DNA from: Acutalibacteraceae bacterium
Lineage (GTDB): Bacteria; Bacillota; Clostridia; Oscillospirales; Acutalibacteraceae
Assembly (NCBI GenBank): GCA_045589015.1
Contig: JAZNFG010000053.1
Coordinates: 5,118 to 69,117, forward strand
Length of the DNA stretch: 64,000 nt
Reading direction: 5' to 3'
Each line of letters opens with the position of its first letter. Positions within the stretch are counted from its first letter, which is position 1. Both the position numbers and the translations under genes were made by a program. The notes beneath the pieces were generated by a model. That model had not been told where the DNA came from. It ran no database searches and saw only the letters and a program-made list of their open reading frames with translations. This document shows positions 1-64,000 of this stretch, piece by piece.

Positions 1-240
1 AATTGCGGAAGATTATGGCTTATTTACAATCCCGTTGACGTCAACTGGGGTATAAGACACCCGTTGTCTCTTGCATACTCAAAGGACAACGGAAGACACT
101 TCACCGAGGTTATTGTTCCCGAGCCCGGCAACGGTGAATTTTCTTATCCCGCAATAACCTGCGAAAACAATACTCTGTATATTACTTACACTTACAAGCG
201 CAAGCAAATTGTTTTCTGGAAAATAGAGCTTGAGGACTGA
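1..240 (+). CDS. 3' end of a BNR/sialidase-like (exo-alpha-sialidase family) protein; the 5' part lies outside the window
   Basis: Frame 1 is open from base 1 to the TGA at 238-240. It translates to ...GNGEFSYPAITCENNTLYITYTYKRKQIVFWKIELED, which resembles the last propeller blade and C-terminus of BNR-type sialidase-like proteins. This partial ORF is not in the supplied track. Confidence 0.45.
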   Translation, partial: NCGRLWLIYNPVDVNWGIRHPLSLAYSKDNGRHFTEVIVPEPGNGEFSYPAITCENNTLYITYTYKRKQIVFWKIELED

Positions 241-416
241 CAGGCTGAATATATCCTGTTTTATGCACCAATTTTTTGTCTTTGTGTATAATTCAGCACA
301 ACTCAACAAACAAAAGTGGACAAAGAAACGGTCAGATAAAGAATTGTTTATTGAAATATGTACAAATTGTGAATATAATTTTAATCGATAAGCATATAGC
401 ATATAGGAGGTATAAT

Positions 417-2090
417 ATGCCCGATAAAATTGTACGCGCTTTCGATTTTCTTAAGGAGTTAAAAAACTACAGCATATATGAATTTCTGAGAGCAAACACG
501 GATGAGCTTGGTGAATACTGCGCTTTTCAGCACCGTGGTAAGGATCACCTGCGCTCGGAAATGATTAATGATGTTGAGGCATTGGCATACTACTACAGCC
601 ACGAGCTCGGATTAAAGAAGAATGACGTATTTTCAATTTTTCTTCCGACGGGTGCAGAATCAATTCTTACATTTTTTGCGCTTAACAAGCTCGGCGTTAT
701 CGTAAATTTCATCCATCCTCTGCTCCCTGCAGAAAACGTAAAAGAAATAATGGAGTTTACGAAATCCAAAGGTATTGTAGCTCTTGACCGACTTGTGAAG
801 ACTCTGATTCCGTATATTTCACAAAGAGGTCTGCCCTGTATCGTCTGCTCTTCCGACACCTATGCCGTTGAAGACAAGTACAGCGTAAAAGTGCCGCAGG
901 AAATCACCGATATGTTTGCAGCAAATAATTATTCCGGCTTCCGTGCATACAATGAAATTTTGAAGCAATACTCCGGTCAGACAGCCGAAACGTTACCGGA
1001 TAACGCAAAGGGTATTGCTGTTTATATGAACGGCGGCGGCACAACCGGCAAAAGCAGAACCATAAAGCTTTCCAACGAAGCACTTAACAACGTTGTGTGC
1101 AAGTGCTGTCAGATAAACAGACCGCCCGAGCAAATAGGTGTCGATACCGAAATTGCATCTATGCCTTATTTCCACGCCTTCGGCTTATGTGCCAGCGGAC
1201 TTATAGGTATGATGAAGGGAATGAAAATGGCTTTCCTTCCGCAGTTTGAAGCAAACGCAGTTCTCGAAATTATGAAGAGAGAAAAGGTTACGGAATTCAA
1301 TGCGGTGCCAAACGGATACAAAAAGCTTTTTGAGCATCCTGAGTTTGACGGTCCGCATTTGAAGAATATCAAGGCTTTATTCTGCGGTGCTGATGATATC
1401 AGTCCCGAATTTCTTGAAAAATTCAGAGCAGTTTTGAAAAAGAACGGCTCTGACGCAACAATATGCCAGGGCTACGGACTCACGGAATGCGGTGCAATCT
1501 GCTGTGTAAATCCCGTCTGGGCTAACAAGGACGGCTCAATAGGTACACCTCTTCCCGGAAACGTATTTGAGATATGGGACGATAACGATAATGAGCTTCC
1601 GATAGGTGAAGTCGGTGAAATCGTTATGCGCGGAAATACGATGATGGAGGGCTATCTCACGGAAGACGGACCCGCAGACAGCGGAATATATAAAGCAAAG
1701 GACGGTACGAAATGGGTAAAAACCGGTGATCTTGCTTACCGTGACGAAGACAATTATTATTACTTTGTCGGCAGAAAGAAAAGAGTAATTGTTATCTCAG
1801 GCTACAACGTATACCCGAAAGACATTGAAAAGCTTATGACAGAGCTGCCGTTTATAACGGAATGCTGTGCCGTACAGGGTGTTGTTGACGGAAAACCCAT
1901 TGTAAGGCTTTATACCGTTACCGCAACGAAAGGTAACGAAGAGGAATATAAAAGCTCAATATTAAAGCTCTGCAACGAAAGACTTCCCCACTACTCGGTT
2001 CCGAGAGACATTAAATTTATTGACGCTCTCCCGAGAACCCGCGTTCAGAAGGTTGACTTTATGTCTCTGACAGAGGAGCTTCCTCGATAA
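417..2090 (+). CDS. AMP-dependent acyl-CoA synthetase/ligase (fatty-acid--CoA ligase-like)
   Basis: AGGAGG lies 7 nt upstream of the ATG at 417. Adenylate-forming motifs are present: YMNGGGTTGKSRTI (core A3), GYGLTE (A5) and TGDLAYRDEDNYYYFVGRKK (A8). The track ORF starts at 276, but that extension has no RBS. Confidence 0.8.
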   Translation: MPDKIVRAFDFLKELKNYSIYEFLRANTDELGEYCAFQHRGKDHLRSEMINDVEALAYYYSHELGLKKNDVFSIFLPTGAESILTFFALNKLGVIVNFIHPLLPAENVKEIMEFTKSKGIVALDRLVKTLIPYISQRGLPCIVCSSDTYAVEDKYSVKVPQEITDMFAANNYSGFRAYNEILKQYSGQTAETLPDNAKGIAVYMNGGGTTGKSRTIKLSNEALNNVVCKCCQINRPPEQIGVDTEIASMPYFHAFGLCASGLIGMMKGMKMAFLPQFEANAVLEIMKREKVTEFNAVPNGYKKLFEHPEFDGPHLKNIKALFCGADDISPEFLEKFRAVLKKNGSDATICQGYGLTECGAICCVNPVWANKDGSIGTPLPGNVFEIWDDNDNELPIGEVGEIVMRGNTMMEGYLTEDGPADSGIYKAKDGTKWVKTGDLAYRDEDNYYYFVGRKKRVIVISGYNVYPKDIEKLMTELPFITECCAVQGVVDGKPIVRLYTVTATKGNEEEYKSSILKLCNERLPHYSVPRDIKFIDALPRTRVQKVDFMSLTEELPR

Positions 2091-2135
2091 ATGCCGGTAA
2101 CGGTGATTTAATAATCAAGAAGCGAATAAAACCAC

Positions 2136-2186
2136 AAAAAGCAAGGAGTTCAATCTTATCACAGAACCCCTTGCTTTTTTATTTAT
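2136..2186. terminator. Bidirectional intrinsic terminator between convergent genes
   Basis: AAAAAGCAAGG...CCTTGCTTTTTTATTT hairpin with an inner GTTC/GAAC extension. It has an A-run upstream and a T-run downstream, and sits between the stops at 2090 (+) and 2199 (-). Confidence 0.7.
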
Positions 2187-2198
2187 TTTTTAAATACT

Positions 2199-3788
2199 TT
2201 ACAGTTCAAACTTTGCAAACGTCATATACCCTGAAGGGTAAGCCTCGTAAATCAGACCGACAGTATTATCTGCAAGACAGCAAAGACACGAATAGGCATA
2301 AAAGTCCGCATATTTCTCAAAGCAGGCATATTTATCCTTATCTGTAATATTGTATTCCTTTATCCAGCTGACCTTCTCTCCATCGATCCTGCCGAGGAAA
2401 ACCTTTCCATCGGTTCTCGTTCTGTCCTTACCGCCGTGCCCCGTGGGGGTTGCAAGAAGAATGTATCTGCCGTCATTTTCAAGATTATCCGGAAGAACGA
2501 AATCCTCGGGGACAGAAATCACGGAACGCTGACATTGAGGCACCTGAGGCTCAATGCTTTCAAGCCTTCTGAAGGTATCTCCACCGTCACAGGACACACT
2601 CAAGGGAATCTTTCCGCCGCCCTTAGGACGACCGAAGCAAAATACCTTTCCGTCAGGCATCTGAACAAGCTGACATTCATCAACATTTTCGCAGAAATCC
2701 CCTTTATTTCGTCTCCAGCTCAGTCCCGAATCATCACTTATAAGCACAAGAGCCTTATTAAGAATATAACAAGGAGCAAGAATCCTTCCTTTAAACCTCT
2801 CATCACTCAGAGTAATGCCGACTCCCGGACCGACACCGAGAAAGGCTCCGTCAGAATCCTTTTTATAATACGGGGTTATATCAACAGGCTGTGAAAATGT
2901 TTTTCCTCCGTCCGTGCTTTCCAATTTATATATGTAAGAAACCAACGAAGCTCTGAGCGGAGCCGCAGACGTTTCAATACACAGCAAATTTCCCTCTTTG
3001 TCATAAACCTTCTCTTTTTTCACAAATTTTATATGCTTTTCGTTGAATTTGTCCTTATTTTTACTGACAAAAATATTACCCACGTAAACGTCCTCACCGA
3101 AAACGCTTTCGGGTATAAGAGGAGGATATTCATTGAGATACTGAGGGGTATCGCCACAGCAGTAATACATATCGCCAATTGTTGAATATTCATATTCGGG
3201 ATTATGATTTTTAGGAACGTAAAACTTAGTTTTTTTGCCGGAGGGTGAATATACAAAGCCATCCTCCCGTAAAGTATATTCCTTGCCTTTTCGACAGAAG
3301 CTGCCGTTAAGCTTAGATCTTCCCGTATACAATTTCAAGGCAAATCCCTTGTCAGTCTTGACATAACCGCTTCCCTTTTCAAGAAGACGCGATGCGTGAA
3401 GTCCCTTGCATTCAGGATAAAAATCGACAAGCATTATTACTTTACCGTCATCAGTCTCCATCAGAAGCGGGTCTATGGCAAATGCTGAGGTATACTCGTT
3501 TCCGTCAAAGGGATATTTTCGCACAGGCGGAGAAAAAACGGTATTCATATCTGAAAAGGTTGCGCCGTTGTCACAGCTTCTTCTGACAGCTATCTCTATA
3601 AATCCCCAGTCCGCACCGCAGGATGCCTTATCAGCGGCTGCAATTACCGTTCCCTTATGTTCTCCGTTTTTTATCGTCAGAAGCGCAGGAATTCTGCCGT
3701 CCTTCATATTGGAAAATTGTTTTTTATCGGTATAGAACTTCTTGAAGCTTTCATTATTCTCACCGACAAAAAGCGGAAAATCCTTCAT
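2199..3788 (-). CDS. GH33 exo-alpha-sialidase (neuraminidase), no signal peptide
   Basis: An RIP motif (DGRIPALL) is present, with four Asp-boxes: SCDNGATF, STDGGKTF, SDDSGLSW and SCDGGDTF. The track starts at the TTG at 3797. The ATG at 3788 has better spacing to the GAGG. Confidence 0.85.
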   Translation of the reverse strand: MKDFPLFVGENNESFKKFYTDKKQFSNMKDGRIPALLTIKNGEHKGTVIAAADKASCGADWGFIEIAVRRSCDNGATFSDMNTVFSPPVRKYPFDGNEYTSAFAIDPLLMETDDGKVIMLVDFYPECKGLHASRLLEKGSGYVKTDKGFALKLYTGRSKLNGSFCRKGKEYTLREDGFVYSPSGKKTKFYVPKNHNPEYEYSTIGDMYYCCGDTPQYLNEYPPLIPESVFGEDVYVGNIFVSKNKDKFNEKHIKFVKKEKVYDKEGNLLCIETSAAPLRASLVSYIYKLESTDGGKTFSQPVDITPYYKKDSDGAFLGVGPGVGITLSDERFKGRILAPCYILNKALVLISDDSGLSWRRNKGDFCENVDECQLVQMPDGKVFCFGRPKGGGKIPLSVSCDGGDTFRRLESIEPQVPQCQRSVISVPEDFVLPDNLENDGRYILLATPTGHGGKDRTRTDGKVFLGRIDGEKVSWIKEYNITDKDKYACFEKYADFYAYSCLCCLADNTVGLIYEAYPSGYMTFAKFEL

Positions 3789-3856
3789 AACCATCAACCT
3801 CTAAAGTTTTTTTGTAATAATACCACAAAATTTTCAATTTGGCAACAACCTTTCTA

Positions 3857-3885
3857 TTGCAAAAATATATTTATTATGGTAAAAT
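3857..3885 (+). promoter_or_regulatory. Sigma-A-type promoter candidate for the gtrA-like/ceramidase-like operon
   Basis: TTGCAA (3857-3862), a 17-nt spacer, then TAAAAT (3880-3885). This lies about 30 nt upstream of the RBS of the 3915 gene. Confidence 0.5.
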
Positions 3886-3914
3886 TACTCAGAAATAAAA
3901 AGAGGTATAATAAT

Positions 3915-4400
3915 ATGTCTGAAAATAATAACAAAAAAAATATTTTCCAATTTATCAAATTCGCACTTATTTCCTGCTCTGCAGGTATAATTCAGATCGG
4001 AAGCTTCACTCTGATGAATGAGGTTTTGATGAAAACAGATTTTATGCAGAATCTGATTGCATCAAATGAGACCTTTTCAAAAATAATGACAAACGAATAC
4101 GGTCCGATTTACCTTATTGCTCTGATTCTTTCCGTTATATGGAATTTCACCATAAACAGAAAATACACCTTCAAATCCGCGGCAAACATACCTGTTGCTA
4201 TGCTCAAGGTTTTCGGATTCTATCTTGTATTCACCCCCGTATCCACCCTTATAGGAAATTATTTTACCGCAAAATTCGCAAGCATTGCGGCAATCGAATA
4301 TATAGTGCTCATTATCACAATGGCTTGCAATATGATAACAGAGTATCTTTTCTGTAAATTTGTCGTATACCGCAATCAGGAGAACACAGCAGTAAAATAA
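3915..4400 (+). CDS. GtrA-family membrane protein
   Basis: About 160 aa with four hydrophobic segments. Contains FIKFALISCSAGIIQIGSF and the GtrA-typical WNFTINRKYTFKS. The ATG at 3915 follows AGAGG. The track ORF start at 3657 is an unsupported extension. Confidence 0.7.
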   Translation: MSENNNKKNIFQFIKFALISCSAGIIQIGSFTLMNEVLMKTDFMQNLIASNETFSKIMTNEYGPIYLIALILSVIWNFTINRKYTFKSAANIPVAMLKVFGFYLVFTPVSTLIGNYFTAKFASIAAIEYIVLIITMACNMITEYLFCKFVVYRNQENTAVK

Positions 4401-4423
4401 ATTTTTTCAGGGAGAGAAAACAA

Positions 4424-6115
4424 ATGTCAGATTTTTTTACTTCAAAAAAATTTGTCCGTTTTACCGAGGATACAATCCATAAAATCCTCGGTGGATATGC
4501 TGATTCATTACAGGACGGCCCTAAATTCATAAGTGCGGGCGAATATGACAGCAGATACTTTTTCAGCGGAACATCTAAATTTCAGAAAAATCCGTCAAAA
4601 AAAGCCGTATGGAGGCTCGGTTATGCAATTACCGATCTGACACCTTACGATTTTTCAAGCAAAGACTACTATCTCGGAGGTTATCTTACTCCCGATAACG
4701 GCTTCAACAACAGAATTCAGAGCATTGTTGACAAAATGCAATGCAGAATTATTGCACTTGATGACAATTCGGGAAACGGTACATCATTTTTTGCAACAAT
4801 AGACTGTATCGGCACGGGCAATACGGATATTAAGCTTATTCGAAGAAGATTCATTGACTTGATGAAATACAAATATCCGGACGCAAAAATTGCCTCGGTA
4901 AACGTATTTTCAACACACGCACATTCCTGTGTTGATACTCAGGGACTCTGGACTGATACGCTGTCAAAGGTTTTGCATAACAGAAAAAAGAACAAAACAG
5001 GCAAAGGTACTTACATTCAGGGGGCAGACAGCGAATTTATGAACGCTCTTGCCTCAAAGATTGCCGAAGGTCTGTTAAAGGCCTATGAGGATATGACTCC
5101 CGGCTCAATGACCTTTGCGCAAAAGGATATCGGTGACGTTTATTTTACGAACAAAAACCGAAAATCCGCATCAAGCCTTGTAACTAATCTTACGAGACTT
5201 GTATTTACTCCCGAGGACAAGGAAAAAACTCCCACAATAATCGCGACAATGGGTGCTCATCCCGACGTTGCAGGACTGCCCACCTCTGACGGACACGGCT
5301 CGGGCAGAGACCTCTGCGGTGAATATATCTACTATATGGGTGAAACCGTTAACAAAGCAGGCTTCAATTTTATGTTCTTCAACGGTGCCATCTGTGCAAT
5401 TTATATGTCCTGCGGACCAAGTGATGACGGGGTTACTCTTCCCCACAGATATGATAAATCCGTACGCTTCGGAATTGAGCTCGGAAAAATTGTTCTTTCG
5501 CTGACAAAATCACTTGATGAAATAAAATCCGATATATTACTTTATAACGAAGAAGAAATTGAACGAGAAACAAAGGAATCAGCCGCAAACGGCTCAAAGT
5601 ATTCACTTTGGTGCGACAATTGGGCTCCCGTCAAGGAAAAACCCGTCAAGCCAATGCTGAATATCAGACTGAAGGAGGTCCGCTTGTCCGTTACCAATCC
5701 TTTAATTAAAATCGTCGGCAAGCTCAATCTTGTATCCTATAAGGTACTCAGAGAAAATGACGGCACCTACTCTATTGTAACGGAAATCGGATATATGCAA
5801 ATCGGAAAGGACGTAAACATCGTTCTTGTTCCCGGTGAATTCTGTGCAGACCTTCTGACAGGCGGAAACTCACTCAAGGCTGAGGGAGCATTCAACAATA
5901 CCGACTTCCCTTACCCGCCGCTTACGGAAATCTTTAACAAGGATCTTATTGCATTCGGACTTGCAAACGATGCTATCGGATATATTGTTCCCGATAATGA
6001 TTACGTGCTCGGTGAATTCGGTAATCATTATCACGAATTAATAAGCATCGGCAAGCATACAGGCTCCACTATTATCAAATCCTTTATGGAAATGAAAAAT
6101 GAATTGGAGGGATAA
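4424..6115 (+). CDS. Neutral/alkaline-ceramidase-N-terminal-like metallohydrolase, paralogue 1 (cytoplasmic, no signal peptide)
   Basis: GGGAGAG RBS. The motifs are collinear with neutral-ceramidase Zn/catalytic positions: LGYAITDLTP...YLGGY, STHAHSCVDTQG (HxH), GAHPD, VPGEF and FGLANDAIGYIVP. Confidence 0.5.
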   Translation: MSDFFTSKKFVRFTEDTIHKILGGYADSLQDGPKFISAGEYDSRYFFSGTSKFQKNPSKKAVWRLGYAITDLTPYDFSSKDYYLGGYLTPDNGFNNRIQSIVDKMQCRIIALDDNSGNGTSFFATIDCIGTGNTDIKLIRRRFIDLMKYKYPDAKIASVNVFSTHAHSCVDTQGLWTDTLSKVLHNRKKNKTGKGTYIQGADSEFMNALASKIAEGLLKAYEDMTPGSMTFAQKDIGDVYFTNKNRKSASSLVTNLTRLVFTPEDKEKTPTIIATMGAHPDVAGLPTSDGHGSGRDLCGEYIYYMGETVNKAGFNFMFFNGAICAIYMSCGPSDDGVTLPHRYDKSVRFGIELGKIVLSLTKSLDEIKSDILLYNEEEIERETKESAANGSKYSLWCDNWAPVKEKPVKPMLNIRLKEVRLSVTNPLIKIVGKLNLVSYKVLRENDGTYSIVTEIGYMQIGKDVNIVLVPGEFCADLLTGGNSLKAEGAFNNTDFPYPPLTEIFNKDLIAFGLANDAIGYIVPDNDYVLGEFGNHYHELISIGKHTGSTIIKSFMEMKNELEG

Positions 6116-6117
6116 TT

Positions 6118-7569
6118 ATGGATTTTTCTAAATTAGCATCAGCTGCGCTAAAATCAATCACTCAGATCGGAAAATATGATTATACACAGCCCTTACCCGA
6201 CGGAGAGTTTCATTACACGAAAGAGGCAGAATCGGAATTCTTTACGGCAGGCTTCGGAAAAGCCGTAATGCTGCCCGATGATATCCGAACAAAAAAATAC
6301 TACATCGCAGGTTACGGAGAAAACAATCCCGCGAAGGGAGTCATAGATCCTCAGTATGCACACGCACTCTGGCTCGACGACAACAGCGGCAAGGGCGGAC
6401 ATCTTTTTGTTTCTCTTGACATAGTCGGACTTCTCAATAAAGATGTAAACGCTCTCAAAAAGGCTCTTTCGGAGTTTTCCGAAAAAACCAACTGCCGTTC
6501 AATCACAATAATGAGCACACACAACCACGCCGGTATAGATACAATGGGAATTTGGGGCAAATTGCCTCATACGGGAAAAAACCGTAAATTTATGACGATT
6601 CTCTTTAATGCCGTAATAACTGCTGCCGGCACGGCTTACAGAGAAAGAAAAGAAGGCAGATTATATCACGGTACTATTGAAGTTCCCGATATGCAGGAGG
6701 ATATACGAACTCCCGTCGTTTATTCAAAGACTCTCACAAGATTACGTTTTGTACCGAATGACGGCTCAAGAGAAATTTATTTTCTGAATTTTGCATCGCA
6801 TTCAGAATCATTACAAGGCTGTAACTCTCTTGTCAGCGCTGATTTCCCGTGTTATTTAAGAGAAAAAATCAGAAATGAAACGGGTGCCGAAACAATTTAC
6901 GGTGTAGGCGCAATCGGCGGTATGATCAGTATGGAAATTGAGGATGAGGACAGACTCAGACGTGAAAACAGATTGCTGGAATCAACTCGTAATATCGGCT
7001 ACAAGCTTGCGGACTATGCTTTGAGCATAAGCAATGAAAAGCTCCTCAAGCCGAGAATCAGCTTTATCAAGCAGGAATTCTACGTTCCCGTTGAAAATCC
7101 CGTGCTTACAATTGCGTGCCAGCTCGGTCTTTTGAATGCTGATGCATACTCCGTTCCGTATTCTGATACAAAAGCCCTTAAAACTGAGCTCAATTATTAT
7201 GAAATTGATGATCTTGCCATACTGATGATACCCTGTGAGCTTTTCCCCGAGCTTGCTTACGGCGGCTATCTGTCAGAAGAGGAATCGGCAGAAGGACTGT
7301 CCCCCGATATCAACCCCGTTCCGTTGGTTGATATTGCCGATAACAAAGAGCTTTTGATTTTCGGTCTTGCAAACGACGAATTAGGATACGTTTTACCGCC
7401 CAATGACTTTATGCTCAATACCGACTCTCCTTATCTTGATAAAGCAATTGACAGATTCGGAAGAAGACATTATGAAGAGACAAATTCAATGGGACCCGAA
7501 ACGGCACAGCTTATTGCTGATAATTTCAGCATCATTATGAACAAGGTTAATACTGCTAAGTCAGATTAA
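6118..7569 (+). CDS. Neutral/alkaline-ceramidase-N-terminal-like metallohydrolase, paralogue 2 (no signal peptide)
   Basis: GGAGGG RBS, and only 2 nt after the previous stop. Motifs: AGFGKAVMLP...YIAGY, STHNHAGIDTMG, ASHSES, IPCELF and FGLANDELGYVLP. Confidence 0.5.
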   Translation: MDFSKLASAALKSITQIGKYDYTQPLPDGEFHYTKEAESEFFTAGFGKAVMLPDDIRTKKYYIAGYGENNPAKGVIDPQYAHALWLDDNSGKGGHLFVSLDIVGLLNKDVNALKKALSEFSEKTNCRSITIMSTHNHAGIDTMGIWGKLPHTGKNRKFMTILFNAVITAAGTAYRERKEGRLYHGTIEVPDMQEDIRTPVVYSKTLTRLRFVPNDGSREIYFLNFASHSESLQGCNSLVSADFPCYLREKIRNETGAETIYGVGAIGGMISMEIEDEDRLRRENRLLESTRNIGYKLADYALSISNEKLLKPRISFIKQEFYVPVENPVLTIACQLGLLNADAYSVPYSDTKALKTELNYYEIDDLAILMIPCELFPELAYGGYLSEEESAEGLSPDINPVPLVDIADNKELLIFGLANDELGYVLPPNDFMLNTDSPYLDKAIDRFGRRHYEETNSMGPETAQLIADNFSIIMNKVNTAKSD

Positions 7570-7593
7570 TAAATTTGAAGGAGGAAAAATAAA

Positions 7594-9219
7594 ATGAACA
7601 AAGCAAAAAAAGTGATTGCTCTCGTGCTCAGCGTTTTAATGATTATGTTAACATTAAGCGTTCCTGCATCAGCAGCATCAAAAGTTGACCCGTCAGAGGG
7701 ACTCGGTGCACAGATAGAAGCAAAATTCTATCAGTTACTTGATAAACTCGTTGCTTGTCTCGGCAAGGTTCTCAATCTTTTCATCCCCGGACTTAACTGG
7801 GGCAGCAAATGGCAGAACTTTGACAGCTACCAAACACCTGACGATTTCTATGCCGGCGAGGAAAAATTCGATACGGAAGTAGCCGATGGCGCACAGTGGA
7901 GTGCAGGTTATGCTTATGCGTCCCTTCTTGAAGGTCTTGATATCTTCAACGGCACCTTCTATATGGCAGGTACGCTTGAGGTTACAGAAGGCAGAGTTCC
8001 CACTAAAGTTATTGACGATCAGGGTGTAAGCGTTATTGCACTTTCTGACGGAACAAGCGGCATTTACGTGCAGGCTGTTGTTGACGGTTACGGTCTTGCA
8101 AGAGGTGACGTGCTTGCAATAAGATCAAAGCTTGCTGATTTCGCTGAAGAAAACAACATTATAAGCATCAACGTTTCAGTTCTTCATCAGCATTCCTGCA
8201 TTGACATCCTCGGAATGGGTGCTCCCCTTCTCCCCGCAATTCTCAAAAACCCCGCTCTAAGCCTTATCGGCGGTGATATTGAGGATTACGTAGGCGGCAA
8301 ATCCGTAGAATTTATGAACAATATGTATGAAGTTGTATCAGAAGCAGTTATGACTGCTGTTGATTCAATGGAAACCGGTTCTCTCTACTACGGAAGCGTA
8401 GATGCAAGTGAGCTTATCTACGACAAGCGTGAGCCTATCACTTTCGACGGTGAGCTTCACAGATTCCGTTTTGATCCCGATAATGAAGAAACCGATGAAA
8501 TCTGGCTTTGCGAAGCCGGTATTCATTGTGTCGGCTTCGGTGCAGGCGCAGACGTTATTTCTGCTGACTTCCCCTACTATTTCAAGCAGTACGCAAAAGA
8601 AACAGCCAACGCTGACGTAGTTTACGTTCAGGGTGCTGAGCTTGCAATTACAACCGATTACACTTACGTAAGACCTGACTCCAGCGACGATGAGGTAAGA
8701 GTAAAGGCCTACGGTGAAGAGCTTGCTAAGAAGGCTATGTCAATTGACAATGAAGTTGAGCTTGAGCCCGTTCTCAACGTAGCTTTCAAGGAGGTTGTTA
8801 TTGATACTGATAATCAGATTCTTACTCTTGTGGTAAGAGAAGGCCTTATAAACAGCGTTATCACAAAGGATATGCTGGGATATAACATTATTACCGAAAT
8901 AGGCTATATGGAACTCGGCAACAAGATCGGCGTAGTGTTCATTCCCGGTGAAGTTGCTCCCGAAATTATCTGGGGCGGTGTTGTCGGTGCGGACAAGAGC
9001 TGGACTAACGAAACCTGGGACTACGCACCTATGGCTGAAACTGCCAAGATTGACAAGCTTCTTTGCTTCGGTCTTAACAACGACCAGATAGGTTATATTC
9101 TTGCAGATAACGATATTCATTCTATGTTTACGGAAAATGAAGAAATCAATGCTTCATCAACAAAATCAGGTTCTGCATTAACTGAGGCCTTTGAAGAGCT
9201 TATTGCAGCAGTAAAATAA
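7594..9219 (+). CDS. Neutral/alkaline-ceramidase-N-terminal-like metallohydrolase, paralogue 3 (secreted; signal peptide)
   Basis: GGAGG RBS. Signal peptide MNKAKKVIALVLSVLMIMLTLSVPASA. Motifs: VLHQHSCIDILG, GIHCVG, IPGEVA and FGLNNDQIGYILA. Confidence 0.5.
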   Translation: MNKAKKVIALVLSVLMIMLTLSVPASAASKVDPSEGLGAQIEAKFYQLLDKLVACLGKVLNLFIPGLNWGSKWQNFDSYQTPDDFYAGEEKFDTEVADGAQWSAGYAYASLLEGLDIFNGTFYMAGTLEVTEGRVPTKVIDDQGVSVIALSDGTSGIYVQAVVDGYGLARGDVLAIRSKLADFAEENNIISINVSVLHQHSCIDILGMGAPLLPAILKNPALSLIGGDIEDYVGGKSVEFMNNMYEVVSEAVMTAVDSMETGSLYYGSVDASELIYDKREPITFDGELHRFRFDPDNEETDEIWLCEAGIHCVGFGAGADVISADFPYYFKQYAKETANADVVYVQGAELAITTDYTYVRPDSSDDEVRVKAYGEELAKKAMSIDNEVELEPVLNVAFKEVVIDTDNQILTLVVREGLINSVITKDMLGYNIITEIGYMELGNKIGVVFIPGEVAPEIIWGGVVGADKSWTNETWDYAPMAETAKIDKLLCFGLNNDQIGYILADNDIHSMFTENEEINASSTKSGSALTEAFEELIAAVK

Positions 9220-9238
9220 ACAATAAGGCATAAATTTT

Positions 9239-9270
9239 GAGCACCTTTCTTCGGGAAGGTGCTCTGTTTT
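9239..9270 (+). terminator. Intrinsic terminator of the gtrA-like/ceramidase-like operon
   Basis: GAGCACCTT-tcttcggg-AAGGTGCTC hairpin followed by TGTTTT, 20 nt after the stop at 9219. Confidence 0.75.
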
Positions 9271-9281
9271 ATACAAATATA

Positions 9282-9716
9282 TTACAGCTCTTTTCTGAAG
9301 CAAACTATTCTGTTCACCTCTTCAAAGCCTAAGGCGTAATGAAAATTCAAGCTGTCGGAATTCTCAATTTCGCAGTCGCTTGCGAATTCCGTACAGCCTT
9401 TTTCTTTCGCCCATAACTCACATTCGTGCAACAGTTCTTTTGCGTAGCCTTTATGCTGATATTCGGGAACAACGAATATTCCTTCCAGATAACCGACGGG
9501 AGATGAGTGTGTACCCTCAACATAATCGTGGCGAAGCTGACATTGTGCAAAGCCAACGGGAATATCATCAATATATTTTATAAAACAAACAGAATCTTTG
9601 TTTAAAACAATCTCGGCAAAGTCTGCATCAAGTTCCGAAACTGTGTGATTACTCCACATTTGTATTGCTAATTCTGCTAATATCCTTGTGTCGTTTGGGG
9701 TTGCTTTTCTTATCAT
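9282..9716 (-). CDS. AAC(6')-I-family-like aminoglycoside N-acetyltransferase (GNAT)
   Basis: GFAQCQLRHDYVEGTHSSPVGYLEGIFVVPEYQHKGYAKELL...GCTEFASDCEIENSDSLNFHYALGFEEVNRIVCFRKEL closely follows the AAC(6')-I pattern (RHDYV.G..SSPV..LEGI.V, GC.E.ASD, ALGFEE). The ATG at 9716 follows AAGAGGTG and overlaps the upstream stop as ATGA. Confidence 0.7.
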   Translation of the reverse strand: MIRKATPNDTRILAELAIQMWSNHTVSELDADFAEIVLNKDSVCFIKYIDDIPVGFAQCQLRHDYVEGTHSSPVGYLEGIFVVPEYQHKGYAKELLHECELWAKEKGCTEFASDCEIENSDSLNFHYALGFEEVNRIVCFRKEL

Positions 9717-10588
9717 AGTCGCACCTCTTTTGTGTACCAACTTGGCACGGGATTCTGCATATTGTCATACCATTCAAGCACTTCGTTTGCGAGCTTTCGC
9801 ATAGTCTGAACTTCGCCTTCACCATACGGAATTGCCCACGGCAGAGAGGTGATTGTACCAAGGCAGATATACAATGCAAGAAGCTTCCAGAACTCAATAG
9901 GCACATCATTGTCAAAATATCCGTTGACGATACCCGAAGCGAAAAGCGGAGAAGCCTGTGCACACCAAGTGATACTCTTGAATTCTTCCCAAGGATCGCC
10001 GAAATCATAGCGGTCAAAATCGATAATAACAACCTTGTCGTTTTCAATCATCATATTGCCGATGTGATAATCACCGTGCTGAAACACCTGCGGTCTGCCT
10101 TTGAGCAGATAACGGTTTGCGTTGATGAAGTCAATAAAAGACTGACCGTTATCATATTTCAGCGAACATTCGTTATATTTTCTGATTCTCAAATCAGCCT
10201 TATCGTTTATACGGGTTTCCCAATCAGGTTGGTTTTCGGGTGCAGGGATTGAATGAATTTTCTTCAGAATTCTGCCTGCTTCAAGACCGAGTGCATACTG
10301 CTCGGAATCAGCAAGATACGGTATAATCTCATTTGCATCCTTACCGTCAATCCAAGTCTGTAAAGTATAAACACCTTCGTCGCACTTTCCGAAGTCAACA
10401 GGTTTGCACATAGGAACACCGAGCTTTTCAACCTCTTTTTGCATAAGGTACATATTTTCACGATTGGCACTTTTGTCAAAAGGTGTAATACGCAGAAGAT
10501 ATTTAGTACCGTCGGCGGTTATAACACAGAATTTTTTGTCGCATGACCAACCTTTATTTATGGGTTCTTTTGATATGAATTCAATCAT
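9713..10588 (-). CDS. Aminoglycoside/antibiotic phosphotransferase (APH) family kinase
   Basis: APH catalytic loop and metal-binding region FQHGDYHIGNMMIENDKVVIIDFDRYDFGDPWEEF. There are ATGA overlaps at both ends (9713-9716 and 10585-10588). Confidence 0.7.
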   Translation of the reverse strand: MIEFISKEPINKGWSCDKKFCVITADGTKYLLRITPFDKSANRENMYLMQKEVEKLGVPMCKPVDFGKCDEGVYTLQTWIDGKDANEIIPYLADSEQYALGLEAGRILKKIHSIPAPENQPDWETRINDKADLRIRKYNECSLKYDNGQSFIDFINANRYLLKGRPQVFQHGDYHIGNMMIENDKVVIIDFDRYDFGDPWEEFKSITWCAQASPLFASGIVNGYFDNDVPIEFWKLLALYICLGTITSLPWAIPYGEGEVQTMRKLANEVLEWYDNMQNPVPSWYTKEVRL

Positions 10589-11496
10589 TGGCTCAATCCC
10601 ATTTCTTTCATTTTCTTTATCAATCTTTTTGCACGGAACATCAGATAATCGTGTCCCATTTCACCCAAGAGAATATACCAATTCAGCTCGTTGCACAGGG
10701 CATAAAGTTCGACTTTTAAATCGCAGTATTTCGAGGTCGGATTTCTCTTTTTATATTCATCATAAAGCTTGAGCTTTTCACCGAAGCCGAGTGTAAGACA
10801 GAATATCTCATATTCGGGTTCTGCCCACAGCATATCGAACGGGTCAACCGCACCTGCAAGCTCGGATTTCCAAAAATCAATTATCAGATTCGGCATCCAG
10901 AAATCGCCGTGACAAAGGCAGGCGGTGTTGTCGGTAACGCTGAATATTTCATCGAAATTCTTGTTGATAAACTCAACCGCTTCCATAATCTCGGGTTCAA
11001 TTTCGTTTTTCTCAAATTTCGCTTTTGTAAAAGCGTAAATATCGACGAAATAATCTTTATAATACTCCGCCCAAGTGTCATAAACAGGGGTGTTGTATTT
11101 GCCGAACTTGTCGTTATGCACGCTTTGTGCGTTCATAAGAGCATCAATAATACTGTTTCTGAGCCGTTTTCTTGACGGAACAAATGCAAGATATTTGCTC
11201 TTACCGCTCATTCCTTTTATGTAATCCATACCGAGATAAACGGCGTCATTTTCACGGTGTAGAAAATATGTTTTCGGAACTTTATATGAAACCTTGGGAG
11301 AAAGAAAATCAAGCATATCCTTTTCTTTACAAATTGCATCATAGAATTTGCTCGTTTTGACTGCAATTTCATAAGGCTTGGTTGTGATTTTTACAAGACA
11401 AACACTTCCGCTTGCACCCTTGCCGACAGCACGGATTTTGCTGACCTTCGTGTTCATTTGCTTTTCAACAACCGATTTGATTAAATCTGTATTCAT
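10585..11496 (-). CDS. Second APH/fructosamine-kinase-superfamily phosphotransferase
   Basis: Glycine-rich N-lobe VGKGASGSVCLV...IAVK and catalytic region CLCHGDFWMPNLIID...DPFDMLWAEPEYE. It is a distinct paralogue of the downstream kinase. Confidence 0.6.
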   Translation of the reverse strand: MNTDLIKSVVEKQMNTKVSKIRAVGKGASGSVCLVKITTKPYEIAVKTSKFYDAICKEKDMLDFLSPKVSYKVPKTYFLHRENDAVYLGMDYIKGMSGKSKYLAFVPSRKRLRNSIIDALMNAQSVHNDKFGKYNTPVYDTWAEYYKDYFVDIYAFTKAKFEKNEIEPEIMEAVEFINKNFDEIFSVTDNTACLCHGDFWMPNLIIDFWKSELAGAVDPFDMLWAEPEYEIFCLTLGFGEKLKLYDEYKKRNPTSKYCDLKVELYALCNELNWYILLGEMGHDYLMFRAKRLIKKMKEMGLSQ

Positions 11497-11509
11497 AGAA
11501 ATTGTCCTT

Positions 11510-12094
11510 TTATATCAAAATAAATCCCATCAGCAGACCGCCCGCAAAACCTGAAATATGCTCAAAAGCGGTTGCTTTGCCCATAAACATACCGCCAACT
11601 GTGTAAATTGCCAGAACTATCAACGCAATCGCAGGTACGGGCGAAAAGAAAATAGTTCCGTTTTTGACGGCAAGCATAACAAACACGGCAATCAGACCGT
11701 AGATGCCCGTTGATGCGCCTTCACCCTCGTGAAGCTTATACATAAATGCCATAAACAAGCCCGATATGAACGCAGAGCCGATAAAGCATAGTGCGGTTTT
11801 TAACGAGCCGAGCTGAGATTCAACGGCATATCCGACAATGAGGGTTGCGGCTACGTTTGAAATAATGTGCCACGTTCCGATATGGAGAAGCGATGACGAT
11901 ACCAACCGCCAGACTTGTCCCTTTTTGATTTTCTTTTCGGACAGATGCAGTGCGTGGTTTATGCAGCCTTTGTTGTGTCCCGCCCACAGCTTTTCTTTGA
12001 ACGTTACCGTTTCTGTTTTGGGGATTACGATGAAATTATCGAGGATATAGATTAAAATGATAATTGCACAGAATATTAATGTAAATACAGGCAT
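11510..12094 (-). CDS. Rhomboid-family intramembrane serine protease
   Basis: Six or more TM segments. Contains WRLVSSSLLH, the GASTGIYGL catalytic Ser motif and the HISGFAGGLLMG catalytic His motif. The start is placed at the ATG 6 nt after AAGGAGA. Confidence 0.75.
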   Translation of the reverse strand: MPVFTLIFCAIIILIYILDNFIVIPKTETVTFKEKLWAGHNKGCINHALHLSEKKIKKGQVWRLVSSSLLHIGTWHIISNVAATLIVGYAVESQLGSLKTALCFIGSAFISGLFMAFMYKLHEGEGASTGIYGLIAVFVMLAVKNGTIFFSPVPAIALIVLAIYTVGGMFMGKATAFEHISGFAGGLLMGFILI

Positions 12095-12114
12095 ATTCAT
12101 TCTCCTTCATAGTT

Positions 12115-12909
12115 TCAAATGTTTTTCTTCAACCACTTCACAGATTGCATCAATCCGTCAACAGTCTTTGTTTCCAAAACCACACGGCAGTTATACTTAT
12201 TGGCAAGGATGATATATTTTTCAATATCCATTTCCCCCGTGCCGAGAGCAAGGTGATTTTTCTTGCCTTGTGCATCGTGCAAATGAATATGCTGCAGACG
12301 GTCTTTGTGCTTCATAACAAATTCTTCATCAGTACCGCCTATTCCGTGATTGTGCCCCACATCAAAAGTCAGCGCGAAAACCTTGCTTTTCAAAAGCAGT
12401 TCAATGGCTTCTTTCTGAAACTCCTCATATCCGTCACAGTTCTCGATACAAATTTTTATATCAGCATCACCAACAGCGTTTTCGCACATATCTCTGAAAA
12501 GAGCAATACTTTTAAGATATTGCTCTATATATTCCGAGAAAAGGAAAACCTTTCTGTCAGGGAGGGTGAAATACACACCCTTTGATATATGCATATTAAT
12601 GACCCTGATACCAAGCTGCTTGGCAATTTCAATGGCATTAGCAACGGTTTTCATATAAGCTTCTGCAACGTAAGGGTTAAAATCGCTGACATTCAGATTT
12701 TCGTCAAGGTGAATAGTGTAATAAATACCGTATTTATCGGCGATACTTCTGAAATAATCCGCATCAATTTTTTGGAGCTGATATTGCGGCAGATTCATAT
12801 TAAGTTCAATGAAATCAAGTTCCAATTCCGCACACAATTCCGCACATTCTTCAAGCGTAGCCGTTTCAATCAATGTGGGCATACCAAAGCTCATATCCTC
12901 GAATGACAT
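12115..12909 (-). CDS. Sugar phosphate isomerase/epimerase (xylose-isomerase-like TIM barrel)
   Basis: LDFIELN, VINMH, FDVGH and HIHLHDAQGKKNHLALGTGEMD are metal-ligand motifs typical of the AP_endonuc_2/TIM family. GAGAGGTG RBS before the ATG at 12909. Confidence 0.65.
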   Translation of the reverse strand: MSFEDMSFGMPTLIETATLEECAELCAELELDFIELNMNLPQYQLQKIDADYFRSIADKYGIYYTIHLDENLNVSDFNPYVAEAYMKTVANAIEIAKQLGIRVINMHISKGVYFTLPDRKVFLFSEYIEQYLKSIALFRDMCENAVGDADIKICIENCDGYEEFQKEAIELLLKSKVFALTFDVGHNHGIGGTDEEFVMKHKDRLQHIHLHDAQGKKNHLALGTGEMDIEKYIILANKYNCRVVLETKTVDGLMQSVKWLKKNI

Positions 12910-12999
12910 TATAATCACCTCTCTCAAATCTTATCAGGTCATCACGTATCAGTTTCAAATACTGCGGCAAAAAAAGAGATGTGTTCCCTTTATTGAGCA

Positions 13000-13551
13000 T
13001 TATAAGTATTTTTGCATATACACTAAATTCTGATAGCTTCCGTCTCTCAGCTTATATGCCTTCGGTTTTTTTGAAGCCTCACAGAAACCGAATTTCTCGT
13101 ATAAAGCTTTTGCTCTTTCATTTCCTTCTACATATTCAAGCTCAAGAATCTCAGTATTCTTATGCTTTTCGGCAGCTTGAACAATTTCATCAAAAAATGC
13201 TGACCCGATTCCTATATTCCAATACTTTTTTCTAACAGAAATACCGATTCCTGCCCTGTGAAAGCTTTTAGAGCCGGAAGAAAAGGATATTTCACAGCAC
13301 CCCGCGGCTTCTCCGTCAATGAAGCAGGTAATTACCAGGTCATTTGCCGATTCACGGTTATTACGAATCCAGTTTTCCTCGCTTTCAACAGATGCTTTTG
13401 CCCAATCCTCATAATAACGGGCAAGAAAATCCGTTTCACCGCTTGCCGTTCTTATAAGGTCAAGCATTTTTTCTCCGTCGGAAATCTCGGGAGTTTTAAG
13501 AACTGCGGTTATGCCGTTTTTTAGCTTGATTTGCTTTTCTTCAAAAATCAT
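13000..13551 (-). CDS. GNAT-family N-acetyltransferase
   Basis: Acetyl-CoA-binding region GISVRKKYWNIGIGSAFF and C-terminal ALYEKFGF. The ATG at 13551 lies 6 nt after GAGGTG. The track start at 13560 is a GTG inside the RBS. Confidence 0.7.
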   Translation of the reverse strand: MIFEEKQIKLKNGITAVLKTPEISDGEKMLDLIRTASGETDFLARYYEDWAKASVESEENWIRNNRESANDLVITCFIDGEAAGCCEISFSSGSKSFHRAGIGISVRKKYWNIGIGSAFFDEIVQAAEKHKNTEILELEYVEGNERAKALYEKFGFCEASKKPKAYKLRDGSYQNLVYMQKYL

Positions 13552-13562
13552 TTTTATCACCT

Positions 13563-13604
13563 CAAAAAATTCAAGGCACCTCCGAGAGAATACGGAGATG
13601 CCTT
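13563..13604 (-). terminator. Intrinsic terminator/attenuator inside the 5' leader of the GNAT gene
   Basis: On the minus strand, AAGGCATCTCCG-tattctct-CGGAGGTGCCTT is followed by GAATTTTTT. It ends only about 5 nt before the GAGGTG RBS of the 13551 start. Confidence 0.65.
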
Positions 13605-13630
13605 TGCGTTTACGTAAAGCTTTTCCTTCA

Positions 13631-13687
13631 TCAATCGCAAACAGACAAAAACGCTCTCCGACTTGTAACCACGACCATCATTGACAT
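13631..13687 (-). CDS. Candidate 18-aa leader peptide (MSMMVVVTSRRAFLSVCD) in the GNAT leader
   Basis: ATG at 13687 and TGA at 13631-13633. It lies between the candidate promoter and the attenuator hairpin. The only upstream SD-like element is weak (GGCGGA). Confidence 0.25.
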   Translation of the reverse strand: MSMMVVVTSRRAFLSVCD

Positions 13688-13721
13688 TTTGTCCGCCTGC
13701 CTTTCTTTGTATCTTTTTATC

Positions 13722-13750
13722 ATTTTAAGACTTATATATATTTTTGTCAA
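13722..13750 (-). promoter_or_regulatory. Sigma-A-type promoter candidate driving the leader and GNAT gene (possibly the whole 13551-9282 gene string)
   Basis: On the minus strand: TTGACA (13750-13745), a 17-nt spacer, then TAAAAT (13727-13722). Confidence 0.55.
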
Positions 13751-13790
13751 CAGTTTCCTTTCAATAGCTCAAAAGTGTTCAAATAAAATG

Positions 13791-13821
13791 CAAAAATGCA
13801 GGACATCCGAAGATATCCTGC
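13791..13821 (-). terminator. Intrinsic terminator of the GH3-MFS transcription unit
   Basis: On the minus strand, GCAGGATATC-ttcg-GATGTCCTGC is followed by ATTTTTG, 10 nt after the stop at 13831. Confidence 0.7.
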
Positions 13822-13830
13822 AAAAAGTAT

Positions 13831-15201
13831 TTACTTTTCTTCTTTGACTTCTATCCCCTTTTTCATAAGGATGATAAGAGGAATAAGTGCTACTGCGGCA
13901 GCAACTGCAGCATAAGCAAACATACTTGCAGAGGGAAGAAGCTTCTGAACGTGAACCTCGTTTTCGTAGTAAATCTGTGAGCCCTTGCTTGCAATTTCGC
14001 CGAGCTTAGGACCGATAACCATAGGAATAAGAACAACGAAAATCATTCTGACGCCCTGGAAAAGTCCTGCCTTGCCCTCGGGAGTAAAGTCTCTGACAAG
14101 CGCACCAAGCTGAATGGAGAAAATGAAATATGCAACTACTGCAGGGAGAGCAAATGCAATGAAATAGAAAATATTATTGCCTGCGAACATAGCTCCCATA
14201 AGTCCTACAAAGACAAAAACTATGCTGGGAATGAAAATAGACTTTTTGTCCTTTGCCGCCATTTTCATAAACACAACAGCAACGGCAACCGACACGGCAA
14301 GACCGATAACGACTGCAATAATGGGTAATGCCGAAATCTTGAAGTTTTCAAGTCCGGGAAGAAGCGCATGCTGGATATAAATAAAGAAATACGGAAAAAA
14401 TGTCTGGAAAGCAACGCTGATACAGCAGAATGCGGCAAGAGCAAGATACAGACGGCTGTTTTCTTTAATAACAGAAGGACGGAAGGTATATACAAGATTC
14501 TTGAAATAAGGAATTTTCTCATTTTCAGGGCTCTTGGATTTGGGTTCTTCAAGAATAAACAAACCGAGAACACCGCAAAGGATAACAAAAATACCGAGAC
14601 CGATAAAGAACGTGGTATAAGAAATCGCACCGGACTGTGCAAGAGTATTAAAGACAAGCACAATAACTGTAGCCACAAGCGGAAGAACAGCAAGAACAGC
14701 CTCAACCGTAGGTCTTACGGCAGGTGTTGTAATATCCGTTACCCACGCATTGAATGCAGAGTCGTTACTCGTTGAACCCATAGCAGTCATAATACAGTCC
14801 ATAATTATAACTGCCCATACGCTTGCAAGAAGAATCTTTACTTCATCGGTAATTCCTGTGAGAGACGAAATATTATCCTTTGTAATAAATCCGAAAAGTC
14901 CCGTGACAATACCCCACGCGATATATCCGACAGAAATAAACAGACGTCTGTTTCTGAGCTTATCGCTGAGATTACCCATAATGAAGGTGGTCAGCACGGC
15001 GACAACGGCAGAACAAGCAACCATCATATTTACGGCAGACATTGCTTCAAAGCTTGAAGCAGCCTCCTGAGTTGCATCAGCATAAATAGAATTATACATA
15101 AATACGTTGAAGCACATATTCTCAACATTCCAGGCAAGCTGTCCCGTAAGACTGAAAAGTATTATGTTAAACCAGGTTTTTTTAGTAAGCTTCTTTTCCA
15201 T
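13831..15201 (-). CDS. MFS-type transporter (12 TM)
   Basis: 456 aa and hydrophobic throughout, with the loop motif GNLSDKLRNRRLFI after TM2. GGAGGAG RBS. It lies 23 nt downstream of the GH3 gene. Confidence 0.7.
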   Translation of the reverse strand: MEKKLTKKTWFNIILFSLTGQLAWNVENMCFNVFMYNSIYADATQEAASSFEAMSAVNMMVACSAVVAVLTTFIMGNLSDKLRNRRLFISVGYIAWGIVTGLFGFITKDNISSLTGITDEVKILLASVWAVIIMDCIMTAMGSTSNDSAFNAWVTDITTPAVRPTVEAVLAVLPLVATVIVLVFNTLAQSGAISYTTFFIGLGIFVILCGVLGLFILEEPKSKSPENEKIPYFKNLVYTFRPSVIKENSRLYLALAAFCCISVAFQTFFPYFFIYIQHALLPGLENFKISALPIIAVVIGLAVSVAVAVVFMKMAAKDKKSIFIPSIVFVFVGLMGAMFAGNNIFYFIAFALPAVVAYFIFSIQLGALVRDFTPEGKAGLFQGVRMIFVVLIPMVIGPKLGEIASKGSQIYYENEVHVQKLLPSASMFAYAAVAAAVALIPLIILMKKGIEVKEEK

Positions 15202-15224
15202 AACTCTCCTCCGTAATTAAAGCT

Positions 15225-16916
15225 TTATTTGTTTCGGATCCTTGCAAAGAAGAATTCTTTTCTTTCGGGGGTATTGATAACAACAACGGGCTTAATCTGA
15301 TTGAGTACTCTGCCCTGTGCTACAAGCGAAGATTTATACGCATCGTAAGAACCCGTCTCAAGCTGATAAACGATAGGCTCTCTGAGCATTCCCCAACGTC
15401 TGTATTTATCATACTTTTCGTTGGTTTCTCTGAAGGCGGTATCGATAAATGCTTCAAGCTCCGCTTTATTTACAGTCGGAATATCAGATTCCGTATCACA
15501 CATAAAAGCATATCTGGGAAGAGCACCTTTCTCATCAGTATCACCATAGAAGCTGTAGCCGTTAAATGAAATATTGAACTTTTTCTGAATCTCATTGGCT
15601 ACGTAATCAAGCATCTGCGTGGTAGTCTTTTCGTTTGAAACGTTAAGACCCATATTTGATCTGTAAAGGAATTCAATCTTAGGTGTCTTATTATGCATTC
15701 CCGTAACTCTCACGATATCAAGTATGCGATATCTGTAAAGACCTGAGAAATTAGTCACAATAATTTCGTATTCCTTGCCGACTTCAAGCTCATCCATAAA
15801 CAGAGGTCTTGTTCCGTCGGGGGCATCAACAGGCAGGAACTCATAAATTATACTTCTCGGAAGAAGCACGTAGTCGTTTGCGTTAAGAGTTATCGGCATA
15901 GCCATATAGCCCTCAGAGGCGGCATATCCCATATTATGAAGCGGTATATCTCCGATATATCTGCGTAGCTTTTCAACGTAAACCGAAAGCGTAGAGCTTA
16001 TCATACCGTAGCCCCAGCAAACATTAGGCCATATTCTCTTTGCGATAGGCTCTTCCGTGTCAAAGCCCTTTTCAAATTCAGCGCGAAGCTCGGCGGCTCT
16101 CTTGGGATCGGGCTTTAATTTTTCATACTTTTTACGAAGAGACTCGGGACATCTGACAGACGGGTCAATTGTGCCGTTTTCAATATCCTTGCAAATCATT
16201 TCCCAATTTGCCTCAAGATATTCAAACATTGTAAGCATAAGAGTAATTACCATTGAGCCGAGGTATGTGACCTTGCGGTTGGTAAGAGCAAATCTCAGCT
16301 GAAAATAGGACATATCCGTATGCTCTTCATCCTCAGGGAAAAGAATATCGAGAGGGGTGGTTGAGAAAAACGGAATCAGCGGAAGAAGATATGTAAACGG
16401 AATCTGTCCCGCACCGTTACAACGCATACCGTTCTTAAGAGGATGTCCGTTAAGAGAAAGAAGAAGAGGTCCCATCTGTCCGGGAAGGCTTTTGTAAATA
16501 CCCTTTTCCTTAAAATACTTTGCGGCGCAAGCAGGAGTTGCGGCAAAGCCCATAGACTGCATATTAAAAAGGTCCTTTGCCGTTTTGGGCTGCAGCTTGG
16601 GAATACCAACGCTGCCCGAGGAGGAGCAATATCTTATTACCTTACTGCCTGTGATAACGTTCTCCTCATTATTATCAATCATTCGGTTAATAAGAGGCAG
16701 ATAATCCTCAAAGGTTGAAAGCGGTACCTTATCCTGAAATTCTCTGAGATTATGAATTTCAGAAAAGCCGTATTTTCTTCCGAGCTCACAATCCTTGTTT
16801 CTTTTTATAATTGCTTCAAGTGTTTTTTGCTGGGTCTCCATTGGAATAGAAGTAAAATGATTAAAGCCGGTAAAAACTATATTTCCCAAAAAAACACCGA
16901 TATTGGAAACTGCCAT
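15225..16916 (-). CDS. Bacterial GH3-family (JAR1-like) acyl-adenylate-forming amido-synthetase homologue, copy A
   Basis: GH3 nucleotide-binding motifs: CSSSGSVGIPKLQP (SSGTT-like), MGYAASEGYM (YxxSE-like) and GLYRYRILDIVRV (YRxGD-like). The ATG at 16916 lies 8 nt after AAGGAGA. Confidence 0.7.
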   Translation of the reverse strand: MAVSNIGVFLGNIVFTGFNHFTSIPMETQQKTLEAIIKRNKDCELGRKYGFSEIHNLREFQDKVPLSTFEDYLPLINRMIDNNEENVITGSKVIRYCSSSGSVGIPKLQPKTAKDLFNMQSMGFAATPACAAKYFKEKGIYKSLPGQMGPLLLSLNGHPLKNGMRCNGAGQIPFTYLLPLIPFFSTTPLDILFPEDEEHTDMSYFQLRFALTNRKVTYLGSMVITLMLTMFEYLEANWEMICKDIENGTIDPSVRCPESLRKKYEKLKPDPKRAAELRAEFEKGFDTEEPIAKRIWPNVCWGYGMISSTLSVYVEKLRRYIGDIPLHNMGYAASEGYMAMPITLNANDYVLLPRSIIYEFLPVDAPDGTRPLFMDELEVGKEYEIIVTNFSGLYRYRILDIVRVTGMHNKTPKIEFLYRSNMGLNVSNEKTTTQMLDYVANEIQKKFNISFNGYSFYGDTDEKGALPRYAFMCDTESDIPTVNKAELEAFIDTAFRETNEKYDKYRRWGMLREPIVYQLETGSYDAYKSSLVAQGRVLNQIKPVVVINTPERKEFFFARIRNK

Positions 16917-17013
16917 ATACACTATCTCCTTTTTAAATTTTCATATAATTTTATCACAACATTGTTAATCTTTCAACTCTAATATTTATCATTTAAGTTA
17001 TTTACACGCTAAA

Positions 17014-17547
17014 TTATTTTTTCTTATGCTCGCCGATATGCTTTTCCATCCATATCATATCATACCAGCGTTCAAATTTATAAGCGCATTTATTAAAGCG
17101 TCCGACAAAGCTGTAATCCATGTGTGAATGAAACTGCATACTGTTATTGTTGAGATACTCATCCGCTTCTTCAATAAAAGCTATACAGGCATTTACATTC
17201 TCATACCCCATAGCTTTCAGCTCCTCCTCAAGCTTTTGCAGAAGTGCTTTGCCGAAGCCGTTTTTCTGAAGGCCGTTTCTGAGATAGATGGTCGTTTCCA
17301 CCGAATATTTGTAGGCCTCTCTCGTTTTGAACGGACCTGCATAAGCATAACCTGCAATTTCTCCGCAGTATTCAAGGACAAGATAAGGATATTTTTTAAG
17401 AGTTCCTGCTATACGGTCACGGAATTCTTCAACAGAAGGAACGTCATATTCAAAGGAAATCGCAGTATTAAGCACGTAATAAGAATAAATTTCTCTTATT
17501 GCCGCAGCATCATCAACCGTGGCATATCTTATAAAAAAGTCCGTCAT
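17014..17547 (-). CDS. GNAT acetyltransferase, phosphinothricin/methionine-sulfoximine N-acetyltransferase-like
   Basis: IRYATVDDAAAIREIYSYYVLNTAISFEYDVPSVEEF...AGYAYAGPFKTREAYKYSVETTIYL...GFGKALL is the typical PAT-family pattern. GAGGTG RBS. Confidence 0.65.
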   Translation of the reverse strand: MTDFFIRYATVDDAAAIREIYSYYVLNTAISFEYDVPSVEEFRDRIAGTLKKYPYLVLEYCGEIAGYAYAGPFKTREAYKYSVETTIYLRNGLQKNGFGKALLQKLEEELKAMGYENVNACIAFIEEADEYLNNNSMQFHSHMDYSFVGRFNKCAYKFERWYDMIWMEKHIGEHKKK

Positions 17548-17683
17548 AGCTCACCTCTTCCGTTTTTCTACAGTATATATCAATACAGCTTTAATGTAAA
17601 TATTAAAAGCATATTTATTCATTTGTTGACGGAAAAAATAACTTGTGTTATCATAAGCTTAACACAAGAACGGAGTTGATTGT

Positions 17684-19933
17684 ATGAAAAAGATGAAAAA
17701 ATTAACGGCATTCTTTCTTTCGGTTGTGATTATTGCTGCTTCTGCAGTTATTGCATCCTATGCCGCCGATGCCGATACACGTATTTTGAATATTTATTCC
17801 GACGGTATGCTGTTTCTTCAGAATTCTGAGGCTGTAATCTCCGGCACAGGCACTCCCGGCGAAAAAATAACGCTGACACTCACGGATAACCAAGATGTGA
17901 TTGCCGAATCGGAGACGGAAGTTCTTTCCGACGGTTCGTTTAACGTCAGCTTCAATACACCTGCAGGAAGCTTTACGGAATATACCATCGTGCTTAAAGA
18001 AAACGGCAAAGTATTTGATACACTTGAAAACGTTGTTTTCGGTGAATTATGGCTTGCAAGCGGTCAGAGCAATATGCAATATCCTCTGGCACAGTCAAAA
18101 ACCGGACAGGATATGTACAAAAATTCACGAAAGCTGAGCCCTTGGCTTAGAGTATTGCTTGTACCTTCTTACCCCGAATACAATAATTCCACCGAGCTCG
18201 TACCCGCACTCGAACAAAATGATATTACGGATGCCTTATGGGTAAACGGTGAAAATACGGCAGTTTACAATATGAGTGCCGTTGCATATTTCTTTGCAGA
18301 AAAGCTTATGGACACTCTCGGTATGCCCGTGGGAATACTGAATTCATCACTCGGCGGTTCATCAATTCGCTCCTGGCTTTCAAGAGAAGCAATAGAAAGC
18401 AATCCCGAATTTAAGGCATATCTTTCAGAACGGGGAGAATACTTCTCACTTTCAGAATGGAATGAATCCGCTCAAAGTATTTATTATGATATGACCGCTA
18501 ATTTCAATCAGAAAATTGCTCCGTTAAAGAATTTTCGCATTTCGGGAATGCTGTGGTATCAGGGAGAAACTGATCTTATAACAGGCAATACCCGATATGA
18601 TGATGCTCTTGACCTTTTACAGCAATCATACACCGACCTGTTTAACTACAGCGACGGCTTGCTCCCTCTTATTTTTACACAGATTGCTTCATACAACTAT
18701 TCCGAAACATCTGATATGCTCGACAACTGGAATTTTGATTTCACAAAAATGCAACAAAAAGAGTCATCGTCAAGAGCGCTGATTACAATTTATGACATCC
18801 CTCTTACCTATCTTCCCGAAGCAGGGCTTATTCATCCCGAAAGAAAAGAAGAGGTCGGTCAGCGTATGGCAGCCGCGGCAAACGGACTTTTATATAACAA
18901 AAATGACGGCTATACGACAGCTACAATCAAAAGCACGGAAATTAAGGATAACAGCATTTATATAAAGCTCGATAACACAGGCAGCGGATTAATAATTGAC
19001 GGAAAATCCGCCAAGGGCTTTAGTATTTGCGGAAGCGACGGCATCTACGTTTCAGCAACAGCGGAGGTGGTTTCACCCGATACCGTAAGGGTTTATTCTG
19101 CGGAGGTTTCTCATCCGGAATCCGTAACCTATGCTTTCGGCGTTGCGAATCAGAGCGCAAATCTTTATGCCTCAATTAACGGTGAATTATCTCTTCCTGT
19201 CGCTCCTTTTATAACGAATCCCGAATATTCTCAAAATATATGGATACAAAAATCCTGGTGCGACTGTGATGAGGAGCTTACGTGGCACACTGAGGATGAT
19301 GAATTCTCAGGCTATTACAGCACGTGGAACGGTAATAATGCAGAAATTTCCTATTCGGAAAATGACAGTCAGAACAATACCGTCGGCCTTGGCGTGTCAT
19401 CTCAGAAATGCTCCTTCAGCATCTCACCCGTTATTTCCTATAAAGATAATCTTACACAAAAGATTTTCAAGGATTCGGACAACAACCTTTCAAAATACGG
19501 TACAATAAGCTTTTACGTACGCAATAACGGTAACGAAGCCGTAATATTTGAGGGACTGAGATTCTATCAGAATCCCATTTTATGGTACTCCCCCGAGGTT
19601 TCGGGCACACTTGACACAGCCGCCGAAATCCCCGCAGACGGTCAGTGGCATCAGATTACGCTTAACTTAAATAAATTATATCATCTCGGCAATGAATGCT
19701 CCTTATCCTATACCAACGAAAAGCTTAAGGACATTTCAGAAATACGCTTCGTATTTTCTGCAAACGGAAACAGCATCTCAAAACTCAGCATAGACAATAT
19801 AACATTTGCACCGACAGGCAAAATCACATCAATTCCCTATGAAGTAGATATTAAAAATGCTGACAACATTTTTGAATTATTTACTGCTGTTTTCTTAACT
19901 ATTGTCGGAAAAATTGCTTTGTTATTCAGTTAA
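17684..19933 (+). CDS. Secreted sialate O-acetylesterase-like (SASA/DUF303) protein with a C-terminal extra domain and hydrophobic tail
   Basis: Signal peptide MKKMKKLTAFFLSVVIIAASAVIASYA. SGNH-like catalytic block LWLASGQSNMQYP, then LGGSSIRSW and WYQGETD. The terminal segment is IFELFTAVFLTIVGKIALLFS. Confidence 0.7.
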   Translation: MKKMKKLTAFFLSVVIIAASAVIASYAADADTRILNIYSDGMLFLQNSEAVISGTGTPGEKITLTLTDNQDVIAESETEVLSDGSFNVSFNTPAGSFTEYTIVLKENGKVFDTLENVVFGELWLASGQSNMQYPLAQSKTGQDMYKNSRKLSPWLRVLLVPSYPEYNNSTELVPALEQNDITDALWVNGENTAVYNMSAVAYFFAEKLMDTLGMPVGILNSSLGGSSIRSWLSREAIESNPEFKAYLSERGEYFSLSEWNESAQSIYYDMTANFNQKIAPLKNFRISGMLWYQGETDLITGNTRYDDALDLLQQSYTDLFNYSDGLLPLIFTQIASYNYSETSDMLDNWNFDFTKMQQKESSSRALITIYDIPLTYLPEAGLIHPERKEEVGQRMAAAANGLLYNKNDGYTTATIKSTEIKDNSIYIKLDNTGSGLIIDGKSAKGFSICGSDGIYVSATAEVVSPDTVRVYSAEVSHPESVTYAFGVANQSANLYASINGELSLPVAPFITNPEYSQNIWIQKSWCDCDEELTWHTEDDEFSGYYSTWNGNNAEISYSENDSQNNTVGLGVSSQKCSFSISPVISYKDNLTQKIFKDSDNNLSKYGTISFYVRNNGNEAVIFEGLRFYQNPILWYSPEVSGTLDTAAEIPADGQWHQITLNLNKLYHLGNECSLSYTNEKLKDISEIRFVFSANGNSISKLSIDNITFAPTGKITSIPYEVDIKNADNIFELFTAVFLTIVGKIALLFS

Positions 19934-20001
19934 ATAAATAAGAACAGACTTGTTTTCTGAATTCTGTTCTTCCCATACGTTCATTATAATTCAATATTTC
20001 T

Positions 20002-20048
20002 AAAAACGGTCAGCAAAAAATCAAAGTTTTTTGACGACCGTTTTTTAT
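20002..20048. terminator. Long A/T-flanked hairpin; terminator for the 17684 gene (+)
   Basis: AAAAACGGTCAGCAAAAAA...TTTTTTGACGACCGTTTTTT, an imperfect long inverted repeat ending in a T-run. Confidence 0.6.
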
Positions 20049-20050
20049 AT

Positions 20051-20090
20051 ATTAGAAACACCTACAGTCCCAAATCTTTGAGGCTGTAGG
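20051..20090 (-). terminator. Hairpin downstream of the LOR/SDH-like gene (minus strand)
   Basis: CCTACAG...CTGTAGG stem followed on the minus strand by TGTTTCTAATATATAAAAAA. The U-tract is weak. Confidence 0.4.
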
Positions 20091-20138
20091 GTAGATAAAT
20101 CGTAAGGTTAGTTTACTTGGCTAATAAACCGTAACCTT

Positions 20139-21236
20139 TTACATAAGGCCTAATCCCTTCGCAACAAGGGTGATAAAATCCTGAACGTTTGCAACCACCG
20201 TAATTGCACTAAGACTACCTCTGTCAAGCAGCTTATTAACAACAAATTCATCAATGTCAACGGTATAGATATATAAAGGACGTATGGTTTCGTCTTCCAT
20301 AACTCTGAATGAAGGTGTCATATTTCCCGTGGCAATTGTATGAAGCATTGTTGCCATACAAATAACCGTTGTTGCCTTCTTTACTATACCTCTCATAGCG
20401 TCAGCCGCTTTATAAACGTCTCCGATAACCTCAGGAAGCGGTCCGTCATCACGTATGGAGCCTGCAAGCACAAAGGGCACGTTATTCTTTACACAGCTGC
20501 ACATAATACCGTCATCAAGGTTATGGTCCTTTATGAACTGCGGAATTGAACCGCTTTTTCTGACAAGATTGCATATATCAAGGTGATTATAATGACCGTT
20601 CGGCTGAGATTTTTGGGTATATATATCCTGACCGAGAGCAGTATGAAGCAATGCACCCTCAAGGTCGTGAGTGGCAAGTGCATTTCCTGCAAGTACTCCG
20701 TGGGCATAACCGTTATTGATAAGAAGCTCCATCGCCTTTCTTGCATCAGCGTCAAAGGCAAATGCGGGGCCCATTACCCAGACAATATTACCGTGCTCCT
20801 TTTCGTGCTTGAGAAGCTCAAACAGATTATCATAATCTCTCGCATAGGAGGTTTCACGGCTTCTGCCCTGACGGAAAACAAATTTATCCTCAAGCTCGGC
20901 ATTTTCATCCGTAAAGCCGTCAACGTGAAGGAAAATTCCCTCTTCACATCTTTCGGTACGTCCGAGAATTACCCTGTCCCCCTTTTTCAGATTTCTTGCC
21001 TCAACTACCTTCAGACTATCCCCGTCTCCGATAACAACACAAGAATCCATACGGCTTTCACGTGCAAGAATCCATTTACCGTTAATCTTGAAATATTCGG
21101 GATACATAGACGTGCTGTGATAATAGTCCGGAGCGACTCCGTCACATTCGGAAACACCGACTTTTACGTCAGGTGCATTAAGGAAAATTTCTTTTGTAAA
21201 ATCGGGATGATGATATTCGGGCATCTTAAATGACAT
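20139..21236 (-). CDS. LOR/SDH-conserved-region (TIGR00300-like) protein; possible archaeal-type ornithine cyclodeaminase
   Basis: 365 aa. Contains GNIVWVMGPAFAFDA, GVLAGNALATHDLE and VLAGSIRDDGPLPEV, which as I recall are characteristic of the TIGR00300 / deoxyhypusine-synthase-like fold family. AAGGAGA RBS. Confidence 0.45.
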   Translation of the reverse strand: MSFKMPEYHHPDFTKEIFLNAPDVKVGVSECDGVAPDYYHSTSMYPEYFKINGKWILARESRMDSCVVIGDGDSLKVVEARNLKKGDRVILGRTERCEEGIFLHVDGFTDENAELEDKFVFRQGRSRETSYARDYDNLFELLKHEKEHGNIVWVMGPAFAFDADARKAMELLINNGYAHGVLAGNALATHDLEGALLHTALGQDIYTQKSQPNGHYNHLDICNLVRKSGSIPQFIKDHNLDDGIMCSCVKNNVPFVLAGSIRDDGPLPEVIGDVYKAADAMRGIVKKATTVICMATMLHTIATGNMTPSFRVMEDETIRPLYIYTVDIDEFVVNKLLDRGSLSAITVVANVQDFITLVAKGLGLM

Positions 21237-21256
21237 AAGCTATCTCCTTATTCAAA

Positions 21257-21940
21257 TCAAAAAAATAAAATTTTTACAATATAGATCACCGCAAGATGAA
21301 GCGGATAAAACACATAGAAAAGATATTTCAGATTAAGCTTTCCTCTTTTACCGTTATAAAGCGCGATAAAAGCAACACTTAACAGAGAAAACCATTGTAT
21401 TCCCCCAAGTTCAAAGGAAAGGGGAATCAATACGATAAAGGCGGCAAGAAGCTTATAGGATTTCTTCGGTGCAAAATAGACAGCTATCGGCAGCAGTAAG
21501 CCGAAAAAACCGTAATCAATATGAAATCCCTTCAAAAACGAAGGAACAACAAAGCATAAAGCTAAAGCTACCGCAATATCGGCGGCTAAAATAACACCCG
21601 ATAAAATGTTTTTCTTTTTCAGAAAATGCTCCGCCGCATAAATAGTCAAAATTGAAAGCGCAAAGGTCACAAGTACGTTCTGATACATGGACCCTTCAGC
21701 AATAAAGTAAACTATCTGGCACCCTGCCGCAAGACCTGCTATTTTCAGAAAATACTTCTTTTTATCTCTCGTATAATAGCAACCCTCTGCTATCATAAAA
21801 GAAAACACGGGAAATGCAAGCCGTCCGAAAATCTGCAGAATCGTAAGCTGCGGAAACAGCTCTTTTCCGATATGGTCACTAAGCATTGAAATAACCGCAA
21901 GAATTTTCAGCTGATTATTGGTAAGAGTTAATTTCTTCAT
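21257..21940 (-). CDS. TraX-family integral membrane protein
   Basis: N-terminal LTNNQLKILAVISMLSDHIGK (TraX signature region) and about 7 TM segments. The start overlaps the upstream stop as ATGA (21937-21940). Confidence 0.65.
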   Translation of the reverse strand: MKKLTLTNNQLKILAVISMLSDHIGKELFPQLTILQIFGRLAFPVFSFMIAEGCYYTRDKKKYFLKIAGLAAGCQIVYFIAEGSMYQNVLVTFALSILTIYAAEHFLKKKNILSGVILAADIAVALALCFVVPSFLKGFHIDYGFFGLLLPIAVYFAPKKSYKLLAAFIVLIPLSFELGGIQWFSLLSVAFIALYNGKRGKLNLKYLFYVFYPLHLAVIYIVKILFF

Positions 21941-23322
21941 AGTGATTTAATCCTGCTTTCAAATTCCGTAAAAAAGCGTTCAAGCACTTCCCTGTCGTTA
22001 TCGTTTCCTCTAAGACACATTGAAGCTGAAAGCGTTCCGTTAATTGAAAGTGCAGTCATAACGGCACAGGGCTTATTTTTAGCAGCTCCTGCAACAAAGG
22101 CATCAAAAGGACCTTTACAGCCGAGAATAAACTCCGACGGCTCAATTACACCTACGTTGCTCACGGAAAAAACCGGATTGTTATAAAATAACTTAACAAT
22201 GCTTTCTGCCTGAATATAAACCATATTCTTATAAGCCATTCTGAGAAGAGGAAGACCGTGAAGTCCCATAAACTCATCGTTCTTCAGCTCCTTCATTTTA
22301 CGGCTAACAATGTCAATAGTTTGCTTAAAGCTGTCTCCCCGTCCGTCAATATCGCAATGAACGAACGAAACGTGATTGGTATATCCTATACCCGACAAAT
22401 CCTTTATGTGCCGTCTCAGGTCAATCGCACATGCAACGCTGATTCTGTCACGGGATGAAATACCTGCAATTTCTGCAAAGGAATCAATATACGAGGCAAG
22501 AAGCAGATCCGTTACCGTAGCACCCGCACTTTTAACATAATTCCTTGCTTTTGTAAAATGCTCTCTGTCTATTTTTCGGGAAACAATTATTATATCGTCT
22601 TCCCTGTTATCGTTTTCAAAGGGAAAACGAAGCTTGAGTCTCGGTGAAACATTTGCAAACTGTCTTTTCGCCTTTCTCTTCTTGCCTTTATCAAAATCCT
22701 TATATACTTCCTCGTAGCTTCTTGAACCAAAGGAAAAAGAGAGAGGAGATACCCCATTATTTACGTATTCCGTGTAATTACGGCAGAAGTCTCTCCAAAA
22801 CATCTTAAAGCCGCCGCCGTCCATACACATATGATTCCATATAAAGCATATATAGGTTTTTCCGTTACAGATAAATAATCCGATATTCATCTGAACACGG
22901 CTCTTCAAAGGGATACTTCTCTCAAAAAATGCTGCTCTTGATTTTTCTATATCGTTTGTTTCTTCAACAGTTACAAACTCATCAACCGAATAATCCGATA
23001 CTCTCCAATAAGGCATCACAGGATGATTAATTACCTGAGCTCTGAGACAAAGCACGGTTTCAAGACAGCAGACCGCAGTATTTTTGAATTTTTCAACGTC
23101 AATGATAAAATCATAATCCAATTCAAAACGCGCAAGCCTATCCATATAATTCCGACACATCAGATTGACCTTATCATACATTTCGGTTGGCAGTCTTTTT
23201 TTTGATAATTCCGGATTACGGCTTTTAAGCTCAATAAGCTCCCTTATGACCTTTTCATCCGTCAAGCCTTTTTTACGGTATTCTTCAAAACAGGAAGCAT
23301 CGGAGTATTCTGCTTTTTTCAT
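21937..23322 (-). CDS. Stand-alone condensation-domain-like (HxxxDG) acyltransferase
   Basis: About 460 aa, the size of a C-domain. Active-site-like FIWNHMCMDGGGFKMF (HxxxDG). No carrier-protein or adenylation domain is fused. The start is the ATG at 23322 (alternatively the TTG at 23334), directly after the GH3 stop at 23338. Confidence 0.55.
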   Translation of the reverse strand: MKKAEYSDASCFEEYRKKGLTDEKVIRELIELKSRNPELSKKRLPTEMYDKVNLMCRNYMDRLARFELDYDFIIDVEKFKNTAVCCLETVLCLRAQVINHPVMPYWRVSDYSVDEFVTVEETNDIEKSRAAFFERSIPLKSRVQMNIGLFICNGKTYICFIWNHMCMDGGGFKMFWRDFCRNYTEYVNNGVSPLSFSFGSRSYEEVYKDFDKGKKRKAKRQFANVSPRLKLRFPFENDNREDDIIIVSRKIDREHFTKARNYVKSAGATVTDLLLASYIDSFAEIAGISSRDRISVACAIDLRRHIKDLSGIGYTNHVSFVHCDIDGRGDSFKQTIDIVSRKMKELKNDEFMGLHGLPLLRMAYKNMVYIQAESIVKLFYNNPVFSVSNVGVIEPSEFILGCKGPFDAFVAGAAKNKPCAVMTALSINGTLSASMCLRGNDNDREVLERFFTEFESRIKSL

Positions 23323-23337
23323 TAAATCACCCAAAAA

Positions 23338-25026
23338 TCAAACTATACGAGAAAAGAAGAAATCCTTTTTCTCATCATTATCAATTACCTTAATGGGCTT
23401 GACCTGATTGAGATTAGCACCTCTTTTTCTGAGAACCTCTCTGTACTCGTCATAAGTACCGTGTCTGAGGAATTTTACTTCAGGATGTCCCAATGCACCG
23501 CTCTTGATAAGCGGCTCAACAGAAACGTTGCCCTTGCAAAGCATTATTTCAAAGGCTTCGTTATATTTTTCTTTCTTTTCTTCACTTGCGGGATTTGCTG
23601 TTTCGAGAAGCAATACGTAGTGTCCCGGAGAAGTTGAACGGTCAGCATAAATACTGTAGCCTATATACAAATCATCCATATATTCGGACAGATTTTCAAC
23701 CATCTCGTCAAATGCCATCTGACTGATTTTTTCACCGCTTATGTTTGCAATCTGATTGAGTCTGTAGCAGAAGGTAATCTTAGGAGAACGGTGATAATAT
23801 CCCGTACATCTGACAACGTCCTCTATTCTGTATCTGTAAAAGCCGCTCGTATTAGTAAGAATCAGCTCATACTCTTTGCCCGGCTCAAGATCGCGGATCG
23901 TAAGAAGGTTATCATAGTCCGGACTGTCAACGGGTCGGAATTCATAAAAGCCGTTTTGCGGCAGCATTACGTATTCAAAGGAATTAAGCTCAATGGGAAC
24001 AGCCATAAAGGCTTCGGTTGCGGTATATCCGAGATAATGAATAGGCATTTCCTCGCCGATATAACGTCTGAGTTTTTTTGCATAAAGCGACAAGGCACCC
24101 GTTCCCATTCCGTAAAGCCATTCCACCTTCGGCCATATACGGGGAATTATCGGGGAGGAATCAAAGCCCTTTCGGAATTCTCTTCTTAACTCTTCCGCTC
24201 TTTTCGGCATTGGCTTGAGCTTTTTGGAAAGCTTTTTTCTTATATGCTCGGGAACCTGAATACTGTCATTGATTATTCCCTTTTCAATATCATCACAAAG
24301 CATTTCCCAGTTTTCTTCCATATAAAAAAACATTGATTCGAGAGTTGTGATAAATATCGTGCCGAGATAGCTTGTCTTCTTGTTGATTAATGCAAAGCGC
24401 AGCTTCAGATAGTGCATATCCATATCGGCACCCGGTTCCGGAAACAGCACCTCCTTCGGAGAGGTTGCAAAAAAAGGAACAAGAGGTCGGATATTCAGAA
24501 GAGGAATTGAAGAGAGACAGCTTATAGTACCCCCCTTTACCTTTCTCCAGGACGTTTCAGCCGTAAGCAGTCCCTTCTGAGGAGGTAATAATCTGCCCTT
24601 TCTCCAAAACCATTTTACCGCACAGCCTATCGGTGCGGAAAAACCGAAGCATTGAGCAACCCATTCAGCCCAATAAGTGAGCGGTACAAGCTTCGACTTA
24701 CCTGTGCTTCCCGAGCTTTCGGTAAAACGTCTGACAGGCATATTGGTAAGGAGTCCTTTTTCTCCGTCAGCCATTCTGTGCACGTATTCGTCGTAATCCG
24801 CATAAACGGATAAGGGTACAATTTTCTGATAGGCCTCAACCGAATCAACGTCTTTGAAATTATGCAGTCTGCCGTAAACGGTAGTCTTATTTCTTCGCAT
24901 AAGACGCATTACGATTTTTTGCTGAATGCGCCAGGCACGTCTTGAATATATATTCAGCTTTATGTGCTCACACACTCCGACGAAGGCACCGTATCCGGAA
25001 AGCAGATATCCTTTTATGTCTATCAT
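23338..25026 (-). CDS. Bacterial GH3-family (JAR1-like) acyl-adenylate-forming amido-synthetase homologue, copy B
   Basis: TESSGSTGKSKLVP, LGYTATEAFM and GFYRYRIEDVVRC. Long collinear similarity to copy A, for example ENWEMLCDDIEKG versus ANWEMICKDIENG, and KPMPKRAEELRREFRKGFD versus KPDPKRAAELRAEFEKGFD. AAGGAG RBS. Confidence 0.7.
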   Translation of the reverse strand: MIDIKGYLLSGYGAFVGVCEHIKLNIYSRRAWRIQQKIVMRLMRRNKTTVYGRLHNFKDVDSVEAYQKIVPLSVYADYDEYVHRMADGEKGLLTNMPVRRFTESSGSTGKSKLVPLTYWAEWVAQCFGFSAPIGCAVKWFWRKGRLLPPQKGLLTAETSWRKVKGGTISCLSSIPLLNIRPLVPFFATSPKEVLFPEPGADMDMHYLKLRFALINKKTSYLGTIFITTLESMFFYMEENWEMLCDDIEKGIINDSIQVPEHIRKKLSKKLKPMPKRAEELRREFRKGFDSSPIIPRIWPKVEWLYGMGTGALSLYAKKLRRYIGEEMPIHYLGYTATEAFMAVPIELNSFEYVMLPQNGFYEFRPVDSPDYDNLLTIRDLEPGKEYELILTNTSGFYRYRIEDVVRCTGYYHRSPKITFCYRLNQIANISGEKISQMAFDEMVENLSEYMDDLYIGYSIYADRSTSPGHYVLLLETANPASEEKKEKYNEAFEIMLCKGNVSVEPLIKSGALGHPEVKFLRHGTYDEYREVLRKRGANLNQVKPIKVIDNDEKKDFFFSRIV

Positions 25027-25188
25027 TTTAGGACTCCTTTAGAATTTTTCTCTATTTTATCACAAAAAATATACCGATTCAACTGTTTATAACAAGTTAA
25101 ATTAATATAAACACAATATAAAATTTTTCTTGTGATTATACTCGCATTATGATATTATTTACTTACTAAGTATAAGGAGACAACTGAA

Positions 25189-26160
25189 ATGAACGCTCAG
25201 GACAGAATGATGAACCATAAATGGGGCATTTTCAATCATTACCTGTACGGTACTGAAAAAGGTGCATCAACGTTGGATGAAATGGCAGAGGAATGGAATG
25301 AACAGGTAAATTCCTTTGACACCGAAAGATTGGCTAAAGCTCTGCACGATATCTGTTGCGGTTATTATATTATTACCGTTATGCAAGGCTCTCGGTTTAT
25401 GATTGCACCCAACGATGCTTTTACAAGAATTACGGGAATCGCTCCCGGAAAAGCCTGTGCCGAGCGCGACCTTATAAAGGATATCGGTGAAGCTCTCAAA
25501 AAATATGATATCGACCTTTTTCTGTATTTCACGGGAGACGGCCCGCATTTTGATCCAATCGCAGGACCTGCTATGGGACTTTACGAGGACTATACAGCAG
25601 GAATTCGCGGAAAGGTTGACAGAAATTTCGTAAGCAACTGGGCTTGCGTTATGGAGGAATACGCCGTACGATACGGTGACCTCATCAAGGGCTGGTGGGT
25701 TGACGGATGCTATGAAAGCCTCGGCTACAACAATGAGCTCCTGTCAATTTACTTTAACGCTATGAAAAAAGGAAATCCCGACGTAATGTCTGCATTTAAC
25801 AGCGGCACGGCAAGCTTCGTCAGCAAGGACGGAAGCGATACGCCTGTAAAATGGTTTGAAAATGAAGGCTTTACCTGCGGTGAAGATAATGACTTTACTT
25901 ATATTTTCAAAACAAGATTCACAAACGGTGCCCAAAACCATCTGCTTATCCCCTTCGGAAATTACAGAGACGGAAATATCTGTGCAGGCTGGTGCAATAC
26001 GGGAGTAAGAAGAAGCAAGGAATATGTTGCCGACTACATAAAAAAGAACAACGAAGCCGGTGCGGTTATCACGGTAGATATTTTTGTTGATCATACGGGT
26101 GCCTTTGATCCCGAGCAGGTTGAAGCATTAAAGTATATCGGAAAAAAAATACGGGAATAA
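25189..26160 (+). CDS. GH29-like (alpha-L-fucosidase-superfamily TIM barrel) protein, divergent
   Basis: HKWGIFNHYLYG, FDTERLAKAL, RDLIKDIGEALKKYDIDLFLYF and GWWVDGCY are collinear with GH29 landmarks. The canonical KHHDGF block is absent. Confidence 0.35.
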   Translation: MNAQDRMMNHKWGIFNHYLYGTEKGASTLDEMAEEWNEQVNSFDTERLAKALHDICCGYYIITVMQGSRFMIAPNDAFTRITGIAPGKACAERDLIKDIGEALKKYDIDLFLYFTGDGPHFDPIAGPAMGLYEDYTAGIRGKVDRNFVSNWACVMEEYAVRYGDLIKGWWVDGCYESLGYNNELLSIYFNAMKKGNPDVMSAFNSGTASFVSKDGSDTPVKWFENEGFTCGEDNDFTYIFKTRFTNGAQNHLLIPFGNYRDGNICAGWCNTGVRRSKEYVADYIKKNNEAGAVITVDIFVDHTGAFDPEQVEALKYIGKKIRE

Positions 26161-26208
26161 AATACACCTGAAGCGTAATAAAAAAATACTGTTGCGGAGG
26201 AAAATTAT

Positions 26209-27057
26209 ATGTTTTCATTTTTCACTAAAATCACAGCGTTTATCTGTTCATTACTCATTTCATTATGCGTTGCTCTTGATATCCCCTGCTACCCTATGGG
26301 ACAAAAGGTAAATATGGATAATTTTACGTTAACCTTCAGCGATGAATTTGAAGGTGAGCTTGACAGAAGCGTATGGTCAGGACATTATCAGTACGGCACA
26401 ACCTCAGAAGCACGCAAGGGCAGCTATTGGAATCAGTATCTTGCATACACCGAGGACGGAAATCTCATTATACCCGTTACTTATCTTTCCGACGGAATGG
26501 GAGGCACGGGAGCAGGATGGTATACTGCGGGAATTGATACGGACTCCGACTCCCCCAACGGCTTCAGCCAGAAATACGGCTACTTTGAATGCCGCTGCAT
26601 TCTCCCCGAGGGAGCAGATATCTGGAGTGCGTTCTGGCTTATGAATGACGGAGTTTACGAGGTTGACGGCTCAGGACGTGACGGAACTGAAATAGATATC
26701 TTTGAAAGTAATTGCTACGAGGACAGCCTGTCTGCCGCTATTACGTCAAACCTTCATTTTGACGGATACGGTGATGCTCATCAGAAGCACGGCGCCACTA
26801 AGTTTTTACTCAAAAACAATCCTTACGAGGAATATAATACTTACGGTCTCGAATGGAATGAAAACGAATATATCTTCTATATAAACGGCACGGAAACCTT
26901 CCGTACCGATTTCGGCGGTGTGAGCCAAAATGAGGAATATATGATCCTCTCCGTAGAAATGCGCGGAGAAAACGGAGTTCCCTCTGAAAGAGAGAATTCT
27001 CCTGCCGAAGACTCTTATTTTATTGTTGATTATGTAAGAGCTTATCAGTATAAATAA
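26209..27057 (+). CDS. GH16-family glycoside hydrolase (beta-glucanase/laminarinase-like), N-terminal signal/anchor
   Basis: Catalytic ExDxxE motif GTEIDIFE. Also WSAFWLM and the beta-jelly-roll C-terminus FIVDYVRAY. Hydrophobic N-terminus FFTKITAFICSLLISLCVAL. Confidence 0.75.
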   Translation: MFSFFTKITAFICSLLISLCVALDIPCYPMGQKVNMDNFTLTFSDEFEGELDRSVWSGHYQYGTTSEARKGSYWNQYLAYTEDGNLIIPVTYLSDGMGGTGAGWYTAGIDTDSDSPNGFSQKYGYFECRCILPEGADIWSAFWLMNDGVYEVDGSGRDGTEIDIFESNCYEDSLSAAITSNLHFDGYGDAHQKHGATKFLLKNNPYEEYNTYGLEWNENEYIFYINGTETFRTDFGGVSQNEEYMILSVEMRGENGVPSERENSPAEDSYFIVDYVRAYQYK

Positions 27058-27100
27058 GCATTTTCCGTTTATTGCGAAACGGACATAAAAAAAACAGACA

Positions 27101-27140
27101 CGGGGCTCTGCAGAAAAATTCTGCAGAGCCCCGTTAATTT
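27101..27140 (+). terminator. Intrinsic terminator after the GH16 gene
   Basis: Perfect hairpin CGGGGCTCTGCAG-aaaaatt-CTGCAGAGCCCCG followed by TTAATTT. Confidence 0.75.
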
Positions 27141-27368
27141 ACCGATTCGGTTTATCCGTAAATACACTCACGCCCAAGCTCTTAACAAAAAGACAAAAAA
27201 ACATGCAATTAATTTTTTCCGATAAATCATAAGCCTTGTTTTTCCAAAACATACAAAACGAGCCTGTTTTTCTATGCAGTATTAATAATTGATAATATAA
27301 AGCTTTTATAGTAATATATATAAGGGTATATATGCAAAAGCATTGCATTATAAAGGAGAAAACAAATA

Positions 27369-30300
27369 ATGGGAGATAAACGAACAATCTATACCATCGC
27401 AACTGCTCATCTTGACACGTCCTGGCTTTGGCGGCTTGAACAGACCATCGATGAATATATTCCCGATACTCTCAAACGGAATTTTGAATTTTTTGAAAAG
27501 TACCCCGAATACAAATTTAATTTTGAAGGCAGTATCAGATATGAATTCATAAAAGAGTATTATCCCGATAAATATGATGAACTGAAAAAATACGTTGCCC
27601 TCGGAAAATGGCATCCCTGCGGAGCCTGCTATGAAAACGGTGACGTGAACATTCCTTCACCTGAGGCTCTGACAAGAAATATACTTTACGGAAAGGACTT
27701 TTTCAGAAAGGAATTCGGTGTCGAATCCGAGGACATTTTTCTGCCCGACTGCTTCGGTTTCGGAAAAACCCTTCCGACAGTTGCCGCCCATTCGAGTGTA
27801 AAGGGTTTTTCTACGGGAAAGCTGATGTGGGGAAGCTCCGTTGAGATCCCCTTTGATATCGGAAAATGGAGGGGCATAGACGGCAGTATGCTTTGGTCTG
27901 CAATAATGCCTTTTGCTTACACGACAGCCTTCAAAAACGTACGAAAAAACAAAAGAATCAATGAAAAGCTTGACAGAAGCAAGAATAACGGACTCCCTGA
28001 ATTCACCTTTGTCTATCACGGCTGCGGTGACAGAGGTGGTTCCCCTCATAAATCGTCTGTAAAGGACGCGATTAAGGCTCAGAGAACGAACAGTACCGAC
28101 AGCACGGATGTTTTTTCCGTTACGACAAAGGAATTTTTCGATAGGCTTGATTGCCTTGATGCCGGCACTCAGAAGCTTTTGCCTGAGTATGACGGCGAAT
28201 TTCTGCTGACAGCACACGGAGTGGGAAGCTACACCTCAAGAACCGTAACAAAGCGTTGGAACCGACGCTGTGAGCTTCTTGCAGATGCAGCAGAAAGATT
28301 TGCTTCGGCTGCCTTCGCATCGGGACTTGCCCCCTATCCGCAATACGGCCTGGACAATGCCTGGAAAAAGGTAATAGCACATCATTTCCACGACGATATC
28401 ACAGGCACCTCCTTCGAGGAATGCTACGAGCGGACACACAATGACTATATTCAGGCTATGAATACGTTTTCAGCCGAATACACCGCTGCTGTAAAGGCAT
28501 TTTCTTCACAGTTTGATACCTCATTCGTCAAAGGAATACCTGTTATAGTTTCAAATCCCGTCCAGACAGAAGAATCAAGAAAAGAAGCCGTATCTGTAAA
28601 GGTTGATACGATTTTCTCGCACATCAGCGTTTATGACAGCAGCGCAAGGATTGTCCCGTGTCAGATAAAAAGCGTATCGGAAAAAGAAACAGAAATTGTT
28701 TTTATTGCCGAGGTCCCCTCAAACGGACTTGCCGTTTTTGATTTAAGAAATGAAGAAGCTCCCGCCGTCGAAACCGGTCTTAGGGCTTCATTGAACTCTT
28801 TAGAGAATAATTTTATAAAAGTCGAAATAGATAACAAAGGTAACATCTGCAGTATTTTTGATAAAACGATACAAAAAGAATTGCTTTCGGCACCTGTAAC
28901 CTATCAGATTCTAAATAACGTGCACAGCTTTGACTGGCCTGCATGGGAAATCAAATACGAGGATTGCATCAGCAAGCCTTATACGTCCCCTGGTGCTCCC
29001 GATATTCGGATAATCGATGAAGGTCCTGCATTGGCCTCTTTGGAAATCGTACGATATGCAGGTAAAACAGCTTTCAGACAAACCGTTTCTCTTGATTGCT
29101 ACAGTAACGTTGTTAAGGTCTCAAATGAAACCGATTGGCGCGAGGAGGCTTCTTTACTTAAAGCCTCGTTCAGTTTTACGTCAAAAAACAAATTTGCCGA
29201 CTATGATACGGGCTTGGGTGCAACGAAAAGACCGACAAACACAGAAAAGCTCTATGAGGTGCCCGCACAGAAATGGGCGGATATAACGGATGAGGATGCT
29301 TCTTACGGTGTAGCCGTATTCAGTGATTCAAGGACAGGTTGGGATAAGCCCGATGATTCCACGCTGAGACTTACTGTGGTACATACACCGATGATAAGCT
29401 ACCGTTGGGAATGCTCACAGCATCTGATGGATATGGGGCTTAACAGATATTCCTTCGGAATCATGGGACATAACGGCGGTTGCGAAGAAGTCACTCAGTC
29501 AGCAGATTTCTTCTGTCAGCCTATGCATACTTTTATAACGGACAGACACTCCGGAAGCAACCCCGGCAATTATTCCTTTGCAAGGCTGAGCGATAACCGC
29601 GTGCGTATCAGCGCGATAAAAAAAGCTCTTAATTCCGATATGATTGTTTTCCGTGTCGTTGAAAGCTCAGGAAACAATATCAATAGCGTAACGGCTGAGT
29701 TTTCATTACCGATCAGCAGATGCTACGAAATAAACGGTGATGAAACCGTAGTAAAAGAGCTTTCCGTCTCAGATTCAAGGCTGACCTTTGATATCGGACA
29801 TAATTCAATAAAAAGCTTTGCAATCGAGTTTTCCTCAGCAGTAACAGTCCCCTCGGATACAAAACCGATTTCTCTCGCTTTTAATGCCGTCGGAATTACA
29901 AAAGACGGCGAAGCTTCATTATCAACACTTAAAAATTCCGTTTCGGTTCCCGAGGAATTGCTACCCGATGATTTCATTTTTGCAGGAGCTTCGTTTGCTT
30001 TTTCAAGAGATAAACTGAATTGTCTTATTGCAGACGGAAGTAAGATAACCGTGCCCTCAGGGTATACTACTCTGCATTTACTGTGCACCTCCGTGAACGG
30101 TGACAAGCTTGTCAGCTTCAAAACAGGCTCTGACGAAGCTATGAGATATATTCCCGATTGCACCGAAGCTCTCGGACATTGGGATATGATGCAGCAAAAA
30201 AAGACAGGCTACATAAAAGAAATACCGCAGGCTATTACGTTTTCACACCATCATAACGATAAAGGCAACGCTGTCGCACAGCAGCTTTATCTTTTTGATA

Positions 30301-30671
30301 TTGCCATTCCGATTGATACAAGCGGTGAAATAACCTTACCCGATGATAATGATATAATTATCTATGCGGCAACCGCAGTAAATGACGGTATTTCAATAAA
30401 GAAGGGCTCACCGCATTTTGATTCACTAAAAAAGCGTGACTTTGATTATGACTTTTCTGATTATGCAAGGAAACAAATGGAGCCTAACCGTCTTGAAAAA
30501 ATACTTGACAGATTCATTGACCGTAAATTTGGTATAAATTTCAAAATCGGAGACTTCTATAACAAATATGCGTTTAATGAACTGTACTATATCCTCAGAA
30601 GTCTTAATACCCGTATGCATTACAAAAAGCTTACCGAAAAGCTGTTGAGCAGCCGAAAAAACACAAAATAA
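27369..30671 (+). CDS. GH38 alpha-mannosidase
   Basis: N-terminal IATAHLDTSWLW (the HxD..W metal site of GH38), HHFHDDITGTS and a length of 1100 aa. AAGGAGA RBS. Confidence 0.85.
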   Translation: MGDKRTIYTIATAHLDTSWLWRLEQTIDEYIPDTLKRNFEFFEKYPEYKFNFEGSIRYEFIKEYYPDKYDELKKYVALGKWHPCGACYENGDVNIPSPEALTRNILYGKDFFRKEFGVESEDIFLPDCFGFGKTLPTVAAHSSVKGFSTGKLMWGSSVEIPFDIGKWRGIDGSMLWSAIMPFAYTTAFKNVRKNKRINEKLDRSKNNGLPEFTFVYHGCGDRGGSPHKSSVKDAIKAQRTNSTDSTDVFSVTTKEFFDRLDCLDAGTQKLLPEYDGEFLLTAHGVGSYTSRTVTKRWNRRCELLADAAERFASAAFASGLAPYPQYGLDNAWKKVIAHHFHDDITGTSFEECYERTHNDYIQAMNTFSAEYTAAVKAFSSQFDTSFVKGIPVIVSNPVQTEESRKEAVSVKVDTIFSHISVYDSSARIVPCQIKSVSEKETEIVFIAEVPSNGLAVFDLRNEEAPAVETGLRASLNSLENNFIKVEIDNKGNICSIFDKTIQKELLSAPVTYQILNNVHSFDWPAWEIKYEDCISKPYTSPGAPDIRIIDEGPALASLEIVRYAGKTAFRQTVSLDCYSNVVKVSNETDWREEASLLKASFSFTSKNKFADYDTGLGATKRPTNTEKLYEVPAQKWADITDEDASYGVAVFSDSRTGWDKPDDSTLRLTVVHTPMISYRWECSQHLMDMGLNRYSFGIMGHNGGCEEVTQSADFFCQPMHTFITDRHSGSNPGNYSFARLSDNRVRISAIKKALNSDMIVFRVVESSGNNINSVTAEFSLPISRCYEINGDETVVKELSVSDSRLTFDIGHNSIKSFAIEFSSAVTVPSDTKPISLAFNAVGITKDGEASLSTLKNSVSVPEELLPDDFIFAGASFAFSRDKLNCLIADGSKITVPSGYTTLHLLCTSVNGDKLVSFKTGSDEAMRYIPDCTEALGHWDMMQQKKTGYIKEIPQAITFSHHHNDKGNAVAQQLYLFDIAIPIDTSGEITLPDDNDIIIYAATAVNDGISIKKGSPHFDSLKKRDFDYDFSDYARKQMEPNRLEKILDRFIDRKFGINFKIGDFYNKYAFNELYYILRSLNTRMHYKKLTEKLLSSRKNTK

Positions 30672-30711
30672 AACAGGTCTGCTGATTTTATAAACTATGG
30701 GAGGTTATTAT

Positions 30712-32322
30712 ATGGCAACACAAAACTCTTCTTCAAACGCACAAGCCTTTGAAGAGCTAAAGCAGCTCGATAAATTAAGCCTTGAGCAAAGCTTTACAGG
30801 ACAAACTCAGGACAGAAGATACGTAGGCTCAAAGGAAACTCTCGGCTTCGTTATCTGGGATGCCGCACAGAGCTTTAACATCAATATTTTCTCGACCCGT
30901 TTTATCACAAGTATTGTTGAGGTTGATCTCGGTCTTCAGACGCTTGTAAACTCAATTAACAGCGTGTGGGATATTGTGAACGATATCTTTTTCGGAGCTA
31001 TCGTTGACAAAACGAGGACCCGCTGGGGAAAATTCAGACCATACCTTTTATTCCTTGCCGTCCCCGGATGCATTCTTACTTCGCTTTACTGGCTTATGCC
31101 CTATCTGTTTGCAGGCACCTCGCAGGGCAATATGATAAAATTTGCCTTCTACCTTATTCTCACAATAGCCCGTGAAGGTGTCAGCACTTTCCAGAATATT
31201 TCCCGAACAGGTCTGATGGCAACAATAACGCCGCATCCGAATGACAGAACAAGACTTATCACAATGGCTAACTTTGCATCGGGATTTTTCGGTGAAAAGC
31301 TTCCCGAACAGGCCGTTACCATTCTGATTGACGTACTGAGAGGTATGTACCTCAACAACGAAACAAAGCTTTCAAATGCATACACTCTACTGTTTTCGGG
31401 AATGGGCGTATTCACAACAATAGCGTCAAGTGCATCCTCCTTCTGGTTCTTCCGCCTCTCTAAGGAAAGAGTTATGCAATCCATAAAATCCCCCAGCGTG
31501 CTGATGTCAGTTAAATCAGTTATAACAAACAAGCCTCTTCTTCTCATTACCCTTTCCGACTTTTTAAGCGGCTTTGCAATCAAGGGCAGTCAGGATGACT
31601 ACTACACGGATGTGCTTCATTTTTCTTCAATGACTCTCGTTGCGGGTATCCCCGCCGCTCCCATAAGCCCTGCAAGCTATTCGTGGGTTCCCTGGATGAG
31701 AAGACATTTCTCCAGCCGTCTTCTTTATATTCTCGCAAAGGAAATAGGAAACATACTCTATATTCCCGTATTCTTCTTCGGCTGTATCGGTATGAAAAAG
31801 GACTTTTCGGGCGGTATGTATCAGAAAATAGTTCCTATGGGAATTGCAATGGCTTTATGGGAAATTATCTGGACTCTGTTCTTCGGTCTCAAATCCGTTA
31901 TCGGTACGGAAATGTATAACGAGGCTATGGACTACTGCGAATGGAAAAACGGTTACAGAACCGAGGCTATGGCATCCGTTACAAAAGGCATAGCCGCAAA
32001 AATATCTTCAAATACCAGCACGGTTGTTACAACGGCAATAAAGAAAATAATCGGCTATGAGGCTAATGCATTCAGAACAGGTAAGGAACAGACCGATAAG
32101 GTAAAATTCTACATATTTGCAATGTTTACCATTATTCCTGCCGTTACCGGTTCTTTAGGAATAATTCCGATGCTTTTCTACGATCTCAATAACGATAAAA
32201 AGGAAAAAATGTATGCCGAGCTGCTTTCACGCCGCAGAAAGATGACGGAAATCGTCGAAACTGATAACAAGGAGGCTCTTGCCGCTGCATCAGAAGCACA
32301 AATCAATGCAGGCAAGATGTAA
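30712..32322 (+). CDS. GPH-family (glycoside-pentoside-hexuronide:cation) symporter
   Basis: The MelB/GPH signature WDIVNDIFFGAIVDKTRTRWGKFRPYLL and 12 TM segments. The ATG at 30712 is preceded by GGGAGG. The track ATG at 30697 contains that RBS. Confidence 0.8.
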   Translation: MATQNSSSNAQAFEELKQLDKLSLEQSFTGQTQDRRYVGSKETLGFVIWDAAQSFNINIFSTRFITSIVEVDLGLQTLVNSINSVWDIVNDIFFGAIVDKTRTRWGKFRPYLLFLAVPGCILTSLYWLMPYLFAGTSQGNMIKFAFYLILTIAREGVSTFQNISRTGLMATITPHPNDRTRLITMANFASGFFGEKLPEQAVTILIDVLRGMYLNNETKLSNAYTLLFSGMGVFTTIASSASSFWFFRLSKERVMQSIKSPSVLMSVKSVITNKPLLLITLSDFLSGFAIKGSQDDYYTDVLHFSSMTLVAGIPAAPISPASYSWVPWMRRHFSSRLLYILAKEIGNILYIPVFFFGCIGMKKDFSGGMYQKIVPMGIAMALWEIIWTLFFGLKSVIGTEMYNEAMDYCEWKNGYRTEAMASVTKGIAAKISSNTSTVVTTAIKKIIGYEANAFRTGKEQTDKVKFYIFAMFTIIPAVTGSLGIIPMLFYDLNNDKKEKMYAELLSRRRKMTEIVETDNKEALAAASEAQINAGKM

Positions 32323-32356
32323 ACGAGTCACCCGATAAAAAAAGGATAAAGAAATT

Positions 32357-33517
32357 ATGGAAATCAGATATATAACCAAGGATGAAGCGGTCGATTATCT
32401 CAAGGTTTCATCGGCTTCATTCATCTGGAAATTCAATCCCGAGGAGGATACAAGCGTCGATATACCCGTGCTTGCCGCCTTTCACGAGGGCAAGCTTATT
32501 GCAGGCGTTGAAATGTATGATTACAAATGCAATTACTGCGGTAATTTTTTAGATTCTCTTATAGTCAGCGGCGTATGCAGTATGCCCGAATACCGCAGGA
32601 TGGGCGGAATCAGAGAAATTTTCAATTACATCGGAAACAACTCCGCAGAAAACAACTGGAACATAGGATATCTGCATCCCTTTTCAATATCATATTATGA
32701 AAAATTCGGATACTCGAATCTTAACCATATGTTTGCTATGAAGATTCCGTTTGAAAATCTGAGCTTTATTCCTCGGAATACCGATATGATTCTGTATACC
32801 GGAGAGCAGCTTGAGGAGCTCAGTGCCCTTCACAGAGAATGTGCATTAAAAGAAAATCTTATGACTCTGAGAGATGACAAAAAGCACTTTTGCGATAAAC
32901 CTCTTGAGAACACGGATTATACGTATTTTCGCAGAAACGGTAAAGGGAAAGCAGACGGATACGTACGCTTCACGGTAAGCCGTCCTGATGTTCTGACCGT
33001 TAACGAGCTGTTTTTCCTTACCCCCGAAGCATTATACGGAATACTCGGCTTTCTGAGAAATTATGACTGTATTGTCAAACAGCTTCGCATAAGAAAGCAA
33101 TACGCCCCTTCCCCGTTATCAATTATAGCGGACAGAATTCCCGGTGTTACCTATGAAGGCGAAGGCGGTATCGCCGCAAGAATATACAATTTGGAAAGTG
33201 TACTTAAAAGCAATTCATACCCCGAGGAGTACGGCAAATTCAGTATTTTATGCAACGACGTGCTTTCTCATAACAACGGCATTTTTGACGTTGAGTATCA
33301 ACACGGAAGTGCTGAAATCAAACGTCGCGAAAGCGGAGATTACGATATCTCCGTCACTCCGCCTGCTGCCGCAAAGCTTTTGCTTGCAGGCGAAGGACAT
33401 ACGGCTATGACGGCACCATTCATAAACGGAGTAACTCTCAACAAAAATGCCGATGCCTTCTTCAAAGCATTCCCCTATCGTATTACAAGATTTTCCGACA
33501 GCTCCTGGTCTGATTAA
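32357..33517 (+). CDS. Eis-like GNAT N-acetyltransferase (GNAT plus C-terminal SCP2-like region)
   Basis: 386 aa. GNAT core VCSMPEYRRMGGIREIF and YEKFGY, with an additional ~200-aa C-terminal region as in the Eis/YhbS-type architecture. Confidence 0.5.
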   Translation: MEIRYITKDEAVDYLKVSSASFIWKFNPEEDTSVDIPVLAAFHEGKLIAGVEMYDYKCNYCGNFLDSLIVSGVCSMPEYRRMGGIREIFNYIGNNSAENNWNIGYLHPFSISYYEKFGYSNLNHMFAMKIPFENLSFIPRNTDMILYTGEQLEELSALHRECALKENLMTLRDDKKHFCDKPLENTDYTYFRRNGKGKADGYVRFTVSRPDVLTVNELFFLTPEALYGILGFLRNYDCIVKQLRIRKQYAPSPLSIIADRIPGVTYEGEGGIAARIYNLESVLKSNSYPEEYGKFSILCNDVLSHNNGIFDVEYQHGSAEIKRRESGDYDISVTPPAAAKLLLAGEGHTAMTAPFINGVTLNKNADAFFKAFPYRITRFSDSSWSD

Positions 33518-33562
33518 TGCATTTAAGTACCACGAAAATAATTTATTTTGGGAGAGATTATT

Positions 33563-35491
33563 ATGCAGACAATTAAACGAATAATATCTATATCGGTTGC
33601 CCTTTGCATTATTTTTACCTCATTGAGTATTTCCGCTTCAGCAAAAGAAAATACCATTAACGTTTCTCAGTCGGTTATTATTATTTCGGAAGCTGCAAGC
33701 ATTACAGAAGAATATGCCGCTCAAAGACTTCAGTATTACCTTACGCAAATTACGTCACGGGAAATACCGATAAAAACTGACAATGAGTCCTTTGATTATG
33801 AAATCTGCATAGGCAATACCGACAGAAGCGACGCTTTTCCCGAAGGCTCTGCAGACGGAAGCTATACTATTACCTCTGACAATAACAGAATATATATCAA
33901 CGGCTCGGGCAACAAGGGAGCCATCAACGGTATATATGCCTTTCTTGAAAAATTTGCTGACTGTCATTGGTATGAGGCTGAGGTAATAGTTATTCCCGAA
34001 AATGAAGACTTATGTGTCCCTTGTGACATAAATATAAGCTATACTCCGTTTTTTGAGTACACGGAAACTGATACAAGAAGTGCCCGCGATGCGGAATTTT
34101 CCATAGCAAACGGTCTTACCGGCGGCATATACAAGAATCTGACTCCCGAGCAGGGCGGTGCGGTTGAATATATCGGAAGCTCAAGCCATACCCTTGTAAA
34201 CAGCTATTGCAAGCCGTCTGACTATTATGCGGAGCATCCCGAATATTTTGCTCTCGTTGACGGGAAGCGTGTCACCGATCAGCTATGTCTGACAAATGAG
34301 GACGTTAAGGATATCGTCACGGCAGAAGCCCTGGAAATGCTGAAAAAACAGCACGATCCTACAAGCTCTCTTCAGATACTCTCCATAACACAAAACGATA
34401 ACGGAAACTACTGTCAATGTGACGGCTGCAGTAATCTTGATAATTTAAACGGCTCTCCGGCAGGTACTATGCTTACGTTTGTAAACGAAATAGCAGCAAG
34501 AATCAAAGCCTCCGGTAATTATGAAAACGTTGCAATTGATACCTTCGCCTATCAGTACACAAGAAAAGCTCCCACTCAGGTACTTCCCCGAGAAGACGTT
34601 ATCGTCAGACTCTGTTCAATCGAATGCTGCTTCGGACACACACTTGACGATCCCGACTGTGAGAAAAATGCAGAGTTTATGGCAGATCTTTCCGAATGGA
34701 GCAAAATCTGCGATAGGCTTTATATATGGAACTACAATCTCAACTGTGATGAAAGTGTAAACATTTACGCTAATTTCGGCGTTCTTCAGAGAGATACGCA
34801 GATTTTCTATGAGCACAACGTTAAAGGAATCTATCAGCAGGGAATTTTCTATTATGAAAACTGCGATACGGAATTCTTTGAAATGAAAACATATCTGTTG
34901 TCCCGTCTTATGATGGACCCGTATCTTGATTACGAGAAAGAGAAAATGGGATATCTTACGGCTGTTTACGGCCCCGGCGGCAAATACATTTACGAATTTA
35001 TTGATATTATTACCGAGCATTCCGTTACCGATATCACCCACTTGTATATTGAACAGGACTCCAGATTCTCTCTTCTCGGTATGACCCCTTGCGAGGTAGA
35101 GCATTGTAATGAGCTTTGGGAAATGGCAAAAGCAGAAGCACAGACCGATGAGCAGCTTGAGAGAATTCTTCGTTCGGAAATTTCCTGGCGTTACTGGAAA
35201 TGCTCAACTATGCGCTCCGAATTTTCACGTTTACAGCATCCCTATCTTTGGATGAAGGCAAACAAGGAACTTTATAATGACCTTGTCGATATGGGAATCA
35301 CAAGGCTCGGAGAAAGAACGGGACACGATATATCTCATAATGATTTAAGACACCTTACGAGGAGAATCTATACTTGGATAACTCTTTACGATGAGCCCGT
35401 ATGGGATGCGATAAACCCCTTAGCCGTATCTGTATATAATTTCCTTGAAAAATGCTATAATTTGACATCATTCTTCAGATTCGTCAAATAA
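33563..35491 (+). CDS. Secreted glycoside-hydrolase-like protein of unknown family (possibly DUF4838/GH20-N-like)
   Basis: Signal peptide MQTIKRIISISVALCIIFTSLSISASA. A Cys cluster YCQCDGCS plus CSIECCFGH. GGGAGAG RBS before the ATG at 33563. The family call is from memory only. Confidence 0.3.
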   Translation: MQTIKRIISISVALCIIFTSLSISASAKENTINVSQSVIIISEAASITEEYAAQRLQYYLTQITSREIPIKTDNESFDYEICIGNTDRSDAFPEGSADGSYTITSDNNRIYINGSGNKGAINGIYAFLEKFADCHWYEAEVIVIPENEDLCVPCDINISYTPFFEYTETDTRSARDAEFSIANGLTGGIYKNLTPEQGGAVEYIGSSSHTLVNSYCKPSDYYAEHPEYFALVDGKRVTDQLCLTNEDVKDIVTAEALEMLKKQHDPTSSLQILSITQNDNGNYCQCDGCSNLDNLNGSPAGTMLTFVNEIAARIKASGNYENVAIDTFAYQYTRKAPTQVLPREDVIVRLCSIECCFGHTLDDPDCEKNAEFMADLSEWSKICDRLYIWNYNLNCDESVNIYANFGVLQRDTQIFYEHNVKGIYQQGIFYYENCDTEFFEMKTYLLSRLMMDPYLDYEKEKMGYLTAVYGPGGKYIYEFIDIITEHSVTDITHLYIEQDSRFSLLGMTPCEVEHCNELWEMAKAEAQTDEQLERILRSEISWRYWKCSTMRSEFSRLQHPYLWMKANKELYNDLVDMGITRLGERTGHDISHNDLRHLTRRIYTWITLYDEPVWDAINPLAVSVYNFLEKCYNLTSFFRFVK

Positions 35492-35556
35492 CAAGAGGTT
35501 AACGAACGCTTTTTCCGCTCATATTGCCTTTTGCTCTTATTCTCTGTTATACGTTA

Positions 35557-35598
35557 AAACGCAGACTGCGTCCGTGAGACTGCAATCTGCGTTTTTTT
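35557..35598. terminator. Bidirectional intrinsic terminator between convergent genes
   Basis: AAAACGCAGA...TCTGCGTTTTTTT with flanking A- and T-runs, between the stops at 35491 (+) and 35620 (-). Confidence 0.7.
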
Positions 35599-35619
35599 GT
35601 TAACTTTTAGTGTTATTTA

Positions 35620-37497
35620 TCAGCCGAGAGAATCTCCGCTGATAAGGTCTTTAAGGCTTCTTATAGGAGAAAGCACTCTGTCAACAGGACTTCCGCCGCC
35701 GAAAAGCAAGAGAGATGCCTTACTCATAGCGCAAGTGAAATCCTCAAGAATAGGATCAAGTGCTGACTCTTCCTCAACGGTAATGTTTTCATAGCCCTCA
35801 GCACCGACCTTATGAAGAATTGCAATAAGTCTGTTTTCAGCCTTTTCAACTCTTTCCTGATCGGCAACCGTCATTTTAAGCACGTCTTCAGCCTCTGCAA
35901 TTGCGGCATTAAGCTCTGCCTTATCCTCTTCGCTGAGCTTTGACCGGTCTACCTTCTTGGCATCGGGAAGCTTCCAGCGACGCATACTCTGTGTATAGCA
36001 GGCACCGTTAAACTGAGGATAATTTACGGGGTCGTCATTAACATCGGTAACATCGCCGAGAATAATGGCTTTTGCAAGATTCAGAACAACGTCATTATAT
36101 CCTACCTCGTGGTGCTGATCAAGGAAAATCCAGGTGTTTTCGGGAAGAATTGACGTTGACACGTCTACCATATTGTCGGGAGAAATATGATTGTGCTCGG
36201 GATTTGTGCAGTAGGTATTCTTTTCGTATTCGATATCGGAAAGAGTGTATATGCTATTTGCACCCGTTGCACCGAGGGTTGTTGAAGAAAGATTGATAAT
36301 ACCGTCTGAATTTACCTTTTCAGCAGAAGCAACGATATTAAAATAAGTATACATCTGCTCGCCGAGGTCAAGATTTGCACCTGCAATTGAGTTGACTCTT
36401 ACTCCGTCGGCAACGGCATCAAGTATGTTCTGCTTGAGATTGAGTCTTGCCTGCTGGAAACGGTCGGTTCTTTCCTTGAGCACAGGCTGGTCGGAAAGAT
36501 ATCTTTCGGCAAGAGCTTCATATCTGTATGAAGGAAGCATCGCCCAAAACTGCGGACAATTGAGCATCAGAGTATCAAGAATACCGCTCATAGCACCCGT
36601 AAGAAGTGCGTTTATACCCGAACGGGGAAGAATATGAAGAAGCGTGTTGATAAGATAACCGAGTGTGGGGCTGCCCTCTGATTCGACAAATATCTTGGCA
36701 ATAAATTCGTGATAAAGATATTCATCATCAAGACGCCATTCTCTTGCATACATATCTGCAATAATATCCGTACCGTCAAGACAAGCAACGGCATTAACTA
36801 TCTGATCAAGATCTTCATATCCGTATTTGTCAAGATAAGCAGTAAGAATGGTACCGCCGAGGCTTACGGGAAGAAGAGTAACCTTGTCATGGCCTGTCTG
36901 CTCCTTGACCATTTCGATATATTCCTTGAGATCATCAGCGGAATCCATAGGATCGCCGACAAGATTGAAGGTAAAGAAATATACGTGGTCCTCCCCTATT
37001 TCATCAACAAGGGGCTTCATAGGAACCATTCTGTAGGTCCAGTCAAGCTCATCCTCTGTCATATATTCAAGGGAATAATTCCATCTCTGAGTCTTGAGAT
37101 TTTCAACGTGGTCACCGTTTTCATCACATCTCTGATACTTAAAAAGGTCACAAACAAGCTCATAAGCCAGCTCATCAATCTTTACGTTAGTCTGTAATGC
37201 AATCGTAAGAAGAACTCTGAGAATAGCCTTTGCAATTACGTCACCGGAGAGTGCCGCCTCATTGAGAATCAGAAGCGTACCGCCTACCTGACTGTCGCCG
37301 TTCATAACGGGATTATCATTCTCATCATAAAGATGCGTAGGAGAATGATTTATACCGGGAAGAACGATTACGGGTGAATGCTCACAGCTGCCCCCGCAAT
37401 CTGTTTTCGTTGTTGCCGTTGCGCACAGGGCAAAGGCAGAGGAGAAACACGCAAAGCAAAGAACAATTGCAATAAGCTTTCTTATTGTTTTATTCAT
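35620..37497 (-). CDS. Secreted alpha/beta-hydrolase, lipase/esterase-like (LCAT/PGAP1-like)
   Basis: Signal peptide MNKTIRKLIAIVLCFACFSSAFALCATA. VIVLPGINHSP (oxyanion region) and the nucleophile elbow-like LLPVSLGGTIL. GAGAGGA RBS. Confidence 0.45.
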   Translation of the reverse strand: MNKTIRKLIAIVLCFACFSSAFALCATATTKTDCGGSCEHSPVIVLPGINHSPTHLYDENDNPVMNGDSQVGGTLLILNEAALSGDVIAKAILRVLLTIALQTNVKIDELAYELVCDLFKYQRCDENGDHVENLKTQRWNYSLEYMTEDELDWTYRMVPMKPLVDEIGEDHVYFFTFNLVGDPMDSADDLKEYIEMVKEQTGHDKVTLLPVSLGGTILTAYLDKYGYEDLDQIVNAVACLDGTDIIADMYAREWRLDDEYLYHEFIAKIFVESEGSPTLGYLINTLLHILPRSGINALLTGAMSGILDTLMLNCPQFWAMLPSYRYEALAERYLSDQPVLKERTDRFQQARLNLKQNILDAVADGVRVNSIAGANLDLGEQMYTYFNIVASAEKVNSDGIINLSSTTLGATGANSIYTLSDIEYEKNTYCTNPEHNHISPDNMVDVSTSILPENTWIFLDQHHEVGYNDVVLNLAKAIILGDVTDVNDDPVNYPQFNGACYTQSMRRWKLPDAKKVDRSKLSEEDKAELNAAIAEAEDVLKMTVADQERVEKAENRLIAILHKVGAEGYENITVEEESALDPILEDFTCAMSKASLLLFGGGSPVDRVLSPIRSLKDLISGDSLG

Positions 37498-37584
37498 AAA
37501 AAATCCTCTCTTTCTTTTTATATAGATTATATTATCACATTTTTACAGCTGTTTCAATAAAATTATAATAAACTTGTGAGGTTT

Positions 37585-37616
37585 TAAAAAAAATACCGCC
37601 CGAAAAAGGCGGGCGG
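37585..37616 (-). terminator. Intrinsic terminator after the GH99/WbsX-like gene
   Basis: On the minus strand, a CCGCCCG-ccttttt-CGGGCGG hairpin is followed by TATTTTTTTT, 18 nt after the stop at 37634. Confidence 0.75.
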
Positions 37617-37633
37617 CAGACTATTTCTTTGTA

Positions 37634-38761
37634 TTAATCGCAAAAAACAGCCTTTATGGCTTCAAGGTAGCCGTAACCGTAAAGGTCATCCGGCTGCAGA
37701 TAACTGGTTTCCGTCCATTCATTCCAGCTGTTTACCGTAATGAGCGGTGCCTTCATAATTCCGTTCTTCATTGAGCTGTCGGCAAAAGCCTTAACCTGTT
37801 CACAGGCAGCCTTAAAGTTTTCGGGGGTATTATTCTCAACAACGCCTTCTCGGAATTCAAGGAATCTCACGTTATTATCCCATCCTACCGAAATATTGGG
37901 ATAGAACGGAACGGACAGCTGTGCGGAGGCATTTTCGGTAACCTTAATGTAATTCTCTGTCAGCTCCTTATAATCTCCGTCAAAATAAACGGATCCTCCC
38001 CAATTGTAATTCGTCACGGAATCAATGCCGAGATACTTATAAACGTCATATATATGCTTGCCTTTATTTATATCATCATCGGGCAACCAGTCACATACGC
38101 GGTCCCCCCAGTAAACAACCTGAAAATGAAGTCCGGCAAAGCCTGCATCAACAGTCTTTTTCCTGAATAATTCTATACCCTCACGACACTTTTCGGTTGA
38201 GCCGAAGGTACGGATAAAGTTATCAAAATCAAATATCATATATACGGGACAACCGTCAATCATATAGTAATTTTCCTTCTTGAAATACTTTTCAATGGTT
38301 CTGTCACATATATTGCTGAATATTTCGGGAGTTACGACTCCGCTCCAGATAACTGAATTATGAAAATTATCCGAATTTCTCTTATCCCACAAATAAGTGG
38401 CATTATGATTTGCCCACATAAGATAGAATTTCATATCCTTATTGTTGCGCGCTTTAAGGAATCCGTCATTCAGACAGTTTTCAAGAAACGGGCGGTTATC
38501 ATACCAATACCAGTCATAGATAAAAACGTTTACACCGTGAGAAACCGCACAGTCTATCTGCATCTCCATAATACGGCTGTCAGCTTCATTAACATAGCCC
38601 CACATCGGGATTCTCGGCCAACGGCATCCCTTGTAGCCTTTATCGGTCATAGCCTTTACCGTTTGCCATTCGCCGTAGCCCTCGGGCCAGAATATTCTTG
38701 TACGGGGTTCGTCTCCCGTATATGACGGCCAGATAAATGCTGCTATATCGTACTTACTCAT
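37634..38761 (-). CDS. GH99-like / WbsX-like domain protein (cytoplasmic)
   Basis: IAAFIWPSYTGDEPRTRIFWPEGYGEWQTVK...PRIPMWGYVNEADSRIMEMQIDCAVSHGVNVFIYDWYWY parallels the WbsX pattern (FYLPQFH..W.GKGFTEW...LGYYD....Q..LA..GI.GF..Y.YWF). GGAGG RBS. Confidence 0.5.
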   Translation of the reverse strand: MSKYDIAAFIWPSYTGDEPRTRIFWPEGYGEWQTVKAMTDKGYKGCRWPRIPMWGYVNEADSRIMEMQIDCAVSHGVNVFIYDWYWYDNRPFLENCLNDGFLKARNNKDMKFYLMWANHNATYLWDKRNSDNFHNSVIWSGVVTPEIFSNICDRTIEKYFKKENYYMIDGCPVYMIFDFDNFIRTFGSTEKCREGIELFRKKTVDAGFAGLHFQVVYWGDRVCDWLPDDDINKGKHIYDVYKYLGIDSVTNYNWGGSVYFDGDYKELTENYIKVTENASAQLSVPFYPNISVGWDNNVRFLEFREGVVENNTPENFKAACEQVKAFADSSMKNGIMKAPLITVNSWNEWTETSYLQPDDLYGYGYLEAIKAVFCD

Positions 38762-38823
38762 AAAGCTACCTCCGTTTTATATCGTTAATCACAGTATAAC
38801 ACAGCAAATTATCAAATTCAATG

Positions 38824-39408
38824 TCATATCTTTATTTTCATAAGTCCGTGCCTGTTGCAGAAAATATAAATATATCCTCTCCCGCGCAGCTTCAGTCTTG
38901 TTTCGGCATTTCCCTCCGGATACAGCTTCTGAAATTGAACCCTGTCCGTTGTGACGTGAGCTATAAAAGAAATATAGTGAGACTTTGTCATATCGTGATT
39001 TACCGATACAAAAAATTCGTCCTCAACCCTTTCAACGGTAATTCTGTGACGGTCATCCGTTTCGTCCGCCTCAAGAACCGGCAGAGTTATACCGCAGCAG
39101 CTGACGAATGCTTCGCCCGTTGCAATTATAACGTTTCCGCAGACGGGACAAGCATAAAATTTTGAACGGAGCATATTTGAAGAAGCATTCTTATTTATAA
39201 CCGCATTTCCCGACATCAGCTCCATAACGGACACGCCGAGAGCAGTTGCAAGAGGCTCAATAAGAGAAATATCGGGCAATCCCCTTGCCGTTTCCCATTT
39301 TGAAACGGCTTTACTTCCGACACCGATTAAATCTGCCAGCTGCTGTTGAGTGATTCCCTTTCCTTCTCTCAGCTTTTTTATGGCAGCACCCGTAATATAG
39401 TTATTCAT
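38824..39408 (-). CDS. XRE-family HTH domain fused to a complete desulfoferrodoxin (2Fe superoxide-reductase-like) module
   Basis: The N-terminus IKKLREGKGITQQQLADLIGVGSKAVSKWETARGLPD is an XRE HTH. CPVCGNVIIATGEAFVSCCG matches the desulforedoxin-type centre I (CxxC...CC). RH...HDMTKSHYISFI...FCNRHGL matches centre II ligand positions (H, HxxxxxH, CNxHG). AAGGAGA RBS. Confidence 0.7.
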   Translation of the reverse strand: MNNYITGAAIKKLREGKGITQQQLADLIGVGSKAVSKWETARGLPDISLIEPLATALGVSVMELMSGNAVINKNASSNMLRSKFYACPVCGNVIIATGEAFVSCCGITLPVLEADETDDRHRITVERVEDEFFVSVNHDMTKSHYISFIAHVTTDRVQFQKLYPEGNAETRLKLRGRGYIYIFCNRHGLMKIKI

Positions 39409-39506
39409 ATATTCATCTCCTTTTTTTCTTTATTCTATTCCGTAAAGAATATTAAAGCAACCTACGCTTCGTTGAATTAAAAGGGAGATGAAAAATTTGT
39501 AAAAAA

Positions 39507-40880
39507 CTAAAAACGCGTAACAAAATCCTTATAAAAGCAAACGCATTCACCGATATTTTTTATCTTAATATGCTCATTTGCGCTGTGAATTGAGGCAAAC
39601 TGCTCTTTATCAAGGTCTATCGGAGCAAATCTGAGAATGCTGTCGGCAACGTCGCTGAACCGTCTTGCATCCGTTCCTGCAGTAAGCAGATAAGGAGCTA
39701 CGATGACGTCCGGAAAATTCTCATTCATAATCTGCTTCAATAATTGATAAGGACGGCTTTCAAACGAAGAGGGCTTACAGTAATCTCTTTCTGTCTCTTC
39801 AATTGTTACTCCGTATTTTTTTGCAATACCTTTTATCTTTTCAAGACCGCTAAGCAGATCATCCTCCCGGATACATCTTAAAAACATAGTTGCTTCGGCT
39901 TCTTTTGCTTTTATCTGCGGATCCTCTTTTGTTCCTGCAAAAAAATTAGTAAAAGAAATGCTCGTTGAAAGCATAGCCTTTGTCTGAGGAATAGTAAGCA
40001 TAATTTTCTTTATAATCGGAGAAAACAGAGAAAAATTGCCGAACAGGATATTCAAGGGAGCAGCCATATAAGGGGCGTGCGCTTCAAATGTAGCCTTAAC
40101 CTCGGGATAAAAGGCACCTTTAAAAATTTTCGTCTTGTTCACTTCGTTAATAAAGCCCGTGAGCCGCAGTACGGTGCTGTCATCGGACGGATTGAGTCCT
40201 CCGTGACCCTTTGCAACACCCTCAGCTCGGCATCGGTACAGATGGCGGCTTTTTTCGTGGACAGCTACCATAGCACTCTTATTTTTTACTCCGGGAATCA
40301 TCCCCTCGGTAACAGCACCGCCTTCATCAAGTATAACATCAAAATGAATCCCGTTGTCCCTGAAATATTTTGCCGCGAGAACCATTCCGTCACCGCAGAC
40401 CTCTTCATTATCAGACGATCCGATATAGACGTTAATCCCGTCAAAGGAGAAACCCTCTGAAAGCAATTCCTCACAAGCCTGCAATTGTGCAAAAAGAGGA
40501 GTTTTGGTATCAATTGTACCTCTGCCCCATAATGCTCCGTTCTTTTTCACGGCATTAAACGGATCTGTAGTCCAGCTGTCATCACCGTCTACAACATCGT
40601 GGTGAGACATAAGCATAATATTTTTATCGGCATTCCTTCCTTCGATTACGTAAACGAAGCAACCGCTTCCGAAAACAAGCTTTCGTGCATTTTTTGCAAT
40701 ATTCGGAAAGCTTTCTTCTATAACGGAGTAAAACCTGTCATATTCTTTTTTATTTTCACCGTTTCTTGTAAAAACGGTTTTGCAATCAACCATTTTTTTC
40801 AGCGTTTCAGCATACGCTTCATTTATTTCGGGTGAAACATTTTTTCTTTTTGTCTCATCTGAGATTATCATCTTTTTCAT
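39507..40880 (-). CDS. M20-family metallopeptidase / amidohydrolase
   Basis: LMSHHDVVDG, GRGTIDTKTP, GSSDNEEVCG and ILDEGG are the M20 metal-ligand and catalytic blocks. The ATG at 40880 follows AAGGTGAGAG. Confidence 0.75.
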   Translation of the reverse strand: MKKMIISDETKRKNVSPEINEAYAETLKKMVDCKTVFTRNGENKKEYDRFYSVIEESFPNIAKNARKLVFGSGCFVYVIEGRNADKNIMLMSHHDVVDGDDSWTTDPFNAVKKNGALWGRGTIDTKTPLFAQLQACEELLSEGFSFDGINVYIGSSDNEEVCGDGMVLAAKYFRDNGIHFDVILDEGGAVTEGMIPGVKNKSAMVAVHEKSRHLYRCRAEGVAKGHGGLNPSDDSTVLRLTGFINEVNKTKIFKGAFYPEVKATFEAHAPYMAAPLNILFGNFSLFSPIIKKIMLTIPQTKAMLSTSISFTNFFAGTKEDPQIKAKEAEATMFLRCIREDDLLSGLEKIKGIAKKYGVTIEETERDYCKPSSFESRPYQLLKQIMNENFPDVIVAPYLLTAGTDARRFSDVADSILRFAPIDLDKEQFASIHSANEHIKIKNIGECVCFYKDFVTRF

Positions 40881-40889
40881 CACTTGCTC

Positions 40890-42308
40890 TCACCTTCTGT
40901 ATTTATCTATAGTGGCAGTAACCCTTTTATCGTTGTATAAGCAGAATATTATAAGTGACAGCAGGCTGAATATACCTGCAAAAACACCCGTAAGCTTTAC
41001 GCCCTGAAGTCCGACGGACTCCCCTGACGCTGCACCGACGGCAAGAATACTCGAAACTCCCATCATTGCAATTGCGGAGGCAATTTTTTCTATAAAGGTC
41101 TTAACGGCAGAAAATATACCCTCACGGTTGACACCGCTTACAAGACAATCGCATTGAATTATATCCGAAACCACCGACTGCGGTAAAATATTGATAGCGG
41201 CAAACGGGAAGGATACAATCACACCCATTCCGAGACCTATAAACAATTCATTTCCGGGAGCTAATGCGGCAATCTTATCACCGAAATAAATAAGTCCGAA
41301 AACAAGCGTAAAAATTACACTTGCGATAATCAGCGGAAGCTTTTTATTATACCTTCTGCTTATTTTAATTATCAGCGGGAACAGACAGATAGCAACGGCA
41401 ATTGCAGACAGCATAACAAGAAATGACTGTGATTCCGGTACGTTCAGAAGCATTGTTATGTAATAAAGCATTGCCGTCTGGAAAAATGCCATCGATACAC
41501 CGCTGAACAGGTCTCCGAGACTGAAAATAACAAAATTTTTATTTTTGAATACGAGGGCAAATGATTTTATCATTGATTCCTTAGGCTTAGTATTCTCGGT
41601 AACGTAATCCTTTTCATTAAAAGCGAAAGCACTGAGCAGCAGACAAGTCACACCTATGAGAGCAAAAACAGTAAAAACCGCACGCCACGCCCACAAAGCG
41701 GACAGTCCTGCATTTTTTAACATATCCACAAACAGGGTTGCCGCATACATAAACGAGCTTGAACCCATAAAGAATACCGTACTGATTCCGTAATATCCGA
41801 CTCTGACCTTTGTGTCGGGAATAATCTCGGGCACAAGAGCATTTCTCGGAATAAAAAAGAAGGTATAGGCGGTGTAATAGCTGATAAGGAAAAATCCCAC
41901 CCAGACAGCATTGGCAACAGAGCCCTCTTTAAACGGGGCGTAAAAAATCAAAAGCACCGAAAGGGCATAAGGAATTGCGGCATAGCGCAAAAACGGCATT
42001 CTTCTGCCCGATTTGTGTGTGCACTTATCCGAAAGAGATGCAACAATCGGGTCGGTTACTGCGTCAACAATTTTTCCGATTGCAGTAATCAACGCCATAA
42101 TGGTAATAAAGCCGAGCAATTTATTCTCAGGTAAGAGAATCGGCAATCCGCTTTTTACTGTCGGCTGAAAAAAGTAAAGCAGATAGTTTCCTATCATACC
42201 GTTAAATAAGCCCTTTGCAATATCTGCAAGACAATAGCGGTACATTTTCCTTTTCGGTAATAATAAAGTCATTTTCGTCACCTTTTCAAATCCTTCGTTC
42301 TTTGCCAT
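40890..42308 (-). CDS. GPH/MFS-type transporter
   Basis: 472 aa with about 12 TM segments. DAVTDPIVASLSDKCTHKSGRRMPFL resembles the GPH loop 2-3 motif. GGAGGAG RBS. Confidence 0.65.
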   Translation of the reverse strand: MAKNEGFEKVTKMTLLLPKRKMYRYCLADIAKGLFNGMIGNYLLYFFQPTVKSGLPILLPENKLLGFITIMALITAIGKIVDAVTDPIVASLSDKCTHKSGRRMPFLRYAAIPYALSVLLIFYAPFKEGSVANAVWVGFFLISYYTAYTFFFIPRNALVPEIIPDTKVRVGYYGISTVFFMGSSSFMYAATLFVDMLKNAGLSALWAWRAVFTVFALIGVTCLLLSAFAFNEKDYVTENTKPKESMIKSFALVFKNKNFVIFSLGDLFSGVSMAFFQTAMLYYITMLLNVPESQSFLVMLSAIAVAICLFPLIIKISRRYNKKLPLIIASVIFTLVFGLIYFGDKIAALAPGNELFIGLGMGVIVSFPFAAINILPQSVVSDIIQCDCLVSGVNREGIFSAVKTFIEKIASAIAMMGVSSILAVGAASGESVGLQGVKLTGVFAGIFSLLSLIIFCLYNDKRVTATIDKYRR

Positions 42309-42311
42309 AAA

Positions 42312-42833
42312 TTACAACTCCTCCTTCAAGGGAATCTCATATTTTTTATCGATAAGCATGTAGTTCACGTTATACTGCTTTGCAAGCTTCAGCATCCGCA
42401 TATTCTCCTGCAGGACGTTTTCCATTGTGCAGTACCCGTCGTCAAGCCGTTTTTCAATGATATCTGCATAGCCCTTTATATCATCAAAATTATTTTTAAT
42501 ATATTCCTCACTCATAATAAGGCAAATATATCGTATTTTATCAAGGTATTCTTTTTCAAAATCCTTTTTCCAATCAAACGGCACGTAACAGCCCTCAATA
42601 ATAAGGTGCTGACCGTTTTCAATTACGGTTTTGATTATTTCCCGTACAACGGGCCACAGAAGATTAGTCAGTAAACGGTCATCACTCAAGGGAGTCAATT
42701 GTGTATTCCCGCTTCTGAGCAACCCCATTTTAAGGTGATCAATCGATAGATACGGATAATGATGCTTTTCGAGAAGCCGCTGTGCCAAAGCCGTTTTTCC
42801 CGTATGTGATGCACCCGTAATAAGAATAACCAT
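42312..42833 (-). CDS. P-loop NTPase/kinase (2-phosphoglycerate-kinase/adenylate-kinase-like fold)
   Basis: Walker A ILITGASHTGKTALA at the N-terminus. The ATG at 42833 follows GAGGA. The track start at 42917 adds 28 aa with no RBS. Confidence 0.45.
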   Translation of the reverse strand: MVILITGASHTGKTALAQRLLEKHHYPYLSIDHLKMGLLRSGNTQLTPLSDDRLLTNLLWPVVREIIKTVIENGQHLIIEGCYVPFDWKKDFEKEYLDKIRYICLIMSEEYIKNNFDDIKGYADIIEKRLDDGYCTMENVLQENMRMLKLAKQYNVNYMLIDKKYEIPLKEEL

Positions 42834-42960
42834 TTTTATTTCCTCGTTTATCTGTTTTCTGATTAAGTGCGTTATTACTAAAAGACAATAAGCGTTGCAA
42901 AACCTTAAAGCCTTCACACGTATTTCTTCTTTTTTTAGTCGGAATTAGCAAAAGCATTAA

Positions 42961-43518
42961 TCAGATTAATTTCTTTCCGTCACAAAATGCCCTTCCTACA
43001 ACTTCACCGAAGCTCAGATAATCGTATGTTGCACCGTCAAAAATAACAGGATTAAGCTTTTTAGCATCGATTTTTCCGTTTCCGTCAAGTACACCTTCAT
43101 CTGCGCTGACATTTATTATCTCACCGATACAAATACCGTCCTCGTTAAATTTTATTAGCTTACATTCAACCGCAACGGGAAGCTCCGAAATAATGGGCGC
43201 GTTAACAAATTCACTTTTGACGGCGGAAAATCCGGCCCTCGTAAGCTTTTCCGGCTCATCGTTTGCCGAAACGATACCTACGTAGTCACAGGAAACAAGC
43301 CTTTCTACGGTTGCAAAGCTGACGGTAAAAGCACCGTTGTCCCTTATATTTTCCGTGGTTTTATGGTCTTTTGCAAGGCAGACCATAATTTTATTATCAT
43401 CATAAATACCGCCCCACGCCGCATTCATAGCATTTGGTTTACCGTTTTTATCATAAGTACCGATAATCAGCACCGGCACAGGATAAAGCCAGCTTTTAGC
43501 TCCGAAATTCTTTCTCAT
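42961..43518 (-). CDS. Flavin reductase-like FMN-binding split-barrel protein
   Basis: YPVPVLIIGTYDKNGKPNAMNAAWGG...FTVSF is the typical Flavin_Reduct N-terminal pattern. The start is placed at the second ATG, 9 nt after GAAAGG. Confidence 0.65.
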   Translation of the reverse strand: MRKNFGAKSWLYPVPVLIIGTYDKNGKPNAMNAAWGGIYDDNKIMVCLAKDHKTTENIRDNGAFTVSFATVERLVSCDYVGIVSANDEPEKLTRAGFSAVKSEFVNAPIISELPVAVECKLIKFNEDGICIGEIINVSADEGVLDGNGKIDAKKLNPVIFDGATYDYLSFGEVVGRAFCDGKKLI

Positions 43519-43584
43519 AACAGTCATCCTTTCTGTTTTAACGCATTATTACAAATTTTTGTGTTTTATCCTTTTATAAAATTT

Positions 43585-44400
43585 TCAAAAACAATTCTCT
43601 TGTTTTTCAACGGCAAGTCTGATATTCCAGCCGTTTTTATCTAAACGTAATCGGGCATCCTCCTGTGAACAGGCAAGGATTTCCGATACTATCCCTATCA
43701 TTCTGTTTTTCAGCTTTTTATTGGTGGGCTTCAGATTAATCATCAGATTTTCGTAAACACAGCCGCATTTCACCATTGATGCCGTTGAAATCATATTAAG
43801 AATAATCTTCTGTGCGGTTCCTGCTTTCATACGAGTAGATCCGCTTATGACCTCGGGACCCGTATCTGCACATATATCGATATCTGCTTCTTTTCCGAGC
43901 TGTGTTTCGGGATTGTTTGTAACGGAAAAGGCTTTCGCGCCCAGAAGCTTTGCATATTTCACGGCAGAAATTACAAATGCCGCAGAGCCTGAGGCTGAAA
44001 TTCCGATAAGAATATCCTTATCTGAGAAGCACCGTTTTTTAAGCTCGTCAATTCCTGCATTTTCATCATCCTCGGCATTTTCTGCCGCCTTGAACATACA
44101 AGCTTCTCCGCCTGCAATTATCCCGTTAAACAAGCCGTGCGGAACACCGAAGGTGGGAGGACATTCGGCGGCATCGCATACGGCAAGTCTGCCCGAGGTG
44201 CCGCTTCCGATATAAAATACCCTACCGCCTGCCTTTATTGCCTCTGCCGACGCATCACATACTGCGGCAATCTCCGGCAAGACCTTTTCTACGGCATCGG
44301 CTACTTTTCTGTTTTCATTATTTATAATTCTGAGCATTTCCTCCGTGCTCATTTTATCGATACCGTAGGTATCGGGATTTCGCTTTTCCGTGTTTAACAT
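43585..44400 (-). CDS. murQ: N-acetylmuramic acid 6-phosphate etherase
   Basis: MLNTEKRNPDTYGIDKMSTEEMLRIINNEN, the SIS-domain block YIGSGTSGRLAVCDAAECPPTFG, and GSTRMKAGTAQK. GGGAGGG RBS inside the upstream gene, with a 7-nt overlap. Confidence 0.85.
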   Translation of the reverse strand: MLNTEKRNPDTYGIDKMSTEEMLRIINNENRKVADAVEKVLPEIAAVCDASAEAIKAGGRVFYIGSGTSGRLAVCDAAECPPTFGVPHGLFNGIIAGGEACMFKAAENAEDDENAGIDELKKRCFSDKDILIGISASGSAAFVISAVKYAKLLGAKAFSVTNNPETQLGKEADIDICADTGPEVISGSTRMKAGTAQKIILNMISTASMVKCGCVYENLMINLKPTNKKLKNRMIGIVSEILACSQEDARLRLDKNGWNIRLAVEKQENCF

Positions 44401-45326
44401 AATTTCCCTCCCGAAAGCTTTTCTGCAAGACTGACGGCAGCATTTACCATCCTTTCTTCACAAAACCTAAGCCTTACGTCCTCTGCAAGGTATTTCTTTA
44501 TAAAATCAGATAAAATCTCCTTCTGACAGCTGAGTCCTCCGCAGATTACGACATTTTTTTCGGTATTTGCAGATATATTCAAGGCTCCGTTTATTACAGA
44601 TGCCGCTTCTTTTGCATTTTTCTCAATTATCTCTGCGGCTTTTACGTCTCCCATACGATACGCTTCAAAAACAACCGGTGCAAAAGAGGCTACCGCAGCC
44701 GCACCGCCTTTATATATTTCTGAAATTCCTTTTTCAAGAGGACAGCCAAGTCTTTCTTCGATTAGCTCCGATAGTATTTTACTGCCGTTTCTTCCGTCAA
44801 TTGCTTCAAATGCAGAATTCAATGCATCAGAACCGAAATGAAAGCCGCTTCCGCCTTTATCTATCATATAGCCTCTGCCGCCCGTACGGTAAAGCTTATC
44901 ATCCCTTCGGGAAAATGCGGCAATACCCGTTCCCATAATCACAGCCGTACCGTTTCCGCCCTTCAGGCAAAGCTCTATTGCGACATCAATATCACTTGAG
45001 CATAAAAATGCATAAAAACCGAATCGGGACAAAAAATTATTGATAAGTCTTTCATTATCTCCCGATTTTACCCCTGCAATTCCCGCAAAAACGGAAACCG
45101 TACCGATATCTATTCCGTTACAGCATTTTTCTATTCCCTGAGAAAGCACCGAATACGTATTATCCAAGCTTCCGTTAACAGGATTCGACGTTCCGAGACA
45201 AAATCCCTTTATCTCTTTTTTGCTGAGGTCTGTCAACAAAAACTCTGTCTTCGTGCCTCCCCCGTCGATGCCTAAATAATACTCAGCCTTTTTATTATAA
45301 TCCCTGTTTTTTCCAACAGCCGTCAC
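44394..45326 (-). CDS. BadF/BadG/BcrA/BcrD-type ATPase; GlcNAc/MurNAc kinase-like
   Basis: YLGIDGGGTKTEF phosphate-1 motif and GGRGYMIDKGGSG. GTG start with GGAGAG RBS. It is coupled to murQ, an arrangement known for MurK-type kinases in clostridia. Confidence 0.6.
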   Translation of the reverse strand: MTAVGKNRDYNKKAEYYLGIDGGGTKTEFLLTDLSKKEIKGFCLGTSNPVNGSLDNTYSVLSQGIEKCCNGIDIGTVSVFAGIAGVKSGDNERLINNFLSRFGFYAFLCSSDIDVAIELCLKGGNGTAVIMGTGIAAFSRRDDKLYRTGGRGYMIDKGGSGFHFGSDALNSAFEAIDGRNGSKILSELIEERLGCPLEKGISEIYKGGAAAVASFAPVVFEAYRMGDVKAAEIIEKNAKEAASVINGALNISANTEKNVVICGGLSCQKEILSDFIKKYLAEDVRLRFCEERMVNAAVSLAEKLSGGKLC

Positions 45327-45397
45327 GTTTTCACTCTCCGCATTATTTCTAAATTATACCGACGGCTTAATTATATAACAAAAACATTTTGCTTTCA

Positions 45398-45437
45398 AGA
45401 AAAAAGAAAAGCTGTCCCCGCAGGAAAAGGACAGCTT
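45398..45437 (-). terminator. Intrinsic terminator after the B12-riboswitch-controlled pair
   Basis: On the minus strand, AAGCTGTCC-ttttcctgcgg-GGACAGCTT is followed by TTCTTTTTTCTT. Confidence 0.7.
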
Positions 45438-45454
45438 CAGAACAAGGTTTTCAG

Positions 45455-46012
45455 TTACGTATACATCCGACTTCTTGTAAACAGTTTTTTCAGAAATTCG
45501 GACAAAGGATAAATCAATAATCCCGCGCAGAAATTTCCGACTCCGTGCAAGACATCAAAGGAAAGCCCTGCAACTATCCAGGCAATCAGCTGCTCAAAAT
45601 CAAGTCCGAACATTACTGCCTGTGCGGGAGAATACAATATGCCGAAAAAAAGACCGTGCAAGCCGCAGATTAAAGGATATATCACACAGGCGGCTTTTTT
45701 ATTCATTTTTTTAGGCAATAGCATAGTAATACCCCACAAAACAGTCCATATATAAAGATAGGGTACCCACCACATAGAAAATCCGCCGTACAAACCGTTT
45801 ACAAAGACGTAGATATAAATCGGAACCAATGCTTTTTTTCGCAGTACAAGAGTATACACCATTGTCAACATCCCGAGCAGGTGAATGTTAGGTAATGCCT
45901 CCATAATAATCTTTGAGCAGAACATCAGCGTGCCAAGCATTGAAAACACTACTATCTCCTGAACGCTCAGAGACCTTTTCTTTTTTTCCTTACCGTTACT
46001 TTGAGTAAACAA
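45455..46012 (-). CDS. Small polytopic membrane protein, ECF-transporter S-component-like (candidate corrinoid-specific)
   Basis: About 185 aa with 5-6 TM segments. The only in-frame start upstream of TM1 is the TTG at 46012, which overlaps the end of the upstream gene by 17 nt. It lies downstream of a cobalamin riboswitch. Confidence 0.45.
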   Translation of the reverse strand: MFTQSNGKEKKKRSLSVQEIVVFSMLGTLMFCSKIIMEALPNIHLLGMLTMVYTLVLRKKALVPIYIYVFVNGLYGGFSMWWVPYLYIWTVLWGITMLLPKKMNKKAACVIYPLICGLHGLFFGILYSPAQAVMFGLDFEQLIAWIVAGLSFDVLHGVGNFCAGLLIYPLSEFLKKLFTRSRMYT

Positions 46013-46490
46013 GCTGATATGTTACACCTTCTGTTATTTCGGTTCCGTCAACACCCGTCATTGCCATTTCACCGTCAATATAGAAAGCCCAATAACGCTG
46101 ATTAACGTCATAGTCTGCGGTAATACCGTTTACTTGCTTGATATAAAGTCCGTAGGGGCCTTCATCACCTGCAATAAGCTGATGCTCAAGAAGTGCTTCT
46201 CCTACCGTAGTCTTATCGGTCTTAACCGTAAAGGTAACTGTCTTTTCTTCAGCCTTTACTTCGCATATAACCGTTTTTGCTCCGTCGCCGAATTCTTTGT
46301 CCTCGGTATAGGTAGCACTGCTCCATAAATCAGAGTTTTCGGCAGCAGTGCTTTCAGCCGTCGTTGAGTCTGCGGCAGGTGCTTCGGTTGTTGTATTCTC
46401 TGCAGTATTTCCGCAAGCGACAAGGCTTATAAGGCAAATAAGTGCAAGAATTACAGAAATAACAGTTCTTTTATTTTTCATTTTTTTCAA
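45996..46490 (-). CDS. DUF4430-like lipoprotein (transcobalamin/intrinsic-factor beta-domain-like)
   Basis: Lipobox LISLVACGN and a low-complexity Thr/Ala/Glu linker. C-terminal domain TVGEALLEH...GPYGLYIKQVNGITADYDVNQRYWAFYIDGEMAMTGVDGTEITEGVTYQLVY matches the DUF4430 pattern. Confidence 0.6.
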   Translation of the reverse strand: MKKMKNKRTVISVILALICLISLVACGNTAENTTTEAPAADSTTAESTAAENSDLWSSATYTEDKEFGDGAKTVICEVKAEEKTVTFTVKTDKTTVGEALLEHQLIAGDEGPYGLYIKQVNGITADYDVNQRYWAFYIDGEMAMTGVDGTEITEGVTYQLVYSK

Positions 46491-46514
46491 TCCTTTCTTT
46501 TTTTACAAAAGGAT

Positions 46515-46790
46515 AAAATAAAAGTACCCTTCAAAAGGGTACTTTGAGTAAATTACGGCATCCTGCCATACCGAAAATCGTCAGAAATTAATCTTACGAC
46601 CGCTTTACACATCTCCCCTTTTTTGCCCAAGAGACTTTTATGTGTCACAGACCGATAAGCATTCCGACTTGACCGATATACAGAGTTACGGTAATGGCTG
46701 TTGCTGCGGATTCGCACCGCAATTTCCTTATCCCCGAGTAAAGCAATTTACCCGACAACAAGCGTTTTCACGCCTGATGATCTGTGTCTA
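46515..46790 (-). promoter_or_regulatory. Cobalamin (AdoCbl) riboswitch with a terminator expression platform
   Basis: On the minus strand, a P1 candidate CACAGATC (46786-46779) pairs with GGTCTGTG (46653-46646). Core sequence AAGGAAATTGCGGTGCGAATCCGCAGCAACAGCCATTACCGTAAC resembles the GGGAA..GGTG.GAATCC..ACAGCC..ACTGTAA consensus. AGTCGGAATGC is B12-box-like. Downstream hairpin AAGTACCCTTTTGAAGGGTACTTTTATTTT at 46545-46516. Confidence 0.7.
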
Positions 46791-46986
46791 TTCTTTTGTA
46801 TTATAATAATACCATACCAAAATTTAAATTTCAATACTTAGGGAATTATCCGAACCGTGTTTTTTATCGGCTGATTTCCGGCACTTCTTCGTTAAAATAC
46901 TCATCAATCTGCGTCTTTCAAAGCAGAAACACCGAAAAGCACTGAAAAGGCTTGATTTCAGGCAAGGTATGATTATTACCGTCACC

Positions 46987-48939
46987 CTAATCAAAGCATT
47001 TAATCAAATCGGAATCCGCTTTTACAAAAGCCGCAAATTCGTCAATTTCAGCAGTAACCTCATAAATACCTTTTGTGTAAATTCTTTTGTTCTTGGTCAG
47101 AATCCACTCTCCGTCGGGAATATATACGCTCTTTACTGTCTGCCCTCTTTCAACTATAGGCGCAAAAATAATGTCATCACCGAACATATACTGACCGTCA
47201 AGAGAATAGCAAAGCTCATCATCGGGGAAATCGAAGAACATAGTGCGCATTACGGGATAGCCTTTTTTGCTTGCTATATCCATCTGTGCTTTAATATAAG
47301 GTCTTAGCTTTTCGCGTATAAGAATGAGCTTTTTGAGAATTTCAAAATTTTCTTCTCCGAAGCTCCAGATTTCATTGGGATCACCGCCGGGCTCAATAAG
47401 ACCGGGAGTAGGCTCAAAATGTCTGATCCTTGAGCCGTGAAGACGCATTACGGGACTGAAAACACCGAACTGGAACCAACGGACAATCAGCTCCTTAAAA
47501 TAATCGCTTGTAATATCGGCACCGTAAAAGCCGCCGATATCGGTATTCCACCAAGGAATTCCGCACATAGACATATTCAGACCTGCCTTAACCTGACAGG
47601 CAAGGCTTTCAAATGTGGATTCAATATCCCCTGACCAAACAAGCGAGCCGAATTTCTGACTTCCGAGATACGCACACCTGGTAAGAGTAATAATATCATC
47701 TCTTCCTGCCGACTTGAATCCGTCGTAAGCCATTTTTGAGTAGTAATAAGGATATAAGAGAGCAACCATATCTCCTCTTCCCTTATACCATATAAGATTG
47801 TCAAAGCTTTCAGGGTGAATTTCGGGCTCTGCTTCATCGAACCAAAGAGCATCGACACCGTTATCAATGTAATTCTCCTTGAGTTTTTTCCACACAAACT
47901 CGCGCGTTGACGGATTTGTCACGTCAATTTCATTCTGCCAGCCGTAAAAATCAAATACTCTGTCGGGACCTCTAGTAGTTCTCATCAGCATATTATTGTT
48001 TCTCATATACCAATAATTTTCGCTTGCGTTATTAATCGTGGGCCATACAGATACAGCAAGCCTTGTTCCCATTGAATGAAGCTCATCGGTCATAGCCTTA
48101 ACGTCTGGCCAGTATTTCGGGTCAAATTTATAATCCCCCTGTTCGGTCCAATGGAAATAGTCGGCTATGATAACGGAAAGCGGAATACCGAGCTCCTTAT
48201 ATTTTCTTGCAACGCTCAGAAGCTCCTCCTGCGTTTCATAGCGAAGGCGGCATTGCCAGAAGCCTGTCGCCCACTCCGGCATCAAAGGAGCATATCCCGT
48301 AAGCTCAGACAGAGCGGTACACGCTTCTTTCGGCGTTCCCGCAATTACAACGAAATCCATAAATCGGCAGCAGTCACAGCTCCAACGGGTGCGGTTATTG
48401 GATAATTCACAAAGCCCTGTCGAAGGGTTGTTCCACAAAAAACCGTAACCAAGCGAGGAATATACGTAAGGAATGGTACATTTTGCATTTACGTTTCTGA
48501 TATCCGTTGAAGTGCCCTTCAAGTCAAATTCGTTATCCCAGCTGTGTCCGAGACCGTAGAAATGCTCATTTTTCTGAGGCTCAAACATAACTCTTGCCGA
48601 CCACAATCCGCTTCCCTTGTTATCAAAATGGCGGTAATTGCTGTGAAACGTAAGCTCCGGCTTCTCCTCAAGAATTATTACGTCATTCTTATAAAAGGTA
48701 AGCTTTCCGTCGGGTTCAAGCTTTACCTTTAAAGTGCCGTTTTTGAAAATAACGTAATTTTCATATTCTTCGGTTTCCGCCTTGAGCTGCTTCGGCATAA
48801 GAGTATAGTTTTCATCAATCACTCTGCAGTCGGGAAATGCCTGAAAGCGGATGGCGTTTTCACCGCAGGCTGTAATTCTGATAAGCTCGGTATAGCGCAT
48901 ATAAAGAAGCTCATCGTCTTTAATAATAAGATTATTCAT
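46987..48939 (-). CDS. GH31 alpha-glucosidase/alpha-xylosidase
   Basis: GFWQCRLRY, VIIADYFHW, DALWFDEAEPE (nucleophile region) and PWWNTDIGGF (acid/base region). 650 aa. GGAGAA RBS. Confidence 0.8.
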   Translation of the reverse strand: MNNLIIKDDELLYMRYTELIRITACGENAIRFQAFPDCRVIDENYTLMPKQLKAETEEYENYVIFKNGTLKVKLEPDGKLTFYKNDVIILEEKPELTFHSNYRHFDNKGSGLWSARVMFEPQKNEHFYGLGHSWDNEFDLKGTSTDIRNVNAKCTIPYVYSSLGYGFLWNNPSTGLCELSNNRTRWSCDCCRFMDFVVIAGTPKEACTALSELTGYAPLMPEWATGFWQCRLRYETQEELLSVARKYKELGIPLSVIIADYFHWTEQGDYKFDPKYWPDVKAMTDELHSMGTRLAVSVWPTINNASENYWYMRNNNMLMRTTRGPDRVFDFYGWQNEIDVTNPSTREFVWKKLKENYIDNGVDALWFDEAEPEIHPESFDNLIWYKGRGDMVALLYPYYYSKMAYDGFKSAGRDDIITLTRCAYLGSQKFGSLVWSGDIESTFESLACQVKAGLNMSMCGIPWWNTDIGGFYGADITSDYFKELIVRWFQFGVFSPVMRLHGSRIRHFEPTPGLIEPGGDPNEIWSFGEENFEILKKLILIREKLRPYIKAQMDIASKKGYPVMRTMFFDFPDDELCYSLDGQYMFGDDIIFAPIVERGQTVKSVYIPDGEWILTKNKRIYTKGIYEVTAEIDEFAAFVKADSDLIKCFD

Positions 48940-48992
48940 TACTTTTCTCCGTGTTTTTTTTAATTATATCACATTAACAAATAAATATAAAG

Positions 48993-49202
48993 CTAATTCT
49001 CCTCCGCCGTCATATAAATTTCCATCGGGTCAAGCTGTAAGGTCCTGCATATTTTAATTACCGCATCAAAGCTTGCCCCGCCTATATCACGGGACAGTAT
49101 AGTCATCAGCGTGCTGTACGGTATATCAGCTTCAACGGCAAACTGCCTCAGACTCGGAAAGCTGTCTAAAATAAGATTGCGGAGCTTCTGTTCCCTGTTC
49201 AT
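48993..49202 (-). CDS. Small XRE-like helix-turn-helix protein (69 aa)
   Basis: SLRQFAVEADIPYSTLMTILSR...SFDAVIKICRTLQLDP is an HTH pattern. The start overlaps the DeoR stop as ATGA (49199-49202). Confidence 0.5.
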   Translation of the reverse strand: MNREQKLRNLILDSFPSLRQFAVEADIPYSTLMTILSRDIGGASFDAVIKICRTLQLDPMEIYMTAEEN

Positions 49203-49975
49203 TTTATTTCCTCTGCTACCCTTACCTGAATTCCCGTATCCTCAAGCGAAGAAATCTGTTCCTCCGTGCAGTCCCAATCGGTAATAACCGTGTCAAATTC
49301 ATTGACGTTACATACCTTAACAAAAGAGTTTATGCCGATTTTTTCACCCGTCATCAAAAGCAGTTTCTTTCTGCTGTTTCTCAAAACCGTGCGCTGAAAC
49401 GTTGCGGTTTCGTCAGAGCCGTTTGATAATCCGAAATCTGCCGTAAGTCCTGCCCCTGTGATAAAACAAATATCAAAATGCAGCTTGCTGACGAATTCCA
49501 CTGCAAAGGTATCAACAAGTGAACCGCTTTTTCGCATTTTTCCGCCTGCAATATAAACATCAATGTTTTCAAAGGCTCTCAGTTCCTTTGCAAAGTCAAC
49601 TGAATTTACAACTGCAGTAAAGTGCTTATCTCTCGGCAGAAGAGATATTATAATGTGCCCGAATGAACCGCTTGTAATATAAACAATGTCATTCTCTTTT
49701 ATATTGCCGACGGCAATTTCAGCTATCTTCTTATAATTATCAAAAATAGGCATAGTGTCATACTGACGATTCATAGGTGGCATAACGCTTACCTGTCCTA
49801 AAAGCATGGCACCACCGTGAGTTCTTTTGCAAATGCCTTTTTGTTCAAGGATTCGCAAATCACGTCTTGCGGATTCATCTGATATTCCGTATTTTGCGGT
49901 TATTTCCGATACCGTGATTTTACCGTTTGCTTTGATTATATCCGCTATTTCCTGATGTCGCTCTTCCATAAACAT
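49199..49975 (-). CDS. DeoR-family transcriptional regulator
   Basis: ERHQEIADIIKANGKITVSEITAKYGISDESARRDLRILEQKGICKRTHGGA is a DeoR wHTH, followed by a sugar-phosphate-binding C-domain. GGAGG lies 8 nt before the ATG at 49975. Confidence 0.8.
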   Translation of the reverse strand: MFMEERHQEIADIIKANGKITVSEITAKYGISDESARRDLRILEQKGICKRTHGGAMLLGQVSVMPPMNRQYDTMPIFDNYKKIAEIAVGNIKENDIVYITSGSFGHIIISLLPRDKHFTAVVNSVDFAKELRAFENIDVYIAGGKMRKSGSLVDTFAVEFVSKLHFDICFITGAGLTADFGLSNGSDETATFQRTVLRNSRKKLLLMTGEKIGINSFVKVCNVNEFDTVITDWDCTEEQISSLEDTGIQVRVAEEIK

Positions 49976-50079
49976 AAGAAAAACCTCCGAATTAAGATTT
50001 ATATCGAATTCGATGGTATAATAATACAACACATTCGGCAATAAATCAATATTTTCGGCAATCGGATTTGCGTATATTT

Positions 50080-50111
50080 AAAGCTGCTCCCGTCTGAACG
50101 AGAGCAGCTTT
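50080..50111 (-). terminator. Hairpin downstream of the DUF1343/NamZ-like gene
   Basis: AAAGCTGCTC-tcgttcagacgg-GAGCAGCTTT on the minus strand. Only a weak T-tract follows. Confidence 0.45.
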
Positions 50112-50139
50112 ACTATTGCACCATAATATTCTCTTTTTT

Positions 50140-51252
50140 TCAATATAGATACCATTTCTTTGAAAATTCTTTCCACAGTTCAGTTTTTCTGCGATGCTTG
50201 TCAAGAAAGGAATCTATATCAAAATCATCCTCAAATATCTCATCAGTACCGAGAAGCTTTATTATATCAGACTCAACAGCAAATTCTTTATGAGCTTTTC
50301 TTATTGCATCAAAAATACGCATTCCCGTTTCAAAGGGCTCAAAGGAATTTCTGTCAGTAATATGAAGCTGAATTCCGCGGCAGAACGTGTTTTCGTATTT
50401 TGAAAAGGTCGGAATAAAAGAGCATTCCCTTAAAATAACGCCTTCCTGCTTTCCGACTGCCCTTATAATCATTTCATTGTCAAGCCAGGGTGCGCCTATC
50501 ATTTCAAATGGCTTGGTTGTGCCTCTGCCCTCGCTGATATTTGTATCCTCAAAAATACAGGTTCCGATATAGTAAAATGCCGAATCAACAGTAGGGATAT
50601 TCGGTGAAGGCTGAATAAAGAGCAAGCCCGTATCGTCAAAATACATTTCTCTTTTCCAGTTTTCCATAGGAATCACACTAAGCTCACAGCCGATATTTTC
50701 GGTTTCATTCATCATAAGTGCAAATTCTCCTATGGTTAAACCCGAACGGGTCGGTGTCGGATATCTTCCGACAAAGGAGGAAAACTGCCTGTCAAGAAGG
50801 GTCCCCTCTGCTTTTATGCCGCCTAAGGGATTCGGGCGGTCAAGCACAACAAACCTTATTCCGTGCTCTGCACAGTATTTCATAGTATCAGTCATTGTAT
50901 ACTGATAAGTATAAAAACGCGCACCTACGTCCTGAATATCAAAAATTACGGTATCAAGAGCCGACAGCTTTTCTTCTGTCTCGGAAATATCATCACAGAA
51001 GAGGCTGTAAACGGGAAGTCCGGTTTTCCTGTCGGTATAAAAGCCGATATCCTCTCCCGCCTGTCTGTCACCTCTTATTCCGTGCTCTGGAGCAAAAAGC
51101 GCAACAAGATTACACCTTTCGTTCAGCATATCGACAACCGAGCCGAGGTCACGCAAAACACCCGTGTGGTTAGTAATAAGTCCGCATTTTCCGCTGAAAT
51201 TACAGTCATCCCTCTTTATTATATCTGCACCGCATAATACGTTCATTTTCAT
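50140..51252 (-). CDS. DUF1343-family protein (exo-beta-N-acetylmuramidase NamZ-like)
   Basis: GKCGLITNHTGVLRDLGSVVDMLNERCNLVALFAPEHGIRGDRQAGEDI and VVLDRPNPLGG are hallmark DUF1343/YbbC blocks. Confidence 0.75.
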   Translation of the reverse strand: MKMNVLCGADIIKRDDCNFSGKCGLITNHTGVLRDLGSVVDMLNERCNLVALFAPEHGIRGDRQAGEDIGFYTDRKTGLPVYSLFCDDISETEEKLSALDTVIFDIQDVGARFYTYQYTMTDTMKYCAEHGIRFVVLDRPNPLGGIKAEGTLLDRQFSSFVGRYPTPTRSGLTIGEFALMMNETENIGCELSVIPMENWKREMYFDDTGLLFIQPSPNIPTVDSAFYYIGTCIFEDTNISEGRGTTKPFEMIGAPWLDNEMIIRAVGKQEGVILRECSFIPTFSKYENTFCRGIQLHITDRNSFEPFETGMRIFDAIRKAHKEFAVESDIIKLLGTDEIFEDDFDIDSFLDKHRRKTELWKEFSKKWYLY

Positions 51253-51261
51253 ATTTCACCG

Positions 51262-52308
51262 TTATTGTTCATATTTGCTCCACCCCGAGGAGCGTATTTC
51301 GGTGCCGTCATCCGTCAGCCATAGTGCCTCAGCATCGGAAATAGCTTCTATCAAATCGGAGCCCTCTTTCGCAGAAAGACAAAACAAGGCTGTTGAAAGA
51401 GCATCGGCAAGTCCCGAATCCTTACAAACTACGGAAACAGATAAAAAGCCTTCGGAGGGCATAAGCGTATCGGGATGAATAATGTGATGATAAGCCTTTC
51501 CGTCTACGTAGTAAAATCTCTGATACGAACCGCTTGTAACAAGAGCCTGTCCCGACAAGCTGAGATAAGCGATATAATCTCCGCCCTCGGGGTTTTCGAT
51601 ACCGACAGTCCACGAAGTCCCGTCTGCCCTGCTCCCTATAGTCCGTACGTTTCCGCCTACGTTCAATACGTAACCCGTAATCCCTTTTTCCTCAAGGCTT
51701 TTTGCTATCTGCTCAACGGCATATCCCTTTGCTACAGCACCTACGTCAAGCTTCATTTCAGGATCAGTTAACGTGACCGTGTTGTTTACCTCATCAATAA
51801 CAAGCTTTTCAATATCACAATGCTGTGATGCCTCAATAAGCTTTTCCATCGGCGGAAGAGAAGCCTGCGACGGATCATCCTTTCCGATAGTCCGATAATC
51901 GTGCCATAAGGATAAAACGCTTCCCATTGCAATATTCAGAATACCGTCGGTTTTACGGTACATTTCCTTTGCATAAAGCAGCATATCAACAATTCGGCGG
52001 TCAACGGTAACGGTACGGTGCACACCGTCAACCACTTCGTTTATCGTGCACAGATTCTCCAAATTCTCAAACCGATGATATATTGAGTAAAGTCGGTGAT
52101 ATTCCCTTAGCTGCGACAAAATTTCTTCTGCCACGCTGTCAAAAGCATCCTGCGAATATTCATATCCCGTTATTGTGGTAACGGTATCAAAATAATCCAT
52201 GGAATATTCGGTATATTTATTCTTTTGGGTTGTGTCAGAGCAAGAAACAAGGGAGCTTGCTAAAATACAGACAACAACAGCTATAATAATTATTCTGCTT
52301 CTTTTCAT
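51262..52308 (-). CDS. apbE: FAD:protein FMN transferase (ApbE), lipoprotein
   Basis: Lipobox LVSCSD. DVGAVAKGYAVE, LNVGGNVRT and HHIIHPDTLMP are ApbE landmarks. Confidence 0.8.
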   Translation of the reverse strand: MKRSRIIIIAVVVCILASSLVSCSDTTQKNKYTEYSMDYFDTVTTITGYEYSQDAFDSVAEEILSQLREYHRLYSIYHRFENLENLCTINEVVDGVHRTVTVDRRIVDMLLYAKEMYRKTDGILNIAMGSVLSLWHDYRTIGKDDPSQASLPPMEKLIEASQHCDIEKLVIDEVNNTVTLTDPEMKLDVGAVAKGYAVEQIAKSLEEKGITGYVLNVGGNVRTIGSRADGTSWTVGIENPEGGDYIAYLSLSGQALVTSGSYQRFYYVDGKAYHHIIHPDTLMPSEGFLSVSVVCKDSGLADALSTALFCLSAKEGSDLIEAISDAEALWLTDDGTEIRSSGWSKYEQ

Positions 52309-52310
52309 AC

Positions 52311-52362
52311 ACGTAAAAACAAAAAAGGGGGTTGTAAAAAATGAAGCTTTTTACATCCCCTT
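52311..52362 (-). terminator. Strong hairpin plus T-tract between the repeat lipoprotein gene and apbE
   Basis: On the minus strand, AAGGGGATGTAAAAA-gcttcat-TTTTTACAACCCCCTT is followed by TTTTGTTTTT. The hairpin ends 16 nt, and the T-tract about 5 nt, before the apbE ATG. Confidence 0.6.
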
Positions 52363-52369
52363 ATATTTG

Positions 52370-53377
52370 TCAGATTTTTGATGCAGCCTTAACGAAGCCT
52401 GAAACAATAATCGTACAGCCTGCAGTCTGAAGGTCAGCTACACCCTTGCCGTCTTCAGCTGCAAGACCTGCAATTTTAGAAGCAGTCTTGCCTACGCAAG
52501 CAGCATCAAAAACAGCAGCCTGCTCATTCCATTCCTTTGCTGCACCGCCGTAAGCTACCATACCGTAGTCAGCACCCTGTGATTTCTTGGAAAGAACTTC
52601 CTTGGTTGTATCAAGAGTTGAAACGCCTTCAGTTGTGAAGGTAAACGTTACTTCTACGCAATCGGAAGAAGCAGCAACTACTTTGCCGTCAGCGTCAACA
52701 GCAGCCGCAAAAACGCTTGTTGCAACCTTGCTTGAGCCGTCCTTGTCATCTGTAGCATCAGCAGTTGTAAGCTCTGTAGCGGCAGTAACCTTAAGAGTAT
52801 TCTCAGCAGTAACTGCAGAATCTGCTGCGGAATTGTAAGCCTTCTCAATAGCACCTACAAATTCATTGATCATAATTGTGCAGCCTGCATTGATAACATC
52901 GTCAGTACCCTTGTTGCCTTCTGCAACCAAAGCCTTAACCTCTGTGAGAGTTTTACCTGCTACAAGTGCTTCAAAAGCATCAGCCTGCTCAAACCATTCC
53001 TTTGCTGCACCGCCGTAGGCTACCATATTATAGTCAGCACCGGACTCATACTTGGTCTTGAATTCATCCTGTGCTACAGCCTTTCCGTCAAAGGTAAAGT
53101 TTACGGTACTGCTTGCCGTATCAAGAGCACAGGCAACGATCTTGCCTTCAGCATCAACGGTAACAGCGGCAACGGTAACGTCAATCTTGCCTGAGCCGTC
53201 CTTATCCTCAGTAGCATCAGCAGTTACGGGAGCGGCAACATAAACGCCTGCACCGAATTTAAGTGTGCTGCTTACGGGATTAGTTGTTTCTTCTGTGTTT
53301 GTCGTATTACCGCAGCCTACAAATACCACGGAAACAGCCATAATGAGACATAATGCGATTACCAAAGCTTTTTTCAT
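52370..53377 (-). CDS. Lipoprotein made of two tandem ~145-aa FMN_bind-like repeats with a variant D-x-x-x-A-G-C-T motif
   Basis: Lipobox VFVGCGN. The repeat units end in DDVINAGCTIMINEFVGAIEKA and ADLQTAGCTIIVSGFVKAASKI. Both contain GADY(N/G)MVAYGGAAKEW. Nearly identical 48-nt DNA segments lie at 52529-52576 and 52994-53041. Confidence 0.45.
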   Translation of the reverse strand: MKKALVIALCLIMAVSVVFVGCGNTTNTEETTNPVSSTLKFGAGVYVAAPVTADATEDKDGSGKIDVTVAAVTVDAEGKIVACALDTASSTVNFTFDGKAVAQDEFKTKYESGADYNMVAYGGAAKEWFEQADAFEALVAGKTLTEVKALVAEGNKGTDDVINAGCTIMINEFVGAIEKAYNSAADSAVTAENTLKVTAATELTTADATDDKDGSSKVATSVFAAAVDADGKVVAASSDCVEVTFTFTTEGVSTLDTTKEVLSKKSQGADYGMVAYGGAAKEWNEQAAVFDAACVGKTASKIAGLAAEDGKGVADLQTAGCTIIVSGFVKAASKI

Positions 53378-53412
53378 TGTAAAATACCTCCGTTAATTTT
53401 TTAACCTTGCAA

Positions 53413-53441
53413 ATACTACTATATATTAATCAAATTGTCAA
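53413..53441 (-). promoter_or_regulatory. Sigma-A-type promoter candidate for the repeat lipoprotein gene
   Basis: On the minus strand: TTGACA (53441-53436), 17 nt, then TAGTAT (53418-53413). Confidence 0.45.
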
Positions 53442-53493
53442 GCAATATTAAAAAAATTCATAATTTGTTAGGATTCAGCCGCGGCAGGCAAAT

Positions 53494-53997
53494 TCACAGC
53501 AGCCTCTGAGGAATACGCTTGATAAGAAAAGCACCGCAAAGTCCGATAAATATGCCTGCAACAGTTCCGCTTACTGCAAGAACAGTAAGATAATATCCCA
53601 GCTGTGACGTTTCCAGAAGAAAAGCCGCCATAATTATCTGGCCTGCATTATGAGAAACACCGCCTGCTACACTTACGCCTACACAGGAAAAGCAATTAAG
53701 CTTCTTTAATACTATCATTACGGCTAAGCTCAATACTCCGCCTGCAAGACTGTACATCAGCGCCATCATATTGCCGAACAGCATACTTACGAGAAATATT
53801 CTTACAATAGATACCGTTCCTGCAAAAAACGGACCCTTTCTGTAAAGCAGAAAAACAATAATAATGTTGGGAAGTCCCATTTTTATTCCGGGTAACGCCG
53901 TAAATAAAGGCGGTATCAGCACTTCTATATAAGCGAATATAAGTGCAAGTGCCACACATATACCGCCGAAAGCAACAGTTTTTGTTTTCTTGTTCAA
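53494..53997 (-). CDS. Gx transporter family membrane protein (formerly 'heptaprenyl diphosphate synthase component I' family)
   Basis: LPGIKMGLPNIIIVF, SLAGGVLSLAVM and GVSVAGGVSHNAGQI are the family's conserved blocks. TTG start 6 nt after AGGAGG. Confidence 0.65.
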   Translation of the reverse strand: MNKKTKTVAFGGICVALALIFAYIEVLIPPLFTALPGIKMGLPNIIIVFLLYRKGPFFAGTVSIVRIFLVSMLFGNMMALMYSLAGGVLSLAVMIVLKKLNCFSCVGVSVAGGVSHNAGQIIMAAFLLETSQLGYYLTVLAVSGTVAGIFIGLCGAFLIKRIPQRLL

Positions 53998-54007
53998 AGC
54001 TGACCTC

Positions 54008-54421
54008 CTATATTATAACGTCCGGTCCGTCCGTTTTAACTACTGAAGTAACGGTAACCACAACCCGATTGGGAAGACACACTATACTTTCACCGTCACG
54101 GAAAATACTCCTATGCGAAACACATATTCCGTCAGGACAGGATGCATTTTCAATATAAGCCTTTCCCTCTTTTATTACAAGACGGTTATGCTTCATATTA
54201 TCATCACCCGAATAAATATCCACTGTTATGTCCTCGGCAAGGGAATATTCTCCGTAAATCTCGCCGTCAACGGTAACGGTTACCTTTACACCCGGACTGC
54301 GGAAAAAATTAAGATAAATAAGCCCGATAACCGCCGCAAGAATTACGGCGGCTATCAGAATTATATCATTTCTGAATCTGCTTTTACGGTTTTTTAAGCT
54401 ATCCTTATTATTCATAATCAT
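54008..54421 (-). CDS. NusG domain II-containing protein (DUF1312)
   Basis: N-terminal TM segment, then CPDGICVSHRSIFRDGESIVCLPNRVVVTV, the typical CPD..C......G..I.CLPN signature. ATGA overlap with the rnfB stop. Confidence 0.65.
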   Translation of the reverse strand: MIMNNKDSLKNRKSRFRNDIILIAAVILAAVIGLIYLNFFRSPGVKVTVTVDGEIYGEYSLAEDITVDIYSGDDNMKHNRLVIKEGKAYIENASCPDGICVSHRSIFRDGESIVCLPNRVVVTVTSVVKTDGPDVII

Positions 54422-55251
54422 TCAAGTAGATCCAAGCTGTTAACGTCATCTGGAATATCGGGGAAGAATGCCGTTTTAAGACAGCCCGTAGGACATTCCT
54501 TTACACAAGCTTCACAATGAACACATTTTTCATAATCAATAACCGCAAGATTATCAATTACCTTAATTGCACCGTGCGGACAGGTTCTTTCACACTTTTT
54601 GCAACCGATACAAGCATTCTTGCAGGCCTTTTTTGCATCGACACCCTTCTGCTTGTTACTACACATAACAACAGTAGCCGTTTCCTGCGGAATCATATTG
54701 ATTATCTTCTTGGGACAGGTATTTGCACAAAGTCCGCAGCCGAGACAACGAGCGGTATTTATATGAGCAATACCGTCTTTGATGCAAATGGCCTTTGCGG
54801 GACAAGCTGCGGCGCAGTCTCCGAGACCGAGGCAACCGAAACGGCAGGAATTTGTGCCGCCGTATAGCATTGAAGCGGCATAACAGGTTTTTATGCCCTC
54901 ATATTCGGATGTGTTAAAGGTTGCATCGCAATTACCGTTACAGGCAACGAAAGCAACAACGTCCTTGAAGGGCTCTGCCTCCACTCCGAGAATACCGCCG
55001 ATTTCATCAGCTACACTCTGCGCACCCGGTATACAGAGATTAGGAGCAACACCGCCCTCTGCAAGTGCGGCGGCATAGTCATCACATCCCTTATATCCAC
55101 AGGCACCGCAGTTAATGCCGGGAAGGCAGGCACGAATCTCACCCTTTAAGGGATTTTCGGGGACTGAGAAAAAATGAGAGAATACCGTAATGAGAATACC
55201 TGCAACAAGGGCAACAGCCAACATTACGAGAAATGCAATTAAAATATCCAT
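54418..55251 (-). CDS. rnfB: Rnf complex subunit B (polyferredoxin)
   Basis: N-terminal TM helix, LPGINCGACGYKGCDDYAAALAEG, and several CxxCxxCxxxCP ferredoxin motifs. Confidence 0.85.
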   Translation of the reverse strand: MDILIAFLVMLAVALVAGILITVFSHFFSVPENPLKGEIRACLPGINCGACGYKGCDDYAAALAEGGVAPNLCIPGAQSVADEIGGILGVEAEPFKDVVAFVACNGNCDATFNTSEYEGIKTCYAASMLYGGTNSCRFGCLGLGDCAAACPAKAICIKDGIAHINTARCLGCGLCANTCPKKIINMIPQETATVVMCSNKQKGVDAKKACKNACIGCKKCERTCPHGAIKVIDNLAVIDYEKCVHCEACVKECPTGCLKTAFFPDIPDDVNSLDLLE

Positions 55252-55266
55252 AATGCTCCCCCCTTA

Positions 55267-55866
55267 TTATGCAAAAATACTTTCAACAATGCCGCCGAAG
55301 CCCATAAATGCAAGGGAAATAAACGAAGCGGCAATGAGGGTAACGGCAAGACCGCGGAAGGGAGCGGGCACCTTGGAATCATCAATTTTTGAACGGATAC
55401 CCGAGAAAAGAACCATAGCAAGAAGGAAGCCGAGACCGCATCCGAGAGAGCTTACCATAGCTTCTAAAAAGCTGTAACCGTCAATTATGTTGTTAATCGT
55501 AACACCGAGAACGGCACAGTTTGTTGTTATAAGAGGAAGATAAACACCGAGTCCCTTATAAAGGGCAGGGGAAAACTTCTTGAGGATAAGCTCAAGAATC
55601 TGAACAAGAGTTGCAATAATGAGAATAAATGCAATATTCTGAAGATATCCGAGACCGAGCGTATCAAGCACAAATTTCTGAATTGGCCAGGTTGCAGCAG
55701 TTGCAAGAAGCATAACGAAGGTTACGGCAACGCCCATACCTACAGCCTGATCAAATTTTTTGGAAACACCGAGAAAAGGACAAATACCTAAAAATCTGCT
55801 GAGAACGTAGTTATCAACCAATACGGATGAAAGAAGTATTATTATTAAAATCTTGAAGCTTTCCAT
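55267..55866 (-). CDS. rnfA: Rnf complex subunit A
   Basis: The VDNYVLSRFLGICPFLGVS signature. The ATG at 55866 overlaps the rnfE TGA by 1 nt. The track start at 55908 would overlap the rnfE coding sequence. Confidence 0.85.
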   Translation of the reverse strand: MESFKILIIILLSSVLVDNYVLSRFLGICPFLGVSKKFDQAVGMGVAVTFVMLLATAATWPIQKFVLDTLGLGYLQNIAFILIIATLVQILELILKKFSPALYKGLGVYLPLITTNCAVLGVTINNIIDGYSFLEAMVSSLGCGLGFLLAMVLFSGIRSKIDDSKVPAPFRGLAVTLIAASFISLAFMGFGGIVESIFA

Positions 55867-56555
55867 CAGTTTTCTTCTCCCTTCTCTGAACAATTTCCGC
55901 CCTGACAATTAACCGCATTGGGACAGCCTTCACAGGAAAACGATTTTTTAAGAGGTGCCCTTCCGTGGGTAACGGCATAAATCAGAGCAATAAGAAGTCC
56001 GTAAACAAGAAGTCCGCCGGGAGCCTTCGTGAAGAATTCGATTTTATAATTCTGCAGGAAAGGAATCTCGATTCCGAAGAAAGAGCCTGCACCGAATACC
56101 TCACGAATCGTTGACATCATAGTAAGGGCAAGAGTAAAACCAAGTCCCATACCTATACCGTCCATAGCAGAAGCAACAACGGGATTCTTGTTAGCAAACA
56201 TTTCGGCACGTCCGAGGATTATACAGTTAACCGTTATAAGGTCAAGATAAACACCGAGCGTTTCATACAGCTCCGGCAGATATGCCTGAACTATCATTTT
56301 AACTATTGTTACAAAGCCTGCGATAATAACGATATAACAGGGAATACGCATTGACTCGGGAATTTTCTTTCTGAGAAGAGAAATAAATACGTTTGAGCAG
56401 ATAAGAACAGCCATAGCGGCAAGTCCCATACCGACAGCACCCTTAACGGTGGTAGTGGTTGCAAGAGTGGGACAGGTGCCGAGAATGAGCACCAGAGTAG
56501 GATTTTCCTTCAATATACCGTTAATAAGTATAGACATTGAGGATTTTTCTTTCAT
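55866..56555 (-). CDS. rnfE: Rnf complex subunit E, with a Cys-rich C-terminal tail
   Basis: NPTLVLILGTCPTLATT signature. An unusual terminal SFSCEGCPNAVNCQGGNCSEKGEEN. Confidence 0.85.
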   Translation of the reverse strand: MKEKSSMSILINGILKENPTLVLILGTCPTLATTTTVKGAVGMGLAAMAVLICSNVFISLLRKKIPESMRIPCYIVIIAGFVTIVKMIVQAYLPELYETLGVYLDLITVNCIILGRAEMFANKNPVVASAMDGIGMGLGFTLALTMMSTIREVFGAGSFFGIEIPFLQNYKIEFFTKAPGGLLVYGLLIALIYAVTHGRAPLKKSFSCEGCPNAVNCQGGNCSEKGEEN

Positions 56556-57733
56556 TATCGGGCACCTCCGTTCATTGTTCTTATTGCATTAAATGCACGT
56601 TCTATAGCCTGTGTATAACCGTTTGTCGTTAAGGTTGCACCACTGATAGCATCGATTTCCTTATAGTTTTCTTCTGTCTTGCCTACGAACTGACCGTAGA
56701 AGCCTTCATCGGCGCAAGCATCGCCGAGTCCGTCCGTTTCCGCCTGGGAAACTGTAATACAGTCAATAATTCTGAAGTCGGGAGTAACTGAAACGCGGAC
56801 AATAATATACTCGTTGGAGGCGGGATGATATTCGTCGCCGCCCTTGATGCCGTAGCCTGCACCCTTCGTTTCAAGAACAAAGTTACCCGAGGCTGTCTTC
56901 TTTGCTGAAACAACCGTCTTTTCAAGCTCAGCATAAGCAGAAATATCAATATCCTCAAGCTCGCTTCCCTTGATTGCCGTGACCGCGTCAGCGTAAAAGG
57001 CTTCATCAGCTACACCGTCGGTCATAACCGTACCGTCCGCATTCACGCCTGTAAAATCTTCACCGGCAACAAAAACGTAGCCTGAATTATTTGTTGCTTT
57101 ATATACGGCATCAACACCCTCAACAAGCTCAACCATAAAGAGCTTCTCAAAAGACTTCTCACCTGCGGGGAAAGCCGCATCAAGATTATCGGCAAGAATT
57201 TCCTCCTCAGTACGGATATCTACCGAGCCGCCTGCGAGGATAACAGCCGTATTAAGAGCATCCTTAACGGCATTCTTATATGCCTGAGTGGTTTTTGTTG
57301 CACCGGAAATAATATCAACCGCATCAACACCTGCCGCATCCTTACCGGTAAAGCTCTCACCGTAAGCTTTTTCTTTACCTAACGTTTCGTTTGATGAAAG
57401 GCAGACGGCACCTGTTACGGCTCCGTCGGAGCTTACACCGCACATTATAACGAAATCTGTGCCGTAGCCTGCAGTAGTAAGCTTTATAACGTAACCGAGA
57501 CCGGTAGTTTCCCTGTGTACCTCTGTTACCGTTGAAGGAAGAGTAAGCCCGGTAATATCTGCAGTTTCAAAGCCTTTACCGTCGGGCATTACCTTAAGAA
57601 GCGCGGCATTTGCGGCAGCATTCTGATTTTCGGCAATAACGGGCGCGGTAATATAGTTCGTTGCCGCAAGCAGAACCGTTATAACCGAGCAGATGCATAT
57701 AAAGACAAAAAGATTCTTAACGTATGTTTTCAT
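56555..57733 (-). CDS. rnfG: Rnf complex subunit G, double length with two FMN_bind domains
   Basis: N-terminal TM segment. Two flavinylation motifs are present: DIISGATKTT and DAISGATLTT. AGGAGGGG RBS before the ATG at 57733. Confidence 0.8.
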   Translation of the reverse strand: MKTYVKNLFVFICICSVITVLLAATNYITAPVIAENQNAAANAALLKVMPDGKGFETADITGLTLPSTVTEVHRETTGLGYVIKLTTAGYGTDFVIMCGVSSDGAVTGAVCLSSNETLGKEKAYGESFTGKDAAGVDAVDIISGATKTTQAYKNAVKDALNTAVILAGGSVDIRTEEEILADNLDAAFPAGEKSFEKLFMVELVEGVDAVYKATNNSGYVFVAGEDFTGVNADGTVMTDGVADEAFYADAVTAIKGSELEDIDISAYAELEKTVVSAKKTASGNFVLETKGAGYGIKGGDEYHPASNEYIIVRVSVTPDFRIIDCITVSQAETDGLGDACADEGFYGQFVGKTEENYKEIDAISGATLTTNGYTQAIERAFNAIRTMNGGAR

Positions 57734-58650
57734 CACTTATCCCCTCCTGTTGCAAATACCTTTCTCCGTGTCCACTTGCAAATGTAGGGATTAAGAATAT
57801 TCATAAACAGAATTGCAAAGGAAACGCCTTCGGGATATGTTCCGAAATATCTGATAAGACAGGTAAGAAGACCGGCACCGAGACCGAAAATAACCTTACC
57901 CGCAGAAGTATAGGGAGATGTCGTATAATCGGTAGCCATAAAGATTGCACCGATAAATACACCGCCTGACATAAGAAGCGAAAGAGCACTTACTGCATCA
58001 AAGCCTTCCATAAATAACGAGAAAAGGAAAACGGTAGCTATGAATACAACGGGGATATGCCAGGAAATAACACGTCTTATGAGAAGATAGATACCGCCGA
58101 GAAGAAGTGCCGCTACACAGGTTTCTCCGATAGCACCGCCGTGTCTTCCGAGGAATAAATCAAGAAGCTCGGGCATTTCCTCTGCTGAAAGAGGAGTCGC
58201 AGAAGAAACTGAATCCACGGGGAATGAGGGAACTGCCATTGAGCCGAAGGCAACAAGCATAAATACTCGTGCAGTAATTGCGGGGTTTACGAGATTTGCA
58301 CCGATTCCGCCGAAAAGACATTTTACTACAACAATTGCAAACAATGAGCCGACGGCACACTGCCACAACGGAATATCAACGGGAAGATTAAGAGCAAGAA
58401 GAAGTCCGGTTACTGCGGCAGACAAATCTCCGACCGTCTGCTCCTTCTTTATCATAAGATTAAAAACAGCTTCAAAGCCAACCGAACAGATTACGCATAC
58501 TGCAATCACAAGCAGAGCGCGCCAGCCGAAAACAGCCGTTCCTGCAATAATTGCGGGCACTAATGCAATAAGAACATCAGCCATAATGCCGGTTGTGGAT
58601 TTTCCGCTGTGAATATGAGGAGAAATCATTAATTTTGTGAGAGAATTCAT
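57733..58650 (-). CDS. rnfD: Rnf complex subunit D
   Basis: MISPHIHSGKST, the flavinylation-site-like VSSATPLS, and polytopic membrane topology. Confidence 0.85.
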   Translation of the reverse strand: MNSLTKLMISPHIHSGKSTTGIMADVLIALVPAIIAGTAVFGWRALLVIAVCVICSVGFEAVFNLMIKKEQTVGDLSAAVTGLLLALNLPVDIPLWQCAVGSLFAIVVVKCLFGGIGANLVNPAITARVFMLVAFGSMAVPSFPVDSVSSATPLSAEEMPELLDLFLGRHGGAIGETCVAALLLGGIYLLIRRVISWHIPVVFIATVFLFSLFMEGFDAVSALSLLMSGGVFIGAIFMATDYTTSPYTSAGKVIFGLGAGLLTCLIRYFGTYPEGVSFAILFMNILNPYICKWTRRKVFATGGDK

Positions 58651-59966
58651 TATTTCTTTTCCTCCTTTACTGCTTTATCCGCCAATAATTTTTTTGAAAG
58701 CTTGTTAATCTGAACAAGAGGGCGGTTTGCCGGGCATACGAAGCTGCAGCAGCCGCACTCCATACACGACTGAACGGAAAGTGCTTTAAGCTCATCCGTA
58801 TCCTCCTTGGAATAAGCCTCGGCAATATTTACGGGCGCAAGATTGAAGGGACAGGTATTTACACAGGCACCGCAACGTATACAAGCCGTGGTTTTAGGAA
58901 GCTTTGCTTCCTTTTCAGACAAAGCGAGAACGGCATTTGTGTTCTTCAGCACGGGAGAAGACGCATCCGGAACGGTAATACCCATCATAGGACCGCCGTA
59001 AATGATTTTTGCAGGGTCCTCTTTAAGTCCGCCGCAAAAGTCAAACAGATCCTTAATTGCAGTACCGATAGGTGCGATTACATTCCGGGGATTATTAACG
59101 GCGGCACCGTCAACGCTGACAAGCTTTTCAACAAGAGGTATACCCGTTTTGAGATATGCGCCAAGCTGTGCTACCGTTGTGCTGTTGAGCACAATACAGC
59201 CAACGTCAATGGGTAGCTTATTAACAGCAATCCTTCTGCCCGTTGTATGGTAAACCATAACCTTTTCTCCGCCCTGCGGATATTTATCGGGAAGAATATT
59301 GACCTTTACGTCAAAGGCACTTATTGAAGCGGCAAGCGTCTGCATTGCACAAGCAACGTCCTTGTTGCTCTTTTCAACACCGATAATAACCTTTTTTACA
59401 CCGAGAAATTCGTTAAGCGCATTAAGAGCGGTTTTCATATCCTCGCCGCGAGTCAGCATATTAACCGAGTCGCTTGTAACGTAAGGCTCACATTCAGCAC
59501 CGTTTACGATAAGATATTCTATCTTTTCAACGGGAACGTCTAATTTTACGTGCGTCGGGAAGCCGGCACCGCCCAGACCTACGATACCGCTTTTTCTTAC
59601 GGCATCTAAAAAATCGGCTCTGCCGTTTATAACAGGAGCGCAAACGGACTCATCAACCGCATTTTCTCCGTCCGACTCAATTACAACGGCTGTAGTTGTT
59701 CTGCCGTTGCTCAAAAGGAACTCGGAAAGCTTTACGACCTTTCCCGATATGCTCGAATAGATATCAGATGAAATTCTGCCGTCTGCTTCACCTATCTTGG
59801 TACCGATTTTAACCATATCCCCTGCTTTTACGACGGGAACTGCGGGTTTGCCGATATGCATCGACATAGGAATTGTTACCGTCCTGACGTTATCAATACG
59901 TGAAACGGGGCAGTTTTTTGTGCCTTTTCTGTGTGGAGTATGTATACCTGAAAGATAAGAACCCAT
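58650..59966 (-). CDS. rnfC: Rnf complex subunit C
   Basis: GLGGAGFPTHVK (NADH/FMN site) and two 4Fe-4S motifs, CIRCGACVNTCP and CMECGCCSFVCP. Confidence 0.85.
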   Translation of the reverse strand: MGSYLSGIHTPHRKGTKNCPVSRIDNVRTVTIPMSMHIGKPAVPVVKAGDMVKIGTKIGEADGRISSDIYSSISGKVVKLSEFLLSNGRTTTAVVIESDGENAVDESVCAPVINGRADFLDAVRKSGIVGLGGAGFPTHVKLDVPVEKIEYLIVNGAECEPYVTSDSVNMLTRGEDMKTALNALNEFLGVKKVIIGVEKSNKDVACAMQTLAASISAFDVKVNILPDKYPQGGEKVMVYHTTGRRIAVNKLPIDVGCIVLNSTTVAQLGAYLKTGIPLVEKLVSVDGAAVNNPRNVIAPIGTAIKDLFDFCGGLKEDPAKIIYGGPMMGITVPDASSPVLKNTNAVLALSEKEAKLPKTTACIRCGACVNTCPFNLAPVNIAEAYSKEDTDELKALSVQSCMECGCCSFVCPANRPLVQINKLSKKLLADKAVKEEKK

Positions 59967-60038
59967 AACAAAAAACCTTTCTGTGATATTTGTTTATTTG
60001 CCGTGCAGTAATTCTGACTGCATAATTATACATTATAA

Positions 60039-60067
60039 TAATATGTCATAATGATGTGAATTGTCAA
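60039..60067 (-). promoter_or_regulatory. Candidate promoter of the rnf operon
   Basis: On the minus strand: TTGACA (60067-60062), 17 nt, then ATATTA (60044-60039). Confidence 0.4.
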
Positions 60068-60256
60068 GCACAAACATACCGCTGTCCCTTTCAAAAAATT
60101 TCCGTCGTGCTGTTCGGAAACACAAAATGCCTCTGAAGCTATTCATCAGACAATTTTTAGTGCTGCACATATTGAAATCAGCCACGTTATATGTTATTAT
60201 TTAATAAATTGATAAATTCAATTTTCAACCTGTAAAATTTAACGGAGGTAAAGCTT

Positions 60257-61144
60257 ATGTGGGACAAAATCGTAGCATTTTTTATGTCATTGATCATCGG
60301 AATCCTGTCCTTTTTCGGACTCAGCCATTTAGTTGACGGAGGTATCACAAAAATGGAAAACATTTCTTACGGAACACACGAAAGACAAGTTCTTGATCTC
60401 TATCTCCCCGAAGAATTGTCGGACGTAACAGGACTTGTTCTTTGTATTCACGGCGGTGCCTGGATAGGCGGAGACAAGAGTGCATATACCGAAAATGCAA
60501 AGGAGCTGTGCAAGAATCAGAATATTGCCGCAGCAACAATCAACTACCGCTATTTGTCGGAAACAGTTACAATGGCTGACATTATTGATGATATTGATGC
60601 GGCAGTTGCAAAAATCAAGGAAATCGGCAGAGAAAAGGGCACCGATATACAAAAGATGCTTCTTACGGGACATTCTGCAGGCGGTCACCTTTCAATGCTT
60701 TATGCGTACTCAAGGGCTGACACGGCAGCAATCACCCCTGCCGCAGTAGCAAATTTAAGCGGTCCTACGGATATGTATGACAGCAATTATTTTGTAAACA
60801 ACGACCTTGGCACGGACAATGTTCTTATGCTTGTCTCTTATGCAACCGGCAAGCAGATTACGCTTGACAATTTTGCGGCAAGCAAAGAAGAAATTGATAA
60901 GGTTGCACCTCTTTATTACGTCAATGCCGACACCGTGCCCACAATTATATGCCACGGTATGAAGGATACTATCGTTCCTTATTCAAATGCAGTATCTCTT
61001 GATGCAAGGCTTACCGAATTCGGAGTGACTCACGAATTTATTTCTTATCCGAATTCAGGCCACGGTCTTGAAAATGATGCAGAGCAAAGCAAACAGGCTG
61101 AAGAGCTTATGTTTGATTATCTGAACAGATACGTTCTCTCTTAA
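60257..61144 (+). CDS. Alpha/beta-hydrolase esterase (HGGxW / GxSxG type), N-terminal membrane anchor
   Basis: LCIHGGAWIGGD oxyanion motif, the GHSAGGH nucleophile elbow, and HGMKDTIVP...GHG for the acid/His region. GGAGG RBS. Confidence 0.7.
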   Translation: MWDKIVAFFMSLIIGILSFFGLSHLVDGGITKMENISYGTHERQVLDLYLPEELSDVTGLVLCIHGGAWIGGDKSAYTENAKELCKNQNIAAATINYRYLSETVTMADIIDDIDAAVAKIKEIGREKGTDIQKMLLTGHSAGGHLSMLYAYSRADTAAITPAAVANLSGPTDMYDSNYFVNNDLGTDNVLMLVSYATGKQITLDNFAASKEEIDKVAPLYYVNADTVPTIICHGMKDTIVPYSNAVSLDARLTEFGVTHEFISYPNSGHGLENDAEQSKQAEELMFDYLNRYVLS

Positions 61145-61308
61145 TATTAAGAAAAGGGAATAAAAAAAGCAAAGATCGCATAAAACCATACACAGCTAGA
61201 GGGCTCGGCAAGAAAAATACTTGCCGAGCCCTCATAAAACACACAAAAGTGAAAAAAGTATTTATTTTTTACTTTATAGGAAATTCCTTCCTGTAAAGTA
61301 AAAGCTTT

Positions 61309-61361
61309 CCTCCTTGTTCGGCTCAGAAATCATCGGAAGGAACAAGGAGGAGGTTTTTTTT
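61309..61361 (+). terminator. Strong hairpin plus T8 tract; terminator for the esterase transcript that also overlaps the ARH stop codon
   Basis: CCTCCTTGTTC...GAACAAGGAGG followed by AGGTTTTTTTT. A second U-tract-less hairpin (GAGGGCTCGGCAAG/CTTGCCGAGCCCTC) lies at 61199-61233. Confidence 0.6.
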
Positions 61362-62154
61362 ATTTATACATAACCTTTCTTTCAAATTCTTCTGCTATAT
61401 CCAAAAGATATTCATCAAGATATGAAAGTGCCGTATTCTTAATATCCTCGGGAATACCGTAATAAGCCTCAGCAAGAGAGCCTGCAATTGCCGCGATTGT
61501 GTCGCTGTCACCGCCGATTGATACGGCATTTCTTACGGCATCCTCAAAGCCCGTTGACTCAAAAAAGGCTTCAAATGCCTGCGGAACGGATTTCTGACAG
61601 ATTGCATAAAAACGATAGCTCTCACGGATTTCATCAAGAGTAAAGCTTATATCGTAAAACTTTTTTACATAGCTCTTTATTTCCTGCATAGAGTGCTTCG
61701 TACGGGCAAGATAAATTGCACCGGCCACCGCTACCGCTCCCTTGATCCCTTCGGGATGATTATGTGTAATCTCCGCGGTTGCTTTTGCTATTGTCTCACA
61801 GCCTTCAAGAGAATCCGCATACCACCCGACGGGAGAAATTCTCATAGCAGAGCCGTTCCCGAAGCTGTTATAGGGCTCGCTGAGATCTCTCATCATCCAT
61901 TCAAAAAAATATCCGCCGTAACCGCAGTAGGGATATCTCTTTCCCACCTTATGCATAACCGCAATCAGCTCTCTCTTGAAACGCTCAATATCAGTTATTG
62001 TCTTATTATCGCTCAGAGCCTTAGCTACGGCTAAGGTCATAACTGTATCATCCGTAAAATCACAATCATTACTGAACAAAACAAAGTCCTTTGCCTTATA
62101 ATTGTCAAACTCAAATCTCGAACCGATAATATCTCCGCTGACAGCACCAAACAT
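61360..62154 (-). CDS. ADP-ribosylglycohydrolase-family protein
   Basis: GDIIGSRFEF, FTDDTVMTLAV, GSAMRISPVGW and GGDSDTIAAIAGSLAEAYYG are the ARH/DraG metal-binding blocks. AGGAGGA RBS. Confidence 0.8.
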   Translation of the reverse strand: MFGAVSGDIIGSRFEFDNYKAKDFVLFSNDCDFTDDTVMTLAVAKALSDNKTITDIERFKRELIAVMHKVGKRYPYCGYGGYFFEWMMRDLSEPYNSFGNGSAMRISPVGWYADSLEGCETIAKATAEITHNHPEGIKGAVAVAGAIYLARTKHSMQEIKSYVKKFYDISFTLDEIRESYRFYAICQKSVPQAFEAFFESTGFEDAVRNAVSIGGDSDTIAAIAGSLAEAYYGIPEDIKNTALSYLDEYLLDIAEEFERKVMYK

Positions 62155-62293
62155 ACTATCATCCTCCTAAAAAAATTGTCAGGTGTTAGGGTGACGGTAA
62201 CAGTATACCACAGCCTTGTTTTGCTGCGGTCACTTTGTGATTGACCTTTATATTATCATATTTTTCAGATAAAAACAACACGTCTGAGGTATA

Positions 62294-62322
62294 TTGACAT
62301 AGGATTAAAACCGACTTATAAT
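62294..62322 (+). promoter_or_regulatory. Consensus sigma-A promoter of the marR-ABC operon
   Basis: TTGACA (62294-62299), a 17-nt spacer, then TATAAT (62317-62322). It is followed by a repeated AGTTGCA and the inverted repeat GTTGCacgcGCAAC (62339-62352). Confidence 0.7.
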
Positions 62323-62371
62323 AGTTGCAGATGAAACAGTTGCACGCGCAACCATAAAAAAGAGGTATAGT

Positions 62372-62812
62372 ATGGCAAAATTTATGAAAATGCTGAATAA
62401 CATCAGCCGCTCGCAAGCGGTCTACAGAAACGGCAGAATACACAGCGAGGACCTGCAAAGCGGTCACTACGCATATATTCTGTCTGTATGCCGCAAGCAG
62501 GGCTGTTCTCAGGAGGATATTGCAAAAGAGCTTTGCGTCAACAAAAGCACAGCGGCAAGGAACATTAATTATCTTGAGGAAAAGGGCTACGTTATCAGAA
62601 AGCCCTTCCCCAATGATAAGCGTCAGTTCTCTCTTTATCCCACTGACAAAACATTGTCCGTTCTTCCCGAAATAAAAAATGCCTCAGAAGAATGGATGGC
62701 ACTTCTATCTGAAAGCATTTCCGAAAATGAGCTTGAAATTTTCAATTCTGTTCTGGAACGTATGCAGGAAAAGGCAAGAGAAATGATTGAAAAAAGCGAG
62801 GGTACAAAATGA
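62372..62812 (+). CDS. MarR-family transcriptional regulator
   Basis: 146 aa. The winged-HTH region QEDIAKELCVNKSTAARNINYLEEKGYVIRKPFPNDKRQFSLYPT is the MarR pattern. AGAGG RBS. Confidence 0.8.
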   Translation: MAKFMKMLNNISRSQAVYRNGRIHSEDLQSGHYAYILSVCRKQGCSQEDIAKELCVNKSTAARNINYLEEKGYVIRKPFPNDKRQFSLYPTDKTLSVLPEIKNASEEWMALLSESISENELEIFNSVLERMQEKAREMIEKSEGTK

Positions 62813-64000
62813 AGTGGATTCTGTCTTATTTAAGACCGACAACCCGAAGACTGGCAGTAGGAATTGCGGTAAAAACAGTCGGCACCGTTGCTGAACTGAT
62901 TATTCCTTTTCTTTTAAGCTATATTCTTGAAAACGTAATTGAAACGAATAACGTCGGCAGAATAGTTTATTTCGGCTTTCTTATGGGACTTTGCGCTGTA
63001 ATTGCCTGCCTCGGAAACATTATTGCAAACAGAATGGCTGCAAAAACAACAATGCTGTTTGCAACCGAAATGCGAAAAAACCTTTTCTCAAAAACGCTGT
63101 ATCTTTCGGCAAGAAGCACCGACAGATTCACAATCCCCTCTCTTGAGTCAAGAATCACAACAGACACCTATAACGTGCAGAATTTTATAGGCATGATGCA
63201 GAGAATGGGAATCCGCGCGCCTATTCTCCTTCTCGGCGGAAGCATCATTACTCTTGTGATGGACAAGAAGTTAGCTCTGGTTATGATTTCTACTCTGCCG
63301 TTTATATTCGCTGTGGTATACGGCATTTCCCGATTGGGTGTACCGCTTTACACCAAGGTTCAGCAAGCAGTAGACGGTATGGTAAGAGTTGTCCGCGAGG
63401 ACGCTCAGGGCATAAGGGTAATCAAAGCATTATCTAAGGTAGATTACGAAAATAACCGTTATGATAAAGCAAACAGAGCTCTGAAGCAAAAGGAAACCGT
63501 AGCAGGAACGATTATGGGAATTGTAAATCCCGTTATGACTCTTTTAATGAACATCGGAATAGTAGCGGTAATTGCAGTCAGCGCGTATTTCGTTTCCTCG
63601 GGTCAGTCTTCCGCGACAACGGTTATTGCGTTTATGCAGTATTTTACGCTGATATCTATGGCTATGATGTCTCTTTCAAGAATGTTCGTGATGTATACGA
63701 AATGCGCCGCCTCCGCAAGAAGAATTGCTACCGTGCTGAATGAAGAAAACGAGCTGAAAACAACGGAGAATGACGCTGAGGAAAGCGGTGATATACATAT
63801 CTCCTTTGAAAACGTTTATTTTTCATATCTCGGAAAGGCAAATAATTTAACAGACGTTTCTTTTTCATTGAAAAAAGGAGAAACACTCGGAATAATCGGC
63901 GCAACAGGCAGCGGCAAATCTACAATTCTCAGACTTCTTATGCGGTTTTATGATGCAAACGAGGGCACTGTAAAAATCAACGGCAAGGATGTTCGCTCAT
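62809..64000 (+). CDS. ABC exporter, fused permease/ATPase (type I exporter), 3'-truncated by the window edge
   Basis: The ATG at 62809 overlaps the marR stop as ATGA. The frame stays open to base 64000. There are six TM-like segments, then the NBD start with Walker A GATGSGKST. This ORF is not in the supplied track because it is open-ended. Confidence 0.8.
   Translation, partial: MKWILSYLRPTTRRLAVGIAVKTVGTVAELIIPFLLSYILENVIETNNVGRIVYFGFLMGLCAVIACLGNIIANRMAAKTTMLFATEMRKNLFSKTLYLSARSTDRFTIPSLESRITTDTYNVQNFIGMMQRMGIRAPILLLGGSIITLVMDKKLALVMISTLPFIFAVVYGISRLGVPLYTKVQQAVDGMVRVVREDAQGIRVIKALSKVDYENNRYDKANRALKQKETVAGTIMGIVNPVMTLLMNIGIVAVIAVSAYFVSSGQSSATTVIAFMQYFTLISMAMMSLSRMFVMYTKCAASARRIATVLNEENELKTTENDAEESGDIHISFENVYFSYLGKANNLTDVSFSLKKGETLGIIGATGSGKSTILRLLMRFYDANEGTVKINGKDVRS

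Follow-up and report, generated by a model that had tools for sequence, protein, structure and literature searches.

The locus is an operon on the chromosome of an uncultured gut bacterium of the Acutalibacteraceae/Oscillospiraceae and lies in a stretch of DNA of 64,000 nucleotides that was analysed as a whole and is called the window here. Three tandem genes, designated par1, par2 and par3, encode remote members of the neutral ceramidase superfamily and follow a gene for a GtrA-family membrane protein. On balance, we favor the view that this is an operon of three single-domain, zinc-dependent amidohydrolases of that superfamily, placed behind the GtrA gene, with a division of labor among them. 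The analysis establishes how the genes are ordered, that they are paralogues related in fold to ceramidases, which residues are conserved, and the predicted localization and distribution; metal binding, amidase chemistry, co-transcription and the class of substrate, probably N-acyl and a lipid or glycoconjugate, are what we infer. In an earlier note on this DNA a similar interpretation had been reached, of which the family and the location split have held, the residues in part, but the partnership with GtrA has not. The features, by position in the window, were:

276-2090: AMP-binding acyl-CoA-synthetase-like enzyme
2199-3797, minus strand: GH33 sialidase homologue, 532 aa, without signal peptide, divergent (Pfam BNR_2)
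3857-3885, plus strand: promoter-like TTGCAA-17-TAAAAT element, its -10 hexamer preceded by TG (consensus scan, 9/12 positions)
3915-4400, plus strand: small GtrA-family membrane protein of 161 aa with four predicted transmembrane helices (PF04138, ribosome binding site)
4424-6115, plus strand: par1, ceramidase-like hydrolase, 563 aa, without signal peptide (BLASTP to par2 and par3)
6118-7569, plus strand: par2, ceramidase-like hydrolase, 483 aa, without signal peptide (Pfam PF04734, AF2 model, Foldseek)
7594-9219, plus strand: par3, secreted ceramidase-like protein, 541 aa (AF2 model, Foldseek)
7594-7674, plus strand: predicted par3 signal peptide, MNKAKKVIALVLSVLMIMLTLSVPASA then AS (hydropathy peak at residues 7-25, then A-S-A)
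9239-9274, plus strand: intrinsic-terminator-like hairpin (9239-9264) and T-run (11-bp stem with 6 GC pairs, 4-nt loop)
17684-19933: sialate O-acetylesterase-like gene

The open reading frame coordinates agreed with the four plus-strand genes reported before, in the order GtrA, par1, par2, par3 with spacings of 23, 2 and 24 nt. The GtrA reading frame was listed as 3657-4400, and its likely start is the ATG at 3915, after AAGAGGT, which gives 161 aa. The Shine-Dalgarno sequences were GGGAGAG for par1, GGAGG, within the 3' end of par1, for par2, and GAAGGAGG for par3. The 23-nt gap between GtrA and par1 holds no terminator, and tight spacing or overlaps were kept in the orthologous loci L001, L026 and L095. 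The spacing is the basis on which the four genes are predicted to be co-transcribed, so that GtrA is probably expressed with the array. The single terminator said to close the unit was found as a hairpin followed by the T-run TGTTTTATAC, between convergent genes. The promoter-like element was likewise present where it had been placed, but the scan of the region found 26 such sites against 15.5 +/- 3.9 expected, and the site, which matches at 9 of 12 positions, lies with several other candidates in an AT-rich divergent intergenic region, so that its promoter status is plausible rather than proven.

The three large proteins were true paralogues with 25-29% mutual identity and BLASTP E values far beyond chance (par1 and par2, 3e-36; par1 and par3, 2e-48; the remaining pair, 1e-46). 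Of the two ceramidase domain models to which the earlier note had pointed, only that of the N-terminal catalytic domain, PF04734, was matched. The score of par2 was 35.6 bits (cut-off 32.1), covering positions 19-217 of the 509 in the profile only, and almost all listed par2 homologues carried the same match in precomputed annotation. The Pfam search of par1 and par3 gave no match, and their link to PF04734 is solely through paralogy. The C-terminal Ig-like domain, PF17048, had no Pfam match in any of the three proteins, whose lengths (483-563 aa) are filled by the catalytic domain. A profile search of the PDB returned only neutral ceramidases at E <= 0.01, with human ASAH2 (4wgk) at the top (3e-7) followed by 2zws (1e-3).

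The AF2 models of par2 (pLDDT 80, pTM 0.85) and par3 (pLDDT 81.6, pTM 0.87) matched the bacterial neutral ceramidase. In Foldseek the E values against ceramidases ranged from 1.5e-21 (2zws) to 1e-19 for par2 and from 5.3e-20 (2zws) to 3e-16 for par3. The only significant PDB matches of either model were 2zws, 2zxc and 4wgk; at E <= 1e-16 neutral ceramidases alone were returned, with TMq of 0.55-0.62 and a TM-score normalized to the target of only 0.45-0.51, and no other fold did better than 5e-4. The predicted structures thus have the catalytic-domain fold of 2zws and 4wgk, at an identity to real ceramidases of 10-15% in the structural alignments. The best structural match, the Pseudomonas aeruginosa neutral ceramidase PaCD (2zws, 2zxc; TMq about 0.6), is 12-15% identical to par2 and par3 and has its HxH, His, Glu and Tyr motifs in the same order as par1-par3. 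It differs in having an extra C-terminal Ig-like domain. PaCD is the product of a single, sphingosine-induced gene (PMC5150637), unlike the tandem array here. ASAH2, 10-14% identical to the par proteins, is a type II membrane ectoenzyme that is glycosylated, contains disulfides and carries an Ig-like domain and a further subdomain of 30 residues (PMC6952831), whereas the par proteins consist of the catalytic domain only.

The motifs listed in the earlier note were all present in the same order and were invariant in 23 par1, 79 par2 and 25 par3 orthologues. In the significant PDB profile alignment, H135, H137, R197 and H228 of par2 were aligned to human His194, His196, Arg257 and His303, with H135 and H137 falling on the human THTHSG. 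The zinc ligands in human numbering are reportedly His194, His303, Glu540 and Tyr579, from the work of Airola in 2015 and Inoue in 2009. The alignment that placed GY and HYEE on human Tyr579 and Tyr591 was sub-threshold, and a profile of the C-terminal half alone found no match. Since the C-terminal half has no significant sequence alignment to ceramidases, the putative equivalences of the Glu in PGE and the Tyr in GY are based on motif order, on invariance and on the fold match over the whole chain. The human residues, numbered as in PMC6952831, include His196, Arg257 and Tyr591 as catalytic residues. The family as a whole conserves the HxH, the central His, the Glu of PGE and the Tyr of GY; across its top 150 representatives the conservation, in par2 numbering, was 145/146 for both H135 and H137, 146/149 for H228, 143/146 for E374 and 144/145 for Y424. 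The second His of HxH, equivalent to His196, was invariant in par1, par2 and par3, as were all the catalytic residues of par1 in its 23 orthologues. The Arg257 equivalent was Arg in par2 and par3; par1 had Lys, with an Arg one residue earlier. The correspondence with the zinc and catalytic positions of ceramidases that had been claimed thus stands for the His positions and remains sub-threshold for Glu and Tyr; the loss of the second catalytic Tyr in par3 had gone unremarked there, as had the absence of the C-terminal ceramidase domain.

An N-terminal hydrophobic segment was found in 25/25 par3 orthologues and in none of the 23 par1 or 79 par2 orthologues, which bears out the proposal that only par3 has a signal peptide and that the set is split across the membrane, with two predicted cytoplasmic proteins and one predicted secreted protein. 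PaCD is also secreted. The par3 signal, with a putative cleavage site, is not of the lipoprotein type because it has no Cys. The N-terminal helices of all three hydrolases were amphipathic (muH 0.55-0.59).

About 5,250 clusters made up the ceramidase-like family; the source organism, where given, was mostly an uncultured member of the Clostridia, and every name seen was "hypothetical protein". Within it, par1, which has a lineage-specific insertion of about 42 aa, par2 and par3 represent three old subfamilies, so that the set earlier called triplicated does consist of three paralogues but is not a recent triplication. The most widespread and most conserved subfamily is par2, with 79 orthologues found. 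Its commonest form is a lone cytoplasmic gene in a housekeeping neighborhood, and an endogenous substrate therefore fits better than the scavenging of host lipids. Mixed tandem arrays, with cytoplasmic alongside exported copies, recur in unrelated loci: L083 has two cytosolic and two transmembrane-anchored copies, and L095, L099, L147, L149 and L162 also mix cytosolic with exported or anchored copies.

In the mechanism that we favor, each enzyme would, by homology, coordinate a single Zn2+ with two His, a Glu and a Tyr as ligands. Water activation and stabilization of the tetrahedral intermediate would fall to the second His of HxH and the Arg, joined in par1 and par2 by the second Tyr, and each enzyme would then cleave an N-acyl amide bond. 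The par1 and par2 proteins would be active in the cytoplasm, perhaps on the inner face of the membrane by way of their amphipathic helices, and par3, with its catalytic pocket altered from Tyr to Asn, would leave the cell by its Sec signal peptide and work outside. As the three old subfamilies presumably have different specificities, they are likelier to take different substrates, or consecutive forms of a single class of amide-linked lipid or glycoconjugate, than to be redundant. Against this reading, Firmicutes are not known to make sphingolipids. Most likely the GtrA gene was at the site before the array was joined to it, and is not an obligatory partner.

A different account, which we regard as improbable, is that par1-par3 are genuine ceramidases of a glycosphingolipid catabolic module that, with the GH33 sialidase and glycosidases, degrades gangliosides or ceramides of host, dietary or Bacteroidota origin, the AMP-binding enzyme activating the released fatty acid. 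The structural relatives of the par2 and par3 models are ceramidases only, the sialate O-acetylesterase-like gene and the AMP-binding gene lie in the window, and relatives elsewhere adjoin GH16, GH84, GH2 and GH20 glycosidases and GDSL lipases. The GH33 homologue, which matched the NanA and NanI sialidases in the PDB at 4e-34, is divergently adjacent in 20 array loci. However, it has no signal peptide, and it also adjoins GtrA in 2 loci that have no array; since the sialidase pairs with GtrA even where ceramidase-like genes are absent, its linkage to the array may be incidental, and it is a conserved GtrA neighbor rather than a demonstrated member of the unit. Moreover, the glycosidase families accounted for only 2-4 of 110 neighbor proteins each, the AMP-binding gene is found at this place in just 3 genomes, par1 and par2 are cytoplasmic with no lipid importer evident, and the identity to ceramidases is 10-15%. 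No dominant partner gene was found across the neighborhoods of 80 diverse loci. The nearby genes of glycan and lipid catabolism, among them GH20, PIG-L and ROK in L083 and G3P dehydrogenase, a phosphoesterase and GDSL in L086, are weak context hints for the reading that we favor.

The GtrA gene is, by its sequence, a GtrA family member, with 33 bits against PF04138 (cut-off 26.1) and four hydrophobic segments within 161 aa predicted to be transmembrane helices; its close orthologues carry the NCBI name 'GtrA family protein'. GtrA of the serotype-converting GtrABV systems and the Gram-positive GtcA are proposed flippases for polyprenyl-phosphate sugars. In the Arn pathway a deformylase acts on the lipid-linked sugar before flipping. 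By loose analogy, the hydrolases might work at both membrane faces, deacylating an amino sugar linked to polyprenyl phosphate or to a membrane lipid, while GtrA flips the intermediate, an envelope system that seems unlikely to us. GtrA lies 23 nt ahead of par1 and is probably co-transcribed with it, this arrangement recurs in 21 loci, amphipathic helices are present in all three hydrolases, and GNAT, BadF-type sugar kinase, PIG-L and ROK genes adjoin arrays in L025, L083 and L147. Yet a 76%-identical GtrA orthologue adjoins the same sialidase-like gene without any ceramidase-like gene, another orthologue stands alone, L033 and L095 have the par1-par2-par3 array without GtrA, and most par2 genes are solo. 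In 80 diverse metagenomic loci a homemade model detected no GtrA beside the family genes, and the 25 Pfam families seen most often among 110 operon-like neighbors did not include PF04138. The conserved partner here, unlike in the GtrABV and GtcA systems, is the divergent sialidase-like gene. No glycosyltransferase, GtrB-type or other, was found in the annotated genes between 276 and 25026 or next to the GtrA orthologues in L088-L090; a flippase role is putative. The synteny of GtrA with three paralogues is real in the 21 loci, but the link looks weak and lineage-specific, and GtrA as a functional partner of general significance was not borne out.

It is equally doubtful that the set is partly non-catalytic, par3 and possibly other copies being pseudoenzymes or binding proteins in which the fold and the metal site are retained but hydrolysis is lost, or that the fold serves another reaction (a reverse, condensing reaction or peptide or ester hydrolysis). 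The Tyr591 equivalent is Tyr in par1 and par2 (HYEE or HYHE), as in PaCD, which keeps this second catalytic Tyr, but Asn in par3, where T(E/Q)NEE takes the place of that motif in 23/23 orthologues with a residue there (25 in total, 2 gapped). In the human enzyme Tyr591 is given as one of the residues critical for catalysis (PMC6952831), and par3 might lack activity or follow another chemistry. The Asn variant is a recurrent subfamily, seen in 21 of the top 150 representatives and exported in 20 of those 21. On the other hand, the Arg, the general-base His and all four of the putative metal ligands are strictly conserved in par3, and the strong purifying conservation of T(E/Q)NEE(I/V)NA speaks for a variant site that functions rather than one in decay.

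The four genes of the unit followed one another on the plus strand with spacings of 23, 2 and 24 nt, and each had a Shine-Dalgarno sequence, that of par2 lying within the 3' end of par1. The layout that an earlier note had described was thus borne out by the ORF list and by a reading of the DNA.

Genes of the GtrA-par1-par2-par3 unit (window positions)
ORF 3657-4400, plus strand: GtrA, likely ATG at 3915, nine bases after AAGAGGT in the DNA reading; 161 aa
4424-6115, plus strand: par1, 563 aa (ORF list)
6118-7569, plus strand: par2, 483 aa (ORF list)
7594-9219, plus strand: par3, 541 aa (ORF list)

The terminator said to close the unit was present at 9239-9264, between convergent genes, as a well-formed hairpin of 11 pairs (6 GC) with a T-run after it, and no convincing plus-strand terminator was found within the four-gene unit; the genes are probably co-transcribed. 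The promoter-like element placed ahead of them was also found (3857-3885, with an extended -10 TG), but it is a 9/12 match and 26 such sites occur in the region where 15.5 ± 3.9 would be expected; as a promoter it is only plausible. A minus-strand terminator-like hairpin with a 12-bp stem inside par2 (6462-6489) is probably a chance match, since such sites were fewer than expected for the region.

Neutral ceramidases are known from animals, fungi, Pseudomonas and mycobacteria, as enzymes that are secreted or act at the cell surface. The three large proteins of the unit were confirmed as mutual paralogues, with 25-29% identity over nearly their whole length and E values of 3e-36, 2e-48 and 1e-46. 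Their proposed membership of the ceramidase family was supported in part by HMM searches: par2 matched Pfam PF04734 (neutral/alkaline ceramidase, N-terminal domain) at 35.6 bits (cut-off 32.1) over profile positions 19-217 only, but par1 and par3 had no match in Pfam and none of the three hydrolases had one in NCBIfam. When a profile of par2 orthologues and paralogues was searched against the PDB, human neutral ceramidase (ASAH2, 4wgk; 3e-7) and the Pseudomonas aeruginosa enzyme (2zws; 1e-3) were matched, and no other family at E ≤ 0.01. AlphaFold models of par2 (pLDDT 80, pTM 0.85) and par3 (pLDDT 81.6, pTM 0.87) likewise matched the ceramidase fold: at E ≤ 1e-16, Foldseek retrieved only neutral ceramidases from the PDB for either model, with E values to 2zws of 1.5e-21 (par2) and 5.3e-20 (par3) and a TMq of about 0.6, the next matches being noise. 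None of the three proteins matched PF17048, the C-terminal Ig-like domain, the catalytic domain accounted for their length, and the TM-score normalised to the target was 0.45-0.51; par1, par2 and par3 therefore lack the C-terminal Ig-like domain of the canonical enzymes. The fold, as modelled for par2 and par3, and probably the core active site are common to the neutral ceramidases and par1-3, whereas domain architecture, cytoplasmic forms, tandem mixed arrays, a Tyr-to-Asn subfamily and the taxonomic setting distinguish the latter.

The crystallised chain of human neutral ceramidase begins at residue 99 (PMC6952831), and human residue numbers were obtained by applying this offset to the significant N-terminal alignment.

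Residues of par2 and their equivalents in human neutral ceramidase
H135: His194, context THTHSG
H137: His196, context THTHSG
R197: Arg257, context QINRSP
H228: His303, context AIHPVS

In a sub-threshold stretch of the full-length profile, GLANDxxGY fell on GLCNVYTHY (Tyr579) and HYEE on RYEA (Tyr591). A C-terminal profile (last 120-140 residues) retrieved no ceramidase from the PDB. Of the zinc-ligand and catalytic positions assigned in the earlier note, the HxH motif and the central histidine align significantly, whereas for the Glu of PGE and the Tyr of GY we infer equivalence from conservation, from the order of the motifs and from the fold match over the whole chain. H135, H137, D141, H228, E374 and Y424 were invariant among the orthologues of par1 (n=23), par2 (n=79) and par3 (n=25), counted over those having a residue at the position, a few being gapped, and 143-146 of the roughly 146 aligned representatives of the family also carried them. 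Where par3 orthologues have a residue equivalent to Tyr591 (23 of 25), it was always Asn, and it stands in a T(E/Q)NEE(I/V)NA motif; this Asn variant made up 21 of the top 150 representatives, and all but one of the 21 were exported. A partial loss of catalysis in par3 is a possible reading of this substitution, set against the retention in par3 of the putative metal ligands and general-base His, which are among the invariant residues just listed.

A hydropathy scan gave four transmembrane segments for GtrA, which matched PF04138 at 33 bits (cut-off 26.1) and whose orthologues are named "GtrA family protein" by NCBI, so its description as a GtrA-family membrane protein stood. The scan found no such segment in par1 or par2 and one N-terminal hydrophobic segment in par3 (residues 7-25, followed by A-S-A). 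The segment was present in 25/25 par3 orthologues but in 0/23 of par1 and 0/79 of par2, in agreement with the view that only par3 has a signal peptide and that par1 and par2 look cytoplasmic. About two thirds of the top representatives of the family have an N-terminal hydrophobic segment. All three paralogues also have a strongly amphipathic N-terminal helix (muH 0.55-0.59, top percentile within each protein), which would suit, though it proves nothing about, peripheral membrane binding.

Relatives of par2 were found in 261 species-level genomes. The 80 loci retained, all from MAGs, nearly all carried the label Acutalibacteraceae, Oscillospiraceae, Ruminococcaceae or Clostridia; many came from the guts of ruminants and other animals. 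They had three architectures. In the majority par2 was solo, with a conserved neighbourhood of YhhN, AlaX-like, MBL and YgjP genes before it and RNase H after it; RNase J, a DHH-family protein, L9 and DnaB were read by eye further downstream. Pairs of par2 and par3 occurred in four loci (L019, L022, L025 and L039), and the full GtrA-par1-par2-par3 arrangement was present in 21. In the solo block, one locus (L041, 4196-9389) and about 45 similar ones have a YhhN-family membrane protein, an AlaX-like editing protein, an MBL-fold hydrolase, a YgjP-like metallopeptidase and par2 on the same strand in strictly conserved order. The members of this block were rejected as functional partners, since the block, although conserved, resembles housekeeping synteny.

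At E ≤ 1e-3, a full-database profile search retrieved 5,251 clusters (50% identity), of which 642 reached E ≤ 1e-30, and every source-supplied name in the family was "hypothetical protein". Where the source organism was given, the members were Clostridia of animal guts and anaerobic digesters. The top 150 representatives divided into par2-like (63), par3-like (36) and par1-like (32) sequences, so that the "triplicated set" of the earlier note, although composed of mutual paralogues, combines three old subfamilies rather than copies from a recent triplication. Tandem arrays occurred in 17/76 metagenomic loci, and cytoplasmic and exported copies were mixed in five arrays (L095, L099, L147, L149 and L162), the count of mixed arrays being approximate because the hydropathy threshold misclassifies some signal peptides (e.g. 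L139_3). In another locus (L083, 4324-10022), flanked by GNAT, ROK, PIG-L and GH20 genes, there were four ceramidase-like paralogues in a row (450, 442, 507 and 493 aa; 42-47% mutual identity), the first two cytosolic and the last two with N-terminal transmembrane anchors. The predicted division of the set across the membrane therefore recurs within the family.

Comparison between loci did not support GtrA as a general functional partner of the hydrolases. A GtrA-coupled envelope pathway is possible, in keeping with the conserved four-gene arrangement, but comparison between loci speaks against the link being obligatory. In human-gut contigs, a GtrA with 76% identity is paired divergently with the BNR/GH33 gene that is also its neighbour in the window, and next to it are an arginase-family gene and no ceramidase-like gene; another GtrA orthologue occurred in an unrelated context, and par1-par2-par3 was found without GtrA in two loci (L033 and L095). 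No GtrA was detected in 80 diverse metagenomic loci with a homemade model that, built from close orthologues, could miss distant ones, and PF04138 was outside the 25 most frequent Pfam families of 110 operon-like neighbours.

The gene divergent upstream of GtrA (2199-3797, minus strand) encodes a homologue of GH33 sialidases (NanA, 4e-34) that lacks a signal peptide. The sialidase-GtrA divergent pair is also kept in genomes that lack the ceramidase-like array. A true glycosphingolipid-degrading module is a possible reading, against which stand the missing signal peptide of the sialidase and its pairing with GtrA outside the arrays. The neighbours of the family were heterogeneous, with a mild over-representation of glycan and lipid catabolism genes, and no dominant partner emerged across five distant contexts and the 110 operon-like neighbours of the 80 metagenomic loci. 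Pfam counts among these were HAD 4, GH16 4, GH84 3, GH2 2, BadF-type kinases 2 and GDSL lipases 2, and one locus (L086) had G3P dehydrogenase, phosphoesterase and GDSL genes; as a pathway indication they are hints. Reading the unit as a defence system was rejected, as PADLOC models gave nothing relevant.

The GtrA-par1-3 array is real, conserved and uncharacterised, and already partly flagged by Pfam. The best-supported interpretation is that it encodes three zinc amidohydrolases with the ceramidase fold and with different specificities and locations, the substrate probably being an N-acyl lipid or glycoconjugate. It is improbable, though conceivable, that three ancient ceramidase-fold subfamilies form a previously unrecognised amide-lipid pathway across the membrane of Gram-positive gut anaerobes with GtrA moving an intermediate. 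In such a pathway, the exported Tyr-to-Asn variant would act outside the cell, freeing or trimming an N-acylated lipid or glycolipid. Two cytoplasmic enzymes at the membrane periphery would complete the degradation of this compound, or would act inside the cell on an endogenous N-acyl lipid by remodelling it. The GtrA-type protein would, in this clade, carry the intermediate across the membrane. If true, no earlier catabolic system for ceramides or N-acyl lipids would have been described in Firmicutes, and GtrA would have a new role.

Literature searches on PF04734, on bacterial ceramidases in gut bacteria or Clostridia, and on ceramidase with C. perfringens sialidase found no paper on the par1-3 family. 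This very large branch (about 5,250 clusters) has no characterised member and is unusual in lacking the C-terminal domain and in having cytoplasmic and exported forms, often mixed in tandem arrays. Should ceramides or other N-acyl lipids be their substrates, the enzymes would supply a microbial step that is missing from the turnover of sphingolipids and lipo-amides in the gut; activity on something else would widen the chemistry known for the ceramidase fold. Conserved residues such as H135, H137, H228, E374 and Y424 are direct targets for mutagenesis.

Several other genes were observed near the arrays. An AMP-binding, acyl-CoA-synthetase-like gene (276-2090, plus strand) is an insertion that separates the sialidase-like gene from the remainder of the conserved upstream block, a position it has in three genomes only (the window, L010 and L027). 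A 749-aa SASA-domain (sialate O-acetylesterase-like) protein is encoded at 17684-19933 (plus strand), 14 kb from the sialidase homologue. The minus-strand genes at 15225-16922, 23338-25026, 21937-23334 and 21257-21940 include two homologues of plant GH3 acyl-acid amido synthetases, which have a weak condensation-domain protein, TraX, an MFS transporter and GNATs nearby; in the window, putative amide-forming GH3 homologues stand close to the predicted amide-cleaving, ceramidase-like enzymes. A link of the GH3 and condensation-like genes to the family was rejected, since, apart from one weak case (L169), their recurrence near it is confined to close relatives.

A secreted protein of about 610 aa with the motif CxC...PxIV(I/V)PG(I/V)(F/G)QS is encoded near arrays in three loci (L001, 984-2813, minus strand; L019, directly upstream of par2; and L026), and a similar protein in a fourth (L139, 6649-8475, minus strand). 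It matched no Pfam family and had a faint lipase-like PDB match (E 0.23). In the window, GNAT, APH-family kinase and fructosamine-kinase-like genes overlap at their ends (9282-9740, 9713-10588 and 10585-11496, all minus strand). The GNAT gene scored 198.5 bits against the NCBIfam equivalog AAC_6p_group_E (aminoglycoside 6'-N-acetyltransferase; cut-off 140), and the block may be an aminoglycoside- or amino-sugar-modifying operon of a gut commensal.

Follow-up and report, generated by a model that had tools for sequence, protein, structure and literature searches.

The window, as we call the whole 64-kb stretch of DNA analysed here, contains a compact unit of four genes, in which a GH3 acyl-acid amido synthetase and a free-standing condensation-like (C-like) enzyme form the functional unit. 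A TraX-family membrane protein and a putative ornithine cyclodeaminase encoded behind them are local add-ons outside of the conserved core. We draw this line since only the GH3/C-like pair is invariant, whereas TraX and the cyclodeaminase accompany it occasionally and are found elsewhere in unrelated contexts. The pair probably builds an acylated amino-acid compound, and as product we tentatively favour an amino-acid conjugate with two acyl groups, whose synthesis would need no dedicated carrier protein.

The four-gene transcription unit

Genes 1 to 4 lie on the minus strand (25026..20139) and are transcribed as a single compact unit, which starts from a conserved promoter and is closed by a strong terminator:

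25054..25082, minus strand: sigma-70-type promoter of the unit, TTGAAT, 17-nt spacer and extended -10 TG-n-TAAAAT (consensus scan)
23338..25026, minus strand: gene 1, GH3 acyl-acid amido synthetase, 562 aa, ATP-dependent, adenylating and amide-forming (Pfam, PDB, motifs)
21937..23322, minus strand: gene 2, free-standing enzyme of the condensation/PapA5/WS-DGAT fold, 461 aa, HxxxD site with His164 and Asp168
21257..21940, minus strand: gene 3, TraX-family polytopic membrane protein, 227 aa (Pfam PF05857), accessory and outside the conserved core
20139..21236, minus strand: gene 4, putative nickel-pincer-nucleotide-dependent ornithine cyclodeaminase variant, 365 aa (NF052526), accessory or passenger
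19995..20138, minus strand: 3' hairpin cluster (RNA folding)

The tight packing described in the first-pass annotation can be read directly from the sequence, with an ATGA overlap of genes 2 and 3 at 21940-21937 and a 20-nt spacer carrying an AAGGAG Shine-Dalgarno motif in front of the gene 4 start at 21236. That the next ORF directly follows the GH3 stop codon (TGA at 23340-23338) holds in so far as the junction is close. The gene 2 frame is open from TTG 23334, but as the 100% identical database copy (P0001) comprises 461 aa the real start is ATG 23322, which leaves a 15-nt spacer. With 15 and 20 nt as its largest spacers the unit has no room for a carrier-protein gene, and ACP/PCP as well as NRPS/PKS genes are absent from it. 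Genes 1 to 4 are real conserved genes and not chance ORFs, genes 1 and 2 are predicted to be translationally coupled, and TraX and the cyclodeaminase seem to have been joined to the same transcript in this genome.

The -35 and the extended -10 box align 5' of GH3 in the loci L005, L007, L008 and L021, the remaining leader being unconserved. The hairpins noticed earlier past gene 4 are also real: the region 20138..19995 folds with a minimum free energy of -46.5 kcal/mol (z = -5.46), and equally good folds were obtained in 0 of 200 shuffles. As the stem of the last hairpin (20040-20007) sits between an A-run (20046-20041) and a U-run (20006-20002), we regard it as a bidirectional intrinsic terminator, common to the unit and the convergent gene 17684..19933. 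An Rfam search with the hairpin cluster gave only a sub-threshold match (TD-1, 25.7 bits vs 64.5).

Conservation of the GH3/C-like pair

About a hundred related species share the pair. We compared 80 species-representative MAGs, each from Acutalibacteraceae or related gut Clostridia. The GH3 gene is located immediately 5' of the C-like gene in 80/80 species, drawn from one bacterial family and not to be counted as 80 independent events; the median gap is 4 nt (range -4 to 31 nt). The pair is also present in L001-L004, and in divergent loci from two lineages (L087, L089, L098 and L099) the GH3 is 67-71% identical to gene 1 and the partner only ~40% identical to gene 2. Between the pair loci, these two lineages included, the flanks change completely, with fucosidase, DHDPS, ALDH3, GalT and GH43 genes as upstream neighbours and an M20 peptidase, Glyphos_transf, a radical-SAM cluster and an MFS transporter downstream. 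No carrier protein recurs across the 80 loci. TraX stands beside the pair in 8 of them and the cyclodeaminase near it in 6, with all four genes together in 3, so that the neighbourhood analysis did not bear out the initial idea of a conserved four-gene unit. Its other part, a carrier-independent amide-forming pathway, is reasonable for genes 1 and 2.

The two enzymes of the pair

Plant GH3 enzymes couple adenylated carboxylic acids to amino-acid amines. Profile searches agree with the assignment of gene 1 to this family, as it matches the Pfam GH3 N, M and C models with 242, 83 and 59 bits, all above the gathering thresholds, and in the PDB finds JAR1 (E 7e-52) and GH3.1, GH3.5, GH3.6, GH3.8 and GH3.12 (1e-40 to 1e-49). 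The three ATP/AMP motifs described before are intact, SSGSTGKSK, YTATE and YRYRIED aligning to SSGTSQGRPK, YGSSE and YRYRLGD of JAR1. Gene 1 resembles the GH3 enzymes that conjugate hormones in plants (JAR1, 180 bits) more than the model of the bacterial GH3 OlsH (62.5 bits, far under the cutoff of 620), and its homology thus does not imply a fatty acid as substrate. By the same score gene 1 was rejected as an OlsH equivalog. A second GH3 paralogue, overlooked at first, is encoded 3 kb away.

Gene 2 alone scores 25.1 bits against Pfam Condensation and thus stays under the threshold of 30.6. Its family is recognised more clearly: of 90 members, 82 match Condensation, 34 PapA_C and 23 WS_DGAT_C, the latter two being lipid O-acyltransferase families matched by the C-terminal lobe, and the family profile finds C and E domains in the PDB at 6e-23, PapA5 at 1e-7 and WS/DGAT at 1e-4. 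The AlphaFold (AF2) model (pLDDT 96.7) gave Foldseek E-values of about 1e-20 to Cy, C and E domains, with TM-scores of 0.71/0.75 to 8s6l, and it also matched the PapA5 fold. Profile and model thus agree with the condensation-like fold and the HxxxDG motif that had been proposed. The motif reads NHMCMDGGG, Asn (NHMCxDG) replacing the first His of HHxxxDG. A total of 391 homologues was collected, and His164 and Asp168 are invariant in gene 2 and 89 aligned relatives, down to ~20% identity, which argues for genuine acyl-transfer chemistry. Like PapA5 (PDIM), WS/DGAT and VibH, which acylate free alcohols or amines, gene 2 encodes a stand-alone, two-lobed HxxxD enzyme, but it is distant from them (12-16% identity in the fold matches) and has no PKS, FAAL or ACP partner.

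Proposed biosynthesis

In the model that we favour, GH3 would use ATP to adenylate a free hydrophobic carboxylic acid and join it to the amine of an amino acid. The C-like enzyme would then perform a second acyl transfer onto this conjugate via its intact His-x-x-x-Asp site, giving an ester or amide at a hydroxyl group or a second amine. C-domain-fold enzymes normally use thioester-tethered donors, and this counts against the model, in which we assume an ordinary acyl-CoA or acyl-ACP as donor. The product might be a lipoamino-acid-like molecule, which TraX may modify or handle at the membrane.

A parallel is found in the ornithine-lipid synthesis of Singulisphaera acidiphila, where the bacterial GH3 OlsH, characterised in 2025, converts a free fatty acid, ATP and ornithine into N-acyl-ornithine without a carrier protein, and a second, separately encoded acyltransferase of the operon, the O-acyltransferase OlsI, completes the product (PMC12493201). 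The view of the first-pass annotation that no function has been established for GH3 homologues from bacteria is thereby outdated. The two systems differ in several respects, as gene 2 has a condensation/PapA5 fold and OlsI is an alpha/beta-hydrolase, an OlsG methyltransferase is absent here, and gene 1 is no OlsH equivalog. The host here is moreover a monoderm member of the Clostridia, a group without known lipids of this kind; from Bacillota no acyloxyacyl amino lipid has been described (PMC12971839), which also counts against the favoured model. So do the lack of a consistently adjacent lipid-metabolism gene and the flanks in the window, which consist of genes for glycan degradation.

The best clue to the substrate, not recognised in the initial annotation, is a class-3 aldehyde dehydrogenase (ALDH3) gene, which in 23/80 species is located on the same strand directly 5' of GH3, mostly within <=25 nt. 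This link, which counts against the model too, comes from a sister subclade and is absent from the window's own lineage. The best PDB matches of ALDH3 are the diaponeurosporen-aldehyde dehydrogenase of S. aureus (5e-128), human fatty aldehyde dehydrogenase (5e-116) and benzaldehyde dehydrogenase (1e-94), and the acid used by GH3 could thus be fatty, isoprenoid or aromatic and, in many relatives, be made from the aldehyde by ALDH3.

The aromatic option leads to a different reading, in which the carboxylic acid that GH3 joins to an amino acid is small and may be aromatic or of plant origin, and the C-like enzyme subsequently performs an elimination, cyclisation or isomerisation on this conjugate without a second acyl donor. 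In Arabidopsis salicylate biosynthesis EPS1, a BAHD member of the HxxxD (CAT/BAHD/condensation) superfamily, acts after the GH3 enzyme PBS3 (GH3.12) and no CoA thioester is involved (PMC11605079). The plant GH3 enzymes are the closest to gene 1, the hosts are herbivore-gut bacteria, and the window flanks of the unit consist of plant- and host-glycan-degrading genes. ALDH3 enzymes also oxidise aromatic aldehydes, and a DHDPS-family gene precedes the pair on the same strand in ~31 loci; this family includes hydratase-aldolases that release aromatic aldehydes. Nevertheless, we consider this reading unlikely, as EPS1, which works as a lyase, has lost the catalytic His (His to Ser) together with its acyl-CoA site (PMC11605079), whereas gene 2 and its relatives keep both catalytic residues, and as no isochorismate or aromatic-acid pathway gene is present in the window. 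The plant genes are unclustered and their substrate is isochorismate.

The order of the two steps is inferred in our model and may be the opposite: the C-like enzyme would N-acylate an amino acid from acyl-CoA or acyl-ACP, and GH3 would adenylate the free carboxylate of this N-acyl amino acid and couple it to a second amino acid or amine, resulting in an N-acyl dipeptide or amide. The evidence from conservation is identical for both orders, GH3 enzymes accept varied carboxylic acids and the C-domain fold is a native catalyst of amide formation. ALDH3 right before GH3 fits an aldehyde-derived acid better than an N-acyl amino acid, however, and we regard the reversed order as improbable. The GH3-first gene order speaks neither for nor against it.

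TraX and the ornithine cyclodeaminase

Gene 3 is a member of the TraX family as had been annotated (118 bits on Pfam TraX PF05857; 1173 homologues), and it resembles F-plasmid TraX, which is involved in pilin N-acetylation, and TrbP from RP4 as a polytopic membrane protein of comparable size. It represents a chromosomal Clostridia subfamily that remains far below the conjugative equivalog cutoffs (32.5 vs 149 for TraX and 41.7 vs 206 for TrbP), and both assignments were rejected; conjugation or pilin genes were not found in the window. Its description as membrane acyltransferase-like has no structural support, since the confident all-helical AF2 model (pLDDT 90.9) shows no significant neighbour and no solved acyltransferase among the PDB structures (best E 0.84).

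For gene 4 the suggested TIGR00300/LOR-SDH family with ornithine cyclodeaminase members was right. It passes the curated NCBIfam model NF052526 (ODC_var; 616.8 bits, cutoff 440) for putative nickel-pincer-dependent ornithine cyclodeaminases, and the closest known enzymes are the NPAD-dependent ornithine cyclodeaminases of the TIGR00300/ArgZ C-terminal domain family (Desguin 2025, cited in PMC13524815). It scores 214 bits on Pfam ArgZ-like_C_2nd and aligns over its full length to ArgZ-type cyclodeaminase domain structures (3c2q at 1e-55, ArgZ C-terminal domains at 1e-49 to 1e-53). Unlike the nickel-pincer cyclodeaminases it stays under the TIGR00300 cutoff (256.7 vs 410.8 bits), only a putative activity is assigned to the variant family, and LarB, LarC and LarE cofactor genes are missing within the 64-kb window.

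In line with the first-pass annotation, all four genes could form one dedicated pathway, in which GH3 and the C-like enzyme would build an acyl amino acid, TraX would act on it as membrane acyltransferase and the cyclodeaminase would supply proline or consume ornithine specifically for this product. Packing of all four genes with overlaps or spacers of <=20 nt, one promoter ahead and one terminator behind is indeed seen in the window and in L005, TraX overlaps the stop codon of the C-like gene there and in L007, L026 and L033, and an ornithine-metabolising neighbour is suggestive as OlsH uses ornithine. However, of 67 loci with >=3 kb of sequence 3' of the pair, 7 contain TraX, 6 the cyclodeaminase and 3 both, and with a single exception these cases belong to the closest relatives. 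In L012, L016 and L019 an EamA gene on the opposite strand lies between the C-like gene and TraX, and TraX orthologues of the same bacterial family (54-57% identity) are located after rpmB or a flavin reductase. In relatives the cyclodeaminase gene follows sbcD-sbcC (L009 and L021) or an unrelated flavoprotein gene (L008). Together with the missing fold match of TraX to any solved acyltransferase this makes a joint pathway quite doubtful, and the cyclodeaminase (ornithine to proline and ammonia) is most likely an independent gene of amino-acid metabolism co-transcribed here by chance.

That all four genes are functionally unrelated and merely packed in a compact genome, which is probably true of gene 4 and possibly of gene 3, is hardly conceivable for genes 1 and 2, whose adjacency outlasts the full turnover of both flanks and a divergence of the partner to 40% identity.

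Results and Discussion

Organisation of the transcription unit

Four ORFs lie on the minus strand of the window, exactly where the first-pass annotation had placed them:

25026..23338, minus strand: gene 1, GH3 enzyme, 562 aa
23334..21937 (ORF; real start 23322), minus strand: gene 2, condensation-like (C-like) enzyme, 461 aa
21940..21257, minus strand: gene 3, TraX, 227 aa
21236..20139, minus strand: gene 4, cyclodeaminase, 365 aa

Reading the junctions from the sequence located the TGA stop of the GH3 gene at 23340-23338 and confirmed both the ATGA overlap of genes 2 and 3 at 21940-21937 and the 20-nt spacer before gene 4, which bears AAGGAG. The ORF said to follow the GH3 stop is present, but it starts at ATG 23322, 15 nt past this stop, and not at TTG 23334, because the public copy of gene 2 (P0001, 100% identical) has 461 aa. 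A promoter, TTGAAT-17-TGnTAAAAT, was found at 25082..25054 and is the sole leader element conserved across five related genomes. The hairpins described downstream of gene 4 were recovered by RNA folding, with three of them in the 3' flank (-46.5 kcal/mol, z = -5.5). The last one, a GC-rich stem at 20040-20007 with an A-run on one side and a U-run on the other, is a bidirectional terminator common to the convergent esterase gene. As the junctions are tight, the promoter precedes gene 1 and the terminator stands at the 3' end, the four genes very probably form one transcript here.

The other two hairpins, also stable, are located at 20061-20138 (minus strand), between the stop codon of gene 4 and the terminator. 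Both hairpins together with the terminator gave a sub-threshold match to Rfam TD-1 (25.7 bits vs 64.5, E 0.45), which is probably due to chance. A riboswitch or T-box leader was considered as a clue to the substrate and rejected, as 19800-25400 gives only this chance-level TD-1 match; Rfam over the whole window showed no element at gathering thresholds. An anti-phage defence system was also rejected, since none of the proteins has a PADLOC match.

The GH3 enzyme and its paralogue

A profile-HMM check upheld the assignment of gene 1 to GH3, with Pfam PF03321, PF23571 and PF23572 all above their gathering thresholds (242.4, 82.8 and 59.2 bits vs 23.6 for each), and its PDB matches are JAR1 (E 7e-52) and IAA- and benzoate-conjugating GH3 enzymes (1e-40 to 1e-49). 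The motifs SSGSTGKSK, YTATE and YRYRIED align with the three nucleotide-binding motifs of JAR1 as had been proposed (patterns tested: SSGTxxGxxK, YxxSE and YRxGD). Judged by its sequence, gene 1 is a bona fide GH3 enzyme, putatively an ATP-dependent acid-adenylating, amide-forming one. To our knowledge OlsH is the sole bacterial GH3 enzyme with a demonstrated function, and we know of none characterised in Bacillota. The earlier statement that bacterial GH3 homologues have no established function is outdated, as OlsH has been characterised (PMC12493201). Orthology of gene 1 to OlsH was rejected on the NCBIfam equivalog NF052613 (62.5 bits vs a cutoff of 620, with the match confined to residues 294-537), and by sequence similarity gene 1 is closer to plant GH3 enzymes.

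A second GH3 module was found in the window at 13831-17547 (minus strand), consisting of:

17547..17014, minus strand: GNAT, ArsN1/phosphinothricin-acetyltransferase-like (158 bits, under the cutoff of 210)
16922..15225, minus strand: GH3 paralogue b, 42% identical to gene 1 (57.2 bits on NF052613)
15201..13831, minus strand: MFS_1 transporter, last gene of the module

It also couples a GH3 enzyme with an acyltransferase, plus an exporter-type transporter. The same gene order is kept at 88-94% identity in four relatives' loci (L005, L006, L016, L019); the L028 locus shows it as well, as far as it reaches, since it ends within GH3 paralogue b.

The condensation-fold enzyme

Gene 2 alone stays under the gathering threshold of Pfam Condensation PF00668 (25.1 bits vs 30.6), so we aligned 90 sequences of its family, the most distant at about 20% identity. 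His164 and Asp168 of the HxxxD motif are invariant in all of them. The family profile matches condensation and epimerisation domains in the PDB at 6e-23, PapA5 at 1e-7 and WS/DGAT at 1e-4, and among the 90 members Pfam matches were obtained to Condensation (82/90; best E among the relatives 1.9e-18), PapA_C (34/90) and WS_DGAT_C (23/90). The AlphaFold (AF2) model (pLDDT 96.7, pTM 0.94) has the two-lobed, pseudo-dimeric CAT-like fold, and Foldseek matched it to Cy, C and E domains (E about 1e-20), with TM values of 0.61/0.70 to PapA5 and 0.71/0.75 to 8s6l, so that structure prediction bears out membership in the CAT/condensation superfamily. Public sources label this family 'hypothetical' or 'NRPS condensation-like uncharacterized protein'.

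Proposed function of the pair

The protein families, the transcription unit and the pattern of conservation were all observed, whereas we infer the substrates, the donor, the order of the steps and the product. Most likely GH3 conjugation comes first and acyl transfer by the C-like enzyme follows: the GH3 enzyme would adenylate a hydrophobic carboxylic acid and ligate it to an amino acid, and the C-like enzyme would then perform a second acyl transfer onto this conjugate using an acyl-CoA or acyl-ACP of primary metabolism, giving a doubly acylated, lipoamino-acid-like molecule. The absence of an ACP/PCP gene from the unit, claimed before, was confirmed, as there is no room for one in the unit and none recurs nearby in 80 relatives' loci; a housekeeping ACP or CoA may serve as donor for the C-like enzyme.

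The proposed mechanism follows the logic of OlsH/OlsI from Singulisphaera acidiphila, in which the GH3 enzyme OlsH makes N-acyl-ornithine from free fatty acid, ATP and Mg2+ and the separately encoded OlsI O-acylates the OlsH product (PMC12493201). The second enzyme is different, however, as OlsI is an alpha/beta-hydrolase O-acyltransferase encoded in the operon whereas the GH3 partner here has a condensation fold, and no alpha/beta-hydrolase is present in the four-gene unit. GH3-dependent, carrier-free synthesis of acyl amino acids is already known and the pair is not a categorically new system. Three points speak against a lipid as the product of the GH3-first route: gene 1 resembles the GH3 enzymes with which plants conjugate hormones more than it resembles OlsH, such lipids have not been reported from Bacillota (PMC12971839), and glycan-degrading genes neighbour the unit within the window.

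Two other readings concern the C-like enzyme itself. The order might be reversed, with the C-like enzyme acting first and the GH3 enzyme then extending an N-acyl amino acid; we consider GH3 conjugation as the first step the likelier order. Alternatively, the C-like protein could process the GH3 conjugate in the way of EPS1, a BAHD-fold protein that acts on the isochorismoyl-glutamate made by PBS3 (GH3.12), but EPS1 has lost its catalytic His (His to Ser) and its acyl-CoA site (PMC11605079). Because the gene 2 family, unlike EPS1, keeps both His and Asp invariant, true acyl transfer is favoured.

Conservation of the pair

In order to follow the unit through related genomes we surveyed 80 loci in the genome collection, each from a different species. 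The sources are without exception MAGs of Acutalibacteraceae, Oscillospiraceae or Clostridia, most of which come from the guts of ruminants and other animals, and the gene 2 relatives they carry share 58-75% identity with gene 2. A GH3 gene lies directly upstream of the C-like gene in all 80 of them, with a median spacer of 4 nt (range -4 to 31). Four further loci (L001-L004) carry the pair too, and so do the deeper lineages L087, L089, L098 and L099, in which GH3 is 67-71% and its partner only about 40% identical to the copies in the window. The flanks of all these pair-bearing loci are wholly different, and the adjacency has therefore been kept through extensive rearrangement. Such persistence speaks against mere co-location of the two genes. 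None of the 150 best representatives is a GH3/C-like fusion protein of the kind that would give Rosetta-stone evidence. More distant gene 2 relatives, with 35-39% identity (P0124, P0126, P0130), are not GH3-linked, and GH3 coupling is hence a trait of one gene 2 subfamily.

What we describe is a conserved, uncharacterised two-gene module that is confined to a single family of uncultured Clostridia from the gut and has ALDH3, TraX and a flavoprotein as its variable accessories. No account of GH3 paired with condensation enzymes was found in the literature searched. In about 100 gut species GH3 is strictly coupled to this free-standing enzyme with a condensation fold, which makes for a clean two-gene unit. 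From it a new family of metabolites of the N-acyl amino-acid type, or of membrane lipids, could come to light in the microbiome of the herbivore gut, and it could show that a C-domain-fold enzyme works without a carrier protein on what an adenylating amide synthetase has made.

Several other genes were seen around gene 2 relatives. A PRK08262-type M20 peptidase (generic 'M20 family peptidase' on NCBIfam, under its cutoffs) is convergent and directly downstream of the pair in 57/80 loci (e.g. L050:15176-16684, minus strand), with dnaE and gcpE after it. In plants, M20 amidohydrolases of the ILR1 type hydrolyse GH3 conjugates; as the bacterial peptidase is encoded on the other strand and keeps company with dnaE and gcpE, its position next to the pair may be inherited synteny and not that of a conjugate hydrolase. 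The window has a PRK08262-type M20 peptidase at 39507-40883 (minus strand). A giant protein of ~2000 aa with no Pfam hit stands beside the pair at L001:11428-20097 and also in L026 and L033 (about 12.4-19.8 kb); in L001 a radical-SAM enzyme, a ScmC-family protein and a PqqD-like protein are on record with it, and the cluster looks like a RiPP-type one. At L091:4776-8369, the gene after that of P0124 (39% identical to gene 2 and not GH3-linked) has the same orientation and encodes a 724-aa protein for which no Pfam match is recorded, a different partnership for this C-like family.

TraX and the cyclodeaminase

The compact four-gene pathway suggested by the first-pass annotation becomes an unlikely reading after the gene-neighbourhood check, as only GH3 and the C-like gene are constant across the 80 loci and four-gene synteny as the conserved unit is ruled out. 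The underlying observation is confirmed and its interpretation partly supported. In the 67 loci with at least 3 kb downstream of the pair, TraX follows in 7/67, the cyclodeaminase in 6/67 and both in 3/67. TraX is found in 6/17 close loci vs 1/50 more distant ones, the cyclodeaminase in 6/17 vs 0/50. Since their occurrence is sparse and their contexts elsewhere are unrelated, the conserved functional unit is the pair. For annotation this means that a tight operon, seen in a single genome, may hold passengers specific to the lineage alongside a functional core that is conserved.

Gene 3 does belong to the TraX family (Pfam PF05857, 118.1 bits vs 25, residues 8-222 of 227). A role as conjugative pilin acetylase TraX/TrbP was rejected, because all equivalog scores are under cutoff (32.5 vs 149 on TIGR02755, 20.4 vs 419 on NF010260 and 41.7 vs 206 on NF010454) and there is no conjugation context, with no tra/trb genes in the window. 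TraX might be a member of the Acyl_transf_3 clan, but we do not build on this, because a membrane acyltransferase fold was supported neither by the Pfam scan (E ≤ 0.1) nor by Foldseek: the structure model (pLDDT 90.9, about ten helices) has no significant neighbour in the PDB (best E 0.84, TM below 0.32). As the model thus resembles no solved membrane acyltransferase, the label 'membrane acyltransferase-like' goes back to F-plasmid genetics only. The invariant polar residues of the subfamily (D22, H23, R40, E52, R199, K205, H215) hint at an active site; they would fit an enzyme but are no proof of one. Nothing was found in the literature searched on a role of TraX in Clostridia.

TraX is an occasional accessory of the pair. 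In L012, L016 and L019 an opposite-strand EamA transporter lies between the C-like gene and TraX, and orthologues from the same bacterial group (54-57% identical) follow rpmB or overlap a flavin-reductase gene that neighbours an ABC transporter. The overlap with the end of the flavin-reductase gene is seen at L096:5447-6696 and L100:7447-8696, with a four-gene ABC importer upstream and an AMP-binding enzyme a few kb downstream. It may be in this context that the TraX subfamily more commonly occurs.

Gene 4 had been likened to the TIGR00300/LOR-SDH type. It misses the TIGR00300 cutoff (256.7 bits vs 410.8) and passes that of NCBIfam NF052526 'putative NPN-dependent ornithine cyclodeaminase' (616.8 vs 440, residues 1-363 of 365), so that the family resemblance holds; it also matches ArgZ-type cyclodeaminase domain structures. 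As cited in PMC13524815, this family has recently been shown to use the nickel-pincer adenine dinucleotide cofactor (Desguin 2025). No LarB, LarC or LarE genes for cofactor synthesis are present within the 64-kb window. Related copies sit behind sbcD-sbcC in L009 and L021 and behind an unrelated flavoprotein in L008. Most simply, the cyclodeaminase is an independent gene that was put into the transcript by local deletions.

Upstream genes as substrate clues

In 23/80 species a class-3 aldehyde dehydrogenase precedes GH3 on the same strand, mostly at a distance of 25 nt or less, forming an ALDH3-GH3-C-like operon:

L014:2032-3405, same strand as GH3: ALDH3, 457 aa (example)

Loci with ALDH3 are L014, L017, L018, L024, L025, L030-L055, L076, L078 and L082; the lineage of the window is without it. 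ALDH3 enzymes convert hydrophobic aldehydes to acids, the substrate type that GH3 enzymes need. The nearest solved relatives are the S. aureus diaponeurosporen-aldehyde dehydrogenase (5e-128), known from staphyloxanthin synthesis (PDB 6K0Z; PMC12410373), human fatty aldehyde dehydrogenase (5e-116), ALDH3A1 and benzaldehyde dehydrogenase. The upstream ALDH3 is the best new clue to the substrate.

The pair might represent a previously unrecognised carrier-free route by which uncultured Clostridia of the herbivore gut make acylated amino-acid metabolites or lipids, often fed by ALDH3 (lipid or aromatic aldehyde to acid) and with a C-domain-fold enzyme acting on a free, non-tethered GH3 product, a proposal that we make tentatively and regard as rather doubtful. 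If true, it would add a new biosynthetic logic to those of NRPS, NIS-synthetase and OlsBA/OlsF/OlsHI chemistry, and N-acyl amides active on the host might originate from it.

In a second subclade (L048, L060, L066-L068, L073 and L080; e.g. L067:5477-8240) two genes come directly before GH3, one for a flavoprotein of about 523 aa that is CrtI/amine-oxidase-like, the other for an FNR-like reductase of about 400 aa that ends in a 2Fe-2S ferredoxin domain. A seven-gene oxidative operon in L060, L067 and L068 was partly rejected: only these two genes abut GH3, and those upstream belong to inositol catabolism (IolE at 3e-83, a Gfo/Idh/MocA protein and a different ALDH, which shares only 25-28% identity with the ALDH3 type) and are probably unrelated to the pair.

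Other genes in the window

Further features of the window are:

276-2090: long-chain acyl-CoA-ligase-like gene
4424-9219, plus strand: three-gene cluster, a weak ceramidase-like protein between two unmatched proteins
6118-7569, plus strand: neutral-ceramidase-like protein, weak (35.6 bits vs a gathering threshold of 32.1)
51262-54421, minus strand: genes downstream of Rnf, namely NusG-domain-II, heptaprenyl-diphosphate-synthase-I-like, a protein with no Pfam hit and ApbE
54418-59966, minus strand: complete Rnf-type ion-translocating ferredoxin:NAD+ oxidoreductase operon (rnfC, D, G, E, A, B-like)

The two ~550-aa proteins that enclose the ceramidase-like one (4424-6115 and 7594-9219, plus strand) have no Pfam or NCBIfam match. 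The Rnf operon is ordinary chromosomal content, and the window is core genome.

Follow-up and report, generated by a model that had tools for sequence, protein, structure and literature searches.

The DNA analysed here, a stretch of 64,000 nucleotides from an Acutalibacteraceae bacterium that is referred to below as the window, contains on its minus strand a gene for a protein in which a helix-turn-helix (HTH) DNA-binding domain of the XRE family is followed by a module resembling the two-iron superoxide reductases (2Fe-SORs, or desulfoferrodoxins), with a desulforedoxin-like (Dx) domain and an SOR domain. The features of the gene, of its product and of the region upstream are collected in Table 1. 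Genes for an M20 peptidase, an MFS_2 transporter and a WbsX-like protein flank the locus, and no second SOR-like gene was found in the 64-kb window. The start codon is an ATG (39408-39406 on the minus strand), no frameshift interrupts the frame of 194 codons, and homologous loci have the consensus AAGGAG at the position of the ribosome-binding site.

Table 1. Features of the HTH-Dx-SOR locus (positions are those of the window; residues are those of the encoded protein)
Feature	Position	Strand	Details
HTH-Dx-SOR gene	38824..39408	-	194 codons plus stop; from the list of open reading frames, the sequence and full-length homologues
XRE/HTH_3 DNA-binding domain, five helices	39211..39390	-	Residues ~7-66; Pfam, model, Foldseek
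Linker	39163..39210	-	Residues 67-82; holds the conserved Asn72 and the internal Met79; pLDDT 76-84
Desulforedoxin-like centre I domain	39079..39162	-	Residues 83-110; C87-x2-C90 ... C104-C105
SOR-like centre II beta-sandwich	38827..39078	-	Residues 111-194; H121, H138, H144, C184, H187
Ribosome-binding site GGAG	39417..39420	-	9-12 nt 5' of the ATG; 8-nt spacer
Predicted sigma-A-type promoter	39432..39460	-	-35 TTGCTT (39455-39460), 17-nt spacer, -10 TAGAAT (39432-39437)
Putative operator, 18-nt pseudo-palindrome TCAACGAAGCGTAGGTTG	39458..39475	-	Consensus TCnACGnAnCGTAGGTTG; last TTG is the start of the -35 hexamer
Sequence TTCAACGAAGCGTAGGTTGCTT with the putative operator			Contains the ACG and GTAGG half-site parts

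A preliminary description of this DNA, made from its letters, had read the locus as one 194-aa open reading frame joining an XRE HTH to an SOR-like part, and had named a frameshift or sequencing error hiding two separate genes as a way in which this reading could fail. The single frame is borne out by its integrity, by the HTH_3 match and by the collinear SOR alignment described below, and a fused protein of ~194 aa is encoded in all 80 of the genome loci examined. When the window gene was paired with 76 gapless orthologues, for which synonymous sites are near saturation, pN/pS amounted to 0.23 in the HTH domain, 0.28 in the linker, 0.20 in the Dx domain and 0.25 in the SOR domain (0.24 overall); every part of the protein is under purifying selection, which, together with the intact frame in 80/80 loci, rules out a frameshift or two-gene artefact.

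The fusion is widespread. Throughout the best 120 matches in a search of 5.8 billion proteins we found full-length homologues of 194-205 aa with 74-82% identity which, where they are named, appear as 'helix-turn-helix domain-containing protein' (NCBI, metagenome-assembled genomes (MAGs) of Clostridia); JGI names such proteins 'DNA-binding XRE family transcriptional regulator/desulfoferrodoxin'. The taxonomic survey that had been suggested as a check places the architecture in hundreds of Clostridia species. A collection comprising a single genome for each species yielded 599 candidate stretches, and a relative is encoded in 564 of them; the 80 best loci come from Acutalibacteraceae, Oscillospiraceae, Ruminococcus and further Clostridia MAGs, of both ruminant and human gut origin. 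Cultured carriers include Monoglobus pectinilyticus, with the homologue WP_320690409.1, and Acetoanaerobium noterae. An exhaustive HMMER search of 1.84 billion cluster representatives, with the C-terminal 120 aa as query, returned 1,109 clusters at E<=1e-3, of which 494 reach E<=1e-10; the ~1,100 clusters are defined at the 50% identity level and include fragments and unfused forms. At a database size of 1.84 billion, canonical desulfoferrodoxins are expected near E~1e-3 (E-values scaled from the structure search), and most of the 1,109 clusters therefore represent a diverged subfamily. Among the best 150 of the 1,109 cluster representatives, 52 have an HTH, 22 consist of the module only and the rest are fragments. 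The diverged module also occurs unfused, as in a 116-aa gene (P0169) that has its own ribosome-binding site and an AT-rich upstream region and is without an HTH; the stand-alone modules begin at the equivalent of the conserved internal Met79 of the window protein.

The N-terminal domain is a standard member of its family. Profile searches, proposed earlier for both halves of the protein, match Pfam HTH_3 to residues 10-64 with E=4.3e-13 and 49.5 bits, above the cut-off of 23. An AlphaFold2 model, for which 36 diverse family members served as input (mean pLDDT 91.3), consists of five helices (7-16, 21-28, 32-39, 47-57 and 61-66) followed by a beta-rich module, with lower pLDDT in the linker, where N72 is almost invariant in the family alignment. 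In Foldseek comparisons the N-terminus of the model superposes on the DNA-binding domain of the P22 c2 repressor with a TM of ~0.9, and the family profile matches P22 c2 with E=9e-9. The predicted binding of the protein to DNA is well supported.

The C-terminal part is collinear with desulfoferrodoxin over residues 81-191 in phmmer alignments to proteins of solved structure, among which those of D. baarsii and D. desulfuricans are the best sequence matches (E=1.7e-7 to 1e-5); the family profile matches D. baarsii Dfx with E=4.9e-16, with three short deletions, two of which adjoin centre II ligands. The two-domain Dfx fold is present in the AlphaFold2 model, residues ~75-194 of which superpose in Foldseek on 2ji1, 2ji2, 1dfx and 1y07, the SORs of D. 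baarsii, D. desulfuricans and T. pallidum, over 121 columns with target-normalised TM of 0.73-0.79 and rmsd of 2.1-3.0 A. Both iron sites noticed in the preliminary description are in place in these alignments: C87, C90, C104 and C105 (the CxxC-x13-15-CC pattern of 2Fe-SORs) fall on C10, C13, C29 and C30 of centre I of the D. baarsii SOR, and H121, H138, H144, C184 and H187 align in 2ji1 and 1dfx with the centre II ligands, four histidines and one cysteine. The absence of an SOR fold or of its ligands, which had been named as grounds for abandoning the assignment, was accordingly not what we found.

The module is nevertheless not a typical desulfoferrodoxin when measured against curated families. 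The NCBIfam model dfx_rbo (TIGR00320) spans residues 82-191 end to end and yields 47.2 bits against a cut-off of 146.9; TIGR00332 reaches 18.1 against 61.9 bits. The two Pfam models divide, Desulfoferrodox barely passing over residues 134-191 (22.9 against a gathering score of 22.2) and Desulfoferrod_N staying below threshold over residues 84-106 (14.3 against 23), so that Desulfoferrodox is the one curated SOR family cut-off passed. The fold and all nine ligands are present, and the earlier wording 'complete desulfoferrodoxin' overstates the similarity. The SOR-like module is a diverged subfamily, far under the NCBIfam desulfoferrodoxin cut-off: it shares with the 2Fe-SORs of 2ji1 and 1dfx the two-domain fold, the CxxC...CC centre I and the His4Cys centre II in collinear arrangement, and differs from them in its identity of ~25%, its low score, the replacement of the EKHxP motif, the three short deletions, the YPE and GL motifs and the N-terminal DNA-binding domain.

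Proteins of this architecture have been grouped before. In SORGOdb (Lucchetti-Miganeh et al. 2011, PMC3116461), a class 'HTH-Dx-SOR' of 19 proteins with an N-terminal HTH and a Dx-SOR is defined by domain order alone, in passages that assign it neither a function nor an operator and contain no analysis of residues. The window protein belongs to this class, having HTH_3 at residues 10-64, Dx at 83-110 and SOR at 111-194 in one polypeptide; the architecture has thus been catalogued since 2011 and the window gene is a new member. Relative to those passages, the present data add the promoter element, the loss of the lysine discussed below and the extension to ~1,100 clusters. Nothing else joining an XRE or HTH with an SOR domain was found in the literature searched, and our searches on XRE/HTH combined with SOR or desulfoferrodoxin returned no experimental study of any HTH-Dx-SOR member, in agreement with the earlier remark that no characterised member was known. 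Three proteins considered as characterised relatives were rejected: Treponema denticola TrtA is a 104-aa XRE protein without an SOR domain, Clostridioides difficile Sor is a stand-alone 2Fe-SOR, and OseR, the regulator of that Sor, belongs to the Spx family.

Residue conservation was analysed by mapping 285 module-covering sequences onto the window protein, 203 of them close homologues (at least 60% identity) and 82 more distant (below 60%). Among the close homologues C87, C90 and C104 are present in 100% and C105 is Cys in 198, so that centre I is complete in 198/203, and all five centre II ligands are found in 200/203. Residues that are invariant specifically in this family (P45-D46, M140, Y163-P164-E165 and G188-L189 in the family alignment) include three groups, M140, Y163-P164-E165 and G188-L189, that have no counterpart in the D. 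baarsii and D. desulfuricans sequences of the alignment.

The most conspicuous departure from the enzymes is at the active site. Opposite the canonical EKHxP the window protein has D119-R120-H121-R-I, with no Pro at +2. An acidic residue, Asp or Glu, occupies the position of D119, the counterpart of Glu47, in 168 of the 203 close homologues (83%). The adjacent lysine of EKHxP (Lys48), which was reportedly found by Lombard and co-workers in 2001 to assist SOR catalysis, is replaced across the family: the position of R120 is occupied by Ala in 91 of the close homologues, Glu in 49, Ser in 15, Asp in 15, Asn in 7, Arg in 3 and Lys in 3, that is, by A, E, S or D in 170/203 (~84%) and by K or R in 6/203. 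The catalytic lysine is generally absent from the family and Arg120 of the window protein is a rare variant; 'DRH instead of EKH', as previously noted, correctly describes the window protein and does not describe the family state. The loss of the lysine, together with the short loop deletions near the active site, suggests that the module is not optimised for turnover.

These observations bear directly on the idea that the protein is a trigger enzyme: a functional superoxide reductase able to bind its own promoter as well, whereby the amount of enzyme would follow its redox or occupancy state, with detoxification as the main role and regulation as a secondary one. The retention of nine ligands and of the 2Fe-SOR fold would suit such an enzyme, as would the positive charge kept by the Arg of the window protein and the existence of the unfused 116-aa gene, from which a function of the diverged module in its own right would follow. 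Moreover, efficient SOR catalysis may be achieved without the lysine, because the PDB names 'T24K' and 'E23A' for the Ignicoccus hospitalis SOR imply a natural SOR with Thr at the Lys position. Against this stand the scarcity of K or R at the catalytic position, the score far under the desulfoferrodoxin equivalog cut-off, and the fact that distant members lose centre II ligands while the HTH is kept and three of the four centre I cysteines stay near-invariant. Furthermore, neither the window nor the 80 loci have a linked gene for a rubredoxin or another electron donor, and the copy number of a transcription factor is normally far too low for bulk detoxification. On this evidence we regard a trigger enzyme as unlikely.

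The distant members reveal an uneven pattern of constraint. Centre II is complete in 45 of the 82 and incomplete in 37, with H187 changed to Asp in 23 (of 34 replacements of this residue) and C184 changed to Ser or Asp in 10, whereas C87, C90 and C104 are almost invariant and C105 is replaced by His in 12. The universal parts of the family are centre I and the beta-sandwich, and, because 37/82 distant members have an incomplete centre II, a sensor based on centre II is not valid family-wide. This contrast lends some weight to the possibility that the Dx-SOR part is a scaffold only: a dimerisation domain stabilised by a metal at the Cys4 site (Fe or Zn) in an ordinary autoregulated XRE repressor that senses nothing. 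XRE regulators need a dimerisation domain, and 2Fe-SORs, being homodimeric, could provide one. However, the centre II ligands are kept in nearly all close homologues despite 20-40% protein divergence of the SOR domain and a pN/pS of 0.25 there, a retention in the clade of the window protein that is hard to explain if the site is without function; and the residue that most often takes the place of H187, Asp, is still able to bind metal, rather than being random. A mere scaffold thus appears distinctly unlikely to us.

The evidence for regulation comes chiefly from the region upstream of the gene. In 78 of 79 upstream regions (one per species, 160 nt 5' of the start codon) we found the sequence TCnACGnAnCGTAGGTTG, with 13 near-invariant positions compared with ~0.2 bit in the flanks, and at a fixed distance from it a cross-species consensus of TTGnnn, 17 nt and TATAAT; the last three positions of the -35 hexamer are not conserved across species. 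The promoter was not listed in a single-sequence scan because the -35 hexamer of the window matches 3 of 6 positions, and its prediction rests on conservation across species. The element has a symmetric core, ACGnAnCGT, and outer half-sites, TCnAC and GTAGG, whose centres are 10 bp apart, a symmetry of the kind that a dimeric HTH protein of the P22/434 type would need. It occurs as a single copy in the 64-kb window and, no Rfam family having been detected in the window, does not correspond to a known riboswitch or leader. Among metagenome contigs there are 122 exact matches to the element; 91 of them are closely followed by a homologue in the same orientation. Fused members with 36-47% identity have related upstream elements with an ACG-N3-CGT core, in the versions TCTACGAAACGTCGGTTG, TGTACGGATAGTGGATTG, TCTACGGAGCGTGGATAG and CAACGCTCCGTTTGTTG, each before a -10 box, and the homologue of the cultured Monoglobus pectinilyticus has the version CAAACGGAGCGTTTGTTG, again before a -10 box. 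The one stand-alone module gene examined, P0169, lacks such an element upstream.

The element accompanies the gene from species to species, shows the symmetry expected of a dimer's target, overlaps the promoter and is missing from the one HTH-less gene examined. Such a combination is a classical mark of autoregulation by the HTH protein that the gene encodes, and the earlier suggestion that the fusion is a DNA-binding regulator is strongly supported by this palindrome at the gene's own promoter across species. In principle, a different factor might bind the conserved element. That would be so if the HTH did not bind DNA at all and the protein were an enzyme carrying an accessory domain, like HppE, HEPD and MPnS, which provide precedents for an HTH_3-like (XRE-like) helical domain in Fe(II) enzymes and which Foldseek retrieved over the full length of the model, at a low TM of 0.28-0.32. 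Such a loss of DNA binding is highly improbable in the present case, given the standard HTH_3 score (E=4e-13), the TM of 0.9 to the P22 c2 domain, and the co-occurrence of the element with the fused gene over 36-82% identity as opposed to its absence from the stand-alone gene.

The likeness to phage repressors extends from the protein to the site. In common with P22 c2, 434 and lambda cI, the window protein has a five-helix HTH_3 domain and, presumably as its target, a pseudo-palindromic site of ~15 bp with half-site centres 10 bp apart. In lambda, OR2 at PRM lies next to the -35 box and cI acts there in positive autoregulation; the putative operator adjoins the -35 in the same manner, as positioned by the conserved promoter. 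With its centre at about -43, beside a weak -35 hexamer, the site resembles, by analogy, that of lambda cI at PRM and would be compatible with positive autoregulation, and its overlap with the -35 equally fits repression. Unlike in these repressors, the C-terminus is a metal-binding SOR module and not a LexA/S24-type or helical oligomerisation domain, and the HTH-Dx-SOR gene is not phage-borne, being a single chromosomal gene found in varied contexts.

Gene neighbourhoods gave no indication of a dedicated pathway. There are no conserved operon partners, the largest neighbour family being present in 7 of 80 loci, and contexts vary in distant members too; linked oxidative-stress genes were found neither in the window nor at ~90 other loci. 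In Monoglobus pectinilyticus, a gene for a ZIP family metal transporter lies 101 nt downstream of the homologue on the same strand. This arrangement, as well as the solvent exposure of the metal site and its conserved ligand set, could be taken to favour a sensor of Fe2+ availability, in which the occupancy of the His4Cys site and not its oxidation state would govern binding to DNA, much as with Fur or DtxR. The ZIP linkage is, however, a single case: metal-uptake genes are not among the recurrent neighbours in the 80 loci and there are none in the window. Iron is tightly bound at the SOR site of known enzymes, an unfavourable property for a sensor that works by reversible occupancy, and we consider sensing of Fe2+ availability very unlikely.

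The reading that we favour, with moderate confidence, is that of an autoregulated XRE-family transcription factor in which the diverged two-iron SOR module serves as effector and dimerisation domain. We infer that the protein binds its promoter element, that it binds iron, and that it senses superoxide, O2 or redox state, with the SOR-derived module probably supplying the signal input. Canonical 2Fe-SORs are homodimers in their crystal structures; their centre II reacts with superoxide at near diffusion-limited rates, and once it is oxidised, the Fe3+ is ligated by the acidic residue preceding the first His and a loop moves. The Dx-SOR module may dimerise in the same way as these enzymes, and the dimer would place two P22-c2-like HTH domains on the half-sites TCnAC and GTAGG abutting the -35. 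The His4Cys iron site, which is exposed to solvent, would change its oxidation or ligation state on meeting superoxide, O2 or another oxidant; the Cys4 site beside the linker possibly changes state as well, which would make centre I an alternative input. The signal would then pass via the short linker, altering DNA binding and thereby the transcription of the gene itself and of other targets. A sensor accounts better than an enzyme for the general lack of the lysine and for the shortened loops at the active site.

A protein-bound iron centre that reports oxidants to a DNA-binding domain is a familiar arrangement from PerR, SoxR, FNR and IscR/NsrR, of which PerR has a His/Asp Fe site in a Fur fold whereas SoxR, FNR and IscR use Fe-S clusters. 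The concept is alike and there is no homology, the putative sensor here being a mononuclear His4Cys SOR site and/or a rubredoxin-like Cys4 site. As a more specific proposal, which we offer tentatively as possible rather than probable, the family may constitute a widespread class of oxidant sensors of strictly anaerobic Clostridia in which the His4Cys site of an SOR, having lost its lysine, turns its diffusion-limited reaction with superoxide into the input for a phage-repressor-type factor at an 18-bp operator.

The sensing of oxygen-derived stress in strictly anaerobic gut Clostridia (such as Acutalibacteraceae, Oscillospiraceae and Monoglobus) is poorly understood, the known regulators being PerR, Rex, sigma-B and, in C. 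difficile, the Spx-type OseR. If the proposal is correct, a transcription factor built on an SOR iron site would be a mechanistically distinct sensor of superoxide or O2, unrelated to SoxR, PerR, OxyR and FNR and present in hundreds of gut and rumen species; were the module only to scaffold a repressor, it would still be a clear case of an enzyme fold recruited as a regulator domain. What the present analysis adds to the known architecture is a putative operator with a predicted promoter, the realisation that the lysine is generally absent and the Arg of the window protein atypical, and the finding that the centre I cysteines are invariant whereas centre II can be lost in distant members. A role as an iron-based redox or oxygen-stress regulator is now directly testable by way of the conserved promoter site, the candidate residues for mutagenesis and the cultured carriers.

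With regard to targets other than the gene itself, a search of the window found no second operator, and in 689 kb of flanking sequence, covering ±5 kb, secondary sites differing at no more than 3 positions were at chance level (16 against ~13 expected). Most of the other 31 metagenome matches, those away from a homologue, are from high-GC contigs of soil or marine origin and lack a -10 box, as would chance matches. A few exceptions do have a good -10 box, namely L101/L126, with a ruvA-like open reading frame downstream, L197 and L088.

The fourth cysteine ligand of centre I, C105, is replaced by histidine in 17 of the 285 members of the family alignment, converting CCG to CHG, and aspartate accounts for 24 of the 36 replacements found in the same alignment at H187, the last histidine of centre II. 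Since histidine and aspartate are both still able to bind metal, the pattern of substitution suggests that the metal sites have been altered more than lost. In the homologue encoded by the cultured organism Monoglobus pectinilyticus (locus L208), the canonical EKH is retained and the last histidine ligand is an aspartate (SRDG). The variant of the putative operator belonging to this homologue is CAAACGGAGCGTTTGTTG, and after the homologue, at a distance of 101 nt and in the same orientation, comes a gene for a ZIP family metal transporter. An acetyltransferase gene directly adjoins the regulator gene in four of the five distant loci with fused members. Three of these genes (L203, L205 and L206) are of the GNAT type, and that of L208 encodes a sugar O-acetyltransferase; as a recurrent neighbour, such a gene was not seen among the 80 close loci.

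The diverged Dx-SOR-like module also exists without the HTH fusion, as proteins of 116–120 amino acids (L201, P0174, P0176, P0185, P0213 and P0242). Like the diverged module of the fused proteins, these stand-alone forms contain the YPEQ motif and lack the lysine before the first histidine, and they start at the exact equivalent of Met79, a methionine that is conserved within the fused proteins. At locus L201, where neither an HTH nor the putative operator was found, the module gene has its own ribosome-binding site, and a gene for a short-chain dehydrogenase comes after it.

Copies of the putative operator occur on some metagenome contigs without a homologue of the regulator gene downstream. 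Two of these, L101 and L126, match it exactly and have a good -10 box (TATACT) at a spacing of 17 nt, with a ruvA-like ORF approximately 160 nt downstream in place of the HTH-Dx-SOR gene. This arrangement could represent either a member of the regulon or a promoter remnant left after loss of the gene. In both copies, base-pairing between the left half-site and the spacer gives a hairpin, which is followed by a T-run. On three other metagenome contigs (L163, L168 and L200), where neither a recognisable -10 box nor a downstream homologue is present, the operator sequence is contained in a terminator-like hairpin (ACACTCCACGCAGCGTAGGTTGCGCGGAGTGTTTTAT).

Coordinates of the features discussed
Feature	Sequence	Coordinates	Strand	Remark
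Antisense ORF, 114 aa	window	38821-39165	+	overlaps the 3' two-thirds of the regulator gene
Flavin-reductase-like protein (Flavin_Reduct/PNPOx)	window	42961-43527	-	upstream of the regulator gene, same strand
GKRP/SIS-domain protein	window	43585-44400	-	upstream of the regulator gene, same strand
BadF/BadG/BcrA/BcrD-type ATPase	window	44394-45326	-	upstream of the regulator gene, same strand
Putative operator copy	L126	1129-1146	-	exact match
Stand-alone module gene	L201, CAZYYT010000002.1	1501-1851
Region with the homologue of a cultured organism	L208, Monoglobus pectinilyticus NZ_OY725727.1	3986-5387		36% identity

Within the window, there is no support for the antisense ORF as a gene; it is present solely in a mechanical ORF list. 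No connection was found between the regulator and the genes at 42961-45326 (-), of which the GKRP/SIS-domain protein and the ATPase look, from their domain content, like a sugar-phosphate isomerase or etherase with its partner kinase.
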